In this document: positions 1 through 32,000 of the stretch, in pieces
Position numbering within the stretch: position 1 is the first letter of the stretch
Layout: every line of letters begins with the position of its first letter
Source: Desulfotruncus alcoholivorax DSM 16058
GTDB taxonomy: Bacteria > Bacillota > Desulfotomaculia > Desulfotomaculales > Desulfallaceae
Assembly (NCBI RefSeq): GCF_000430885.1
Contig: NZ_AUMW01000032.1
Span: 1-32,000, forward strand
Length of the DNA: 32,000 nt
Direction of reading: 5' to 3'
Position numbers and translations under genes: made by a program
Notes under the pieces: model-generated
Databases searched by the model: none
What the model was told of the DNA's origin: nothing
What the model saw: the letters and a program-made list of their open reading frames with translations, nothing else

Positions 1-240
1 CAAAAACGCCTGGAACGGCAAGATGCCAGCGAACGTAATGCTGTAGAAGGTAAATTCGGCGAAGGGAAGCGGCGCTACAGTTTGGCTCGTATTATGGCAC
101 GCCTGAAAGAGACCGCCGAAAGCGTGATTTGTCTACAGTTCCTGGTGATGAACTTGGAGCATAGACTCCGTGTTCTTTTGTTCTATTTTCTGCGGCACCT
201 ATTTCGGTATAATCTAGCTTTAGTTCGACCGTCATTATAG
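1..240 (+). mobile_element. 3' end of an IS5/IS1182-type DDE transposase gene; the 5' part lies outside the window
   Basis: Frame 1 is open from base 1 to TAG at 238-240. It reads QKRLERQDASERNAVEGKFGEGKRRYSLARIMARLKETAESVICLQFLVMNLEHRL, a C-terminal block (EGKFGxxKRxYxLxRIMxRLxxT) that I recognise from IS5/IS1182-group transposases. A short inverted repeat, ATTAGG-N15-CCTAAT (254-280), follows the stop. The family call is from memory. Confidence 0.6.
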
Positions 241-645
241 TGTTTTAATTGAAATTAGGATTGGTTCAGCAAACCCTAATTATCCTGACCTGTTACCGGT
301 TACTTTAATGTAGACTATCTGATCCAATTTTTCTCAAATTAAATTAGATAGCAATTAATTTGTAGTTTACCATAAGCTGCATCTCACTAAAGTATTCTAA
401 GTCAGTAGCGTTGCATAAACCGTTTTTTAAAACCGCAAGTTTTAAATTAACTTAAATTTATTTAAATTTGTCCAGATTAGTCTAATTTTCATGAATATCA
501 TGGCATTTCATTAAAAAACTCCTTATAATAAAGTTATAGAAGTAATCCTGTCCATAGTCTCTAATATAAGGAGAAATTTTAGGGATAAGGATACCACTAA
601 ATCCACATTTAATGAAGTACCAAATCAATTGCCCTTTGAAAAATT

Positions 646-1112
646 TTGTTCCTTTATCAAAGAAACTGCTGCAGACATGTATATCAAGAAATTATTAACA
701 ACCAAATTGCCTACATCATGTTCATTGCCCAGATATCAAAAATTGAATCCATAAGGGCACTGGCCGAATGGGTAACAAATGATACTGACCTTCAAGACAA
801 TCTAAAGCTTGATTCAATCAGTGCATCACAGTTATCCAGGCGGCTTAAAGAGATGAGCAGTGACTTCTGGAGAACCGTGTTTACACAAGTAGCCAAAATT
901 GCAATACAAAAGACCACCAATCATTTAAGTGCCACCCCCATGCCGACCGTGTCCATGTAATTGATTCCAGCACCATCACCCTTTGCCTTAACAGTTACTT
1001 ATAGGCCGATTACCGTAAAACAAAAGCAGGTGTAAAAATTCATCAATGATTGGTATACCAAAACGGTTATTCTTACCCTGAAAGAGCCATTCTTGCAACA
1101 CTACTGAAATAA
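646..1112 (+). pseudogene. Decayed N-terminal fragment of an IS4-family (DUF4372-type) transposase
   Basis: ORF 646-960 reads ...IAQISKIESIRALAEWVTNDTDLQDNLKLDSISASQLSRRLKEM.... The reading continues in another frame from about 948 as RVHVIDSSTITLCLNSYL*ADYRKTKAGVKIHQ*LVYQNGYSYPE. This is the typical IS4 'xIDSTTIxLC...W/FRKTKxGVKxH' block, interrupted by an in-frame TAG (1002-1004) and TGA (1047-1049). A further frame change is likely near 700. The DDE core is absent. Confidence 0.6.
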
Positions 1113-1153
1113 CATACTCAAAGCCAGTGCCTCATTAATTGGCTATCCCTAAA

Positions 1154-1645
1154 TCAGACAGCACCGGAGATTTTCCTGGCTATCCACAGCCGGTGATTAA
1201 CCAAATGGAAAATAAACAAAACAGTTAAAATAATCCCTATTTTGTCATGAAACTCGATCGCTATAAAACGTGCATGAGACGCCACGGACATGAATATCCA
1301 GGGGACAAGTCCTGTTATGGATGCAATAATGAAAAAGATTAATAAACATAATGTTATTTTAGCATTTTTTCCGGATGCTTTTTTCTTCTTAAAAACCATT
1401 TTAATCCACCCGTAATGTAAAAAAACATGAACGGCTATACCAATCAGTGATATTACAGCAGTCATTTTATGCAGATTGAGCCACCCACTATTATTTAGCC
1501 CCAACACGATTGTTTCAGATGAAAGACCTCCGGCATGGTAATTAATTTGAATTAACAAACCGGAAAATGCAAGGATAATGAATGGGAAAAATATAAGCAA
1601 ATCTATGTAAAAATTAGTATTTGATTTATTTGACACCTTAACCAT
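1154..1645 (-). CDS. DUF4405-like polytopic membrane protein with conserved His pairs (cytochrome b-like)
   Basis: Four hydrophobic helices carry His-rich motifs (HKMTAV..AVHVFLHYGW; EFHDKIG..IFHLVNH). I moved the start to ATG 1645 (MVKVSNK...), which follows GGGAGGG at a good distance. The track's 1741 start would run through the upstream ferredoxin gene. Confidence 0.65.
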   Translation of the reverse strand: MVKVSNKSNTNFYIDLLIFFPFIILAFSGLLIQINYHAGGLSSETIVLGLNNSGWLNLHKMTAVISLIGIAVHVFLHYGWIKMVFKKKKASGKNAKITLCLLIFFIIASITGLVPWIFMSVASHARFIAIEFHDKIGIILTVLFIFHLVNHRLWIARKISGAV

Positions 1646-1895
1646 AAAAGTTATCCCTCCCTTTTGGCTTATAAAGCGGTAAAATGGCTCCTTGTGGGCA
1701 AACCCTGACACATGCCCCGCACCCTTTACAACTATTGGCATTATCTATGTGGGCGTGCCTGTGGAAAAATTCAACCTTCCCGATAACCCTGTTTCGGCAC
1801 ACAGAGACACACTTCCAGCAGGCCTTGCATAGCCTGACATTTAGCCGGATATATCCGGTTGAGCCATGTCTTGCAAAAATATTGTGCAAAACCAT
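1638..1895 (-). CDS. 4Fe-4S dicluster ferredoxin-domain protein
   Basis: Two Cys clusters are present: CKACWKCVSVC and CKGCGACVRVCP. ATG 1895 is preceded by GGAGGAG. The 3' end overlaps the DUF4405 start by 8 nt, so the two are probably translationally coupled. Confidence 0.8.
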   Translation of the reverse strand: MVLHNIFARHGSTGYIRLNVRLCKACWKCVSVCRNRVIGKVEFFHRHAHIDNANSCKGCGACVRVCPQGAILPLYKPKGRDNFYG

Positions 1896-1901
1896 TCCTT
1901 A

Positions 1902-2636
1902 TCACTCCTCCCCACCCTCCCGCCAGGATTCAAACAGTGCCCGGCGAAAAGACTTGTAAGCTATCTGTTTTTTAAGATCATTAAGGATGCCTATCAATTC
2001 TGTCAGAGAAATACTGCCATCGTGTATGCGTTGCAGAAACCTGCATCGTACAGTCTTCACTTCACTGTTTATGAACTCGGCAAATTGTCTGTAAATAACC
2101 AGGTCTTGGGGTGTTAAGCCAAGACCCAAAAGTTTTTTTACAATCCCGGCGGCACGCAGGTCTGATTTATCGTAGTGCTTACCTCCTTTGCCTGCAGGAT
2201 TTAATATTCTCAATTCCTCCAGGTATCTTAAAGCCGCTTCATCCAATCCTGTGGCGGCAGCCACTTCTGCCTCCGAAAGGTCCGCGGACTCTCCTTCTTC
2301 TTCCGGATAGCAAAACACTTGTTGGAACAAGGAATGCATCTCCTCAATATGGTCCAATTCCTGCCCTTCGCGCCTGGCCTGTAAAATTGTTTTGATTACT
2401 GCTATGGGAAGGTATCTCTTGTCCTGCAATTCTTTTATCATCCTTATTTCGTCAACTACAACAGGATGATAATAGGCCATATTGCGGGCAGTTTTAACCG
2501 GTGAGGTCAGCAGCCCTTCCCGCAGGTAATAGTGAATGGTTTGTACCGACACACCTGAAGCCGATGACACCTCACTGATTTTCAACATATTACTTCCCAT
2601 TTTGCTCTTTCCCATTGTCCTGTTAACCGCCCCCAT
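1902..2636 (-). CDS. MerR-family transcriptional regulator
   Basis: The N-terminal HTH reads MLKISEVSSASGVSVQTIHYYLREGLL..ARNMAYY. This is the longest ORF. The real start is probably one of the internal ATGs at 2600 or 2588 (MLKISEV...), each preceded by a purine-rich SD. Confidence 0.85.
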   Translation of the reverse strand: MGAVNRTMGKSKMGSNMLKISEVSSASGVSVQTIHYYLREGLLTSPVKTARNMAYYHPVVVDEIRMIKELQDKRYLPIAVIKTILQARREGQELDHIEEMHSLFQQVFCYPEEEGESADLSEAEVAAATGLDEAALRYLEELRILNPAGKGGKHYDKSDLRAAGIVKKLLGLGLTPQDLVIYRQFAEFINSEVKTVRCRFLQRIHDGSISLTELIGILNDLKKQIAYKSFRRALFESWREGGEE

Positions 2637-2672
2637 ACATAGTATAAAGCTTTACTATATGCGCGTATGTAT

Positions 2673-2701
2673 ATACTAATCGCATAAAAGAAGAATGTCA
2701 A
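2673..2701 (-). promoter_or_regulatory. Candidate sigma-A promoter of the merR-ferredoxin-DUF4405 operon
   Basis: The minus strand reads TTGACA-17 nt-TAGTAT. A 10-bp palindrome, TAAAGCTTTA (about 2646-2655), lies between it and the merR start. Confidence 0.45.
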
Positions 2702-2741
2702 CATAAAAACATCTGAACACACTTTGTTAAGTAAACTTTAT

Positions 2742-3080
2742 TTTGATGATATAAAGCTGGGCCATAAACTTCCCCCCAGGCAAAGCATATTACCCAGGAA
2801 AAAATAACTAAGAACGCAGAGGCTTAGCTTGACTATAACCCTATTCACATTGATCCGGAATGGTGTAAAAATGTGAACCTTCTTGGCAAAGTGACTACAA
2901 TTGCCCATGGTATGATGACGTTATCCTTTATGGGAAAGATAATTACGGATTGGGCTTATCCCGGTGGTGCTTTCCTCAGATCATTGGAGGGAAAATTTAT
3001 CCATTCTGTAAGACCCGGAGATGATATAACTGTTCATGCGGTAGTAACAGAATTTCACCCCAGGCACAAAAAAGAAGAAT
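2742..3080 (+). pseudogene. MaoC-like (R)-hydratase/hot-dog fold gene, inactivated
   Basis: The reading is FDDIKLGHKLPP, then a frame change inside the C6 run (2772-2777), then QAKHITQEKITKNAEA, an in-frame TAG (2825-2827), then LDYNPIHIDPEWCKNVNLLGKVTTIAHGMMTLSFMGKIITDW...VRPGDDITVHAVVTEF. The DxNPIHxDxE and IAHG motifs are typical of MaoC dehydratases. Similarity stops near 3075. The rest of track ORF 2873-3256 does not look like the family. Confidence 0.6.
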
Positions 3081-3154
3081 CTTTTTCGATTCTGGAAATC
3101 TCCAGATTGGGCTGCTTGAATCCAATATTACGCTCGCATATAGTTCTCCACATT

Positions 3155-3292
3155 TTAATCCTGGCGGCATACCCTCTCATACCTCCCGGGATACCAGTGA
3201 ACAATGCCGGTTCCAGACTTTCCGTATTTATTACCCCGTTGAATCACGTGATATAATGCCCCAGCATACCCCACCCGCGGTTTCCTGCCCAA
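3155..3292 (-). pseudogene. N-terminal remnant of an IS200-like/REP-associated (Y1) tyrosine transposase-type gene
   Basis: From TTG 3292 the minus strand reads LGRKPRVGYAGALYHVIQRGNK.... This matches the very conserved N-terminus (xRxPRxxYxGAxYHVxxRGN) of Y1/RAYT-like proteins. After about 22 aa the frame degenerates. Weak traces in other frames continue to about 3080 (..GELYASVILDSS..). Confidence 0.45.
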
Positions 3293-3328
3293 AAAATAAC
3301 ACCTCCTGCCATATCTTAACAAGAGGTG
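3291..3328 (-). terminator. Rho-independent terminator downstream of the pilin gene
   Basis: The minus strand reads CACCUCUUG-(11 nt loop)-CAGGAGGUG, a 9-bp stem with one G-U pair, followed by UUAUUUUUU. It lies 55 nt after the pilin stop. Confidence 0.45.
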
Positions 3329-3383
3329 AAATAACTTTCAATAATAAGTTAATAAATTTGGTGCCTGGCACCCTATGGTGTTC

Positions 3384-3791
3384 TTACCAGGTAATAGGTA
3401 ATGACACCGCTGAAGTAGGGGTAAACCAAGCCCCCGTGTTAGAACCTTTTGTAACAGTAGCCCTAAAAGGAGCGCTTGTGGTTATACTATAAATTACCCC
3501 ATCAGGGCCAGTAGGCCAAGTTGCTAGATAATTGGGTACTAAATCAGGATTATCACCTGAAAAAGTAGGTGCAGTCGTTGTATTACCTGTATTAGCTTGA
3601 TATTGCATAATTGCACCGTCAATTGTTCTTAAATTTGCCTCAACTGCCGCTCGATTAGCTTTTGCTGTCGTCGAATTATACACCGGCACTGCTATTGCCG
3701 CCAAAATACCGATAATAACCACAACCACCATCAGTTCCACCAGGGTGAAGCCTTTACGGTTTTTCAGCGCATAACTAATTCTTTGAATCAC
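3384..3791 (-). CDS. pilA: Type IV pilin (prepilin-type N-terminal cleavage/methylation domain)
   Basis: There is a class III signal, ...KNRKG|FTLVELMVVVVIIGILAAIAVP, with Gly-1, Phe+1 and Glu+5. I chose GTG 3791 as start because GGGAGGTG sits 6 nt upstream. The track's TTG 3809 has no SD. Confidence 0.9.
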   Translation of the reverse strand: MIQRISYALKNRKGFTLVELMVVVVIIGILAAIAVPVYNSTTAKANRAAVEANLRTIDGAIMQYQANTGNTTTAPTFSGDNPDLVPNYLATWPTGPDGVIYSITTSAPFRATVTKGSNTGAWFTPTSAVSLPITW

Positions 3792-4004
3792 ATTATTCAC
3801 CTCCCTCAATAATTAATTGGTCAAGCACAAAAATTATTTTGTGCTGCCTTATTTATGCATTCTAACTTAAGTTATACCTGGAAAAATTAATTTTAGACAC
3901 TTAAATTAAAATAATTTTTCAATAAGTTTTTATTATCACCCGTGGGCGCCGTTTAACCTTCAACCGTTTTCCCCACAAGGGCATACCCCCGGCTACCCGC
4001 CTGA

Positions 4005-5309
4005 TTACCCGCCGGATGAGCTGGTTGACCCGCCTGATGACCCGCCTGACCCGACGCCTATTTCGTTGATCAAATCTTTAATCAACTGAGCTTTGTCGGG
4101 GGTTTCTTCCACCCACAAAACATATATTCTGTTCTTACTATCGATGGTGTCAGCGATATTCCCGGAAATGTGAAAGCTGCTCGTGGAGACGCCGGAAAGT
4201 TCACTTAGCAAACTGCGCATTGAGTTTACCTGGTTATAACTGCCGGTCAGCAACGGCACTTTGGTTTTTTCCCGGGTCTGGTCCAGGCTCACCAAGGCTG
4301 TCCGTACCCGGGTCTCCAGGTATGGCGGGCAGATAACCAGCAACTCATGGCCGAAGCGGTCATAGTTATATGCTTCAGACTTAACATCGGTAAAACCGAA
4401 TTCATCCAACCGTTTTTTAGCATCCCCGGCCACGATATTTTTTAATTGGAAAATGAATGCTTTATTCTTTTGGCCTGAATTTACGTCCAGCTGTTGCGCC
4501 AGCTTTTGCAGTTCCTCCCAGCGGGGGAACAATTCCCGGTCAAATACCAAAAGCCGGTTGTCTAAAATCACGTAACGTTTAAAAACCACACCCGCTCCGG
4601 CCATCAATTCGACCAGGCGGTCGGGTGTAATTGAATAGGTGGTTAAGGTTTTATGTTCCAGGGAAAGCTGGTTTTCCTTCTCATCCACCGCGTAGATGAG
4701 CTCCCGGACTTTTTGCAAAGTTTGCGCGGTTCCCTGAACCCAAATGGCATTAGGATTTGTATCCACCGTAATGTCGGTCTGGTCGATCCCAAGCTGACCG
4801 ATTAATTCTTTCATTTTATCCGCCGTGATATAATACAGGTCGAATTTGACCAGCAGCATCTGGTTGAAGAAATCACTCTTTAACGTCCCCGGGTCGCCGA
4901 CCACGATGATGTTGCCGTTCTGCAGGTAAGCCATTTTTTGGCTTTCAATGATTAGTTCAAGGGCTTTCCTGGCCGTTATATTGTCAGCCTTAAAATCTAT
5001 ACGTACCGGTTCGGATTTGGTCAGTATTATATTTACACCCAATTTGACGGCCAGCGCCGATAGAATATCCCTCAGGTCGGTATCCCTGACCTCCAATGAG
5101 ATTACACCGCCGTCCCCGGTAAACAGGGAGTCACTCACCCCGGCGGTGGCAGACCAGGCGGGTGTGCCTGTAAAATCCTCCGCTCCCGCGTCCGGATAGC
5201 CGTCGGCATAGGCCCTGCCGCATGACAACAGCGTCAATAGCAGGACAGCGGCCATAAAAATCAAAGCTCTCTCCGCAAAATTGATCCTATAACAGGTGTC
5301 CCGCCTCAA
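4005..5309 (-). CDS. Secretin N-domain (N0 plus repeated N1/ring-building-like domains) protein without a secretin beta-barrel; signal peptide with possible lipobox
   Basis: The N-terminus has a signal peptide, ...AAVLLLTLLSCGRAYA, with lipobox-like LLSC or an AYA|D cleavage site. Residues about 69-138 (VISLEVRDTDLRDILSALAVKLGVNIILTKSEPVRIDFKADNITARKALELIIESQKMAYLQNGNIIVVG) look like the PilQ/GspD N0 (STN-type) domain. About four ~70-aa repeats of the secretin_N pattern follow (e.g. FDLYYITADKMKELIGQLGI..VDTNPNAIWVQGTAQTLQKVRELIYAVD). The protein ends in a Gly/Ser tail. No ~250-aa secretin domain is present here or downstream. The TTG start overlaps the upstream stop (TTGA). Confidence 0.65.
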   Translation of the reverse strand: MRRDTCYRINFAERALIFMAAVLLLTLLSCGRAYADGYPDAGAEDFTGTPAWSATAGVSDSLFTGDGGVISLEVRDTDLRDILSALAVKLGVNIILTKSEPVRIDFKADNITARKALELIIESQKMAYLQNGNIIVVGDPGTLKSDFFNQMLLVKFDLYYITADKMKELIGQLGIDQTDITVDTNPNAIWVQGTAQTLQKVRELIYAVDEKENQLSLEHKTLTTYSITPDRLVELMAGAGVVFKRYVILDNRLLVFDRELFPRWEELQKLAQQLDVNSGQKNKAFIFQLKNIVAGDAKKRLDEFGFTDVKSEAYNYDRFGHELLVICPPYLETRVRTALVSLDQTREKTKVPLLTGSYNQVNSMRSLLSELSGVSTSSFHISGNIADTIDSKNRIYVLWVEETPDKAQLIKDLINEIGVGSGGSSGGSTSSSGG

Positions 5310-5887
5310 TTACCGTCACTCCCTTGCCCGCCTGCCGGCTGTTTTTGGTCTGCTGAATTCTGCGCCGCATTTTGATTGTTGTTTGGATTAACATTAACCC
5401 GGCCGTTGAATTTGAGTTCCAGGGACTGGTTGCCTGCTGTTAATATTACTGCATTCTTTTTGATCTCTTTTACTTTCCAACCGCCTTGGAGTTCTTCCCC
5501 CACTTTGACTACATAAGCAGTGTTGCCGGCTTCAATAATGGCCAGGTCGCCTCCATAACCCCCGTTGATAATTCCTTTAAGTTTCAGGGCGACATTAAAC
5601 GGATCCCGGACTTCCTGCCCGGTCTCCATTTTCCTTTTTAGTTCCGGTAAAAACGTGCTGGATGTCTTGGCGGCGTCCGGCTGCCCGGTGTCGTCTGTGA
5701 CAGTGCTTTGCTGTCCTTCCTGTTTGTTTTGAGATTCCTTGATAAAATTGTAATTTAGTTTAATTATGTAGATAAGACCGGCAAGGATAATAAAAACACA
5801 TACCACAACAATGAAAGTTTTCTTTTTATCCTTTTTCAATAATGTTTCAAGTTGTTTGAATAAATCTTTAATATTTTTGCCGGGCAA
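5306..5887 (-). CDS. PilP/GspC-HR-like bitopic pilus assembly protein
   Basis: One N-terminal TM helix (TFIVVVCVFIILAGLIYII) is followed by a low-complexity linker. Then comes RDPFNVALKLKGIINGGYGGDLAIIEAGNTAYVVKVGEELQGGWKVKEIKKNAVILTAGNQSLEL, the 'RDPF...L.GI....AII....Y.V.vGd.l.ggwkV..I....V.L' pattern of PilP / GspC homology-region domains. TTG 5887 is preceded by AAGGAGTG at 7 nt. Confidence 0.6.
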   Translation of the reverse strand: MPGKNIKDLFKQLETLLKKDKKKTFIVVVCVFIILAGLIYIIKLNYNFIKESQNKQEGQQSTVTDDTGQPDAAKTSSTFLPELKRKMETGQEVRDPFNVALKLKGIINGGYGGDLAIIEAGNTAYVVKVGEELQGGWKVKEIKKNAVILTAGNQSLELKFNGRVNVNPNNNQNAAQNSADQKQPAGGQGSDGN

Positions 5888-5929
5888 GTTTGTACACTCC
5901 TTGCTGGATGTAATTACTTCAAATGCAAA

Positions 5930-6460
5930 TCATTGGGCAAGGTAAAATACGCTGACTGATAAATCTGCCTTGAGATAGGCCGGGTCCTGGCTGTCTTTGG
6001 CCAATTTAACGGCATCAATGCGCATAGCCCTGGTGCCGTTTTGCAAACCGGTGATCAAATTGAACAAATCATTAAAACTACCCCGGCATGTCAGATTTAA
6101 CGGCATTTCCACATAACCTTTTTGGGTCACGCGCTCTTGAAAATTTATTTGCAACAGGTCCACGCCCGCTTGCGCAAAAATACTGTTGATTTGCTCAATT
6201 AGATTATTCTCCCCGGGGCCGGCCGGCAGCGCTTTTTCTATTTGCGCCGATTTTTCCCGCAATTCGGCTGACTTGTCCTTTAATTGAATTAAATTCTGCA
6301 GCCTGGTCCGGGCTTGGGCCAGGGCGTCGCGGTTGGCGGCCAATTCCGCACGCGCGCTTTTCAATGCGTTGATCTGGTTAAAGAGTAAAAAGCAAACCAG
6401 TAACAAAACCGCAACCCCGGAGAGCAGAACCAGCTTATCTTTCCGCTGCATACCATTCAT
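5930..6460 (-). CDS. pilO: Type IV pilus assembly protein PilO
   Basis: The architecture (N-terminal TM, coiled-coil, C-terminal ferredoxin-like domain) and the position after pilN fit PilO. The start overlaps the pilN stop (TAATG). Confidence 0.8.
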   Translation of the reverse strand: MNGMQRKDKLVLLSGVAVLLLVCFLLFNQINALKSARAELAANRDALAQARTRLQNLIQLKDKSAELREKSAQIEKALPAGPGENNLIEQINSIFAQAGVDLLQINFQERVTQKGYVEMPLNLTCRGSFNDLFNLITGLQNGTRAMRIDAVKLAKDSQDPAYLKADLSVSVFYLAQ

Positions 6461-7191
6461 TATTGGTTGACCACCGCCGTTCCACCCGCGGCAGGTACGG
6501 AAAGTCCGGGTAAAAGTTTCGCCTTGATTTCAAAACGAACGACAATTTCCCCGTCCAAATCTTCCTGGGACAACACCCGGCAGCTTGCTCCGGTTAGTCC
6601 CTTGACCTTACGAATATTGTTCAACATTTCAGCCGCGGCAAGCCGGTCGACCGCATACCCCGTGATAACTACCTCCCCGTCAAGCGGGGCTTCCTCATTT
6701 TGCCCCGGATTCATGCCCAGCACACTGCTTATTTTTGCTCCGGTATCAGCCGCCTTATTTCCAGCCGGTTTGCTTTCTGCCGCCTGCCCCACCGGCTGTG
6801 TTGCGGCTTTTGCCGTGCCCTGCCGGTAAGCGGCGGTAAAGTCAGCCAGCCAAACGCCGGGCGGCATATACTGCCCCAGATCGTACAAAATGCCAACCCA
6901 ATCGGGCGGGGCCCCCATAGCCTGCTTCAATATTTCTTGCCCATGATCAACCCGGGCCTGCAGATCGGCATATTGCTCCAGATCGGGGAATTTTTTCAGC
7001 AATGCTTCTCTTTCTTTGGCCAATTCGGCCGCATCCCCCCTGGCTTGCCAGGTTGCCACCAATAAAATGCCAAATACAAGCAGCAAAACAATACCTGCCA
7101 GGCTGCCGGCCGCCACCAGTTTCTGCTGCTTTTGCTTCAGTTCCCACTGTAATTTAATTTCAGGCGGCAATAAATTTATGTTTACATACAT
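6460..7191 (-). CDS. pilN: Type IV pilus assembly protein PilN
   Basis: The N-terminus MYVNINLLPPE carries the conserved INLLP PilM-binding motif, followed by one TM helix. There is a long low-complexity insert before the C-terminal domain. Confidence 0.85.
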   Translation of the reverse strand: MYVNINLLPPEIKLQWELKQKQQKLVAAGSLAGIVLLLVFGILLVATWQARGDAAELAKEREALLKKFPDLEQYADLQARVDHGQEILKQAMGAPPDWVGILYDLGQYMPPGVWLADFTAAYRQGTAKAATQPVGQAAESKPAGNKAADTGAKISSVLGMNPGQNEEAPLDGEVVITGYAVDRLAAAEMLNNIRKVKGLTGASCRVLSQEDLDGEIVVRFEIKAKLLPGLSVPAAGGTAVVNQ

Positions 7192-7194
7192 GCT

Positions 7195-8364
7195 TCAGGT
7201 CTCCATTCCCCTTAACGCCAGCCCCACGGCCACGGCAAAATCAGGGCCTTCTTGATGCCAATCGATATTGCGCGCGTTGACCGCGCCCTTAAAAGACACC
7301 GCCGGGTTGATTACTTCAACCGGTATGTCCAGTTCTGAATTTAATAATTCCCTTACACCTTCGGCCCGCGCCCCGCACCCGCTGAGAAACAGGCAGTCGA
7401 CAGTAACTGATTCCCGCTGGGCTAAATAAAAGCCAATGGATGATCTGATCTCCTCCGCCACTGCCCCGGCCCAGCTATACCAGGCGTTGACGGGCAATTC
7501 CACCGGTTTACGCTCTTGCTCCAAGCTAATATCACCCGGAGTAAAGCCATCCGGCTTGCTTTCGACCGCATAGGTGAAAGAATCCTGCTCAGTCTCCGGT
7601 ATCAGGTCACCGGGTAAAAAAATATCCGGCATGTTATCAGCAGCATGAGCAGAAGCCACCTGCCGCTCACTTTGCAATACTATATCAGCAAAATAATTAT
7701 CTTGATCTAAAGCAACCTGCAAATTGGTCGGGATTATTCTGACAAAACGGGGGATTCCCCCTGTTACCAACATCAGCGAGGTTATTCCATTGGAAATATC
7801 GGCGAATATGGTCGTACCCGCCAACCTGCTTTCAGGCACCGTGCGCATCAAGGCAAGGGGCGAGGCATCCACAATCCTGGGCGTCAAAGCTGCGCTGGAT
7901 ATGGCCTGCAGGCTTTTATCCAGCATATCCCGCCTTACGGCAACCATCAGCACTTCCAACCGCGGTCCGGTTTCACCTTGCGTTTCGCCTACAACGGCAA
8001 AATCCAGCATCATTTCCGTAACCGGTATGGGGAAATAGTCACCGGCCTGGAAACGCAGCATTTTATCCAGTTTGCTGAGCTCAATTTTGGGGAAATCAGC
8101 CAGGCGCATCAACACTCCTTGATTTGACACACCCAGCACCACTTCCCGGCTGCCGATACGATAACGGTCCCATAACTCCTTCAGCGCTCCGGTAACAGTT
8201 GCAACGTCTTCAATAACCCCTTCCACTATTGCTTCTTCCGGAATCTCGATTTGTTCCGCTTTGACCAGGTCGGCCGTGCGCAGCGTGCCGGTTATTTCGA
8301 CGGCACGGATAACCCCCGTTTCCAATTGCAGTCCCACCGCGCTTTTTTTTCTTAGAAATTTCAA
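7195..8364 (-). CDS. pilM: Type IV pilus assembly ATP-binding protein PilM (actin-like)
   Basis: The N-terminus reads KKSAVGLQLETGVIRAVEI...GVIEDVATVTGALKELW..LGVSNQGVLMRL.DFP, typical of PilM. The start is TTG 8364 with GAAGG 6 nt upstream. Confidence 0.9.
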   Translation of the reverse strand: MKFLRKKSAVGLQLETGVIRAVEITGTLRTADLVKAEQIEIPEEAIVEGVIEDVATVTGALKELWDRYRIGSREVVLGVSNQGVLMRLADFPKIELSKLDKMLRFQAGDYFPIPVTEMMLDFAVVGETQGETGPRLEVLMVAVRRDMLDKSLQAISSAALTPRIVDASPLALMRTVPESRLAGTTIFADISNGITSLMLVTGGIPRFVRIIPTNLQVALDQDNYFADIVLQSERQVASAHAADNMPDIFLPGDLIPETEQDSFTYAVESKPDGFTPGDISLEQERKPVELPVNAWYSWAGAVAEEIRSSIGFYLAQRESVTVDCLFLSGCGARAEGVRELLNSELDIPVEVINPAVSFKGAVNARNIDWHQEGPDFAVAVGLALRGMET

Positions 8365-8401
8365 AATTAACCTTCAGCTCCTTAGCACGGGTTTTCAGTG
8401 T

Positions 8402-9097
8402 TCAGGAAAAAAACCTGGCCAACAGTTCCAAGCTCTTTTTCAGCAAGCGGGAAACCTTTCGCTGGCTGACACCCAGGGCTTCCGCCGTTTCTCTTTGGGT
8501 CAGGCCATGATAAAAAAGCGCTTCTATCACTTTGCGCTGTATCTTTGACAGCTTGTCCAATGCCATTTTCAAGGCAATGCGGTCCTCTATCGGCAAGGTA
8601 AAACTTTCGTACCTCAAGCTGTGGATTTGTGAAATATCTATCTCATCTATGGAGACCCAGCCCGCGCGCATGGCTTGCAGCACGCCTTCTTCGCGCACGT
8701 TCAATGCACCGGCGATCTGGGCTATGGACGGCACTTCGCCGTTCAACTGCAAGTGGTCTTCGATGACCCGGTTGACCTTTTCCTGCAATTCAGCCACCCA
8801 AGCCGGCCGGTCAAAGGTTGCTTCCCGGCGGATCAAATGGCGCATTTCACCCATGATATAATGGCCGGCATAGGTGCTGAAAGACACTCCCCGGCTCCGG
8901 TCATAGCGTTTCGCCGCTTTAAGCAAACCCTCAAAGCCGGCCTGAAGAAGATCTTCTTTGCTTTGCCCGGGAGCATAGATATTGGCAAAATAATGCACAA
9001 GCCCGGTTCCTGCTACTACCAGTTCATGCAAGGCGGTTTCATCCTTGGCCTGCAGGTATGCCTCCATGGCTGCTTCAATTTTGGGGTAACCATTCAT
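8402..9097 (-). CDS. Group-3 sigma-70 family sigma factor (SigB/F/G-FliA-like)
   Basis: Region 2 reads DLLQAGFEGLLKAAKRYDRSRGVSFSTYAGHYIMGEMRHLIRR. Region 3 reads PSIAQIAGALNVREEGV. Region 4.2 HTH reads LTQRETAEALGVSQRKVSRLLKKSL. ATG 9097 has GGGAGG 6 nt upstream, inside the last codons of pilC. Confidence 0.9.
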   Translation of the reverse strand: MNGYPKIEAAMEAYLQAKDETALHELVVAGTGLVHYFANIYAPGQSKEDLLQAGFEGLLKAAKRYDRSRGVSFSTYAGHYIMGEMRHLIRREATFDRPAWVAELQEKVNRVIEDHLQLNGEVPSIAQIAGALNVREEGVLQAMRAGWVSIDEIDISQIHSLRYESFTLPIEDRIALKMALDKLSKIQRKVIEALFYHGLTQRETAEALGVSQRKVSRLLKKSLELLARFFS

Positions 9098-9100
9098 CTT

Positions 9101-10309
9101 TTACCTCCCTACTGAAGTCACCACGGTAAAGATAGGCAAGTAAACGGCTATTACAATGGAGCCGATGGTAATGCCCACAACTATCAGCAGCACCGGTTCC
9201 AACATGGCAGTCAGCCCCTTGGTCATGGCTGCCACTTCTTCCTCGTAAAAATCGGCCACCCGCCCCAGCAGAGTGGAAAGCTGGCCGGTTTCCTCGCCGA
9301 CGGCCACCATGTTAACCAGCATGGGCGGGAAAAATTCGCTCTTTTTCAGTAAAGAAGCTATACTTTGCCCTTCCTGGATGCCTTGGCCCGCCTGTTTGAC
9401 CGCCTCGGCAACCTGGATGCTGCCGGAGGCCGGGCCGGCCGCTTCCAGCGCCTGCAACACCGGGATGCCTCCGGACAGGAGGGTGGATAAAGTGCGTGAA
9501 AAGGCGGCGACGGTTGTTTTTTTAAAAAGCTCCCCCAGCACCGGCAGCCTGAACCTGAGTATATCCCATGCTTTCTTGCCGTTTGGGCCGGATAGATAGT
9601 AACGCAAACCAAAAATAAATCCGATCATCCCCAGGAAGCACAAATACCAGTAACTGCGCAGCACATTGCTGACCCCCACAACAATTCTGGTCGGCAGCGG
9701 CAGGCTGACGCCTTCCGGAAAGAAGCCGACAAAAATGGGGACAACGAACAACATCAGCGCCATGACCACGCAAAAAGCAAATATCAAAACCACCGACGGG
9801 TAAAAGGTGGCGGCCCGGATTTGGTCCTTCAGGTGTTTGCTGCGCTCCAGCTGGTCGGACAGCCGCCTTAGCATTTCTTCGATGGAACCGCTGATTTCAC
9901 CAGCTTTGATCATATCAACATACATGGAGGAAAAAGTTTCCGGGTATGCCCGCAGCGCATCGGAAAAACTGGCGCCGCTTTCCACGCTTCTGGCCACTTC
10001 ACCGATAATGTTGCTCAAAGTTGGGTTACTTGTCTGCTCCTGCAGGGTGAAAAGACAACGGGTCAGCGGGATGCCGGCGACGAGCATGGCCGCCAGCTGG
10101 CGGCTGAAAAAACTGATATCGCCGGTCTTTATTTTGCGCCGCCTGAACAAGGTGAAGGTAAAAGAAGTATTTTTCACCTCCGCCAGGTCTATGACCATGT
10201 AACCCATTTTCCGCAACTTGGCGACAGCGGAATTTTCCTGCTCCGCCTCCATTTTTCCGGATACCGGCACGCCTTTTGCGTCTATGGCTTCATATGTGTA
10301 AAGGGGCAT
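9101..10309 (-). CDS. pilC: Type IV pilus platform protein PilC (GspF family)
   Basis: Two T2SSF repeats are present, with the typical FSRQLA.ML.AGIPL and AFSRTLSTLLSGGIPVLQAL motifs, plus three TM segments. The ATG has an AGGAAGG SD. Confidence 0.95.
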   Translation of the reverse strand: MPLYTYEAIDAKGVPVSGKMEAEQENSAVAKLRKMGYMVIDLAEVKNTSFTFTLFRRRKIKTGDISFFSRQLAAMLVAGIPLTRCLFTLQEQTSNPTLSNIIGEVARSVESGASFSDALRAYPETFSSMYVDMIKAGEISGSIEEMLRRLSDQLERSKHLKDQIRAATFYPSVVLIFAFCVVMALMLFVVPIFVGFFPEGVSLPLPTRIVVGVSNVLRSYWYLCFLGMIGFIFGLRYYLSGPNGKKAWDILRFRLPVLGELFKKTTVAAFSRTLSTLLSGGIPVLQALEAAGPASGSIQVAEAVKQAGQGIQEGQSIASLLKKSEFFPPMLVNMVAVGEETGQLSTLLGRVADFYEEEVAAMTKGLTAMLEPVLLIVVGITIGSIVIAVYLPIFTVVTSVGR

Positions 10310-10329
10310 CGAACCAACCTTCCTGTCAA

Positions 10330-11415
10330 TTAAAAAGGTATATTTTTCTTCAAGGCCCGTTCCAGCTCAATACGGTCAACCGCCTTAATCAAGGCGTTTT
10401 CTCTGGAAATCAACCCGGACAGGCACAATTCGGCCAGGGCCTGGTCCATGGTTTGCATCCCCACATTGCGGCCGGTTTGCATAACCGTGTACAGCTGGTA
10501 TTCTTTACCTTCCCTGATTAAATTTTTAACCGCCGGGGTGGCCCAAAGTATTTCAACGGCGGCCACTCTGCCTTTGCCGTCAGCCCGGGGAATCAACTGC
10601 TGCGCCACAACGGATTGCAATGAATCGGAAAGCTGCTGCCTGATCTGGTTGCGGATGCCCTCCGGGAAAACGTCGACAATCCGGTGGATGGCCAGGGGCG
10701 CCGTTTGGGTGTGCAGCGTGGAAAAGACCAGGTGCCCGGTTTCAGCTGCGGTTAGCGCTATGGAGATACTTTCCATGTCCCTCATTTCACCGATTAAAAT
10801 AACGTCGGGGTCGTGGCGCAACACATGCTTTAGGGCCGCGGCAAAAGAATGGGTATCGCTGCCCACCTCGCGCTGCTTGATAATGGATTTCTTGTGGCTA
10901 TGTAAAAATTCAATGGGGTCTTCTACGGTAACTATGTTAAGGCAACGGTTTTCGTTGATCAGGTTTATAATTGATGCCAGTGTGGTTGATTTGCCGCTGC
11001 CTGTCGGGCCGGTCACCAGAACCAGGCCGCGTGGCAACCTGGCAATATTTTTCGCCGATGCCGGCAAGCCTAGGCTTTCAAATTTGGGGATTTCCATGGC
11101 CACCACCCTGAAATTAACCGCCAGCGAGCCACGCTGCCACATGATATTGCCCCGGAACCGGCTTAAGCCCGGTACGGAGTAGGAGAAGTCCAGTTCCAGC
11201 TCCTTTTCCAGGCGGTCCTTTTGCTTGGGCGTAAGGATTGCATATACCAGTTGCTCTATATCCTGCGGCATTAGCCGGGGCATATCCGTCGTTACCAGTT
11301 CACCGTTGATCCTGATTACAGGCGGCTTGCCGGCAGTCAGGTGTAAATCGGAACCATTCATTTTAACTGTACGGGTGAGAATTTCATTCATGTCCAGCCC
11401 CGCTTGCGAACTCAT
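10330..11415 (-). CDS. pilT: Twitching-motility retraction ATPase PilT
   Basis: The ORF is 361 aa. It has Walker A GPTGSGKSTT, Walker B/Asp box VILIGEMRD, a His box TGHLVFSTLHT and the PilT-specific AIHRIVDVFP motif. The start overlaps the pilB stop (ATGA). Confidence 0.95.
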   Translation of the reverse strand: MSSQAGLDMNEILTRTVKMNGSDLHLTAGKPPVIRINGELVTTDMPRLMPQDIEQLVYAILTPKQKDRLEKELELDFSYSVPGLSRFRGNIMWQRGSLAVNFRVVAMEIPKFESLGLPASAKNIARLPRGLVLVTGPTGSGKSTTLASIINLINENRCLNIVTVEDPIEFLHSHKKSIIKQREVGSDTHSFAAALKHVLRHDPDVILIGEMRDMESISIALTAAETGHLVFSTLHTQTAPLAIHRIVDVFPEGIRNQIRQQLSDSLQSVVAQQLIPRADGKGRVAAVEILWATPAVKNLIREGKEYQLYTVMQTGRNVGMQTMDQALAELCLSGLISRENALIKAVDRIELERALKKNIPF

Positions 11416-13082
11416 AATATCACCCTCATTAACTCTTCCAATGAAGTAATTCCTTGCTTTACCTTGATCAGTCCGTCCTGGCGGAGTGTGATCATTCCCT
11501 CGGCTATTGCAGCTTCCTTGATCTCCCTGGCCGGCCTGCGTTCCAGGGCCAGGCGCTGAATAGTTTCCGTCACAAACAGAAGTTCATAAATACCTGTGCG
11601 GCCCCGGTACCCGGTATTACTGCAGCGTATGCACCCCACGGGACGGTATAGTTTTACCCGGTCCTCTCCTTCATTAAAAGGAAAATCCGGTATATCCCCA
11701 AGCTCATCTCGCGTTATTTCGTATTCTTGTTTACAGTTCCGGCATAAAACCCGGGCCAGGCGCTGGGCTAAGATACAGACAATTGATGAAGCAGTTAAAA
11801 AAGGTTCAATACCCATTTCGGTCAGGCGGCTGATGGCGCCGGCCGCATCATTCGTATGCAGGGTGGAAAAAACCAGATGACCGGTTAAAGCAGCTTCAAT
11901 GGCCAACTTGGCTGTTTCCTGATCTCTTATTTCGCCTACCATGATAATATCCGGGTCACTCCGTAATATGGAGCGCAACCCGGATGCAAAAGTGAGACCG
12001 GCCTTGGGATTGATTTGTATCTGGTTAATGCCTTCCATGCGGTATTCAACCGGGTCTTCCACAGTGATAACATTTTTGGCCACCCTGTCCACGGTAATCA
12101 GGCTGGCATATAAACTTGTGCTTTTGCCGCTGCCGGTCGGGCCTGTAACCAGGATGCAGCCGTAGGGCATATTGATGGCATCCCGGTATTTTTGCAATAC
12201 CACTTGCTCAAGCCCCAATTCCTCCAGAGTTATTATTTTGGCCGACCGGTCCAGCAGCCGCAGGGTCAGTCGCTCGCCAAAACTTGCGGGCAGTGAAGCT
12301 ACCCTGGCGTCAATGGTGCGGCCCTCAATTTTAATGGACATACGGCCGTCCTGGGGAATTCTGCGCTCGGCAATGTTCATATTGGCCATTATTTTTATGC
12401 GCGAAACCAGCGAAGCGTGCATTTTCCTGGAAAGCTGCATCATATCATGCAAAACACCGTCAATTCTGAAACGTATCCTCAGCTGGCTTTCGTAAACTTC
12501 GATATGCACATCGCTGGCCTTGGCGTTCACAGCCTGGACCAAGATCATGTTGGCCAGTTGAACCGCAGGCTTAACTTCAGCGTCGCCTGCTTCAATATCA
12601 ACATCTTCTTCCGGCAGTTGTTCATCCGCTGATTGTTCAAACTCCAAATTAACCCGGCTGTATTTTTCCAGTGCCGCGCTGAATTCACTGTCCGGTACGA
12701 CTACCGGCTTGATATCATAGCCGGTTAATATGCGTATATCATCAATAGCCATAACGTTGTTGGGATGCTGCATGGCTACCAGCAGCTTATCCCCGCTAAA
12801 GCCAATGGGCAGTGCTTTATATTTTCTCTGGGCCTCCGTGGGCAACTTGGCTACGGCAGACGGGTCAATCGGGAATGTTTCAAGTGATACAAAAGGTATC
12901 CCGGCCCGTTTGGCCATAACCCTGGCGATATCTTCCTCCTTGCAATAACCTAAATCCACCAGGGCTTTGCCCAGAAAAACCCGGTTGGTTTTTTGATATT
13001 CCAATGCCTGTTCCAGTTGTTTCTGAGTAATGACCCCTTCTTGAACCAACCGGGAACCCAGAAAATCTTTGGTTAATTTCAT
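11412..13082 (-). CDS. pilB: Type IV pilus extension ATPase PilB (GspE family) with MshEN-type N-terminal domain
   Basis: It has Walker A GPTGSGKSTS, IIMVGEIRD, TGHLVFSTLHTN and a tetracysteine motif CRNCK...CIRCSNTGYRGR. I chose ATG 13082 (MKLTKDFLG...) because GGAGGA sits 4 nt upstream. The ATG at 13097 has its SD too close. Confidence 0.95.
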   Translation of the reverse strand: MKLTKDFLGSRLVQEGVITQKQLEQALEYQKTNRVFLGKALVDLGYCKEEDIARVMAKRAGIPFVSLETFPIDPSAVAKLPTEAQRKYKALPIGFSGDKLLVAMQHPNNVMAIDDIRILTGYDIKPVVVPDSEFSAALEKYSRVNLEFEQSADEQLPEEDVDIEAGDAEVKPAVQLANMILVQAVNAKASDVHIEVYESQLRIRFRIDGVLHDMMQLSRKMHASLVSRIKIMANMNIAERRIPQDGRMSIKIEGRTIDARVASLPASFGERLTLRLLDRSAKIITLEELGLEQVVLQKYRDAINMPYGCILVTGPTGSGKSTSLYASLITVDRVAKNVITVEDPVEYRMEGINQIQINPKAGLTFASGLRSILRSDPDIIMVGEIRDQETAKLAIEAALTGHLVFSTLHTNDAAGAISRLTEMGIEPFLTASSIVCILAQRLARVLCRNCKQEYEITRDELGDIPDFPFNEGEDRVKLYRPVGCIRCSNTGYRGRTGIYELLFVTETIQRLALERRPAREIKEAAIAEGMITLRQDGLIKVKQGITSLEELMRVIL

Positions 13083-13204
13083 CCAATCCTCCGACATTCT
13101 CCCTGATTATTAAATTAATTTCAAGAAAAAGAAACATATACCTGCTTATTGCGCAAAAATATCAATTGTTATAATCTGTTATTTTAATAACCACATATAC
13201 TAAT

Positions 13205-13240
13205 AAAATAAAAAAGCACGATACTTTTCAGTGATCGTGC
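13205..13240 (-). terminator. Intrinsic terminator forming the expression platform of the riboswitch leader
   Basis: The minus strand reads GCACGAUCAC-UGAAAA-GUAUCGUGC, a 9-bp stem with one bulged C, followed by UUUUUUAUUUUAUU. It lies about 120 nt upstream of the pilB start. Confidence 0.7.
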
Positions 13241-13330
13241 CTGGTAGTTCGACTGCCGTAGCTTATGCCTTAGGCCCGCAACTTTGCGCCCGCTTCTTTC
13301 GAAACGTTTGCCTTTTTCAGACTCTAAACG
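13241..13330 (-). promoter_or_regulatory. Class I cyclic-di-GMP riboswitch aptamer (GEMM-I)
   Basis: The minus-strand RNA is CGUUUAGAGUCUGAAAAAGGCAAACGUUUCGAAAGAAGCGGGCGCAAAGUUGCGGGCCUAAGGCAUAAGCUACGGCAGUCGAACUACCAG. It contains GGCAAAC, then a 6-bp hairpin capped by a GAAA tetraloop, then GGGCGCAAAG, then a CCUAAG...UACGG tetraloop-receptor-like pair, then a 3' ..CUACC. Order and spacing match what I remember for V. cholerae Vc2 (GGGCAAACCAUUCGAAAGAGUGGGACGCAAAGCC..CCUAA..GGUUACC). No covariance-model search was run. Confidence 0.7.
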
Positions 13331-13351
13331 GATATGTTTATATTTTGATTA

Positions 13352-13380
13352 ATTATAAATATAAATTATTTTAATTACAA
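13352..13380 (-). promoter_or_regulatory. Candidate sigma-A promoter driving the riboswitch-pilB operon
   Basis: The minus strand reads TTGTAA-17 nt-TATAAT in an AT-rich stretch. The predicted start site is about 15 nt upstream of the aptamer. Confidence 0.5.
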
Positions 13381-13432
13381 CATCAAAGGATATGTTTTTC
13401 CATAATCATGAATTAAAAATTATTTATAAACG

Positions 13433-13465
13433 ACGGGCGGGCGGACAGGGTCGTCCGCCCCTACA
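13433..13465. repeat. REP-like repeat family A, core-only copy
   Basis: The sequence is GACGGGC(GG)GCGGACAGGGTCGTCCGCCCCTACA, with the hairpin GGGCGGAC-N6-GTCCGCCC at 13439-13460. The same core occurs at 23422-23443 and about 26769-26790. Confidence 0.85.
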
Positions 13466-13517
13466 CCCTCTTCATCCACGGTGTCGTATGTACGGCACGG
13501 ATGACTATGCAGGAGAC

Positions 13518-13560
13518 AGGAGTCAGAATGCCCCGAGCTGGTTCTCTCATTCTGACTCCT
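13518..13560. repeat. Palindromic repeat family C, copy 1
   Basis: A perfect 13-bp inverted repeat, AGGAGTCAGAATG-N17-CATTCTGACTCCT, lies directly after the pilC2 stop. It shares CAGAATGCCCC and GGTTCTCTCATTCTGACTCCTGA with 21264-21318. Confidence 0.85.
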
Positions 13561-13573
13561 GACTTCTGATTTC

Positions 13574-14782
13574 TTATTCTATGGAACTGATCGCACTGAA
13601 CATAGGCAGCATGATGGCTATGACAATAAAGCCCACCACTCCTCCCAAAACTACTATCAACACCGGTTCTATAACTGATGACAGGCGGGCTACTTTATCC
13701 TCAACCTCCCGCTCATAATACACGGCCAGCTTTTCCAGCATGGCATCCAGCGCGCCGGTTTCCTCCCCGATAGAGATCATGCTCGTCACCATGGGCGGAA
13801 AAACGCCGCTTTGCTGTAAAGGTTGAGCAATTCCCTCTCCCCTTTGCACACAATCTGCCGCCTTTGCTATAGCTCTCTCCACAATTGAGTTTGCCACAAC
13901 TTTTTTTACCACGTCGAACGACTGAAGCAGCGGCACTCCGCTGGACAGCAGCAGCGCCAGGGTGCGGGCAAACCTGGCAATAATTATGCGTTTTATCAAC
14001 GCACCGAAAACGGGTAATCTCATTAGAAGATTATCTGTTACCAGGCGGCCTTTTGATGTTGCGGAAAGTTTTTTACAGGCCAGCCCAAAAGCAACAACAG
14101 TTCCCGCAAACAAGTACCAATAATGGCGTACGTCGACGCTTGCCTTTAGCACCAGCCTGGTTGCGGCCGGAAGTTCAAGGTTGTTGCCGGCCAGCATGGC
14201 AGTAAATGAAGGAAGCACAAAAACGAGCAATGCCGCCACAGCTAAAACAGCAGCCGCCAGTACAGTCGCAGGGTAAGTCATAGCTGACTTTACTTTTTCA
14301 CGTAAATCGTGCTCCTTTTCAAAATGCTCAGCCAGGCGTTCCAAAACCCGGTCGAGCGTGCCGCTTATTTCTCCCGCTTCAAGCATACTGGCAAAAATCC
14401 GGGGGAATACCCCGGGGTAAAGACGGGCCGCTTCCGCCAGTGACCGCCCCTTTTCCAGCATGGCTGCCATACCCTTTACCGCCTGAACGAGCGTTTTATT
14501 GTCATTCTGCCTGGCTAGAATGTCCAGGCATTGCAGAATCGGAACTCCGCTGCCAATCATGGCGGCAAACTGGCGGCAAAAGGGGGCAAGTTCCTTTGCG
14601 CCAACTCCGGGTGCCAAAAGGTTTACCCCCAAACTCTTTTGTTGCCCCGGTGTTACCTCTAAAGCAAATAATCTTTTATTCCTGAGCAAAGACGCTGCAG
14701 CCCCTGCACTTTCCGCGCCGATGCTCCCCCGGACGATCCTGCCCTGATGATTTCTGGCCCTGTAATCATAGATCCGGGTCAT
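13574..14782 (-). CDS. Second GspF/PilC-family platform protein
   Basis: Two T2SSF repeats are present (FCRQFAAMIGSGVPILQCL; FARTLALLLSSGVPLLQSF). I chose ATG 14782 (MTRIYDYRA...) because it follows GAGGA. The track's GTG 14800 has no SD. Confidence 0.9.
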   Translation of the reverse strand: MTRIYDYRARNHQGRIVRGSIGAESAGAAASLLRNKRLFALEVTPGQQKSLGVNLLAPGVGAKELAPFCRQFAAMIGSGVPILQCLDILARQNDNKTLVQAVKGMAAMLEKGRSLAEAARLYPGVFPRIFASMLEAGEISGTLDRVLERLAEHFEKEHDLREKVKSAMTYPATVLAAAVLAVAALLVFVLPSFTAMLAGNNLELPAATRLVLKASVDVRHYWYLFAGTVVAFGLACKKLSATSKGRLVTDNLLMRLPVFGALIKRIIIARFARTLALLLSSGVPLLQSFDVVKKVVANSIVERAIAKAADCVQRGEGIAQPLQQSGVFPPMVTSMISIGEETGALDAMLEKLAVYYEREVEDKVARLSSVIEPVLIVVLGGVVGFIVIAIMLPMFSAISSIE

Positions 14783-14801
14783 TAAATCCTCGCCTTTCAC
14801 A

Positions 14802-16256
14802 CTAATCTTCTGAATATGTGACGCGCATAACTTCCTGCAATGTTGTCAGCCCTTGCAATGCTTTCTCAATACCATCTTGTTTCAGTGAAACCAGGCCGCA
14901 GCCAACGGCTTTTTCCCTCAGCTCGTCAGCAGCGGCATTTTTGACAATTAACTGGCGCAGCCCCGAGTTCACCACCAAAACCTCATGAATCGGCAATCGC
15001 CCGCTATAACCGGTATAACCACACTTATCGCAGCCCTTACCGCGGTATAGCTTGACCACTTCAGTTTGACTGACATTTATAAACCGTCTTTCAGGTGCGT
15101 CCGTCTCCAGGTAGTAATCCTCTTTGCAATGCAGGCAAATAACCCGCACCAGCCGCTGGGCCACTACCCCCAGAACTGATGCGGCCACCAGAAAAGACTC
15201 GGCGCCCATATCCAAAAGACAGGTAATCGCCCCGATAGCGTCATTGGTGTGCATGGTTGATAACACCAGGTGCCCGGTATTGGCTGCACGGATGGCTATG
15301 CGGGCAGTTTCTTTGTCCCTTATTTCCCCCACCATAATAATATCCGGATCCTGGCGCAATATTGAGCGCAAACCGGCGGCGAAAGTCATTCCAGCCTTAT
15401 AGTTGACCTGGGTTTGGTTTATACCTTCAAGCAAGTATTCCACCGGGTCTTCCACGGTAACGATATTCTTTTCCAAATCATTGAGCTGGTTGAGGGCGGC
15501 ATACATGGTGGTGGTTTTCCCGCTGCCGGTGGGTCCGGTTAAAAGCACCATCCCATGGCTGTTGCACAATAACTTTTTAAACAAGTTTAGATTTTTCTCG
15601 GAAAAACCGATTTGTTTAAGTGTATAAGCAGTTATGTCGGATCTGTCGAGCAAACGGGCCACCACCTTTTCACCGTAGACGGTAGGCAGGGTGGAAACAC
15701 GCAAATCGATTTCCCTTCGTTCCAATATCAGTTGAATCCGGCCGTCCTGCGGCAAACGTTTTTCCGCAATATCCATAGCAGACATGATTTTGATTCTGGA
15801 TATTACCGCCCCCATGTCTTTACGCGGCAGCTGCATCTTTTGACGCAGCATGCCGTCAATCCTGAAGCGGACCCGAATACCTCTCGCATTTGGCTCAAAA
15901 TGAATGTCGCTGGCTTTTTCTTCAATAGCCTGAATGAAAATAGAATTGACCAGGCGGATAACCGGAGCGTCACTGGCCATGGTTTCTTCTTTGAGGCTCA
16001 TTGCTTCATAATCCTGTGTACTATAATCCTGGTCATCTTTAGCAACCTGTTCAATATTCTTCAGGGATTCTTTCCGGTCGCCGGCAAGTTGCTCAATATC
16101 AGCCTCGGAGGCAAAGCCGAGCTTGATTAATATCCGGCCTAATTTTTCGCCGGTTTTTGTTTGGACCCTGATGGCCTCCCACAACTGTTCTTTGGTTATG
16201 ATTCCTTTTTCAATCAGTTGGTAACCTAAAATTTTCTTGGATGAGGGAATGTCCAT
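14802..16256 (-). CDS. Second GspE/PilB-family assembly ATPase with MshEN-type N-terminus
   Basis: It has Walker A GPTGSGKTTT, IIMVGEIRD, TGHLVLSTMHTN and CLHCK...CDKCGYTGYSGR. The start is set at ATG 16256 (MDIPSSKK...), 9 nt after an AAGGAG that overlaps the aroB stop. The track's 16361 start would overlap aroB by 90 nt. Confidence 0.9.
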   Translation of the reverse strand: MDIPSSKKILGYQLIEKGIITKEQLWEAIRVQTKTGEKLGRILIKLGFASEADIEQLAGDRKESLKNIEQVAKDDQDYSTQDYEAMSLKEETMASDAPVIRLVNSIFIQAIEEKASDIHFEPNARGIRVRFRIDGMLRQKMQLPRKDMGAVISRIKIMSAMDIAEKRLPQDGRIQLILERREIDLRVSTLPTVYGEKVVARLLDRSDITAYTLKQIGFSEKNLNLFKKLLCNSHGMVLLTGPTGSGKTTTMYAALNQLNDLEKNIVTVEDPVEYLLEGINQTQVNYKAGMTFAAGLRSILRQDPDIIMVGEIRDKETARIAIRAANTGHLVLSTMHTNDAIGAITCLLDMGAESFLVAASVLGVVAQRLVRVICLHCKEDYYLETDAPERRFINVSQTEVVKLYRGKGCDKCGYTGYSGRLPIHEVLVVNSGLRQLIVKNAAADELREKAVGCGLVSLKQDGIEKALQGLTTLQEVMRVTYSED

Positions 16257-16269
16257 ACCCGCCATCTCC

Positions 16270-17358
16270 TTACAAGCGCAGCGAATCCAATGCCAGCTTA
16301 ATTTTCTCCGCAGGCATGTTTTTATAAACCATAGCCTTACCGATACCGGCAGGCAGCACATAATTAATCTGCCCGCCGAAATTCTTTTTATCCCCGTACA
16401 TGGATCGCACCAGTTCCATTGTTGCCAGGTCCTTTGGCACAGCCACCGGGAGCTTTGCCCGTAAAAGCAGGTTTTTTATCCTTTTCTCCTCGCTCTCCTG
16501 CAACATGCCCAGTTCCGCCGCCAGCCTTGCCGCTACCGTTGTGCCGATGGAAACTGCCTCTCCGTGGCGGAAACGACCGTAGCCGGCAATGGCCTCGATG
16601 GCATGTCCAACAGTGTGACCAAGGTTTAAAATGGCCCGGTTCCCCTGCTCGGTTTCGTCAGCCTCCACCACCCTGGCCTTATTCAGGCAGGAACGTTCGA
16701 TTACATAGGCCATGGCGCCGGGCTCCAGCACCAGCACGCGATGGATATTGGCCTCAAGCCACTCAAAAAAAGCAGGGTCGCTGATAATCCCGTATTTAAT
16801 TACTTCCGCCAAGCCAGAGCGGATTTCCCCGGCGTCCAGGGTATGCAGCGTAGCAGGGTCTGTCAGCACCAAGGCCGGCTGGTAGAAAGCCCCGATAATG
16901 TTTTTTCCCCGTGGATGGTTTACCGCAACCTTGCCGCCAACGCTGCTGTCCACCTGGGCAAGCAAAGTGGTGGGCAGCTGTACAAATGGCACGCCCCGCA
17001 TGTAGGTTGCAGCCACAAAGCCGGCCAGGTCGCCCACAACACCGCCGCCCAGAGCCAGCACCGGGCAGCGCCGGTCCAAGCCTGCGGAAAAAGCGCAGTC
17101 GTAAAGCATTTCCGCGCTATGCAGTGTCTTATATTCCTCCCCGTCGGGAATTTCAGCAACAATGATTTCCAGGCCTGCCTGCTCCAGGCTGGCGGTAACC
17201 CGTTCGGCAAAGAGGGCTCCTACGGTGGGATTGGTTACAAGCAGCGCCTTGCGCCCGCCAAATAAGCCGGCCACGTGGCCGCCGGCCTGATCCAACGCCC
17301 CGCCACCGATGATTATTTTATAAGTCCGCTGTCCCAGGTTAATTACAACTTCTCTCAT
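16270..17358 (-). CDS. aroB: 3-dehydroquinate synthase
   Basis: The ORF is 362 aa. Motifs GGGVVGDLAGFVAATYMRGVPFVQLPTTLLAQVDSSVGGK and LNLGHTVGHAIE are typical of AroB. Confidence 0.95.
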   Translation of the reverse strand: MREVVINLGQRTYKIIIGGGALDQAGGHVAGLFGGRKALLVTNPTVGALFAERVTASLEQAGLEIIVAEIPDGEEYKTLHSAEMLYDCAFSAGLDRRCPVLALGGGVVGDLAGFVAATYMRGVPFVQLPTTLLAQVDSSVGGKVAVNHPRGKNIIGAFYQPALVLTDPATLHTLDAGEIRSGLAEVIKYGIISDPAFFEWLEANIHRVLVLEPGAMAYVIERSCLNKARVVEADETEQGNRAILNLGHTVGHAIEAIAGYGRFRHGEAVSIGTTVAARLAAELGMLQESEEKRIKNLLLRAKLPVAVPKDLATMELVRSMYGDKKNFGGQINYVLPAGIGKAMVYKNMPAEKIKLALDSLRL

Positions 17359-17909
17359 TGCACGTGCCCTTTTCGTTTTAAGTATTTATGTATTTCATTC
17401 AGCGCCTCACCAAAGGAAAGCTTGCCGGTATCAATGGTAAACTCAGCCATGTCATAGGCCCCTTCGCGCTCACGCAGCAGCCTTTCCACGTTTTCCCGCA
17501 AATTTCCCCGGCGCAGCAGCGGCCTGCGCCTTTTATTACGCACCCTGTTCAAGATAATTTCCGGGTCGGCTTTAAGCCCGATGAGCACACCGTTTTGTTG
17601 AAGCAGTCTTACATTTTCACTGTTGAGTACCATGCCGCCACCGGTAGCGATAACCAGGCCGGAGCGGGCGGACAGTTTGCGGGCCAGCAAGTTTTCCTCG
17701 GACCTGAACCTGATCGGCCCGTCCTTGCGGAAGATTTTCTCCACCGTTTTGCCTGTTACTTCCTCAATGGCAAGGTCGGTGTCAATAAAATCATAGCCGA
17801 TTTTCCGGGCCAGCTGCCGACCCAGGGTTGATTTGCCGGTTCCCATAAAACCTATTAACACAACATTTTTCCTGTTAATATTATTTTTCAACCTTAAAAC
17901 CCTTTCCAA
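17355..17909 (-). CDS. aroK: Shikimate kinase
   Basis: It has the P-loop [18 protein letters not shown] and the motifs DTD and GGG. The start is uncertain: TTG 17909 overlaps the aroC 3' end, and in-frame TTG/GTG alternatives lie a few codons downstream. The stop overlaps the aroB start. Confidence 0.85.
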
Positions 17910-19054
17910 TAGGTGCGGTACTCATCCACTCGCTGCAATATTTCCCGCATGGTATCTCCTCCGAATTTTTCAACCAATGCACACGCCAGCTCCCAGGCCA
18001 CAACAGCCTCGCCGACCACGCTGGCGGCAGGCACGGCACAGGCGTCGGAGCGTTCCACCGAGGCCTCAAAGGGCTGTTTGGTGTCTATGTCCACACTTTT
18101 CAGGGGCTTGTACAGGGTGGGAATGGGTTTCATGGCGGCCCGCAGCACCAGCGTTTCTCCATTGGACATGCCGCCCTCGATTCCCCCGGCCCTGTTTGTT
18201 TGCCTGTAGTAGCCCCGGTGCATGTCATAAAAAATTTCATCATGTACCTGGGAGCCCCTGCGGGCGGCCGCGTTAAACCCGTCCCCCACCTCAACGCCCT
18301 TGATGGCCTGAATGCTCATCAGCGCGCCGGCCAGTCTGCCGTCCAGGGTCAAATCCCGCTGGACGTAACTGCCCAGTCCGGGGGGCAGGCCAAATACTTT
18401 TATCTCAAATATGCCGCCGAGGGTGTCCCCTGCGGTACGGGCCTGTTCAATTGCATTGATCATTTTCTCGGACGCGGCAGGGTCCGCGCAGTAAACAGGT
18501 GAACTTTCCACCGCCCTGCTGAGCCGGTCAGCGTCCATATTGACTTCCCCGGCGCAAATTTCACCTATCCGCACCACTGAGCCAACAACGATTACGCCGG
18601 TTTCCTCCAGCAGGCGCCGGGCCACCGAGCCGGCCGCCACCCGGGCCGCCGTTTCGCGGGCACTGGAGCGTTCCAATACATTGCGCAGGTCCCTGTGGCC
18701 GTATTTAACGCCCCCGGTTAAATCGGCATGCCCGGGCCTGGGACGGGATACAGTGCGCCGGCTCAGGTCTGCTTCCGGTCCCGGGGACATAACCTCCCGC
18801 CAGTTCTCCCAGTCTTTGTTCTCTATGGTAAGGGTCACCGGGCTGCCTATGGTCATCCCGCCCCTGACTCCGGAAGTAATCATCACCCTGTCCTGCTCAA
18901 TCTTCATTCTCCCGCCCCTGCCGTAACCGCCCTGGCGCTTGGCCAGCTGCCGGTCAATATATGCGGCCGTCAAGGGCAGCCCGGCTGGAACCCCGTCCAA
19001 TACGGCGGTTAACCTGGGGCCGTGGGACTCTCCGGCCGTTAGATAACGCAGCAA
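17894..19054 (-). CDS. aroC: Chorismate synthase
   Basis: It begins [13 protein letters not shown]..., the canonical AroC N-terminus, from TTG 19054, which lies 7 nt after GGGAGGG. The 55 extra codons in the track ORF (to 19219) run through repeat B and into aroE, so I dropped them. Confidence 0.93.
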
Positions 19055-19089
19055 ATTCTTTCCCTCCCGGATATTAAGATAAAACATAT

Positions 19090-19120
19090 ATTGCTTCGTC
19101 GTTTCACTCCTCGCAATGAC
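19090..19120. repeat. Repeat family B, copy 1 (aroE-aroC spacer)
   Basis: ATTGCTTCGTCGTTTCACTCCTCGCAATGAC is the reverse complement of 25312-25342 with one mismatch. Confidence 0.85.
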
Positions 19121-19140
19121 ATGAACCGGATGATGCAGTT

Positions 19141-20037
19141 TTAAGAGGAAGTACGTCCCTTTTCCATTAATGCCAGCGCACCGCGCATGGCCTCCAGCGG
19201 GGCTGTCACGCCTGTCCAAAACTCAAAGGAGAGCGCACCCTGGCGCAAAAGCATGCTCAGCCCGTTGGCCGAAGCTGCGCCGTTTCGCTCCGCCCTTTGC
19301 ATAAATGCCGTATGCGGTGGGTTATAAACAACATCGTAAGCCAGCTGCCCGCTGCCGGGTAACTCATCCGGCAGCGGAAAAACCGCCTCCGCACCGCCGG
19401 ACATGCCAATGGAAGTGCAATTGACCATTAATGCTGCTTTTTGGGCCCAAACAGCCAATTCTTTATTCCCGGATTCCCATTCAAATACCTCAACCTGAAC
19501 CCCTGTGGCATCCCGGATAAAGCCGGCTATTTTTTCCGCTTTAGCAATGCTGCGGTTAACCAGTGCCACCCCGGGGCAGCCAGATCTTGCCAAAGCCAGT
19601 ACCACCGCCCTGGCTGAGCCGCCGGCCCCGAAAACCATTGCCGTCCCGCCTGCCGGGTCAAAACCGCAATCTTCTTTTAAAGCCTGGATAAACCCCGCGC
19701 CATCCGTATTATGTCCGGTCAGCCTGCCGCCGCGGTTTATTATAGTATTAACTGCGCCGTAAGCCGCCGCAGCTTCTGTAAGCCCGTCCAAAAAAGGAAT
19801 CACTGTCTCCTTGTGGGGGACGGTAACGTTCGCGCCTGCTATGCCCAGGGCCCTGATTCCTGCTATCGCAGCCTTTAGTTCTTCGGGCCGGGGGCTGAAC
19901 GGCACGTAAACACAATTCAGGCCGGCTGCCTCAAACGCGGCGTTTTGCATCGCCGGCGAGAAGCTGTGCTCCACCGGGTAACCTAATAGGGAATAAACCT
20001 TGGTTTTACCGTCAAAAATAAATATCACTCCGATCAA
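19141..20037 (-). CDS. aroE: Shikimate dehydrogenase
   Basis: It has [28 protein letters not shown] and the NAD(P) motif [11 protein letters not shown]. The start codon is uncertain because no clear SD precedes TTG 20037. Confidence 0.9.
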
Positions 20038-20055
20038 AGCATAGCTGCGGAAAGC

Positions 20056-20586
20056 TTATCTTACAGTATATTTTTGGTCCTCATGCGACACCCTGCTGGA
20101 AATTTTTTTTAGAACCAGCTTTTCCAGCCGCCGGTTAATCAAATTGGTGGCCCAAAATTCCCTACCCGACATGGGAACAACCAGTATGGTAAACAGGCCC
20201 AACCTGTTGCCGCCCAGGATGTCGGTAAATATTTGATCACCCACCACCGCGGTTTCCGAGTGCTTCACTCCGAGAATGTCCATGCCTTTTGTAAACGCCT
20301 GGCGCATTGGTTTTACCGCTCTGACGACGTAAGGTATATTGAACGGTGCAACCAGTTTATTCACCCTGGCCGTACCGTTGTTTGACACGACACAAAGTTT
20401 CAAACCATGTTCCCGTAACCGTTTAAGCCACATCACAACTTCCTGGGAAAATTCCTCCCTGTCCCTTGGAACAATTGTATTATCCAGGTCCATTAACAGT
20501 GCCTTGATGCCTCTTTTTTTCAGTTCCAGCGGGTCAACATCCAAGATAGAAGGTACATACATGTGAGGATAGAGTATGCGCAGCAT
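20056..20586 (-). CDS. yqeG: YqeG-family HAD-IIIA phosphatase
   Basis: HAD motifs are present: LLMDLDNT, VVSNN and GDQIFTDILGGN. Size and position upstream of aroE match B. subtilis yqeG. Confidence 0.85.
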   Translation of the reverse strand: MLRILYPHMYVPSILDVDPLELKKRGIKALLMDLDNTIVPRDREEFSQEVVMWLKRLREHGLKLCVVSNNGTARVNKLVAPFNIPYVVRAVKPMRQAFTKGMDILGVKHSETAVVGDQIFTDILGGNRLGLFTILVVPMSGREFWATNLINRRLEKLVLKKISSRVSHEDQKYTVR

Positions 20587-20596
20587 TTTTGCCCCC

Positions 20597-21193
20597 CTAT
20601 AACATTGTTTGCGCTTTTTTTAAATCCTCCGGCGTATTCACATTAAAAAAAATCTTATCCAGGTCTGTTTCTGCTTCAAGCATTTTTTGTTCATTTAAAA
20701 AATTAACTTTTACCCTTTCATAAAAACCGGTGATTTTGTTGAGGTTGTGACGTAACAATTCTTCTATAACTTTAAGGCAAGACTTGCTATATAATGCAAA
20801 TAACGGCTCCGGAAATCCACGATAGAACGGTACCACTGCATCATAACCCGCAGCATTGTTGACCAAAAGTTCAGCCAGCCCGGCACTGACAAATGGCATG
20901 TCACAAGCAGTTACCAGGGCAAAATGGTGTCCTGCACTGGCAACCCCGGCATGAATTCCGCTCAGCGGCCCATGTCCGGCAATAATATCTTTAACTGTCC
21001 TGTCACCATACCGGGCATATTTATCAGGCTCCGAGGTTACAATAATAATCTCTTCTGATACGCTTCTCAATATATAGGAAACATGTTCTATGATAAAATG
21101 CGGCCCTACCTTCAGCAGGGCCTTTTCCGTACCCATACGCGCGTTTTTGCCACCTGCCAGAATGATGCCCGAAATACCGGTCATTTGCATCAT
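20597..21193 (-). CDS. mobA: Molybdenum cofactor guanylyltransferase
   Basis: It has GIILAGGKNARMGTEKALL plus a downstream DMPF-type motif (ACDMPFV). The start is ATG 21193, which follows GGGAGA. Confidence 0.8.
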   Translation of the reverse strand: MMQMTGISGIILAGGKNARMGTEKALLKVGPHFIIEHVSYILRSVSEEIIIVTSEPDKYARYGDRTVKDIIAGHGPLSGIHAGVASAGHHFALVTACDMPFVSAGLAELLVNNAAGYDAVVPFYRGFPEPLFALYSKSCLKVIEELLRHNLNKITGFYERVKVNFLNEQKMLEAETDLDKIFFNVNTPEDLKKAQTML

Positions 21194-21236
21194 AAGACAT
21201 CTCCCAATGGTTGCCGGCACATTTATTGTTACTATT

Positions 21237-21315
21237 CAGGTAGTCAGAATTCAGTAGTTAGAATTCAGAATGCCCCGGTACAAATGTTTTCGCCGGTTCT
21301 CTCATTCTGACTCCT
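21237..21315. repeat. Palindromic repeat family C, copy 2, with internal tandem 14-mer
   Basis: AGTCAGAAT (21242-21250) pairs with CATTCTGACTCCT (21303-21315). A tandem GTAGTCAGAATTCA / GTAGTTAGAATTCA occupies 21240-21267. The right half is nearly identical to 13541-13563. Confidence 0.8.
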
Positions 21316-21490
21316 GAGTACCATTTTTATATTATATTCTGCGCAGCCCGGCTAAGTGTTTAAACCAATTTCAATTAAAATAAGATCTGCCGTTATGCTA
21401 TTATTCTACATTCTCAAAAAATTTCCTTCGCTGGCATTAAATAATGTGGTGCTTAAAAGGGGCAGACTAAGAAAAAAGGAGGTTTTTCAC

Positions 21491-21721
21491 GTGGACAAAG
21501 TATTACTTTACACCACCCCGACATGACCGCACTGCCGTACAGTGAAAGAGTTTCTTTCTCAAAAAGGAGTCCAATTCCAGGAACTGAACGTGGCAGTCGA
21601 TGAAAAAGCGCGCAATGATATGGTATCCCATACGGGCATGATGGCAGTCCCAACCGTAGTCATAGGAAACCAGTACATTGTAGGCTTCGATCGTGAAAAA
21701 TTAGAGAAAGTATTACACTAA
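21491..21721 (+). CDS. Glutaredoxin-like (YruB/NrdH-type) protein with in-frame TGA at the first CxxC position: candidate selenoprotein
   Basis: AAGGAGG (21476-21482) lies 8 nt before GTG 21491. The translation is VDKVLLYTTPT-[TGA 21524-21526]-PHCRTVKEFLSQKGVQFQELNVAVDEKARNDMVSHTGMMAVPTVVIGNQYIVGFDREKLEKVLH*. This is collinear with about 75-aa glutaredoxin-like proteins (..YT.PTCPYC..K.FL...GV.F.E.DV..D..A..EM....G...VP...I.G..I.GFD...L..LL). A strong terminator follows. The gene is missed by the stop-to-stop ORF track. Confidence 0.6.
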
Positions 21722-21726
21722 ACACG

Positions 21727-21768
21727 AAAAAACGCGCGCCCAAACCAATCCATTGGCGCGCGTTTTAT
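21727..21768. terminator. Bidirectional rho-independent terminator
   Basis: The sequence is AAAAAACGCGCGCC-N14-GGCGCGCGTTTTAT. A 9-bp GC stem is flanked by an A-run on one side and a T-run on the other. It lies between the convergent glutaredoxin-like gene and the fmdB-type gene. Confidence 0.8.
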
Positions 21769-21860
21769 ATCAATACAGCAAGTAAATTAAAAAAGACAGG
21801 TTTCAATTGCCATGCTCTGTTTCTTAATACGGCACACGGCCGTTGCTATTATTATATTCC

Positions 21861-22070
21861 TCAACCTCCACCAAAGCCGCCACCGGTAGCGGGAAGGTCG
21901 CAACCGCCGCCTCCACCTCCGGTACGCACGGAACACCCGGTAAATAACTGCTCTACTTTACCTTGGCCGCAGGCCGGGCACTTAACTTTATCTTTTTCAC
22001 TGATAGCAACAAAAATGGTAAATTTATGACCGCACTCACTGCACCTAAAATCATAAGTAGGCAAATCCAT
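21861..22070 (-). CDS. FmdB-family zinc-ribbon protein with Gly-rich tail
   Basis: It reads PTYDFRCSECGHKF...KVKCPACG, the CxxC...CxxC zinc ribbon, followed by TGGGGGGCDLPATGGGFGGG. Confidence 0.8.
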   Translation of the reverse strand: MDLPTYDFRCSECGHKFTIFVAISEKDKVKCPACGQGKVEQLFTGCSVRTGGGGGGCDLPATGGGFGGG

Positions 22071-22089
22071 TTACCTCCCAAATTTAAAC

Positions 22090-22260
22090 TTATACTGTTA
22101 TAGCCCCGTTGGGGCAGGTAAATACACACTCCTCGCACTCGTCACACAAATTTTCATCCACATGTGCGGTTTTAACCCTGATGGTTATAGCCTGTTTGTG
22201 ACACATTTGGCTACATACTCCGCAGCCAATACACAATGTTTTAATTACCATGGCAGCCAT
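22090..22260 (-). CDS. Small 2x[4Fe-4S] ferredoxin (56 aa), absent from the ORF track
   Basis: The minus strand reads MAAMVIKTLCIGCGVCSQMCHKQAITIRVKTAHVDENLCDECEECVFTCPNGAITV*. Two CxxCxxCxxxC(P) motifs are present. It lies immediately upstream of the zinc-ribbon gene and downstream of a consensus promoter. Confidence 0.75.
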   Translation of the reverse strand: MAAMVIKTLCIGCGVCSQMCHKQAITIRVKTAHVDENLCDECEECVFTCPNGAITV

Positions 22261-22294
22261 ATAAGATCATTATCCTTTCAATCTATATGGCTTT

Positions 22295-22323
22295 ATTATA
22301 ATATACAAATATGCATTTATCAA
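22295..22323 (-). promoter_or_regulatory. Near-consensus sigma-A promoter for the ferredoxin/zinc-ribbon pair
   Basis: The minus strand reads TTGATA-17 nt-TATAAT, about 35 nt upstream of ATG 22260. Confidence 0.6.
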
Positions 22324-22331
22324 CTAGAAAA

Positions 22332-23099
22332 TTAACTTAATTCGGATCTTTTAAATAACTGGATAAAATTTAAAATAAATTGCATTTCTTTTTCATTAAG
22401 GTTGCATACCAGGTTAAGCACAGCTTGTACATTGGGATGCATCAGCATTTCCCGCAGTTCCGGGTTCATCAGGCTTAACATCTGGTCGACCGCCCCGGGC
22501 TCCATAATGAAATAACATGGGGAAACGCCCATTACTTCAGATATTTTTTCAAGTGTTTTAAGTGATGGCTGTACTTTTCCATGCTCAATCTGTCCGATCA
22601 GCCCGGCGGTCACCCCGGCCAGTCCGGCCAACTGGGCCTGGGTTAAGCCATATTCTTCCCGCAGCGATTTTAACTTATGTCCAAGGGATCCCTCGTGGCT
22701 GATAAGCGAGGTAACAGGCACTCCCAGCCCCTCAGCGATTTTTTTCAGTGTGGCTAAAGCAGGATAGACCGTTCCTCTTTCAATTTCGCTGCAATAGGAT
22801 AAGGATATCTCCGCACTTTGGGCCAAATCCTGAAGGGACATATTTTTTTCCGAACGCAATAACCTTATTTTGTCTCCCAGTGACAGACCTGTATCGGCGA
22901 CATCTCCTTTAATCAGCTGCGATTTGGAAACATTCAACGCAGCTGCAAGTTTGTCAATGGTTTTTAATGACGGGCGCTTGGACCCCCGCTCTATTTCACT
23001 CAAATAAGATAACGATAAACTGGCCCGTTTAGCCAGGTCATTTAAAGTATAACCACGCTCTTCTCTTAAAGCCCTAATCTGCTCTCCCCTAACAATCAT
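22332..23099 (-). CDS. XRE-family transcriptional regulator with three tandem Cro/C1 HTH domains
   Basis: Three repeats of the pattern IR.LREE.G.TL.DLA....LS.SYLSEIERG...PSL.TL.K.A..L.V occupy residues about 5-65, 75-135 and 140-200. Confidence 0.85.
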   Translation of the reverse strand: MIVRGEQIRALREERGYTLNDLAKRASLSLSYLSEIERGSKRPSLKTIDKLAAALNVSKSQLIKGDVADTGLSLGDKIRLLRSEKNMSLQDLAQSAEISLSYCSEIERGTVYPALATLKKIAEGLGVPVTSLISHEGSLGHKLKSLREEYGLTQAQLAGLAGVTAGLIGQIEHGKVQPSLKTLEKISEVMGVSPCYFIMEPGAVDQMLSLMNPELREMLMHPNVQAVLNLVCNLNEKEMQFILNFIQLFKRSELS

Positions 23100-23162
23100 T
23101 TGTAAACACTCCCGGAATTTTTTATCTTACGGAGCAATAGTTAACTTTTTGTAATTTTTTAA

Positions 23163-23188
23163 AACTATGTACTTTTTGTAACATAGTT
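23163..23188. promoter_or_regulatory. Candidate operator (8-bp inverted repeat) upstream of the XRE regulator
   Basis: AACTATGT-N10-ACATAGTT lies 64-90 nt upstream of ATG 23099 in an AT-rich region. There is no direct evidence of binding. Confidence 0.3.
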
Positions 23189-23404
23189 ATTTAACAAGCA
23201 ACAAAATATTACAGACTTAAAAAAACCCCGCCGGGATTTTATAAATATTTTTTATTATTGTAGTATTACTATTATGGTACTATACTCCGGTTAGATAGTC
23301 AATCTGCGGAAGAGCGTGCAATTAAACGCATATAGCTGATTTGGCTCAAATATTCATATCTTCGTAATTTCCGCCGATATGACAATTATTAATTAATTAT
23401 AATT

Positions 23405-23463
23405 GGGGACATTCCTCGGACGGGCGGACAGGGTCGTCCGCCCCCACAAACAGGTGTGTCCCC
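23405..23463. repeat. REP-like repeat family A, full copy
   Basis: The sequence is GGGGACATTCCTCGGACGGGCGGACAGGGTCGTCCGCCCCCACAAACAGGTGTGTCCCC. It has nested palindromes: outer GGGGACA/TGTCCCC and inner GGGCGGAC/GTCCGCCC. It lies 5 nt from the PBP stop and is nearly identical to 26757-26815. Confidence 0.9.
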
Positions 23464-23467
23464 TTTC

Positions 23468-25171
23468 CTAAAATTGCATAATCTTTTCTGCGATTTCCTT
23501 AAACACCGGAGCCGCCGTTGTACCGCCGCTGCTTCCGCCATGCACCAAAACAGTGATTACGTATTTTGGACGATCTGCCGGAATATAACCGGAAAACCAG
23601 GCGTCAACCTTCCCGCCCGCGTTATCAAGCTGGGCCGAGCCGGTCTTGCCGGCACTGCCCCATTGCGTTACCCGTGCCTGCGTACCAACACCTGTTTCGG
23701 TGACCTCGCGCAACAGCTTCTTCATAACTCCCGCGGTGTACACGCTAATTGCCCTGGTGGGTGCGGGCTGTCCAATTACCCGTACAAAGCAGCCTTGCTC
23801 ATCGGCCACTCCTGTAACCAAGCGCGGGGCATAGTATAAGCCGCCGCTGGCTATCACATTCATCATGGCGGTTACCTGAACCGGAGTAACCAGCACTGGT
23901 CCCTGGCCAACAGAACTATTGGCCAGATTGTATTTTTCGCCGATAGCAGCTAAGTTTTGCCTTTTATCCCTTTTAACCGGGTAACCGGCAATAGCTTGGT
24001 TGGACAAGCCAAAGGCTTCGGCATAGTTGATAATGCTATTAGCACCTAACCGCCTGCCGATTTCAACAAAGGTAGGGTTACAGGATTCCGCAAAGGCCTG
24101 GTGAAAAGCTATCCGGCCATGCCCGCCGTCCAGCCAGCAACGGACCGGTTCGGCATTTGCGCCAAGGCAAGTAAAACGTTCATCCAGATCGACCTTACCC
24201 AGGTCGATGGCGGCAGCTGCCAGTACAACTTTAAACACTGATCCGGGCTGAAATATTGAGATGCAGTGGTCCACATATACATCCCCGTGCCGGCTGGCCA
24301 GACTCCGGCCCACCATAGAGGGTGATGGATCATACCCCGGCCTGCTGGCCATGGCCAGTATATCTCCGCTGCCTGCTTTCATCACAATGACAGCGCCGCT
24401 CTCCACACGCGTGTCCATAACTGATTCCACAACTTGCTGAATGTTTCGGTCGATAGTGGTTACTACATTACGGCGCGCCGGATCGACGGCCGAAGTGTTT
24501 ACCGCTAAACCTTCTCCGTGAATTACCCTGCCCATGGCATCCAGCGCAATTCTGGCCCACCTTTGTGGATAGGTCCCTTTAAGTTCCTGCTCGTAAAAAT
24601 ATTCCAGGCCCGATTGGCCAACCCAGTCGCCTAAATTGTAATTTTTTGTACTGTTTTTCTGCAGTTGCTCAAACTGTTCCCGACTGGAAATCTTGCCGAG
24701 ATAGCCGGTAATGTGGCTTGCCAGGGGTTTATCCCCGTAACGCATGTACACAGGCAGCAAAAAGACTCCTTCCGGTGGCGCTGTTTGCAAGGATTTCAGC
24801 TGTTCTGAGGTTAAATTCAAGTTTAGGTAAAAAGCTCCGTTCCGGGCTTTTTTGTATAAATCAACAGGGTTTTGGCCAAGGGTTTGCGCCAGTTGGTCCA
24901 GTTCCTTTTGTTGGTCTTGCATCAGCTTGGGGAAAACTACAACACGGTTGGCGAAATAGCCTCCGGACAGCGGAAGCTGGTTCCGGTCTGTTATTTCCCC
25001 TCGCATAAACTCTTCCAGGACTACTTCATGTGACCTGATTCGGCTTGCCCGCAAGGCATAACTATTGCCTTTGACCAGTTGAATATTATACAAGTGCCAG
25101 GTTATCAGGGCAAAGGCCATAGTCATCGCCCAGCATGAAATGATCATGCGTTTTTTTCGCAGTTCCAGCAA
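23468..25171 (-). CDS. Class B penicillin-binding protein (PbpI/SpoVD/FtsI-type transpeptidase, no PASTA domains)
   Basis: It has an N-terminal TM anchor, a PBP dimerisation domain, and the transpeptidase motifs SVFK (SxxK), SSV (SxN position) and KTGS (KTG). The TTG 25171 start is uncertain; an alternative ATG is at 25147. Confidence 0.9.
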   Translation of the reverse strand: MLELRKKRMIISCWAMTMAFALITWHLYNIQLVKGNSYALRASRIRSHEVVLEEFMRGEITDRNQLPLSGGYFANRVVVFPKLMQDQQKELDQLAQTLGQNPVDLYKKARNGAFYLNLNLTSEQLKSLQTAPPEGVFLLPVYMRYGDKPLASHITGYLGKISSREQFEQLQKNSTKNYNLGDWVGQSGLEYFYEQELKGTYPQRWARIALDAMGRVIHGEGLAVNTSAVDPARRNVVTTIDRNIQQVVESVMDTRVESGAVIVMKAGSGDILAMASRPGYDPSPSMVGRSLASRHGDVYVDHCISIFQPGSVFKVVLAAAAIDLGKVDLDERFTCLGANAEPVRCWLDGGHGRIAFHQAFAESCNPTFVEIGRRLGANSIINYAEAFGLSNQAIAGYPVKRDKRQNLAAIGEKYNLANSSVGQGPVLVTPVQVTAMMNVIASGGLYYAPRLVTGVADEQGCFVRVIGQPAPTRAISVYTAGVMKKLLREVTETGVGTQARVTQWGSAGKTGSAQLDNAGGKVDAWFSGYIPADRPKYVITVLVHGGSSGGTTAAPVFKEIAEKIMQF

Positions 25172-25311
25172 AATAAAAAACCCCTATATCGGATTTGACC
25201 ATCATTAATATAGTGGCCATCCAATTGGGATTTTAAACCATCCTGAAAAATTTCAAGTTACTTGTATCAGGCTCTCCAATAGTTCCCTCCGCGCGTTGCT
25301 CAATTTCCCTT

Positions 25312-25378
25312 GTCATTGCGAGGAGTGAAACGATGAAGCAATCCCATATTGAGATTGCTCCGCTGCGCTCGCAATCAT
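25312..25378. repeat. Repeat family B, palindromic double copy
   Basis: GTCATTGCGAGGAGTGAAACGATGAAGCAAT, a spacer, then GAGATTGCTCCGCTGCGCTCGCAATCAT. The two arms are imperfect reverse complements (ATTGCGAG...GCAATC / GATTGC...CTCGCAAT). Confidence 0.85.
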
Positions 25379-25458
25379 AAAGGCAAGTCGGAGAGCCACC
25401 GCCCATATGCATACTTTCTCATTATTTACCTATCCCGCGTTGTAAATTTAAGGGTTTA

Positions 25459-26667
25459 TCATTCCGGCCTGCGTAATAAAGAGAACTCCGGCAGTGGTTC
25501 CGGCCAAGGCAGGTATATGGTTTGCCGGGGATGAGGCGCGCAATCAATTATATTACCGTCTTCGTCAAGAATTTTTTTAACCTGGCAGCTATAAACCTCC
25601 CCGGTGGTAAGAATCTCCAATTCCTCGCCGGTAACAAAGCGGTTCCGCTGTTCGATGCGCAGCAGCCCGCGTTCAGGGTCATAACCACGTACCACCCCGA
25701 CAAAAGTATAATTGCGCCGGTAAATTGAATCCAGAGGCGGCGGGTTGCCCGCCCTGGTACCGGTGAAAAAGCCGGTTGTATAGTCCCTGTTGCTGACCTT
25801 GCTTATCTCCTGCAGCCATTCCGGGCGAACCTTATAATTATCCGGGTCCTTCAGGCATTCGTCCAGGGCCTGGCGGTAGACCCTGGTGATGGTGGCGACA
25901 TAATGAACGCTTTTCACCCGCCCCTCAATCTTAAAAGAAGTGACACCCGCTGCCAGCAGGTCCGGCAGGTATTCAAGCAAGCATAAATCCTTTGAACTTA
26001 AGATATAGGAACCCCTGTCGTCCTCGCTAAAGGGGAAATACTCACCGGGCCTTTTTTCCTCCACCAGCCGGTATTTCCAGCGGCAGGCCTGGGCGCAGTC
26101 ACCCCGGTTGGCATCTCGCCCCGTCATATAATTGCTTAACAAACACCTTCCGGAATAGGATATACACATAGCGCCGTGGACAAATGCTTCTAATTCCACC
26201 CCGGTTTTATCCCGGATTGTTTTTATCTCCCCGCAACTAAGTTCCCTGGCCAGCACGATACGGTCCGCCCCCATCGACTCCCAAACCCTGGCGCTGCGCC
26301 AGTTGGTAATGTTGGCCTGTGTGCTGACGTGTATTTTCAACTGCGGGGCAAATTCACGCACCAGGGAAAATACGCCCGGGTCTGATACGATAACGGCATC
26401 AACCCCTGCGTTAACCAGTTCTTGGATGTAACTGGGCAATGCTTCGATATCTTTATTATGAGCAAATATATTCAGGGTGACATAAACTTTAACTCCCCTG
26501 GCATGGGCATATTTAACCGCACTGAACATGGATTCCCGGTCAAAAGCGGCGGCAGCCACCCGCAATCCGAAATCGGTGCCGCCCAGGTAAACCGCATCGG
26601 CACCGTAAGCAATGGCGTATTTTAATTTTTCCGGGCTTCCCGCAGGAGCTAAAATTTCAGGCTTCAT
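25459..26667 (-). CDS. Peptidase U32 family protein
   Basis: It reads MKPEILAPAGSPEKLKYAIAYGADAVYLGG...EAFVHGAMCISYSGRCLLS, the U32 signature. ATG 26667 follows AGGAAGG. The 14 extra codons in the track ORF have no support. Confidence 0.9.
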   Translation of the reverse strand: MKPEILAPAGSPEKLKYAIAYGADAVYLGGTDFGLRVAAAAFDRESMFSAVKYAHARGVKVYVTLNIFAHNKDIEALPSYIQELVNAGVDAVIVSDPGVFSLVREFAPQLKIHVSTQANITNWRSARVWESMGADRIVLARELSCGEIKTIRDKTGVELEAFVHGAMCISYSGRCLLSNYMTGRDANRGDCAQACRWKYRLVEEKRPGEYFPFSEDDRGSYILSSKDLCLLEYLPDLLAAGVTSFKIEGRVKSVHYVATITRVYRQALDECLKDPDNYKVRPEWLQEISKVSNRDYTTGFFTGTRAGNPPPLDSIYRRNYTFVGVVRGYDPERGLLRIEQRNRFVTGEELEILTTGEVYSCQVKKILDEDGNIIDCAPHPRQTIYLPWPEPLPEFSLLRRPE

Positions 26668-26756
26668 TGTTTTTACCTTCCTGGCACATTTAGGGTATTT
26701 GAATATCACAAATAATGTTTGAATGATTTGTCATGCAAGCGTAGAGATGCATTTTT

Positions 26757-26815
26757 GGGGATTTTCCTCGGACGGGCGGACAGGGTCGTCCGCCCCTACA
26801 AGCAGATGTGTCACC
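26757..26815. repeat. REP-like repeat family A, full copy
   Basis: GGGGATTTTCCTCGGACGGGCGGACAGGGTCGTCCGCCCCTACAAGCAGATGTGTCACC has the same orientation as the other two copies. Confidence 0.9.
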
Positions 26816-26829
26816 TTGCCTTGAATATT

Positions 26830-26862
26830 AGATTGCCACGTCGCTTCGCTCCTCGCAATGAC
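26830..26862. repeat. Repeat family B, single arm
   Basis: AGATTGCCACGTCGCTTCGCTCCTCGCAATGAC shares the CTCCTCGCAATGAC end with 19107-19120. It translates to the spurious '..RFAPRNDK' peptide seen in track ORF 26719-27033. Confidence 0.8.
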
Positions 26863-26871
26863 AAATACCAT

Positions 26872-27903
26872 TCACTGGTATTTTTGCACATTTTTATTGT
26901 GTTCAGCCAGTGTACGGGCAAAAGCATGGCTGCCGTCGGGTTTGGCGCAGTAATAAAGGTAATCGTTCTTTTCCGGCTCAATTGCCGCTTTCAGCGAAGG
27001 CCAGCCTGGATTGGCTATGGGACCCGGCGGTAGGCCGTAGATTTTATAGGTATTATAGGGTGAATTAATTTCCAGATCGCTGTATAGTAATTTCTCTTTT
27101 TGTTTTCCCAGTGCATACTGTACTGTAGCGTCAATTTGCAGCGGCATACCGGCTTTCAGCCGGTTATATATTACACCGGCAATTCTGGGCCTTTCCGATT
27201 CAACCCGGGCCTCCCGCTCCACCATGGATGCCACAGTCACTGCCTCGTTTAAACTAAGTCCTTTAGCCCTGGCCTTGTTGATATAGTCATTGCGTTCCAT
27301 AACTTGCTCAAAATTTTGCAGCATCATTTCAACAATTTTATCAGGTCCTGAACCGGGTCCCAGAAAATACGTATCAGGGAACAGATATCCTTCCAAATTG
27401 TACTTATTGTCCGGTAATTGTTTTAAAAAAGAAAACTGCCAGTTTTGATTAAGCGCATTGGTAAATTCCGCACGGCTAGACAGTCCCTTCTGTTCCAGCA
27501 AGCCGGCTATCTGAGCTACGGTGTAGCCCTCCGGAATGGTTAATTTAATGCGATCTGCCGGACCCTTAACCAAAACCCAGGTAATCTCCGGCACTGTCAT
27601 GGCGGTATTCATTATATATGTACCGGGTTTAAGCTTACCATCAACGCCTTCCATTCTGGCATACAGGCGAAAGGCTGAAGCATTTCGAATTACGCCGCTA
27701 CTTTTCAATATTCCGGCAATTGTCGAAGTTGTGGCTTGTTTAGGCACAACCACCGTTATCTGGTCAGCTTTTGGGGCGTTAACCGGCATTAGTGATATCC
27801 TGTAGGACATAATCGCAAACACCAGTGGAATTAAGATTGCGGTTGCAGCAATAAAGTTCCCCCAACTTTTTCGACTGCCTGTTATCATTCTAACGGGTAA
27901 CAT
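26872..27903 (-). CDS. mltG: Endolytic murein transglycosylase MltG (YceG family)
   Basis: It has an N-terminal TM helix and the YceG motifs ...ASMVEREA...AGVIYNRL...MPLQIDATVQYA...YNTY...GLPPGPIANPG. ATG 27903 has an AGGAGA SD. Confidence 0.92.
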   Translation of the reverse strand: MLPVRMITGSRKSWGNFIAATAILIPLVFAIMSYRISLMPVNAPKADQITVVVPKQATTSTIAGILKSSGVIRNASAFRLYARMEGVDGKLKPGTYIMNTAMTVPEITWVLVKGPADRIKLTIPEGYTVAQIAGLLEQKGLSSRAEFTNALNQNWQFSFLKQLPDNKYNLEGYLFPDTYFLGPGSGPDKIVEMMLQNFEQVMERNDYINKARAKGLSLNEAVTVASMVEREARVESERPRIAGVIYNRLKAGMPLQIDATVQYALGKQKEKLLYSDLEINSPYNTYKIYGLPPGPIANPGWPSLKAAIEPEKNDYLYYCAKPDGSHAFARTLAEHNKNVQKYQ

Positions 27904-27918
27904 AATTTTTCTCCTGCT

Positions 27919-29562
27919 TTAAAGCTCCGTTTCAGTTTCGGGTTCGATTTCTCCAGTTTCCCCGGGTATTGTCTGAGCTTCCGGTTGAGGTTCGGATCCG
28001 CCGGTAACGTTATGTTCACTTGCCGACGTCTCCTGCGGCTGTGCATCAAGCTGGCCGCTGCCTGGTTCCGCTGGTGAGCCACCTTGTTGGTTAATATCAC
28101 CAGTCCCTGCTGTACCGCCCGGGGATTCCGTATTACCGGCCGGTGATGTATTCCCAGGTACTGCCGCCTCAGATTTTTCGGTATCAACCGGAGCCAACTG
28201 GTCATCTGTGGGAACAACCACAGAGGGTTTTACTTCACCGGTGCCAATTGCGATAATCCTGTTGACCGCCTGGTAGTGGCTCTCCGGCAGATGTTCCGTT
28301 ATTTTTTTCCCATCCAGCCAAACGGTCCGTTCGGTAACAGCGATAAATCCCTGTGACCCTTTTTGTTTAACCACCTGTTCTCCATACGCCAGGTTGGGAT
28401 CCTTTTCATAAACTATTTTCGGTTCTATTTGATTTTTAACCCAGCTGTTTATTTCAACCCTGGGCGTTTTTTCCTTATTGCCGAAAAGTTTTATGGTCAG
28501 GATATTGCCGTTAACAATGGTTTTGATATAAATATAGCTTTCGCTGTTATTGACAAACCTGAAATCTATAGCGTCATATGCCACTGTAGCGTCCCTGCCG
28601 ATAGGAACATAACCAATAGGCAAAGAGTGGTTGCTCCTGTCAGTAACCTTTAAATTTGCCAGCAGCACAGCATTGTAAAGTGTGGAAGATACCTGGCAAA
28701 CACCGCCGCCCAAACCGGGAACCAGTTCGTTATTTATAATGACGTTGGCATTTTTGTAACCAGCCTCGGAGCTGCGCGGGCCGACCACGCGGTTAAATGA
28801 AAATTCCTCACCCGGCGCAATCAGCAGCCCGTCCAGAGCGGATGCAGCCACCTTGATGTTATAGGTGCGCCCTTCCTGGGAGGCGTCAAATTTGGTGCTA
28901 TAGGCAGAAATCCTTCCGTTAATGCCCATGGCTTTGATATCTTCCAGCGAGCGCTGGGGGGAAGTAGATACCAAAGGCAACTCTATCTCTGCTGCTGCCT
29001 GGCCCGATGCTATTGATTCCACCAACCTTTTCTCCAACAATTCGAAATTAACATTTCTGCCCATCCGGCCAGGAATTATTTCCACCTGGTCATCCCCGGT
29101 TATTGTAAATCCGGCGTTTTGGGGTTCGATAATCAAATCCCCGGCCTCGGCCATAACTTTGTTTTTCAGTACGGACCTGTCCACTTTTACCACCGGGTCC
29201 AATACCAGGCCGTGGCTCTTAACCCGGTACCGTTCCTGCCATTGCGTAAAAAATGAGCCGGTGTGTCCTACCTGCAAGGCCTTTTGCCATGTGCTTTCAA
29301 AATCCAGGCCGACCCCCAGCAAGCCTGCTTCAACCCGCCAGGACTTTTCGCCTTGCTTGATTAACACAGGTATTTTTCTTAAATGGCTGTCCAGGGCCGC
29401 CAATTTTTCTTCGGCTTGATTCCGGGATAATCCGCCAAGGGGAACCGGCCCCACTCTGACACCCTGCACTATTTTATCAGCATAGGATGCACCGGAAAGG
29501 CTGAAAAAAATGCCAGCCGCTGCAATTATCGCAAAAATTGCAATATAGCTTACTCTACGCAA
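27919..29562 (-). CDS. VanW-family protein with G5-like domain and acidic/Pro-rich tail
   Basis: It has a signal/anchor segment and a VanW core (FSFNRVVGPRSSEAGYKNANVI..GGGVCQVSSTLYNAVLLANL..RSNHS). A G5-like segment follows (KIVYEKDPNLAYGEQVVKQKGSQG). TTG 29562 lies 8 nt after GGGGAGG. Confidence 0.85.
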   Translation of the reverse strand: MRRVSYIAIFAIIAAAGIFFSLSGASYADKIVQGVRVGPVPLGGLSRNQAEEKLAALDSHLRKIPVLIKQGEKSWRVEAGLLGVGLDFESTWQKALQVGHTGSFFTQWQERYRVKSHGLVLDPVVKVDRSVLKNKVMAEAGDLIIEPQNAGFTITGDDQVEIIPGRMGRNVNFELLEKRLVESIASGQAAAEIELPLVSTSPQRSLEDIKAMGINGRISAYSTKFDASQEGRTYNIKVAASALDGLLIAPGEEFSFNRVVGPRSSEAGYKNANVIINNELVPGLGGGVCQVSSTLYNAVLLANLKVTDRSNHSLPIGYVPIGRDATVAYDAIDFRFVNNSESYIYIKTIVNGNILTIKLFGNKEKTPRVEINSWVKNQIEPKIVYEKDPNLAYGEQVVKQKGSQGFIAVTERTVWLDGKKITEHLPESHYQAVNRIIAIGTGEVKPSVVVPTDDQLAPVDTEKSEAAVPGNTSPAGNTESPGGTAGTGDINQQGGSPAEPGSGQLDAQPQETSASEHNVTGGSEPQPEAQTIPGETGEIEPETETEL

Positions 29563-29581
29563 AGGATCGGCCTCCCCGCAG

Positions 29582-29620
29582 ATAAAATAAAGCTGGCTGC
29601 GAAATACCGCCCAGCTTTAT
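29582..29620 (-). terminator. Rho-independent terminator after the DUF1292 gene
   Basis: The minus strand reads AUAAAGCUGG-N14-CCAGCUUUAU followed by UUUAUC, starting 10 nt after the stop at 29630. Confidence 0.55.
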
Positions 29621-29629
29621 TTGAAAATT

Positions 29630-29911
29630 TTAATCTTCGTCGTCTTCTTCAATAAGCATTTCCTCCATGCAGGCGTCCTTAACTTTTTCCCATTCTTCAT
29701 CGTCAATTTCCACCAGAATTTCACCTTCTTCATCATCCTGGTCGATTCTTAAAACAAATGCTTCGGCCTCTTCCTCTTCTTCCTCTTCTTCGCCCACGGG
29801 TATTAATATGGCGTAATTTTTCCCCTCAAACTCAACGATGCTGTATATTATAGCATCATGCTCATTACCGTCTTCATCAACCAAAGTGATTATTTCATCC
29901 TGCTCAGGCAA
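29630..29911 (-). CDS. DUF1292-family small acidic protein
   Basis: It reads ...EIITLVDEDGNEHDAIIYSIVEFEGKNYAILIPV followed by a poly-Glu run, the typical DUF1292 (YrzB-like) pattern. TTG 29911 lies 6 nt after AGAGGTG, so I prefer it to the SD-overlapping GTG 29920. Confidence 0.8.
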   Translation of the reverse strand: MPEQDEIITLVDEDGNEHDAIIYSIVEFEGKNYAILIPVGEEEEEEEEAEAFVLRIDQDDEEGEILVEIDDEEWEKVKDACMEEMLIEEDDED

Positions 29912-29979
29912 GAAATCCACCTCTTTTCATGAGTTAGGGCTATTCTAAACAAATTAACAGGCGTTGTCAAGAAATTATA

Positions 29980-30399
29980 CTATTTACCGCTTTTGGCGTT
30001 AAGATAATCCTGCAGAATAATCGATGCCGCCATTTTATCTATTACTTTCCGTCTTTTAGCTCTGCTCATGTCAGCGCTGACCAGAATCCGTTCAGCCGCA
30101 ACCGAAGTAAGCCTCTCATCCCATGTTTCTACCGGCAGCCCCAAATGAAGTGAAATTTTATCCGCAAAATCTATAGCCTTTTCTCCCTGGGGCCCGGTGG
30201 TGCCGTTCATATTTTTGGGCAGTCCAACCACGACTCTTTCCACGCCAAATTCTTGGGCCAGTTGTTTTATTTCTTCCAATACCTCGTTGATTTTACCACT
30301 ATTGGTTAGTGTTTTAACACCCTGGGCCGTCCAGCCCAGCTCGTCGCTGACAGCCACACCAATTCTTTTTTCACCCAGGTCGATACCCATAATACGCAA
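29980..30399 (-). CDS. ruvX: Holliday-junction-resolvase-like nuclease RuvX (YqgF)
   Basis: It begins (L)RIMGIDLGEKRIGVAVSD...DERLTS, matching the YqgF N-terminus and motifs. I chose TTG 30399 as the start. The track's 30471 start overlaps the upstream gene. Confidence 0.88.
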   Translation of the reverse strand: MRIMGIDLGEKRIGVAVSDELGWTAQGVKTLTNSGKINEVLEEIKQLAQEFGVERVVVGLPKNMNGTTGPQGEKAIDFADKISLHLGLPVETWDERLTSVAAERILVSADMSRAKRRKVIDKMAASIILQDYLNAKSGK

Positions 30400-30419
30400 T
30401 AATAAAACCAGCCTTCCCG

Positions 30420-31367
30420 TCAAATCACTTTTATGCAGAATTCGGGGCATACCGAGGCGCAATAGCCGCACAGGCGGCAGCGCTGCATATCAACCTTAAC
30501 CGCACCTTCAACAATTTCCAGGGCGCCGGCTGTACATTTTTCCACACACCGGCCGCAGCCCCGGCACCATTTTTCAATGTGCAAAACCCGCCGGTTCTTG
30601 CTCAACTTTTCGCTCAAGCCCGGCCCGGGCTCAACGCCGGAAAACCTCAACACGTTATACTTAATTTCCTCCAGGCTTTGCATGCCCACAGCAACCGCTG
30701 CCAGTTCAGGCACAGACAAAATAAAGCCCAGTGCTTCTTCCGCTTGCGGTATAAGATGCCCACCGCCTAAACATTTCATTCCGTACAAGCCTTTGCCCAT
30801 CATGGCGCTAAATGAAATGGCTTGGAGCATATCTTCCGTTTGACCGTCCTGAATTCCTACGCCAAACTTGTTAATTATGGGGTGAATAACGTCTAATTCC
30901 GGTATTGAAGCGGCAGCCCTTACCCCGGCAACATAATGGGTGGAAATACCTATGGCCCTGATTAAACCTTTTTCCCGGGCCCGCACCATACCTTCAACTG
31001 CTTCCCAGTGTCCTTTAATGGTGTGCACAGATTCCTGTTCATGCAGCAGCATAATATCGACGTATTCCCGGTTCAGCTCCTTCAGACATTTGGCAATGCT
31101 TTGTTCCATTCCTGCCCTGGAATAAGCATAGGTTTTGGTGGCGATAACCACGTCACCGTGAAAACCCGCCAGCGCCTCGCGAATATAGGGATAGCATTCA
31201 TAAATTTCGGCGGTGTCGATAAAATTGACACCCAATTCCAGGGCCGCGCGGATAAGCTTTGCCCCATCAGGCACACTAAATGAACGCTGCAACGGCCCGA
31301 TGGTCAGGGTGCCGAAACAAAGCCGGGAAACCAACAGCCCGGTTGCGCCCAATTGATTATACTGCAA
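30420..31367 (-). CDS. Aldo/keto reductase fused to a C-terminal 2x[4Fe-4S] ferredoxin domain
   Basis: The N-terminus reads YNQLGATGLLVSRLCFGT...GVNFIDTAEIY (AKR). The C-terminus reads CRGCGRCVEKC...CRLCGYCASVCP. TTG 31367 lies 8 nt after AGGAG. Confidence 0.85.
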   Translation of the reverse strand: MQYNQLGATGLLVSRLCFGTLTIGPLQRSFSVPDGAKLIRAALELGVNFIDTAEIYECYPYIREALAGFHGDVVIATKTYAYSRAGMEQSIAKCLKELNREYVDIMLLHEQESVHTIKGHWEAVEGMVRAREKGLIRAIGISTHYVAGVRAAASIPELDVIHPIINKFGVGIQDGQTEDMLQAISFSAMMGKGLYGMKCLGGGHLIPQAEEALGFILSVPELAAVAVGMQSLEEIKYNVLRFSGVEPGPGLSEKLSKNRRVLHIEKWCRGCGRCVEKCTAGALEIVEGAVKVDMQRCRLCGYCASVCPEFCIKVI

Positions 31368-31382
31368 TATCTTAACTCCTGC

Positions 31383-31637
31383 CTATGATACCAGGTATCT
31401 TTTTACCAGTTCTTCCAGGAGTTCGTCCCTTTCCAACTGGCGAATCATGTTCCTGGCGTTTTTATGGCTGGTAATGTAAGCCGGGTCCCCGGAAAGCAGA
31501 TAACCCACAAGTTGATTAATAGGATTATAGCCCTTTTCCGTTAACGCTTCGTAAACTTTAAGCAAAATATCACGGGCTTTATTCTCTTCTGCCTGCACCT
31601 TGAACATTACGGTCTGTTCGGATATTTCCCTGGACAT
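31383..31637 (-). CDS. ireB: IreB-family regulatory phosphoprotein (UPF0297/DUF965, YrzL-like)
   Basis: It reads ...TVMFKV....[61 protein letters not shown] 31637 lies 7 nt after GAGGGGG. Confidence 0.88.
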
Positions 31638-31744
31638 GAGCAAACCCCCTCGGTGTAACCCCGGACAATCTTTATCGGAATTTAGTTTCTATTATAACCG
31701 GATATATCCAATAAGAGAAGTGATGCAGGCAGGAAAAACTATTT

Positions 31745-32000
31745 TTACCCTGCCTGTGCCTCCACCAGGGAATAGACTTTTTCCAGGGCCCCATCCAGGC
31801 CGGACGGGTCTTTTCCGCCCGCCTGGGCCATCTCCGGCCTGCCGCCGCCGCCCCCGCCGACAAGCGGGGCAATATCCTTGATCATTTTACCGGCGTGCAG
31901 TCCCCTGGATACAAGATCCTTACTGACTCCGGCCACAAGGTTGACCTTTCCGTTAACCGCTGCGCCCAGCACGATTACTCCGGAGCCCATTTTGTCCCTT
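31745..32000 (-). CDS. alaS: Alanine--tRNA ligase, C-terminal (DHHA1) end; the gene continues beyond the window
   Basis: It reads ...[68 protein letters not shown], the characteristic AlaS C-terminus. The frame is open to base 32000. Confidence 0.9.

What the first reader, a model, noticed from the sequence alone, without database searches (positions are those of the whole stretch)
8402..9097. SigB/F/G-like alternative sigma factor embedded between pilC and pilM, with no partner anti-sigma in the window
**Seen in the sequence.** A 231-aa sigma-70 family protein has clear regions 2, 3 and 4.2. It sits inside the pilus operon. Its SD (GGGAGG) lies within the last codons of pilC, and its stop is 37 nt before pilM. 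It is therefore co-transcribed with the pilus genes and falls under the c-di-GMP leader described above. No SpoIIAB/RsbW-type anti-sigma or STAS anti-anti-sigma gene is adjacent.

**Established.** Group-3 sigmas of this type are normally held in check by partner-switching modules. They drive discrete regulons such as sporulation, stress response and flagella.

**Inference.** The locus may encode a feed-forward circuit in which c-di-GMP controls the operon, the operon supplies the sigma, and the sigma drives target promoters. The separately transcribed pilin gene (3384-3791) has no good -35 element and is an obvious candidate target.
Basis: partly seen in the sequence, partly recalled or inferred. 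Interest (0 to 1): 0.65.

Follow-up and report, generated by a model that had tools for sequence, protein, structure and literature searches.

The report
Pilus-operon sigma factor driving pilin promoter
A small alternative sigma factor sits inside the type IV pilus machinery operon of this anaerobe and about 90 related species, and an unusual, strictly conserved promoter in front of the main pilin gene, absent from the three loci examined that have no sigma gene at all, suggests that it switches on pilin production, often under c-di-GMP riboswitch control.

Summary
Window 8402-9097 (minus strand) encodes a 231-aa sigma-70 protein with regions 2, 3 and 4. It lies 3 nt after pilC and 37 nt before pilM, in an operon headed by a GEMM-I c-di-GMP riboswitch.

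It is not a stray SigB/F/G copy. It belongs to a distinct, unnamed group-3 sigma family that scores below every NCBIfam cut-off. The family was found in 90 species-level genomes, and 78 of the 80 fetched loci carry type IV pilus genes around it (47 as pilC-sigma-pilM).

An unbiased k-mer count found a bipartite motif, TGTCTAAA-N12/13-GGTATAAC, upstream of the major pilin gene. It occurs once per locus and almost only there. The window copy is at 3871-3899.

Three pilus loci that lack the sigma gene also lack the motif. One locus with a degenerate sigma has its -10 converted to TGATATAAT. One recent sigma pseudogene still keeps the motif.

No anti-sigma partner is conserved nearby. In other lineages, c-di-GMP-I riboswitches sit directly upstream of the sigma gene and again in the pilin leader.

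I found no publication describing it.

The parts
13352..13380 (-). Sigma-A-like promoter (TTGTAA-17-TATAAT) upstream of the riboswitch. Candidate operon promoter.
   Evidence: Consensus scan, 10 of 12 matches. Consensus match only, not evidence of function.
13239..13321 (-). GEMM-I (c-di-GMP-I class) riboswitch aptamer in the pilB leader.
   Evidence: Rfam RF03167, 61.5 bits against a gathering score of 59, E 2e-12. The custom model R1 gives 100 bits. The aptamer carries CGCAAAG, that is A where the GGC-variant model has G, as do the canonical relatives.
13204..13242 (-). Intrinsic terminator hairpin (GGCACGAU...AUCGUGCU plus a U-run). Its base overlaps the 3' strand of aptamer P1. This is the expression platform.
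   Evidence: The hairpin is present in both the MFE fold and the centroid. Sequence.
11412..13097 (-). pilB, the assembly ATPase (MshEN plus T2SSE domains).
   Evidence: Pfam E 9e-134.
10330..11415 (-). pilT, the retraction ATPase.
   Evidence: Pfam T2SSE, E 1e-48.
9101..10309 (-). pilC, the platform protein. Its last two codons form the sigma gene's Shine-Dalgarno sequence.
   Evidence: Pfam T2SSF, E 2e-63. Sequence.
8402..9097 (-). The 231-aa group-3 sigma factor, a member of a pilus-cluster-linked family.
   Evidence: Pfam r2, r3 and r4. NCBIfam best hit is SigBFG at 129 bits against a cut-off of 234. PDB best hits are sigma-F 1L0O_C and 8X6G_H. Homologues of 45-85% identity are embedded in pilus clusters.
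7195..8364 (-). pilM.
   Evidence: Pfam PilM_2, E 1e-33.
6460..7191 (-). pilN.
   Evidence: Pfam PilN, E 2e-6.
5930..6460 (-). pilO.
   Evidence: Pfam PilO, E 5e-16.
5306..5887 (-). T2SSC/PilP-like bitopic protein.
   Evidence: Pfam T2SSC, E 6e-7. Conserved in 26 loci.
4005..5309 (-). Protein with a Secretin_N domain but no detected secretin C-domain. Last gene of the machinery operon.
   Evidence: Pfam Secretin_N, E 9e-12. Conserved in 34 loci.
3871..3899 (-). Predicted sigma-dependent pilin promoter, TGTCTAAAATTAATTTTTCCAGGTATAAC (a -35-like block, 14 nt, then a -10-like block).
   Evidence: It is the only match in the 32-kb window. The same motif lies upstream of the major pilin in 50 of 56 loci. 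It is absent from the sigma-less loci.
3384..3791 (-). Major prepilin gene: GTG start, leader MIQRISYALKNRKG, then FTLVELM.
   Evidence: Pfam N_methyl, E 2e-10. Sequence.
3300..3328 (-). Strong intrinsic terminator after the pilin gene (12-bp stem plus a T-run). It makes the pilin gene a monocistronic unit.
   Evidence: Terminator scan.

Best explanation
The gene encodes a dedicated 'pilin sigma'. It is a divergent group-3 (SigB/F/G-like) sigma factor made as part of the type IV pilus machinery transcript (pilB-pilT-pilC-sigma-pilM-pilN-pilO and the two genes after them).

Proposed steps:
1. A sigma-A-type promoter drives the machinery operon.
2. A c-di-GMP-I riboswitch with a terminator in the leader gates that transcript.
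3. Once made, the sigma directs core RNA polymerase to one nearby promoter, TGTCTAAA-N12/13-GGTATAAC at window 3871-3899.
4. That promoter transcribes the monocistronic major pilin gene.

Bulk pilin synthesis is thus coupled to expression of the assembly machine. The logic matches that of sigma-D/FliA, which is encoded in a flagellar machinery operon and drives the flagellin gene.

What is shown:
- The gene, its domains and its operon position.
- The riboswitch and its terminator.
- Family-wide linkage of the sigma to pilus clusters.
- The conserved motif and its near-exclusive position before the pilin gene.
- Loss of the motif where the sigma is absent.

What is inferred:
- That this sigma, and not another one, reads the motif.
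- That the motif is a promoter.
- That c-di-GMP turns the operon on rather than off.
- That no anti-sigma factor is involved.
For: 1. **A distinct family.**
   - There are about 85 homologues at 45-85% identity, followed by a sharp drop in score.
   - A profile search gave 335 proteins at E <= 1e-20. The 120 listed all score at least 341 bits and carry only generic names.
   - The protein scores below every NCBIfam curated cut-off.
2. **Linkage to pilus genes.**
   - 90 species-level genomes encode a relative, and 80 loci were fetched.
   - 78 of those 80 have pil genes in the flank: 47 as pilC-sigma-pilM, and 12 with the sigma just downstream of pilB, where the pilin gene follows when the contig reaches that far.
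   - Five of the eleven loci fetched with PilM as anchor add further intact-sigma examples with the exact motif.
3. **An unbiased motif.**
   - In 320 nt upstream of 34 major pilin genes, GGTATAA occurs in 31 and GTCTAA in 29.
   - They align as TGTCTAAA-N12/13-GGTATAAC.
   - Positions not imposed by the search are also conserved: T before GTCTA in 51 of 52, A after GGTATA in 51 of 51, and C next in 42 of 51.
4. **Specificity.**
   - There are 52 matches in 2.2 Mb counted on both strands. About 3 are expected with equal base frequencies.
   - There is at most one match per locus. All but one of those with a resolvable downstream ORF precede a prepilin directly. In the exception (L033) a riboswitch lies between the motif and the pilin gene.
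   - The window has a single match.
5. **Natural controls.**
   - L082 (Desulfohalotomaculum tongense) and L085 are syntenic with the window (aro genes, pilBTC, pilMNO, pilin) but have no sigma and no motif. L083 is a more distant pilus cluster, also without sigma or motif.
   - L210 has a sigma that lacks region 3. Its pilin promoter keeps TGTCTAAA, but the -10 is now cTGATATAAT, an extended -10 sigma-A form.
   - L047 has an intact sigma and a one-mismatch variant of the motif.
   - Tally: intact sigma, 49 exact and 1 variant; absent or defective sigma, 1 of 5 with the motif. Fisher p = 7e-5, not corrected for phylogeny.
6. **Reciprocal test.**
   - The motif alone was scanned against metagenome contigs. 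Of 122 instances, 17 were followed by a prepilin, and 10 of those 17 had the sigma on the same stretch.
7. **The motif suits the protein's class.**
   - The motif has the architecture of SigB/F-type promoters (GTTTAA-N12-15-GGGTAT, from memory).
   - The protein's closest solved relatives are sigma-F and a 256-aa sigma that I recognise as sigma-B.
   - Its region 4.2 recognition helix is family-specific: SQRKVSR, against SQVQMSR and SQMHVSR.
8. **c-di-GMP riboswitches recur at the predicted control points**.
Against: - There is no transcription start mapping, in vitro transcription or genetics. The link from sigma to motif is correlative and the loci are phylogenetically related.
- L084 (Desulfoscipio sp.) keeps an intact motif although its sigma is an internally deleted pseudogene. 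This fits recent decay, but it also fits another sigma reading the promoter.
- The -10 block contains TATAAC, spaced 17 nt from TGTCTA. A sigma-A reading helped by an activator is therefore not formally excluded.
- Only about 10 kb on each side of the sigma was searched, so a larger regulon cannot be excluded.
- An unlinked anti-sigma factor cannot be excluded.
- The sense of riboswitch regulation could not be derived. The terminator overlaps P1 by only 2-3 nt.
Confidence: 0.74

Rival explanations
1. The sigma controls a broader c-di-GMP or surface-lifestyle regulon spread around the genome (adhesins, exopolysaccharide, other pilus genes). The pilin gene is only its nearest and most conserved target.
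For: - Group-3 sigmas usually have multi-gene regulons (established knowledge).
- Cyanobacterial SigF controls pilA1 and other genes as well (PMC2532724 abstract).
- Only about 10 kb on each side of the sigma was searchable here.
- Extra GEMM-I riboswitches precede secreted-protein genes near some clusters, which hints at a wider c-di-GMP programme.
Against: - Within 80+ loci the motif occurs at most once per locus, and where the downstream gene is visible it is the major pilin.
- Minor pilin genes and machinery genes lack it.
- In the metagenome scan no second recurrent target class stood out among the hits. The remaining hits were not examined gene by gene and looked like chance matches in AT-rich contigs.
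Confidence: 0.2
2. The conserved motif is read by a different factor: another SigB/F/G-type sigma encoded elsewhere, or sigma-A with an activator bound at TGTCTAAA. The embedded sigma then serves some other purpose.
For: - L084 retains the motif although its embedded sigma is a pseudogene.
- The -10 block contains TATAAC at sigma-A spacing from TGTCTA.
- GGTAWA-type -10 boxes are described for clostridial SigB (from memory).
Against: - Motif and sigma co-occur across at least 50 species-level loci, and the motif is missing in three sigma-less pilus loci, two of them syntenic.
- In L210, degeneration of the sigma coincides with conversion of GG-TATAAC to TG-A-TATAAT.
- The GG and the TGTCTAA block are invariant and do not match TTGACA.
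Confidence: 0.06
3. The gene is an ordinary stress or sporulation SigB/SigF/SigG paralogue that landed in the pil operon by chance.
For: The best profile hits are SigB/F/G models, and the best solved structure is sigma-F.
Against: - It scores far below all SigB, SigF and SigG curated cut-offs.
- No anti-sigma or STAS genes are linked.
- It is conserved in pilus clusters of about 90 species, in several gene orders.
Confidence: 0.01

Closest known systems
Bacillus subtilis sigma-D (FliA/WhiG family), encoded near the end of the fla/che machinery operon and driving the flagellin gene hag (established knowledge, from memory)
   Same: In both, an alternative sigma is encoded inside the operon for a filament-assembly machine and drives a separate, monocistronic gene for the major filament subunit. 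Both therefore form a machinery-first, subunit-second cascade.
   Different: - The filament differs: type IV pilus rather than flagellum.
- The protein is not a FliA/WhiG member (84.7 bits against a cut-off of 189.6).
- The promoter is GTCTAA-N14-GGTATAA, not TAAA-N15-GCCGATAT.
- No FlgM-like anti-sigma is linked.
Cyanobacterial group-3 SigF, which transcribes the pilA1 promoter (-32 TAGGC, -12 GGTAA; Asayama and Imamura 2008, PMC2532724)
   Same: - Both are group-3 sigmas whose signature target is the major type IV pilin gene.
- The -10/-12 elements share a GGTA core.
- The second-best NCBIfam hit is a SigF model, NF005644, which I believe from memory is the cyanobacterial type.
   Different: - Cyanobacterial sigF is not embedded in the pil operon and autoregulates. 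Here no motif precedes the sigma or its operon.
- The upstream element differs (GTCTAA against TAGGC).
- The score of 114.8 is far below that model's cut-off of 261.
- Orthology was not established.
SigB/SigF/SigG subfamily (TIGR02980), controlled by partner-switching modules (RsbW/RsbV, SpoIIAB/SpoIIAA)
   Same: - These are the closest relatives by sequence: TIGR02980 at 129 bits, and PDB sigma-F 1L0O_C at E 4e-39 with the family profile.
- The domain layout is the same.
- The promoter geometry resembles GTTTAA-N12-15-GGGTAT.
   Different: - The protein falls below the subfamily and all equivalog cut-offs.
- It is about 20-30 residues shorter.
- It has a different region 4.2 recognition helix.
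- No anti-sigma kinase or STAS gene lies in the window or is conserved in 80 loci.
- Its role is pilin expression rather than stress response or sporulation.
c-di-GMP riboswitch control of the type IV pilus locus in Clostridioides difficile (a c-di-GMP-II ON switch upstream of pilA1; McKee et al. 2018, PMC6200980, and earlier work recalled from memory)
   Same: In both, a c-di-GMP riboswitch in a Firmicute sits in the leader of a type IV pilus transcript.
   Different: - The riboswitch here is class I (GEMM-I).
- It heads the machinery-plus-sigma operon, or in other lineages the sigma gene and the pilin leader separately.
- A dedicated sigma is interposed between c-di-GMP and the pilin gene.
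Streptomyces sigma-WhiG with the RsiG anti-sigma, which binds c-di-GMP (PDB 6PFV/6PFJ)
   Same: In both, a group-3 sigma's activity is tied to c-di-GMP. It is the third-best solved relative (74 bits).
   Different: The coupling there is post-translational, through an anti-sigma that binds c-di-GMP. Here it is at the RNA level, through riboswitches, and no RsiG-like gene is linked.

Membership tests
Sigma-70 superfamily | Region 2 (core binding and -10 recognition) and a region 4 helix-turn-helix. | tested here: met
   Pfam Sigma70_r2 E 2e-12, Sigma70_r4 E 1.2e-12. TIGR02937 95.8 bits against a cut-off of 42.9.
Group-3 sigma (regions 2, 3 and 4; no region 1.1) | Region 3 is present. | tested here: met
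   Pfam Sigma70_r3 30.2 bits against a cut-off of 25.3, covering only profile positions 3-44 of 78. The protein aligns to sigma-F 1L0O_C over most of its length, query residues 18-224.
SigB/SigF/SigG subfamily (TIGR02980) | The score reaches the curated cut-off. | tested here: not met
   129.1 bits against 234.35. The equivalogs also fail: SigF 103 against 321, SigB 102 against 315, SigG 83-93 against 372-457.
SigB/SigF/SigG subfamily (TIGR02980) | A linked partner-switching module (anti-sigma kinase plus STAS antagonist). | tested here: not met
   None was found among the window ORFs scanned. No such family appears among the genes conserved around 80 loci. An unlinked partner cannot be excluded.
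SigB/SigF/SigG subfamily (TIGR02980) | A cognate promoter of the GTTTAA-N12-15-GGGTAT type. | tested here: inconclusive
   The predicted promoter GTCTAA-N14/15-GGTATAA has the same geometry but different bases. The reference consensus is from memory, and recognition by this sigma is untested.
FliA/WhiG subfamily (TIGR02479) | The score reaches the curated cut-off. | tested here: not met
   84.7 bits against 189.6.
SigF model NF005644 (PRK07408), believed to be the cyanobacterial type | The score reaches the curated cut-off. | tested here: not met
   114.8 bits against 261.
SigF model NF005644 (PRK07408), believed to be the cyanobacterial type | The sigma transcribes the major pilin promoter. 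| not testable with these tools
   Only comparative inference is available: the motif precedes the pilin gene wherever the sigma is intact.
c-di-GMP-I (GEMM-I) riboswitch clan CL00126 | The aptamer reaches the Rfam gathering score. | tested here: met
   RF03167 61.5 bits against 59 in the window. Relatives L001, L003 and L005 reach RF01051 at 49-72 bits against 35.
c-di-GMP-I-GGC variant (RF03167) as distinct from canonical c-di-GMP-I | G instead of A at the variant-defining position in the CGC(A/G)AAG segment. | tested here: not met
   The window has CGCAAAG, with A, as do all seven aligned relatives. It is therefore probably a canonical c-di-GMP binder, although the GGC model scores slightly higher. 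Which column defines the variant is my reading of the model consensus.
c-di-GMP-I (GEMM-I) riboswitch clan CL00126 | The aptamer binds c-di-GMP and switches expression. | not testable with these tools
   A terminator follows the aptamer. The ON or OFF sense is unresolved.
Type IVa pilus gene cluster | PilB, PilT, PilC, PilM, PilN and PilO plus a prepilin with an N-methylation motif. | tested here: met
   All were found by Pfam.

The most novel reading that the evidence does not exclude
This family, which also appears in contigs binned to Actinomycetota, may form together with cyanobacterial SigF an ancient pilin-specific sigma lineage of Terrabacteria. Its activity might be checked not by a classical anti-sigma factor but by the pilus machine itself.

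The hint for the second part is a chimeric protein found next to the sigma in one clade. It joins sigma regions 2-3 to a PilO domain and sits behind its own c-di-GMP riboswitch. It could act as a core-binding decoy or as a sensor of assembly state, which would give a type IV pilus counterpart of the FliA-FlgM checkpoint.
Probability: 0.12. Interest if true: 0.85.

Novelty: new variant of a known kind. Interest (0 to 1): 0.66.

Why it matters
- **A gap in pilus biology.** To my knowledge, regulation of type IV pili in monoderm anaerobes (syntrophs, sulfate reducers, heliobacteria, deep-subsurface Desulforudis) has hardly been studied.
- **What the result supplies.** It gives an unnamed sigma family a concrete, testable job and a precise promoter, TGTCTAAA-N12/13-GGTATAAC.
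- **Design principle.** It extends the sigma-D/flagellin arrangement (sigma in the machinery operon, subunit gene as target) to type IV pili. It also shows c-di-GMP riboswitches wired at up to three levels of one cascade: a sigma-like chimera, the sigma itself and the pilin leader.
- **Practical uses.** The motif is a ready marker for the major pilin gene in metagenomes. The sigma and promoter pair could serve as an orthogonal expression module.
- **Annotation.** Current labels such as 'RNA polymerase sigma-B factor' are misleading.

Tried and rejected
- **Metagenome-wide motif scan.** It served as a reciprocal check (17 hits before a prepilin, 10 of them with the sigma) but not to define a regulon.
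- **Third homology search, with the family profile.** It returned only family members, so it could not rank known families such as cyanobacterial SigF against SigB/F/G. No tree with reference sequences was built.
- **Riboswitch sense.** The fold shows aptamer and terminator side by side with only a 2-3 nt overlap. No clear anti-terminator appeared, so ON or OFF is left open.
- **Hairpin in the pilin 5' UTR at 3824-3845.** Its z-score is -1.9, which is not significant, so it is not claimed.
- **The 3.5-4 kb 'inserts' between sigma and pilM in some loci.** They looked like candidate partner genes, but in the one locus examined (L015) they are minor pilin and PilX-like genes, and the same gene families recur in the other insert loci.
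- **Literature searches.** I found no paper on a sigma embedded in Firmicute type IV pilus loci. The survey by Imam et al. 2011 (PMC3244431) never mentions sigma. The library holds open-access papers only, so this absence is not proof.
- **Rejected: a chance SigB/F/G insertion.** The context is too well conserved.
- **Rejected: autoregulation.** No motif lies upstream of the sigma or its operon.
Full report
**Observation.**
- The ORF at 8402-9097 is on the minus strand (ATG, 231 aa).
- Pfam finds Sigma70_r2 (E 2e-12), Sigma70_r4 (E 1.2e-12) and a weaker, partial Sigma70_r3 (30.2 bits against a cut-off of 25.3).
- Read on the minus strand, pilC ends ...GTA GGG AGG TAA. Three bases later comes the sigma ATG, so the GGGAGG Shine-Dalgarno is indeed the last two sense codons of pilC.
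- The sigma stop TGA is 37 nt before the TTG start of pilM.
- The surrounding minus-strand genes, by Pfam:

| Gene | Coordinates |
|---|---|
| pilB | 11412-13097 |
| pilT | 10330-11415 |
| pilC | 9101-10309 |
| sigma | 8402-9097 |
| pilM | 7195-8364 |
| pilN | 6460-7191 |
| pilO | 5930-6460 |
| T2SSC-like protein | 5306-5887 |
| Secretin_N protein | 4005-5309 |
| prepilin (after a 213-nt gap) | 3384-3791 |

- Gaps inside the operon range from a 4-nt overlap to 42 nt, and no convincing terminator lies between the genes.
- Upstream of pilB, Rfam finds a GEMM-I aptamer at 13239-13321. A terminator hairpin with a U-run follows it, and a sigma-A-like promoter precedes it.

**What the protein is.**
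- The best NCBIfam match is the SigB/F/G subfamily model, at 129 bits against a cut-off of 234.
- Next come a SigF model, NF005644 (115 against 261), sporulation SigF (103 against 321), SigB (102 against 315) and FliA/WhiG (85 against 190). It passes no curated family threshold.
- Among solved structures, the family profile hits sigma-F 1L0O_C (137 bits) and 8X6G_H (125 bits; a 256-aa sigma whose sequence I recognise as Staphylococcus SigB). WhiG (74 bits) and FliA (55-64 bits) follow.
- The residue-level alignment shows a family-specific region 4.2 recognition helix: SQRKVSR here, SQVQMSR in sigma-F and SQMHVSR in 8X6G_H. Q212, R213, S216 and R217 are invariant in the family alignment.
- Homologues form a tight family at 45-85% identity. 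They occur in Desulfotruncus (Desulfotomaculum) arcticus, Pelotomaculum thermopropionicum, Sporotomaculum, Heliobacterium, Dethiobacter and many MAGs. Scores then drop sharply.
- A profile search gives 335 proteins at E <= 1e-20. The 120 listed score at least 341 bits and carry only generic names such as 'RNA polymerase sigma-B factor' or 'sigma-70 family'.
- The window organism is probably a relative of Desulfotruncus arcticus (80% identity, L001).

**Is it a chance insertion? No.**
- A scan of one genome per GTDB species found 90 relatives, and 80 loci were fetched.
- I mapped the window's Pil proteins onto them with tblastn.
  - 78 of 80 loci carry pil genes beside the sigma. The two exceptions are one contig of only 2.4 kb (L064) and one locus (L077) with about 10 kb downstream in which no pil gene was detected.
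  - 47 loci have exactly pilC-sigma-pilM.
  - 7 more have pilC immediately upstream.
  - 12 have a second arrangement, pilT-pilC-pilM-N-O-pilB-sigma; the pilin gene follows in those whose contig reaches that far.
- Eleven further loci were fetched with PilM as anchor.
  - Six carry an intact-length sigma. In the one at L086, the sigma is transcribed divergently from the pilin gene.
  - One more (L210) carries a sigma that lacks region 3.
- The 3.5-4 kb between sigma and pilM in some loci encodes minor pilins and a PilX-like protein, as examined in L015.

**The target promoter.**
- I collected 320 nt upstream of 34 major pilin genes and counted k-mers with no prior model. GGTATAA occurred in 31 of 34 and GTCTAA in 29 of 34. 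No other non-trivial word came close.
- Aligned, these words form TGTCTAAA-N12/13-GGTATAAC, placed 67-150 nt before the mature pilin codons. The distance is more than 300 nt where a riboswitch intervenes.
- I searched all loci plus the window (2.2 Mb on both strands) with the relaxed pattern GTCTA-N13-17-GGTATA.
  - There were 52 matches, against about 3 expected with equal base frequencies.
  - No locus had more than one match.
  - Every match with a resolvable downstream ORF directly precedes a prepilin, except L033, where a riboswitch lies in between.
- Bases that the search did not impose are also nearly invariant: T before GTCTA in 51 of 52, A after GGTATA in 51 of 51, and the next C in 42 of 51. 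The spacer sequence itself varies.
- The window has one exact copy, at 3872-3898 (3871-3899 with the flanking T and C), and no other copy even with two mismatches allowed.
- The geometry is that of SigB/F-type promoters (GTTTAA-N12-15-GGGTAT, from memory). The GGTA core recalls the -12 GGTAA of the SigF-dependent pilA1 promoter in Synechocystis (PMC2532724).
- The upstream block matches the sigma-A TTGACA hexamer at only 2 of 6 positions.

**Natural controls.**

| Locus | Sigma | Pilin promoter |
|---|---|---|
| L082 (Desulfohalotomaculum tongense); syntenic with the window, including the upstream aro genes | absent (pilC to pilM gap 33 nt) | no motif |
| L085; also syntenic | absent (gap 23 nt) | no motif; the pilin gene abuts the preceding gene |
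| L083; a more distant pilus cluster | absent | no motif; only about 30 nt separate the pilin from the preceding ORF |
| L210 | region 3 replaced by unrelated residues | TGTCTAAA kept, but -10 is cTGATATAAT, a perfect extended -10 for sigma-A |
| L047 | intact | one-base variant, GGCATAAC |
| L084 (Desulfoscipio sp.) | pseudogene (residues 1-60 joined out of frame to about 196-245) | exact motif retained |

- L084 is the one discordant case. Its close relatives L003 and L004 have intact genes and near-identical promoters, so the decay is probably recent.
- Overall tally: intact sigma, 49 exact and 1 variant motif; absent or defective sigma, 1 of 5 with the motif. Fisher p = 7e-5, not corrected for shared ancestry.
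- As a reciprocal test I scanned metagenome contigs with the motif alone. Seventeen were followed by a prepilin within 600 nt, and 10 of those stretches also encode the sigma.

**The c-di-GMP layer.**
- Rfam finds GEMM-I aptamers upstream of pilB in L001, L003, L005 and L008, but not in L006, L007 or L022.
- A covariance model built from seven instances found 50 aptamers in 88 sources. They fall into these positions:
  - (a) before the pilB gene that heads the sigma-containing operon: the window and 6 loci, plus the sigma-less L082 and L085;
  - (b) directly before the sigma gene or its chimeric neighbour: 17 loci;
  - (c) in the pilin leader, between the motif and the start codon: about 11 loci, including L076 from a Thermoleophilia MAG;
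  - (d) before other pilus genes or secreted-protein genes.
- Rfam confirms classes (b) and (c) in the 11 loci checked: canonical c-di-GMP-I at 63-85 bits against a gathering score of 35, plus two that score best as the GGC variant (61-62 bits against 59).
- So in one clade the wiring is a literal feed-forward loop. A riboswitch controls the sigma, and the sigma-type promoter together with a second riboswitch controls the pilin.
- In the window it is a simple cascade: riboswitch, then operon including the sigma, then the pilin promoter.
- The window aptamer scores slightly better against the 'GGC' variant model. However, it has A (CGCAAAG) where that model has G, like all the aligned relatives. 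I therefore regard it as a canonical c-di-GMP sensor.
- The ON or OFF sense could not be deduced.

**Anti-sigma question.**
- I clustered all ORFs from the 80 loci. The families that recur around the sigma are PilC, PilB/T, PilM, pilins, the Secretin_N and T2SSC-like proteins, PilD, and PilN/O (which merged into the sigma's own cluster through the chimera). The shikimate-pathway genes recur in 8-9 loci. No kinase-type anti-sigma or STAS protein appears.
- The window ORFs that I scanned have unrelated domains.
- Eleven loci hold an unexpected extra gene just upstream of the sigma: L029, L033, L050-L053, L059, L064, L070 and L078, plus the PilM-anchored L087. Several are MAGs labelled Syntrophomonadaceae. 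L211 has a 351-aa gene in the same position, and L077 has a 358-aa riboswitch-preceded sigma-like ORF; I did not examine either.
  - It encodes a 350-370 aa protein.
  - In the example compared (L033), the first 206 residues are 46% identical to the neighbouring sigma through regions 2-3, without the region 4.2 helix.
  - Its last 150 or so residues are 29% identical (E 6e-17) to that locus's own PilO.
- The function of this chimera is unknown. A core-binding decoy or a link to the pilus machine is speculation.

**Mechanism proposed.** The machinery operon is transcribed from a sigma-A-type promoter and gated by c-di-GMP at the leader. The sigma is translated from the same mRNA as PilB, PilT, PilC, PilM, PilN and PilO. 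It then recruits RNA polymerase to TGTCTAAA-N13-GGTATAAC and drives high-level transcription of the monocistronic pilin gene, which ends at a strong terminator (3300-3328). The shown and inferred steps are listed under the best explanation.

**Comparison and novelty.**
- Functionally it works like sigma-D with flagellin, and like cyanobacterial SigF with pilA1.
- By sequence it is nearest to SigB/F/G, but it fails their membership tests on score thresholds and on the missing partner-switching genes.
- I found no paper describing a sigma embedded in Firmicute pilus loci or this promoter, and no database gives the family a specific name.
- I rate it a new variant of a known kind.

**Caveats.**
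- All evidence is comparative.
- MAG taxonomic labels outside Bacillota (Acidobacteriota, Sumerlaeota, Dehalococcoidia and others) may reflect binning errors.
- The regulon beyond 10 kb either side of the sigma is unknown.

Noticed in passing
L033:8628-9704 (+); also L029, L050-L053, L059, L064, L070, L078, L087, and probably L211 and L077: This is a chimeric protein of 350-370 aa encoded just upstream of the sigma. Its N-terminal 206 residues are 46% identical to the neighbouring sigma (regions 2-3, no region 4.2 helix). Its C-terminal 150 or so residues are 29% identical to the locus's own PilO (E 6e-17). No transmembrane segment is obvious. It often has its own c-di-GMP-I riboswitch. It could be a decoy or a checkpoint component.
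   Followed up: partly
window 13239-13321 (-): The riboswitch scores best against the Rfam 'c-di-GMP-I-GGC' variant model (61.5 bits against 59). However, it carries A (CGCAAAG) where that model has G, as do its relatives that Rfam calls canonical c-di-GMP-I. The variant label is probably a scoring artefact.
   Followed up: partly
L210:5151-5753 and L210:9770-9815: The sigma here has lost region 3 (200 aa, with an unrelated middle segment). The pilin promoter keeps TGTCTAAA, but its -10 has become cTGATATAAT, an extended -10 sigma-A promoter. This looks like promoter rewiring after decay of the sigma.
   Followed up: partly
L084:9606-10001 and L084:14755-14785: In a Desulfoscipio sp. the sigma is an internally deleted pseudogene (residues 1-60 joined out of frame to about 196-245), yet the pilin promoter motif is intact. 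This is either an orphaned promoter or a sign that another sigma can read it.
   Followed up: yes
window 4005-5309 (-): This 434-aa protein has a Secretin_N domain but no detectable secretin C-domain. It follows a T2SSC/PilP-like protein and is conserved in 34 loci of what are presumed to be monoderm bacteria. Its role without an outer membrane is unclear.
   Followed up: no
window 13574-16361 (-): A second pilB/pilC pair (519 and 408 aa) lies directly upstream of the riboswitch-headed operon. It has no pilT, pilMNO or pilin of its own in the window. The longest pilB2 ORF overlaps the 3' end of aroB.
   Followed up: no
L015:2824-2921, L023:2606-2703, L056:210-418 (tandem), L061:3126-3410 (tandem), L039:13058-13157, L040:6876-6957: Additional GEMM-I aptamers, some in tandem, precede genes near the pilus clusters for putative secreted proteins, a T2SSC-like protein or a large minor pilin. 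This points to dense c-di-GMP riboswitch control of these loci.
   Followed up: no
window 3824-3845: A 9-bp hairpin (AGCACAAAA-uaau-UUUUGUGCU) lies in the predicted pilin 5' UTR, between the promoter and the Shine-Dalgarno. The fold z-score is only -1.9. Conservation was not checked.
   Followed up: partly
window 7195-8364 (-): PilM in the window and its closest relatives is 376-398 aa, against 335-355 aa in most homologues. Judged by eye, the extra length appears to be an acidic, proline-rich insertion in the middle of the protein.
   Followed up: no
window 22332-23099 (-) and 646-960 (+): A 255-aa protein is made of three tandem XRE-type helix-turn-helix domains. A DUF772 transposase fragment lies near the window start. 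Neither is connected to the pilus locus.
   Followed up: no

What the first reader, a model, noticed from the sequence alone, without database searches (positions are those of the whole stretch)
13205..13380. c-di-GMP class I riboswitch, with its own promoter and terminator, in front of the main type IV pilus operon
**Seen in the sequence.** The 490-nt gap between the first pilC (stop 13574) and pilB (start 13082) is not empty. On the minus strand it holds three elements in order:
- A promoter, TTGTAA-17-TATAAT (13352-13380).
- An RNA reading CUGAAAAAGGCAAACGUUUCGAAAGAAGCGGGCGCAAAGUUGCGGGCCUAAGGCAUAAGCUACGGCAGUCGAACUACC.
- A bulged 9-bp hairpin followed by U6AU4 (13205-13240).

The RNA carries, in order, GGCAAAC, a GAAA-capped 6-bp stem, GGGCGCAAAG, and a CCUAAG/UACGG receptor-like pair. 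These are the blocks I know from GEMM-I aptamers such as Vc2.

**Established.** GEMM-I senses c-di-GMP and is often found upstream of pilus and motility genes. C. difficile pilA1 is controlled by a class II c-di-GMP riboswitch.

**Inference.** Transcription of the nine genes from pilB to the secretin-N-domain gene, including the embedded sigma factor, is gated by c-di-GMP through termination control. I cannot tell ON from OFF polarity by eye.
Basis: partly seen in the sequence, partly recalled or inferred. Interest (0 to 1): 0.75.

Follow-up and report, generated by a model that had tools for sequence, protein, structure and literature searches.

The report
c-di-GMP riboswitch before pilus operon
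The gap in front of the pilB type IV pilus operon really does hold a standard class I c-di-GMP riboswitch with its own promoter and terminator, a well-known kind of element in a well-known kind of place, so it is real but ordinary.

Summary
Window 13322-13239 (minus strand) is a GEMM-I / c-di-GMP-I aptamer (Rfam E = 2e-12). It lies between a conserved sigma-A-type promoter (13380-13352) and a bulged intrinsic terminator (13240-13216, then U6AU4 to 13205). This is 120 nt upstream of pilB.

Rfam's top label is the variant model c-di-GMP-I-GGC. That label is a scoring artefact: the diagnostic position 47 is A (A13285), and G20 (G13312) and C92 (C13244) are canonical.

The four closest pilB orthologues all carry an RF01051 aptamer at the same place, and their helices covary. 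They are Desulfotruncus arcticus, Desulfallas sp. Bu1-1, Sporotomaculum syntrophicum and Desulforamulus putei.

The terminator's 5' arm starts inside the 3' arm of P1, and no antiterminator exists. The most likely logic is therefore an ON switch: c-di-GMP locks P1, the base of the terminator cannot form, and the pilus operon is read through. Polarity is inferred and only moderately secure, because the real overlap is 2 nt. D. putei has a different platform that looks like an OFF design.

PilB also carries an MshE-type c-di-GMP-binding motif, so the messenger may act on this operon twice.

Verdict: a new member of a known kind, of low to moderate interest.

The parts
13352..13380 (-). Sigma-A-type promoter: TTGTAA (13380-13375), 17-nt spacer, TATAAT (13357-13352). 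The predicted transcript start is near 13345.
   Evidence: Consensus scan gives 10 of 12 matches. TTGT and TATAAT are invariant in D. arcticus at the same distance from the aptamer. The transcript start is inferred, not mapped.
13239..13322 (-). c-di-GMP-I (GEMM-I) aptamer. P1 is 13322-13318 paired with 13243-13239. The P2 base is G13311 and C13310 paired with G13287 and C13286. The P2 upper stem is 13306-13301 paired with 13296-13291, capped by the GAAA loop 13300-13297. P3 is 13283-13273 paired with 13257-13246, with the receptor CCUAAG (13274-13269) opposite UACGG (13260-13256).
   Evidence: Rfam hit of 61.5 bits, E = 2.2e-12. My own covariance model scores 100 bits here. Covariation across five orthologues supports the helices.
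13312..13312 (-). G20 equivalent. This unpaired G reads one guanine of c-di-GMP. It is A in cGAMP-selective relatives.
   Evidence: Position follows the Rfam consensus alignment. The roles of G20, A47 and C92 are taken from PMC4744006 and PMC5888326.
13285..13285 (-). A47 equivalent. This is the position where the RF03167 (GGC) consensus has G and the RF01051 consensus has A. It is A here.
   Evidence: Column-by-column reading of the cmscan alignment shows a mismatch to the conserved G of RF03167. The RF01051 consensus reads GACGCAAAg.
13244..13244 (-). C92 equivalent. It forms the Watson-Crick partner of the second guanine of the ligand. C13243, next to it, opens P1.
13205..13242 (-). Intrinsic terminator. 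The 5' arm is G13240-U13234, followed by bulge C13233 and ACU. The loop is GAAA. The 3' arm is AGU then AUCGUGC (13222-13216). U6AU4 (13215-13205) follows. G13240 and C13239 are shared with the P1 3' arm, and A13242 and G13241 are also shared if the stem extends into the U run.
   Evidence: The hairpin is present in the minimum-energy and centroid folds. It folds at -11.3/-13.6 kcal/mol when whole and -5.3 when P1 holds the shared bases. The same register of overlap is seen in L001, L040 and L002, whose hairpin interiors are unrelated.
13104..13178 (-). Conserved block between the terminator and pilB. It contains the palindrome TTGCGCAA (13156-13149) and TTGAAA-17-GAGAAT (13124-13096). It may be a second promoter or an operator site.
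   Evidence: The block is about 85% identical to D. arcticus, whereas the stretch just after the terminator (13204-13180) is poorly conserved. It has no significant RNA fold, z = +0.3. Its function is not established.
11412..13092 (-). pilB with its ribosome-binding site: GGAGG at 13092-13088, ATG at 13082. It encodes a 556-aa type IV pilus assembly ATPase. Residues 8-58 match the MshE-type c-di-GMP-binding motif.
   Evidence: Pfam T2SSE (E = 9e-134) and MshEN. NCBIfam TIGR02538 PilB at 621 bits. NF053729 c-di-GMP_motif at 61.2 bits against a cutoff of 38.
4005..11415 (-). Rest of the operon: pilT (11415-10330), pilC (10309-9101), SigB/F/G-like sigma factor (9097-8402), pilM (8364-7195), pilN (7191-6460), pilO (6460-5930), a T2SSC-like gene (5887-5306) and a Secretin_N protein (5309-4005).
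   Evidence: ORF list, Pfam and NCBIfam. All genes share one strand with gaps of at most 42 nt, and no credible minus-strand terminator lies inside.
3291..3809 (-). Pilin gene (3809-3384, N-terminal methylation motif), followed by a strong terminator with a 12-bp stem at 3328-3300 and a T run. This is the possible true end of the unit.
   Evidence: Pfam N_methyl and the terminator scan. Co-transcription with the upstream genes is not shown, because a 195-nt gap lies before the pilin gene.

Best explanation
This is a canonical class I c-di-GMP riboswitch (GEMM-I, tetraloop-receptor type). It sits in the 5' leader of the pilB-pilT-pilC-sigma-pilMNO-secretin-like operon of a Desulfotruncus/Desulfallas-like Firmicute.

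Transcription starts near 13345 from a sigma-A promoter. The aptamer is complete once C13239 is made. The next 25-35 nt encode an intrinsic terminator whose two bottom G-C pairs use G13240 and C13239. Those are the same bases that close the outer end of P1.

Without c-di-GMP, P1 is weak (5 bp, -4 kcal/mol). The terminator forms and most transcripts end near 13210-13205. With c-di-GMP bound, P1 is locked. The hairpin is then cut to 5+3 weak pairs set 2 nt back from the U run, so RNA polymerase reads through into pilB. This makes it an ON switch.

What is shown: the aptamer's identity, its conservation and covariation, and the overlap with the terminator. What is inferred: ligand binding, the transcript ends and the polarity.
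For: **Identity.**
- Rfam gives E = 2.2e-12, and a second clan member also passes its gathering score.
- G20, A47, C92 and the C44-G83 equivalents are all canonical.
- The orthologues L001, L040, L002 and L003 hit RF01051 at 72, 62, 51 and 87 bits, 80-240 nt upstream of pilB.
- 96.5% of cells are paired, and 8 pairs carry double changes.

**Platform.**
- The terminator is in the minimum-energy and centroid folds.
- It folds at -11.3/-13.6 kcal/mol when whole and -5.3 when P1 holds the shared bases.
- No antiterminator exists. The best fold in which the terminator's 5' arm pairs only upstream is 7.4 kcal/mol worse.
- Four species keep the same register of P1-terminator overlap although the hairpin interiors differ.
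- The shared base covaries with both of its partners: G/C/G in the window and L001, A/U/A in L040 and L002.
- In L040, only 4 bp with a 14-nt loop would remain once P1 forms.
- The full-P1 and full-terminator states lie within 0.5-4 kcal/mol of each other in all four species, as expected for a poised switch.

**Precedent.**
- Terminators that overlap the 3' side of GEMM were read as ligand-ON designs when the motif was first described. pilM, pilO, pilQ and pulF were already listed then as GEMM-associated genes (PMC1950547).
- Bc2 of B. thuringiensis is a validated compact class I ON switch whose terminated product is about 121 nt (PMC4933901).
- The Geobacter pilM GEMM-I is a validated ON switch (PMC9262584).
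- c-di-GMP turns type IV pili ON in C. difficile (PMC6366702).
Against: - The real overlap is only 2 nt. Nearest-neighbour energies put the aptamer with a 3-bp inner P1 plus a whole terminator at -30.4 kcal/mol. The full P1 plus a truncated terminator comes to -28.2. Aptamer and terminator could therefore coexist in this species.
- All seven functional class I riboswitches of C. difficile are OFF switches (PMC6366702).
- The D. putei orthologue (L003) has a separate terminator. It also has a 7-bp antiterminator, CUUAGGU paired with ACCUAAG, which is the minimum-energy fold at the intermediate transcript length. That is an OFF-type design.
- There is no experimental data on binding, transcript ends or regulation.
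- The conserved block at 13178-13104 could hold a promoter that bypasses the switch.
Confidence: 0.6

Rival explanations
1. Same aptamer, opposite logic. It is an OFF switch in which c-di-GMP binding favours termination and represses the pilus operon.
For: - The aptamer core and a whole terminator can coexist on paper: -30.4 against -28.2 kcal/mol.
- All class I switches of C. difficile are OFF.
- The D. putei orthologue has an antiterminator that competes with P1.
Against: - An OFF switch needs an apo-state antiterminator. None is found in the window, and the best alternative is 7.4 kcal/mol worse than the terminator fold.
- The terminator abuts P1 with no spacer in four species.
- In L040 and L002 the full-P1 state is slightly more stable than the coexisting state.
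Confidence: 0.2
2. It is a true c-di-GMP-I-GGC variant riboswitch, as Rfam's top label says, with an altered or unknown ligand.
For: RF03167 is the reported best hit, at 61.5 bits against a gathering score of 59.
Against: - The conserved G that separates the RF03167 consensus (CGCGAAg) from RF01051 (CGCAAAg) is A here (A13285).
- The 93%-identical D. arcticus aptamer scores 72 bits on RF01051.
- Three other RF03167 best hits near pilB (L021, L031, L033) also carry A at that position. The label therefore reflects a short distal P3, not the variant base.
Confidence: 0.03
3. It is a cGAMP-sensing GEMM-Ib riboswitch, like the Geobacter pilM leader.
For: It belongs to the same fold family and sits in front of pilus genes, as in Geobacter.
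Against: - Position 20 is G (G13312) in all five orthologues. In my recollection of Kellenberger 2015 and Nelson 2015, cGAMP selectivity goes with A at this position.
- PilB carries a c-di-GMP-type MshEN motif.
Confidence: 0.03
4. The aptamer binds c-di-GMP but the terminator is constitutive or leaky. Real control of pilB would then come from the conserved block downstream (a second promoter or operator), and the riboswitch would contribute little.
For: - The overlap is only 2 nt and the states are near-isoenergetic.
- The block at 13178-13104 is about 85% conserved and contains a promoter-like site.
Against: - The aptamer, the register of P1-terminator overlap and the promoter are all conserved across four genera.
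- The promoter-like site would start transcription inside the ribosome-binding site.
Confidence: 0.12

Closest known systems
c-di-GMP-I riboswitch (GEMM-I, Rfam RF01051), type 1 with GAAA tetraloop and receptor, e.g. Vc2 of Vibrio cholerae
   Same: It has the same P1/P2/P3 architecture, the GAAA loop and an 11-nt-type receptor. It has the AAA linker and the canonical G20, A47, C92 and C44-G83 equivalents.
   Different: The receptor reads UACGG instead of UAUGG, and distal P3 is only 2-3 bp with an AUAA loop. These features lower the RF01051 score and let RF03167 win the clan competition. The output here is a transcription terminator, whereas neither V. cholerae class I riboswitch acts through termination (PMC6366702).
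Bc2 riboswitch of Bacillus thuringiensis (class I, upstream of cap)
   Same: It is a compact fusion of aptamer and intrinsic terminator in a Firmicute. It is a validated ON switch that controls a surface-adhesion function.
   Different: It controls a different gene, and its sequence was not compared here. In the window the overlap is confined to the last 2-4 nt of P1.
Geobacter pilM GEMM-Ib riboswitch
   Same: It is a GEMM-I fold in front of type IV pilus assembly genes. It is a transcriptional ON switch in which aptamer and terminator are mutually exclusive.
   Different: It senses cGAMP. Its terminator sequesters the C92 equivalent and much of the aptamer, whereas here C13244 stays free.
Cdi-2-4, the class II c-di-GMP riboswitch upstream of pilA1 in C. 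difficile
   Same: c-di-GMP controls a Gram-positive type IV pilus operon through termination and read-through, and it is an ON switch.
   Different: It has an unrelated aptamer fold (class II) and precedes the major pilin gene, not pilB.
c-di-GMP-I-GGC variant (Rfam RF03167)
   Same: It has the same fold and clan, and it is the formal best-scoring model here.
   Different: Its defining G at position 47 is absent, so the window RNA is not a member.

Membership tests
c-di-GMP-I riboswitch (RF01051 / GEMM-I) | The covariance-model score reaches the curated gathering threshold. | tested here: met
   The clan hit is 61.5 bits, E = 2.2e-12. One further clan family passed its own gathering score but was hidden by clan competition, and its identity and score cannot be seen. 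Orthologous leaders score 51-87 bits on RF01051 against a gathering score of 35.
c-di-GMP-I riboswitch (RF01051 / GEMM-I) | P1, P2 and P3 helices supported by covariation. | tested here: met
   All 23 modelled pairs are standard pairs in the window. Across five orthologues, 96.5% of cells are paired and 8 pairs carry compensatory changes. No shuffle out of 500 reached the observed score, and slid controls pair only 33-45%. With only five sequences, the statistical power is limited.
c-di-GMP-I riboswitch (RF01051 / GEMM-I) | GNRA tetraloop on P2 docking into a receptor in P3 (type 1 GEMM). | tested here: met
   The GAAA loop is at 13300-13297. CCUAAG (13274-13269) lies opposite UACGG (13260-13256), one base off the canonical UAUGG. 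The four orthologues have UAUGG or AAUGG. The definition follows PMC1950547.
c-di-GMP-I riboswitch (RF01051 / GEMM-I) | Ligand-contact nucleotides G20, A47 and C92, plus the interhelical C44-G83 pair. | tested here: met
   G13312, A13285, C13244, C13288 and G13253 occupy these positions in the alignment to the Rfam consensus. Their roles are taken from PMC4744006 and PMC5888326.
c-di-GMP-I riboswitch (RF01051 / GEMM-I) | 5' regulatory position with an expression platform coupled to the aptamer. | tested here: met
   The order is promoter, aptamer, terminator, then pilB on one strand. The terminator's 5' arm overlaps the P1 3' arm.
c-di-GMP-I riboswitch (RF01051 / GEMM-I) | Selective, high-affinity binding of c-di-GMP and a ligand-dependent change in termination. 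| not testable with these tools
   This needs in-line probing or ITC, and single-round transcription.
c-di-GMP-I-GGC variant (RF03167) | G in place of A at position 47. This reading of the name (G20, G47, C92) comes from memory of Weinberg et al. 2017 PNAS, which is not held in the library. It agrees with the one consistent difference between the two Rfam consensus lines. | tested here: not met
   The conserved G of the RF03167 consensus (CGCGAAg) aligns to A13285 with no match symbol.
cGAMP riboswitch (GEMM-Ib) | A in place of G at position 20. | tested here: not met
   G13312 is present, and G is invariant at this column in all five orthologues. The rule itself is from my own knowledge, supported loosely by PMC9262584.
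MshEN-type c-di-GMP receptor domain (in PilB) | [quoted passage not shown] | tested here: inconclusive
   NCBIfam NF053729 scores 61.2 bits against a cutoff of 38 over residues 8-58, and the spacing is exactly 5 residues. However, both motifs start with F instead of R (FLGSRLVQEGVI..., FLGKALVDLGYC...). The second motif ends in R instead of Q. The motif is taken from PMC5013675.

The most novel reading that the evidence does not exclude
Orthologous pilB leaders in sister genera may use the same c-di-GMP-I aptamer with opposite logic. The window, D. arcticus, Desulfallas and Sporotomaculum have a compact P1-terminator fusion that reads as ON. Desulforamulus putei has a spacer, an antiterminator and a separate terminator, which reads as OFF. 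In the window lineage the riboswitch would also form a coherent two-step c-di-GMP input. The RNA gates pilB transcription, and an unusual F-for-R MshEN motif in PilB gates motor activity.
Probability: 0.2. Interest if true: 0.45.

Novelty: new member of a known kind. Interest (0 to 1): 0.25.

Why it matters
The finding ties type IV pilus production to c-di-GMP in sulfate-reducing, spore-forming Firmicutes of the Desulfotomaculum group, where second-messenger control of surface behaviour has hardly been studied. It gives a concrete RNA to test in a cultivable relative, D. arcticus DSM 17038.

It also gives a practical warning for annotation. Rfam's clan competition can label a canonical c-di-GMP-I aptamer as the GGC variant when distal P3 is short. 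That happened in four of four such calls checked here.

It does not change what is known about riboswitches. GEMM-I in front of pilus genes, with a terminator overlapping the aptamer, was described when the motif was first reported in 2007.

Tried and rejected
- **RF01051 score.** I tried to see the RF01051 score for the window directly. The tool keeps only the best clan member, so it stayed hidden.
- **GGC paper.** The paper that defines the GGC variant (PMC5358364) and Sudarsan 2008 (PMC5304454) are not held. The full-text search for the GGC name returned only lists.
- **Metagenome DNA pattern.** A pattern for the aptamer of this clade found nothing.
- **Metagenome PilB scan.** The closest relatives had at most 67% identity. 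Only one riboswitch hit turned up, L121, about 770 nt upstream of pilB; a second, weak match (L129) lies downstream of pilB.
- **Antiterminator search.** I used duplex folding and constrained folding to look for one in the window, and nothing convincing appeared.
- **Structured RNA downstream.** The 120 nt between the terminator and pilB show no significant fold (z = +0.3) and no Rfam match.
- **Rejected: GGC variant.** Position 47 is A.
- **Rejected: cGAMP sensor.** Position 20 is G.
- **Rejected: chance match.** The E-value, conservation in four genera and covariation all argue against it.
- **Rejected: ATG at 13097 as the pilB start.** The ribosome-binding site fits 13082.

Full report
**1. 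The observation**

- The promoter TTGTAA-17-TATAAT (13380-13352) is the best consensus match in the region, at 10 of 12 positions.
- The quoted RNA is 13320-13243.
- The hairpin GCACGAU-C-ACU-GAAA-AGU-AUCGUGC (13240-13216) is followed by U6AU4 down to 13205.
- The hairpin appears in both the minimum-energy and the centroid fold of the leader. It is worth -11.3 kcal/mol, or -13.6 if it extends by A-U and G.U into the U run.
- The simple terminator scan missed it only because of the bulged C.

A scan of all 32 kb against Rfam gives a single hit: 13321-13239 on the minus strand, in the c-di-GMP-I clan, at 61.5 bits and E = 2.2e-12. This is far beyond chance.

**2. Which family**

The reported best model is RF03167, c-di-GMP-I-GGC, only 2.5 bits above its gathering score. 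A second family of the same clan also passed its own threshold but was suppressed by clan competition.

Reading the alignment column by column settles the matter. The one conserved base that separates the RF03167 consensus (GACGCGAAg) from the RF01051 consensus (GACGCAAAg) is A in the window (A13285). It is shown as a mismatch to RF03167.

The nucleotides that contact the ligand in Vc2 are G20, A47 and C92 (PMC4744006; PMC5888326). Their equivalents here are G13312, A13285 and C13244. The equivalents of the universally conserved interhelical C-G pair are C13288 and G13253. All are canonical.

The RNA is therefore an ordinary class I aptamer. RF03167 wins because distal P3 is short (GC-AUAA-GC) and the receptor reads UACGG rather than UAUGG, both of which cost score on RF01051.

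The same mislabel occurs for three other aptamers near pilB genes that I checked. L021, L031 and L033 are all reported as RF03167, and all carry A at that position.

**3. Relatives**

A scan of one genome per species with the PilB protein places the window next to Desulfotruncus arcticus DSM 17038 (90% PilB identity). Desulfallas sp. Bu1-1 (76%), Sporotomaculum syntrophicum (71%) and Desulforamulus putei (71%) follow.

All four have an RF01051 aptamer on the pilB strand, 80-240 nt upstream of the pilB start, at 72, 62, 51 and 87 bits. The next thirteen homologues, at 49-69% identity, have none.

I aligned the five aptamers and tested the structure:
- 96.5% of cells are standard pairs, against 33-45% when partners are slid by 1-3 columns.
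- 8 of 23 pairs show changes on both sides.
- No shuffle out of 500 reached the observed covariation score.

Five sequences make a small sample, but the signal is clean, especially in the GAAA-capped stem, where 5 of 6 pairs are compensatory.

A covariance model built from these five also found class I aptamers near pilB in an unrelated lineage, the Candidatus Fervidifonticultor and Armatimonadota MAGs. In L031 the aptamer runs straight into the start of a 737-aa PilB. In L021 it precedes a sigma-factor gene beside pilB.

**4. Context**

Downstream of the leader lie nine tightly packed genes on one strand:
- pilB (T2SSE plus MshEN; TIGR02538 at 621 bits)
- pilT
- pilC
- a SigB/SigF/SigG-like sigma factor
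- pilM, pilN and pilO
- a T2SSC-like protein
- a protein with a Secretin_N domain

No credible intrinsic terminator lies inside this run. After a 195-nt gap comes a pilin gene (3809-3384), followed by a strong terminator at 3328-3300. The unit may therefore have ten genes.

Upstream lie aroE, aroC, aroK and aroB, then a second PilB-like ATPase and pilC. This upstream cluster ends in a very stable pair of hairpins at 13560-13420 (z = -5.5). That fits the riboswitch leader starting a new transcript.

**5. How it most likely works**

P1 is GUCUG (13322-13318) paired with CAGGC (13243-13239). The terminator's bottom two G-C pairs use G13240 and C13239. If the stem extends into the U run, it also uses A13242 and G13241. 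No spacer separates aptamer and terminator.

No antiterminator exists. The best fold in which the terminator's 5' arm pairs only with upstream sequence is 7.4 kcal/mol worse than the terminator fold. So the default, ligand-free outcome is termination, and the only structural link to the aptamer is competition for the P1 3' arm.

With P1 closed, the hairpin shrinks from -11.3 to -5.3 kcal/mol and sits 2 nt away from the U run. From general knowledge of intrinsic terminators, this should greatly weaken termination. That makes an ON switch.

Comparative support for this reading:
- The same register of overlap is kept in L001, L040 and L002, although the hairpin interiors are unrelated.
- The shared base changes together with both of its partners: G/C/G in the window and L001, A/U/A in L040 and L002. 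This is weak evidence, because G.U intermediates would also pair.
- In L040, a closed P1 leaves only 4 bp around a 14-nt loop.
- The full-P1 and full-terminator states lie within 0.5-4 kcal/mol of each other in all four species. A switch tipped by about 10 kcal/mol of ligand binding should look like this.

Precedents from the literature:
- The 2007 description of GEMM read terminators overlapping the aptamer's 3' side as ligand-ON designs. It listed pilM, pilO, pilQ and pulF among the controlled genes (PMC1950547).
- Bc2 is a validated compact class I ON switch (PMC4933901).
- The Geobacter pilM GEMM is ON (PMC9262584).
- c-di-GMP turns pili ON in C. difficile (PMC6366702).

**6. Caveats on polarity**

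- In the window itself, the computed energy of an aptamer with only the three inner P1 pairs plus a whole terminator is -30.4 kcal/mol. That is slightly better than full P1 plus a truncated terminator, at -28.2. The two could coexist unless ligand binding specifically needs the full P1.
- The window for ligand binding before the terminator is complete is only about 25-35 nt of transcription.
- Class I switches in C. difficile are all OFF.
- The D. putei leader is built differently. A 5-nt linker and the start of its P1 3' arm (CUUAGGU) are complementary to ACCUAAG in the 5' arm of a separate terminator. This 7-bp antiterminator is the minimum-energy fold at the intermediate transcript length. 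That is the classic OFF layout.

I therefore rate the identity of the element at about 0.9. The ON reading for this window I put at about 0.6, conditional on that identity.

**7. A second possible c-di-GMP input**

PilB residues 8-58 match NCBIfam's MshE-type c-di-GMP-binding motif at 61.2 bits, against a cutoff of 38. The two 24-residue motifs have the exact 5-residue spacer described for MshEN (PMC5013675). However, both begin with F instead of the guanine-stacking R, and the second ends in R instead of Q. Whether the domain binds c-di-GMP is open.

If it does, the messenger would gate both synthesis and activity of the pilus motor. The upstream PilB-like ATPase also has the motif.

**8. Verdict**

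The element is a new member of a thoroughly known riboswitch class, in a gene context known for that class since 2007. Interest is low to moderate.

The points worth keeping are the Rfam mislabel, the minimal P1-terminator overlap design, the possibly opposite platform in D. putei, and the conserved block of unknown function between the terminator and pilB.

Noticed in passing
window 13104-13178 (minus strand): A block of about 75 nt between the riboswitch terminator and pilB is about 85% identical to D. arcticus, while the 25 nt just after the terminator are not conserved. The block holds the perfect palindrome TTGCGCAA (13156-13149), an AGGTATA...GAAAT stretch and TTGAAA-17-GAGAAT (13124-13096). 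It has no significant RNA fold. It may be an operator or a second promoter that bypasses the riboswitch.
   Followed up: partly
window 12909-13082 (PilB residues 1-58) and 14802-16361 (upstream PilB-like ATPase): Both ATPases match the MshE-type c-di-GMP-binding motif (NF053729, 61 and 53 bits). In PilB, both 24-residue motifs start with F instead of the conserved R, and the second ends in R instead of Q.
   Followed up: partly
L003 2837-2975 (Desulforamulus putei): The orthologous pilB riboswitch has the highest RF01051 score (87 bits) but a different platform. A 7-bp antiterminator (CUUAGGU paired with ACCUAAG) competes with P1, and a separate terminator lies 28 nt before pilB. This suggests OFF logic, opposite to the window clade.
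   Followed up: partly
L021 6058-6132(-), L033 6063-6137(-), L031 2360-2445(+), L020 675-760(-): Rfam calls these aptamers near pilB in the Fervidifonticultor and Armatimonadota MAGs c-di-GMP-I-GGC. The three I read (L021, L031, L033) have A, not G, at position 47. The RF03167 label near its threshold is therefore unreliable.
   Followed up: yes
L031 2360-2445 and L021 5171-6133: In a distant phylum, class I aptamers sit directly against the start of a long PilB (737 aa, with canonical MshEN motifs). Another sits in front of a sigma-factor gene next to pilB. This echoes the sigma factor embedded in the window's pil operon.
   Followed up: partly
window 13420-13560 (minus strand): Two very stable hairpins follow the upstream pilC-like gene: a 14-bp stem, CAGGAGUCAGAAUG paired with CAUUCUGACUCCUG, and GGGCGGAC paired with GUCCGCCC. 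The region folds at z = -5.5. Neither hairpin has a clean U run and neither is homologous to the D. arcticus spacer. They probably mark the end of the upstream transcript, but the type of element is unclear.
   Followed up: partly
window 8402-9097 (minus strand): A 231-aa sigma factor lies between pilC and pilM. It is closest to the SigB/SigF/SigG subfamily but scores well below every equivalog cutoff (129 bits against 234). If the riboswitch gates the operon, c-di-GMP would also gate this sigma factor and whatever regulon it controls.
   Followed up: no
window 3291-3809 (minus strand): A pilin gene with an N-terminal methylation motif lies 195 nt downstream of the Secretin_N gene. A strong 12-bp terminator follows it. 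The pilus unit may end here rather than at 4005.
   Followed up: no
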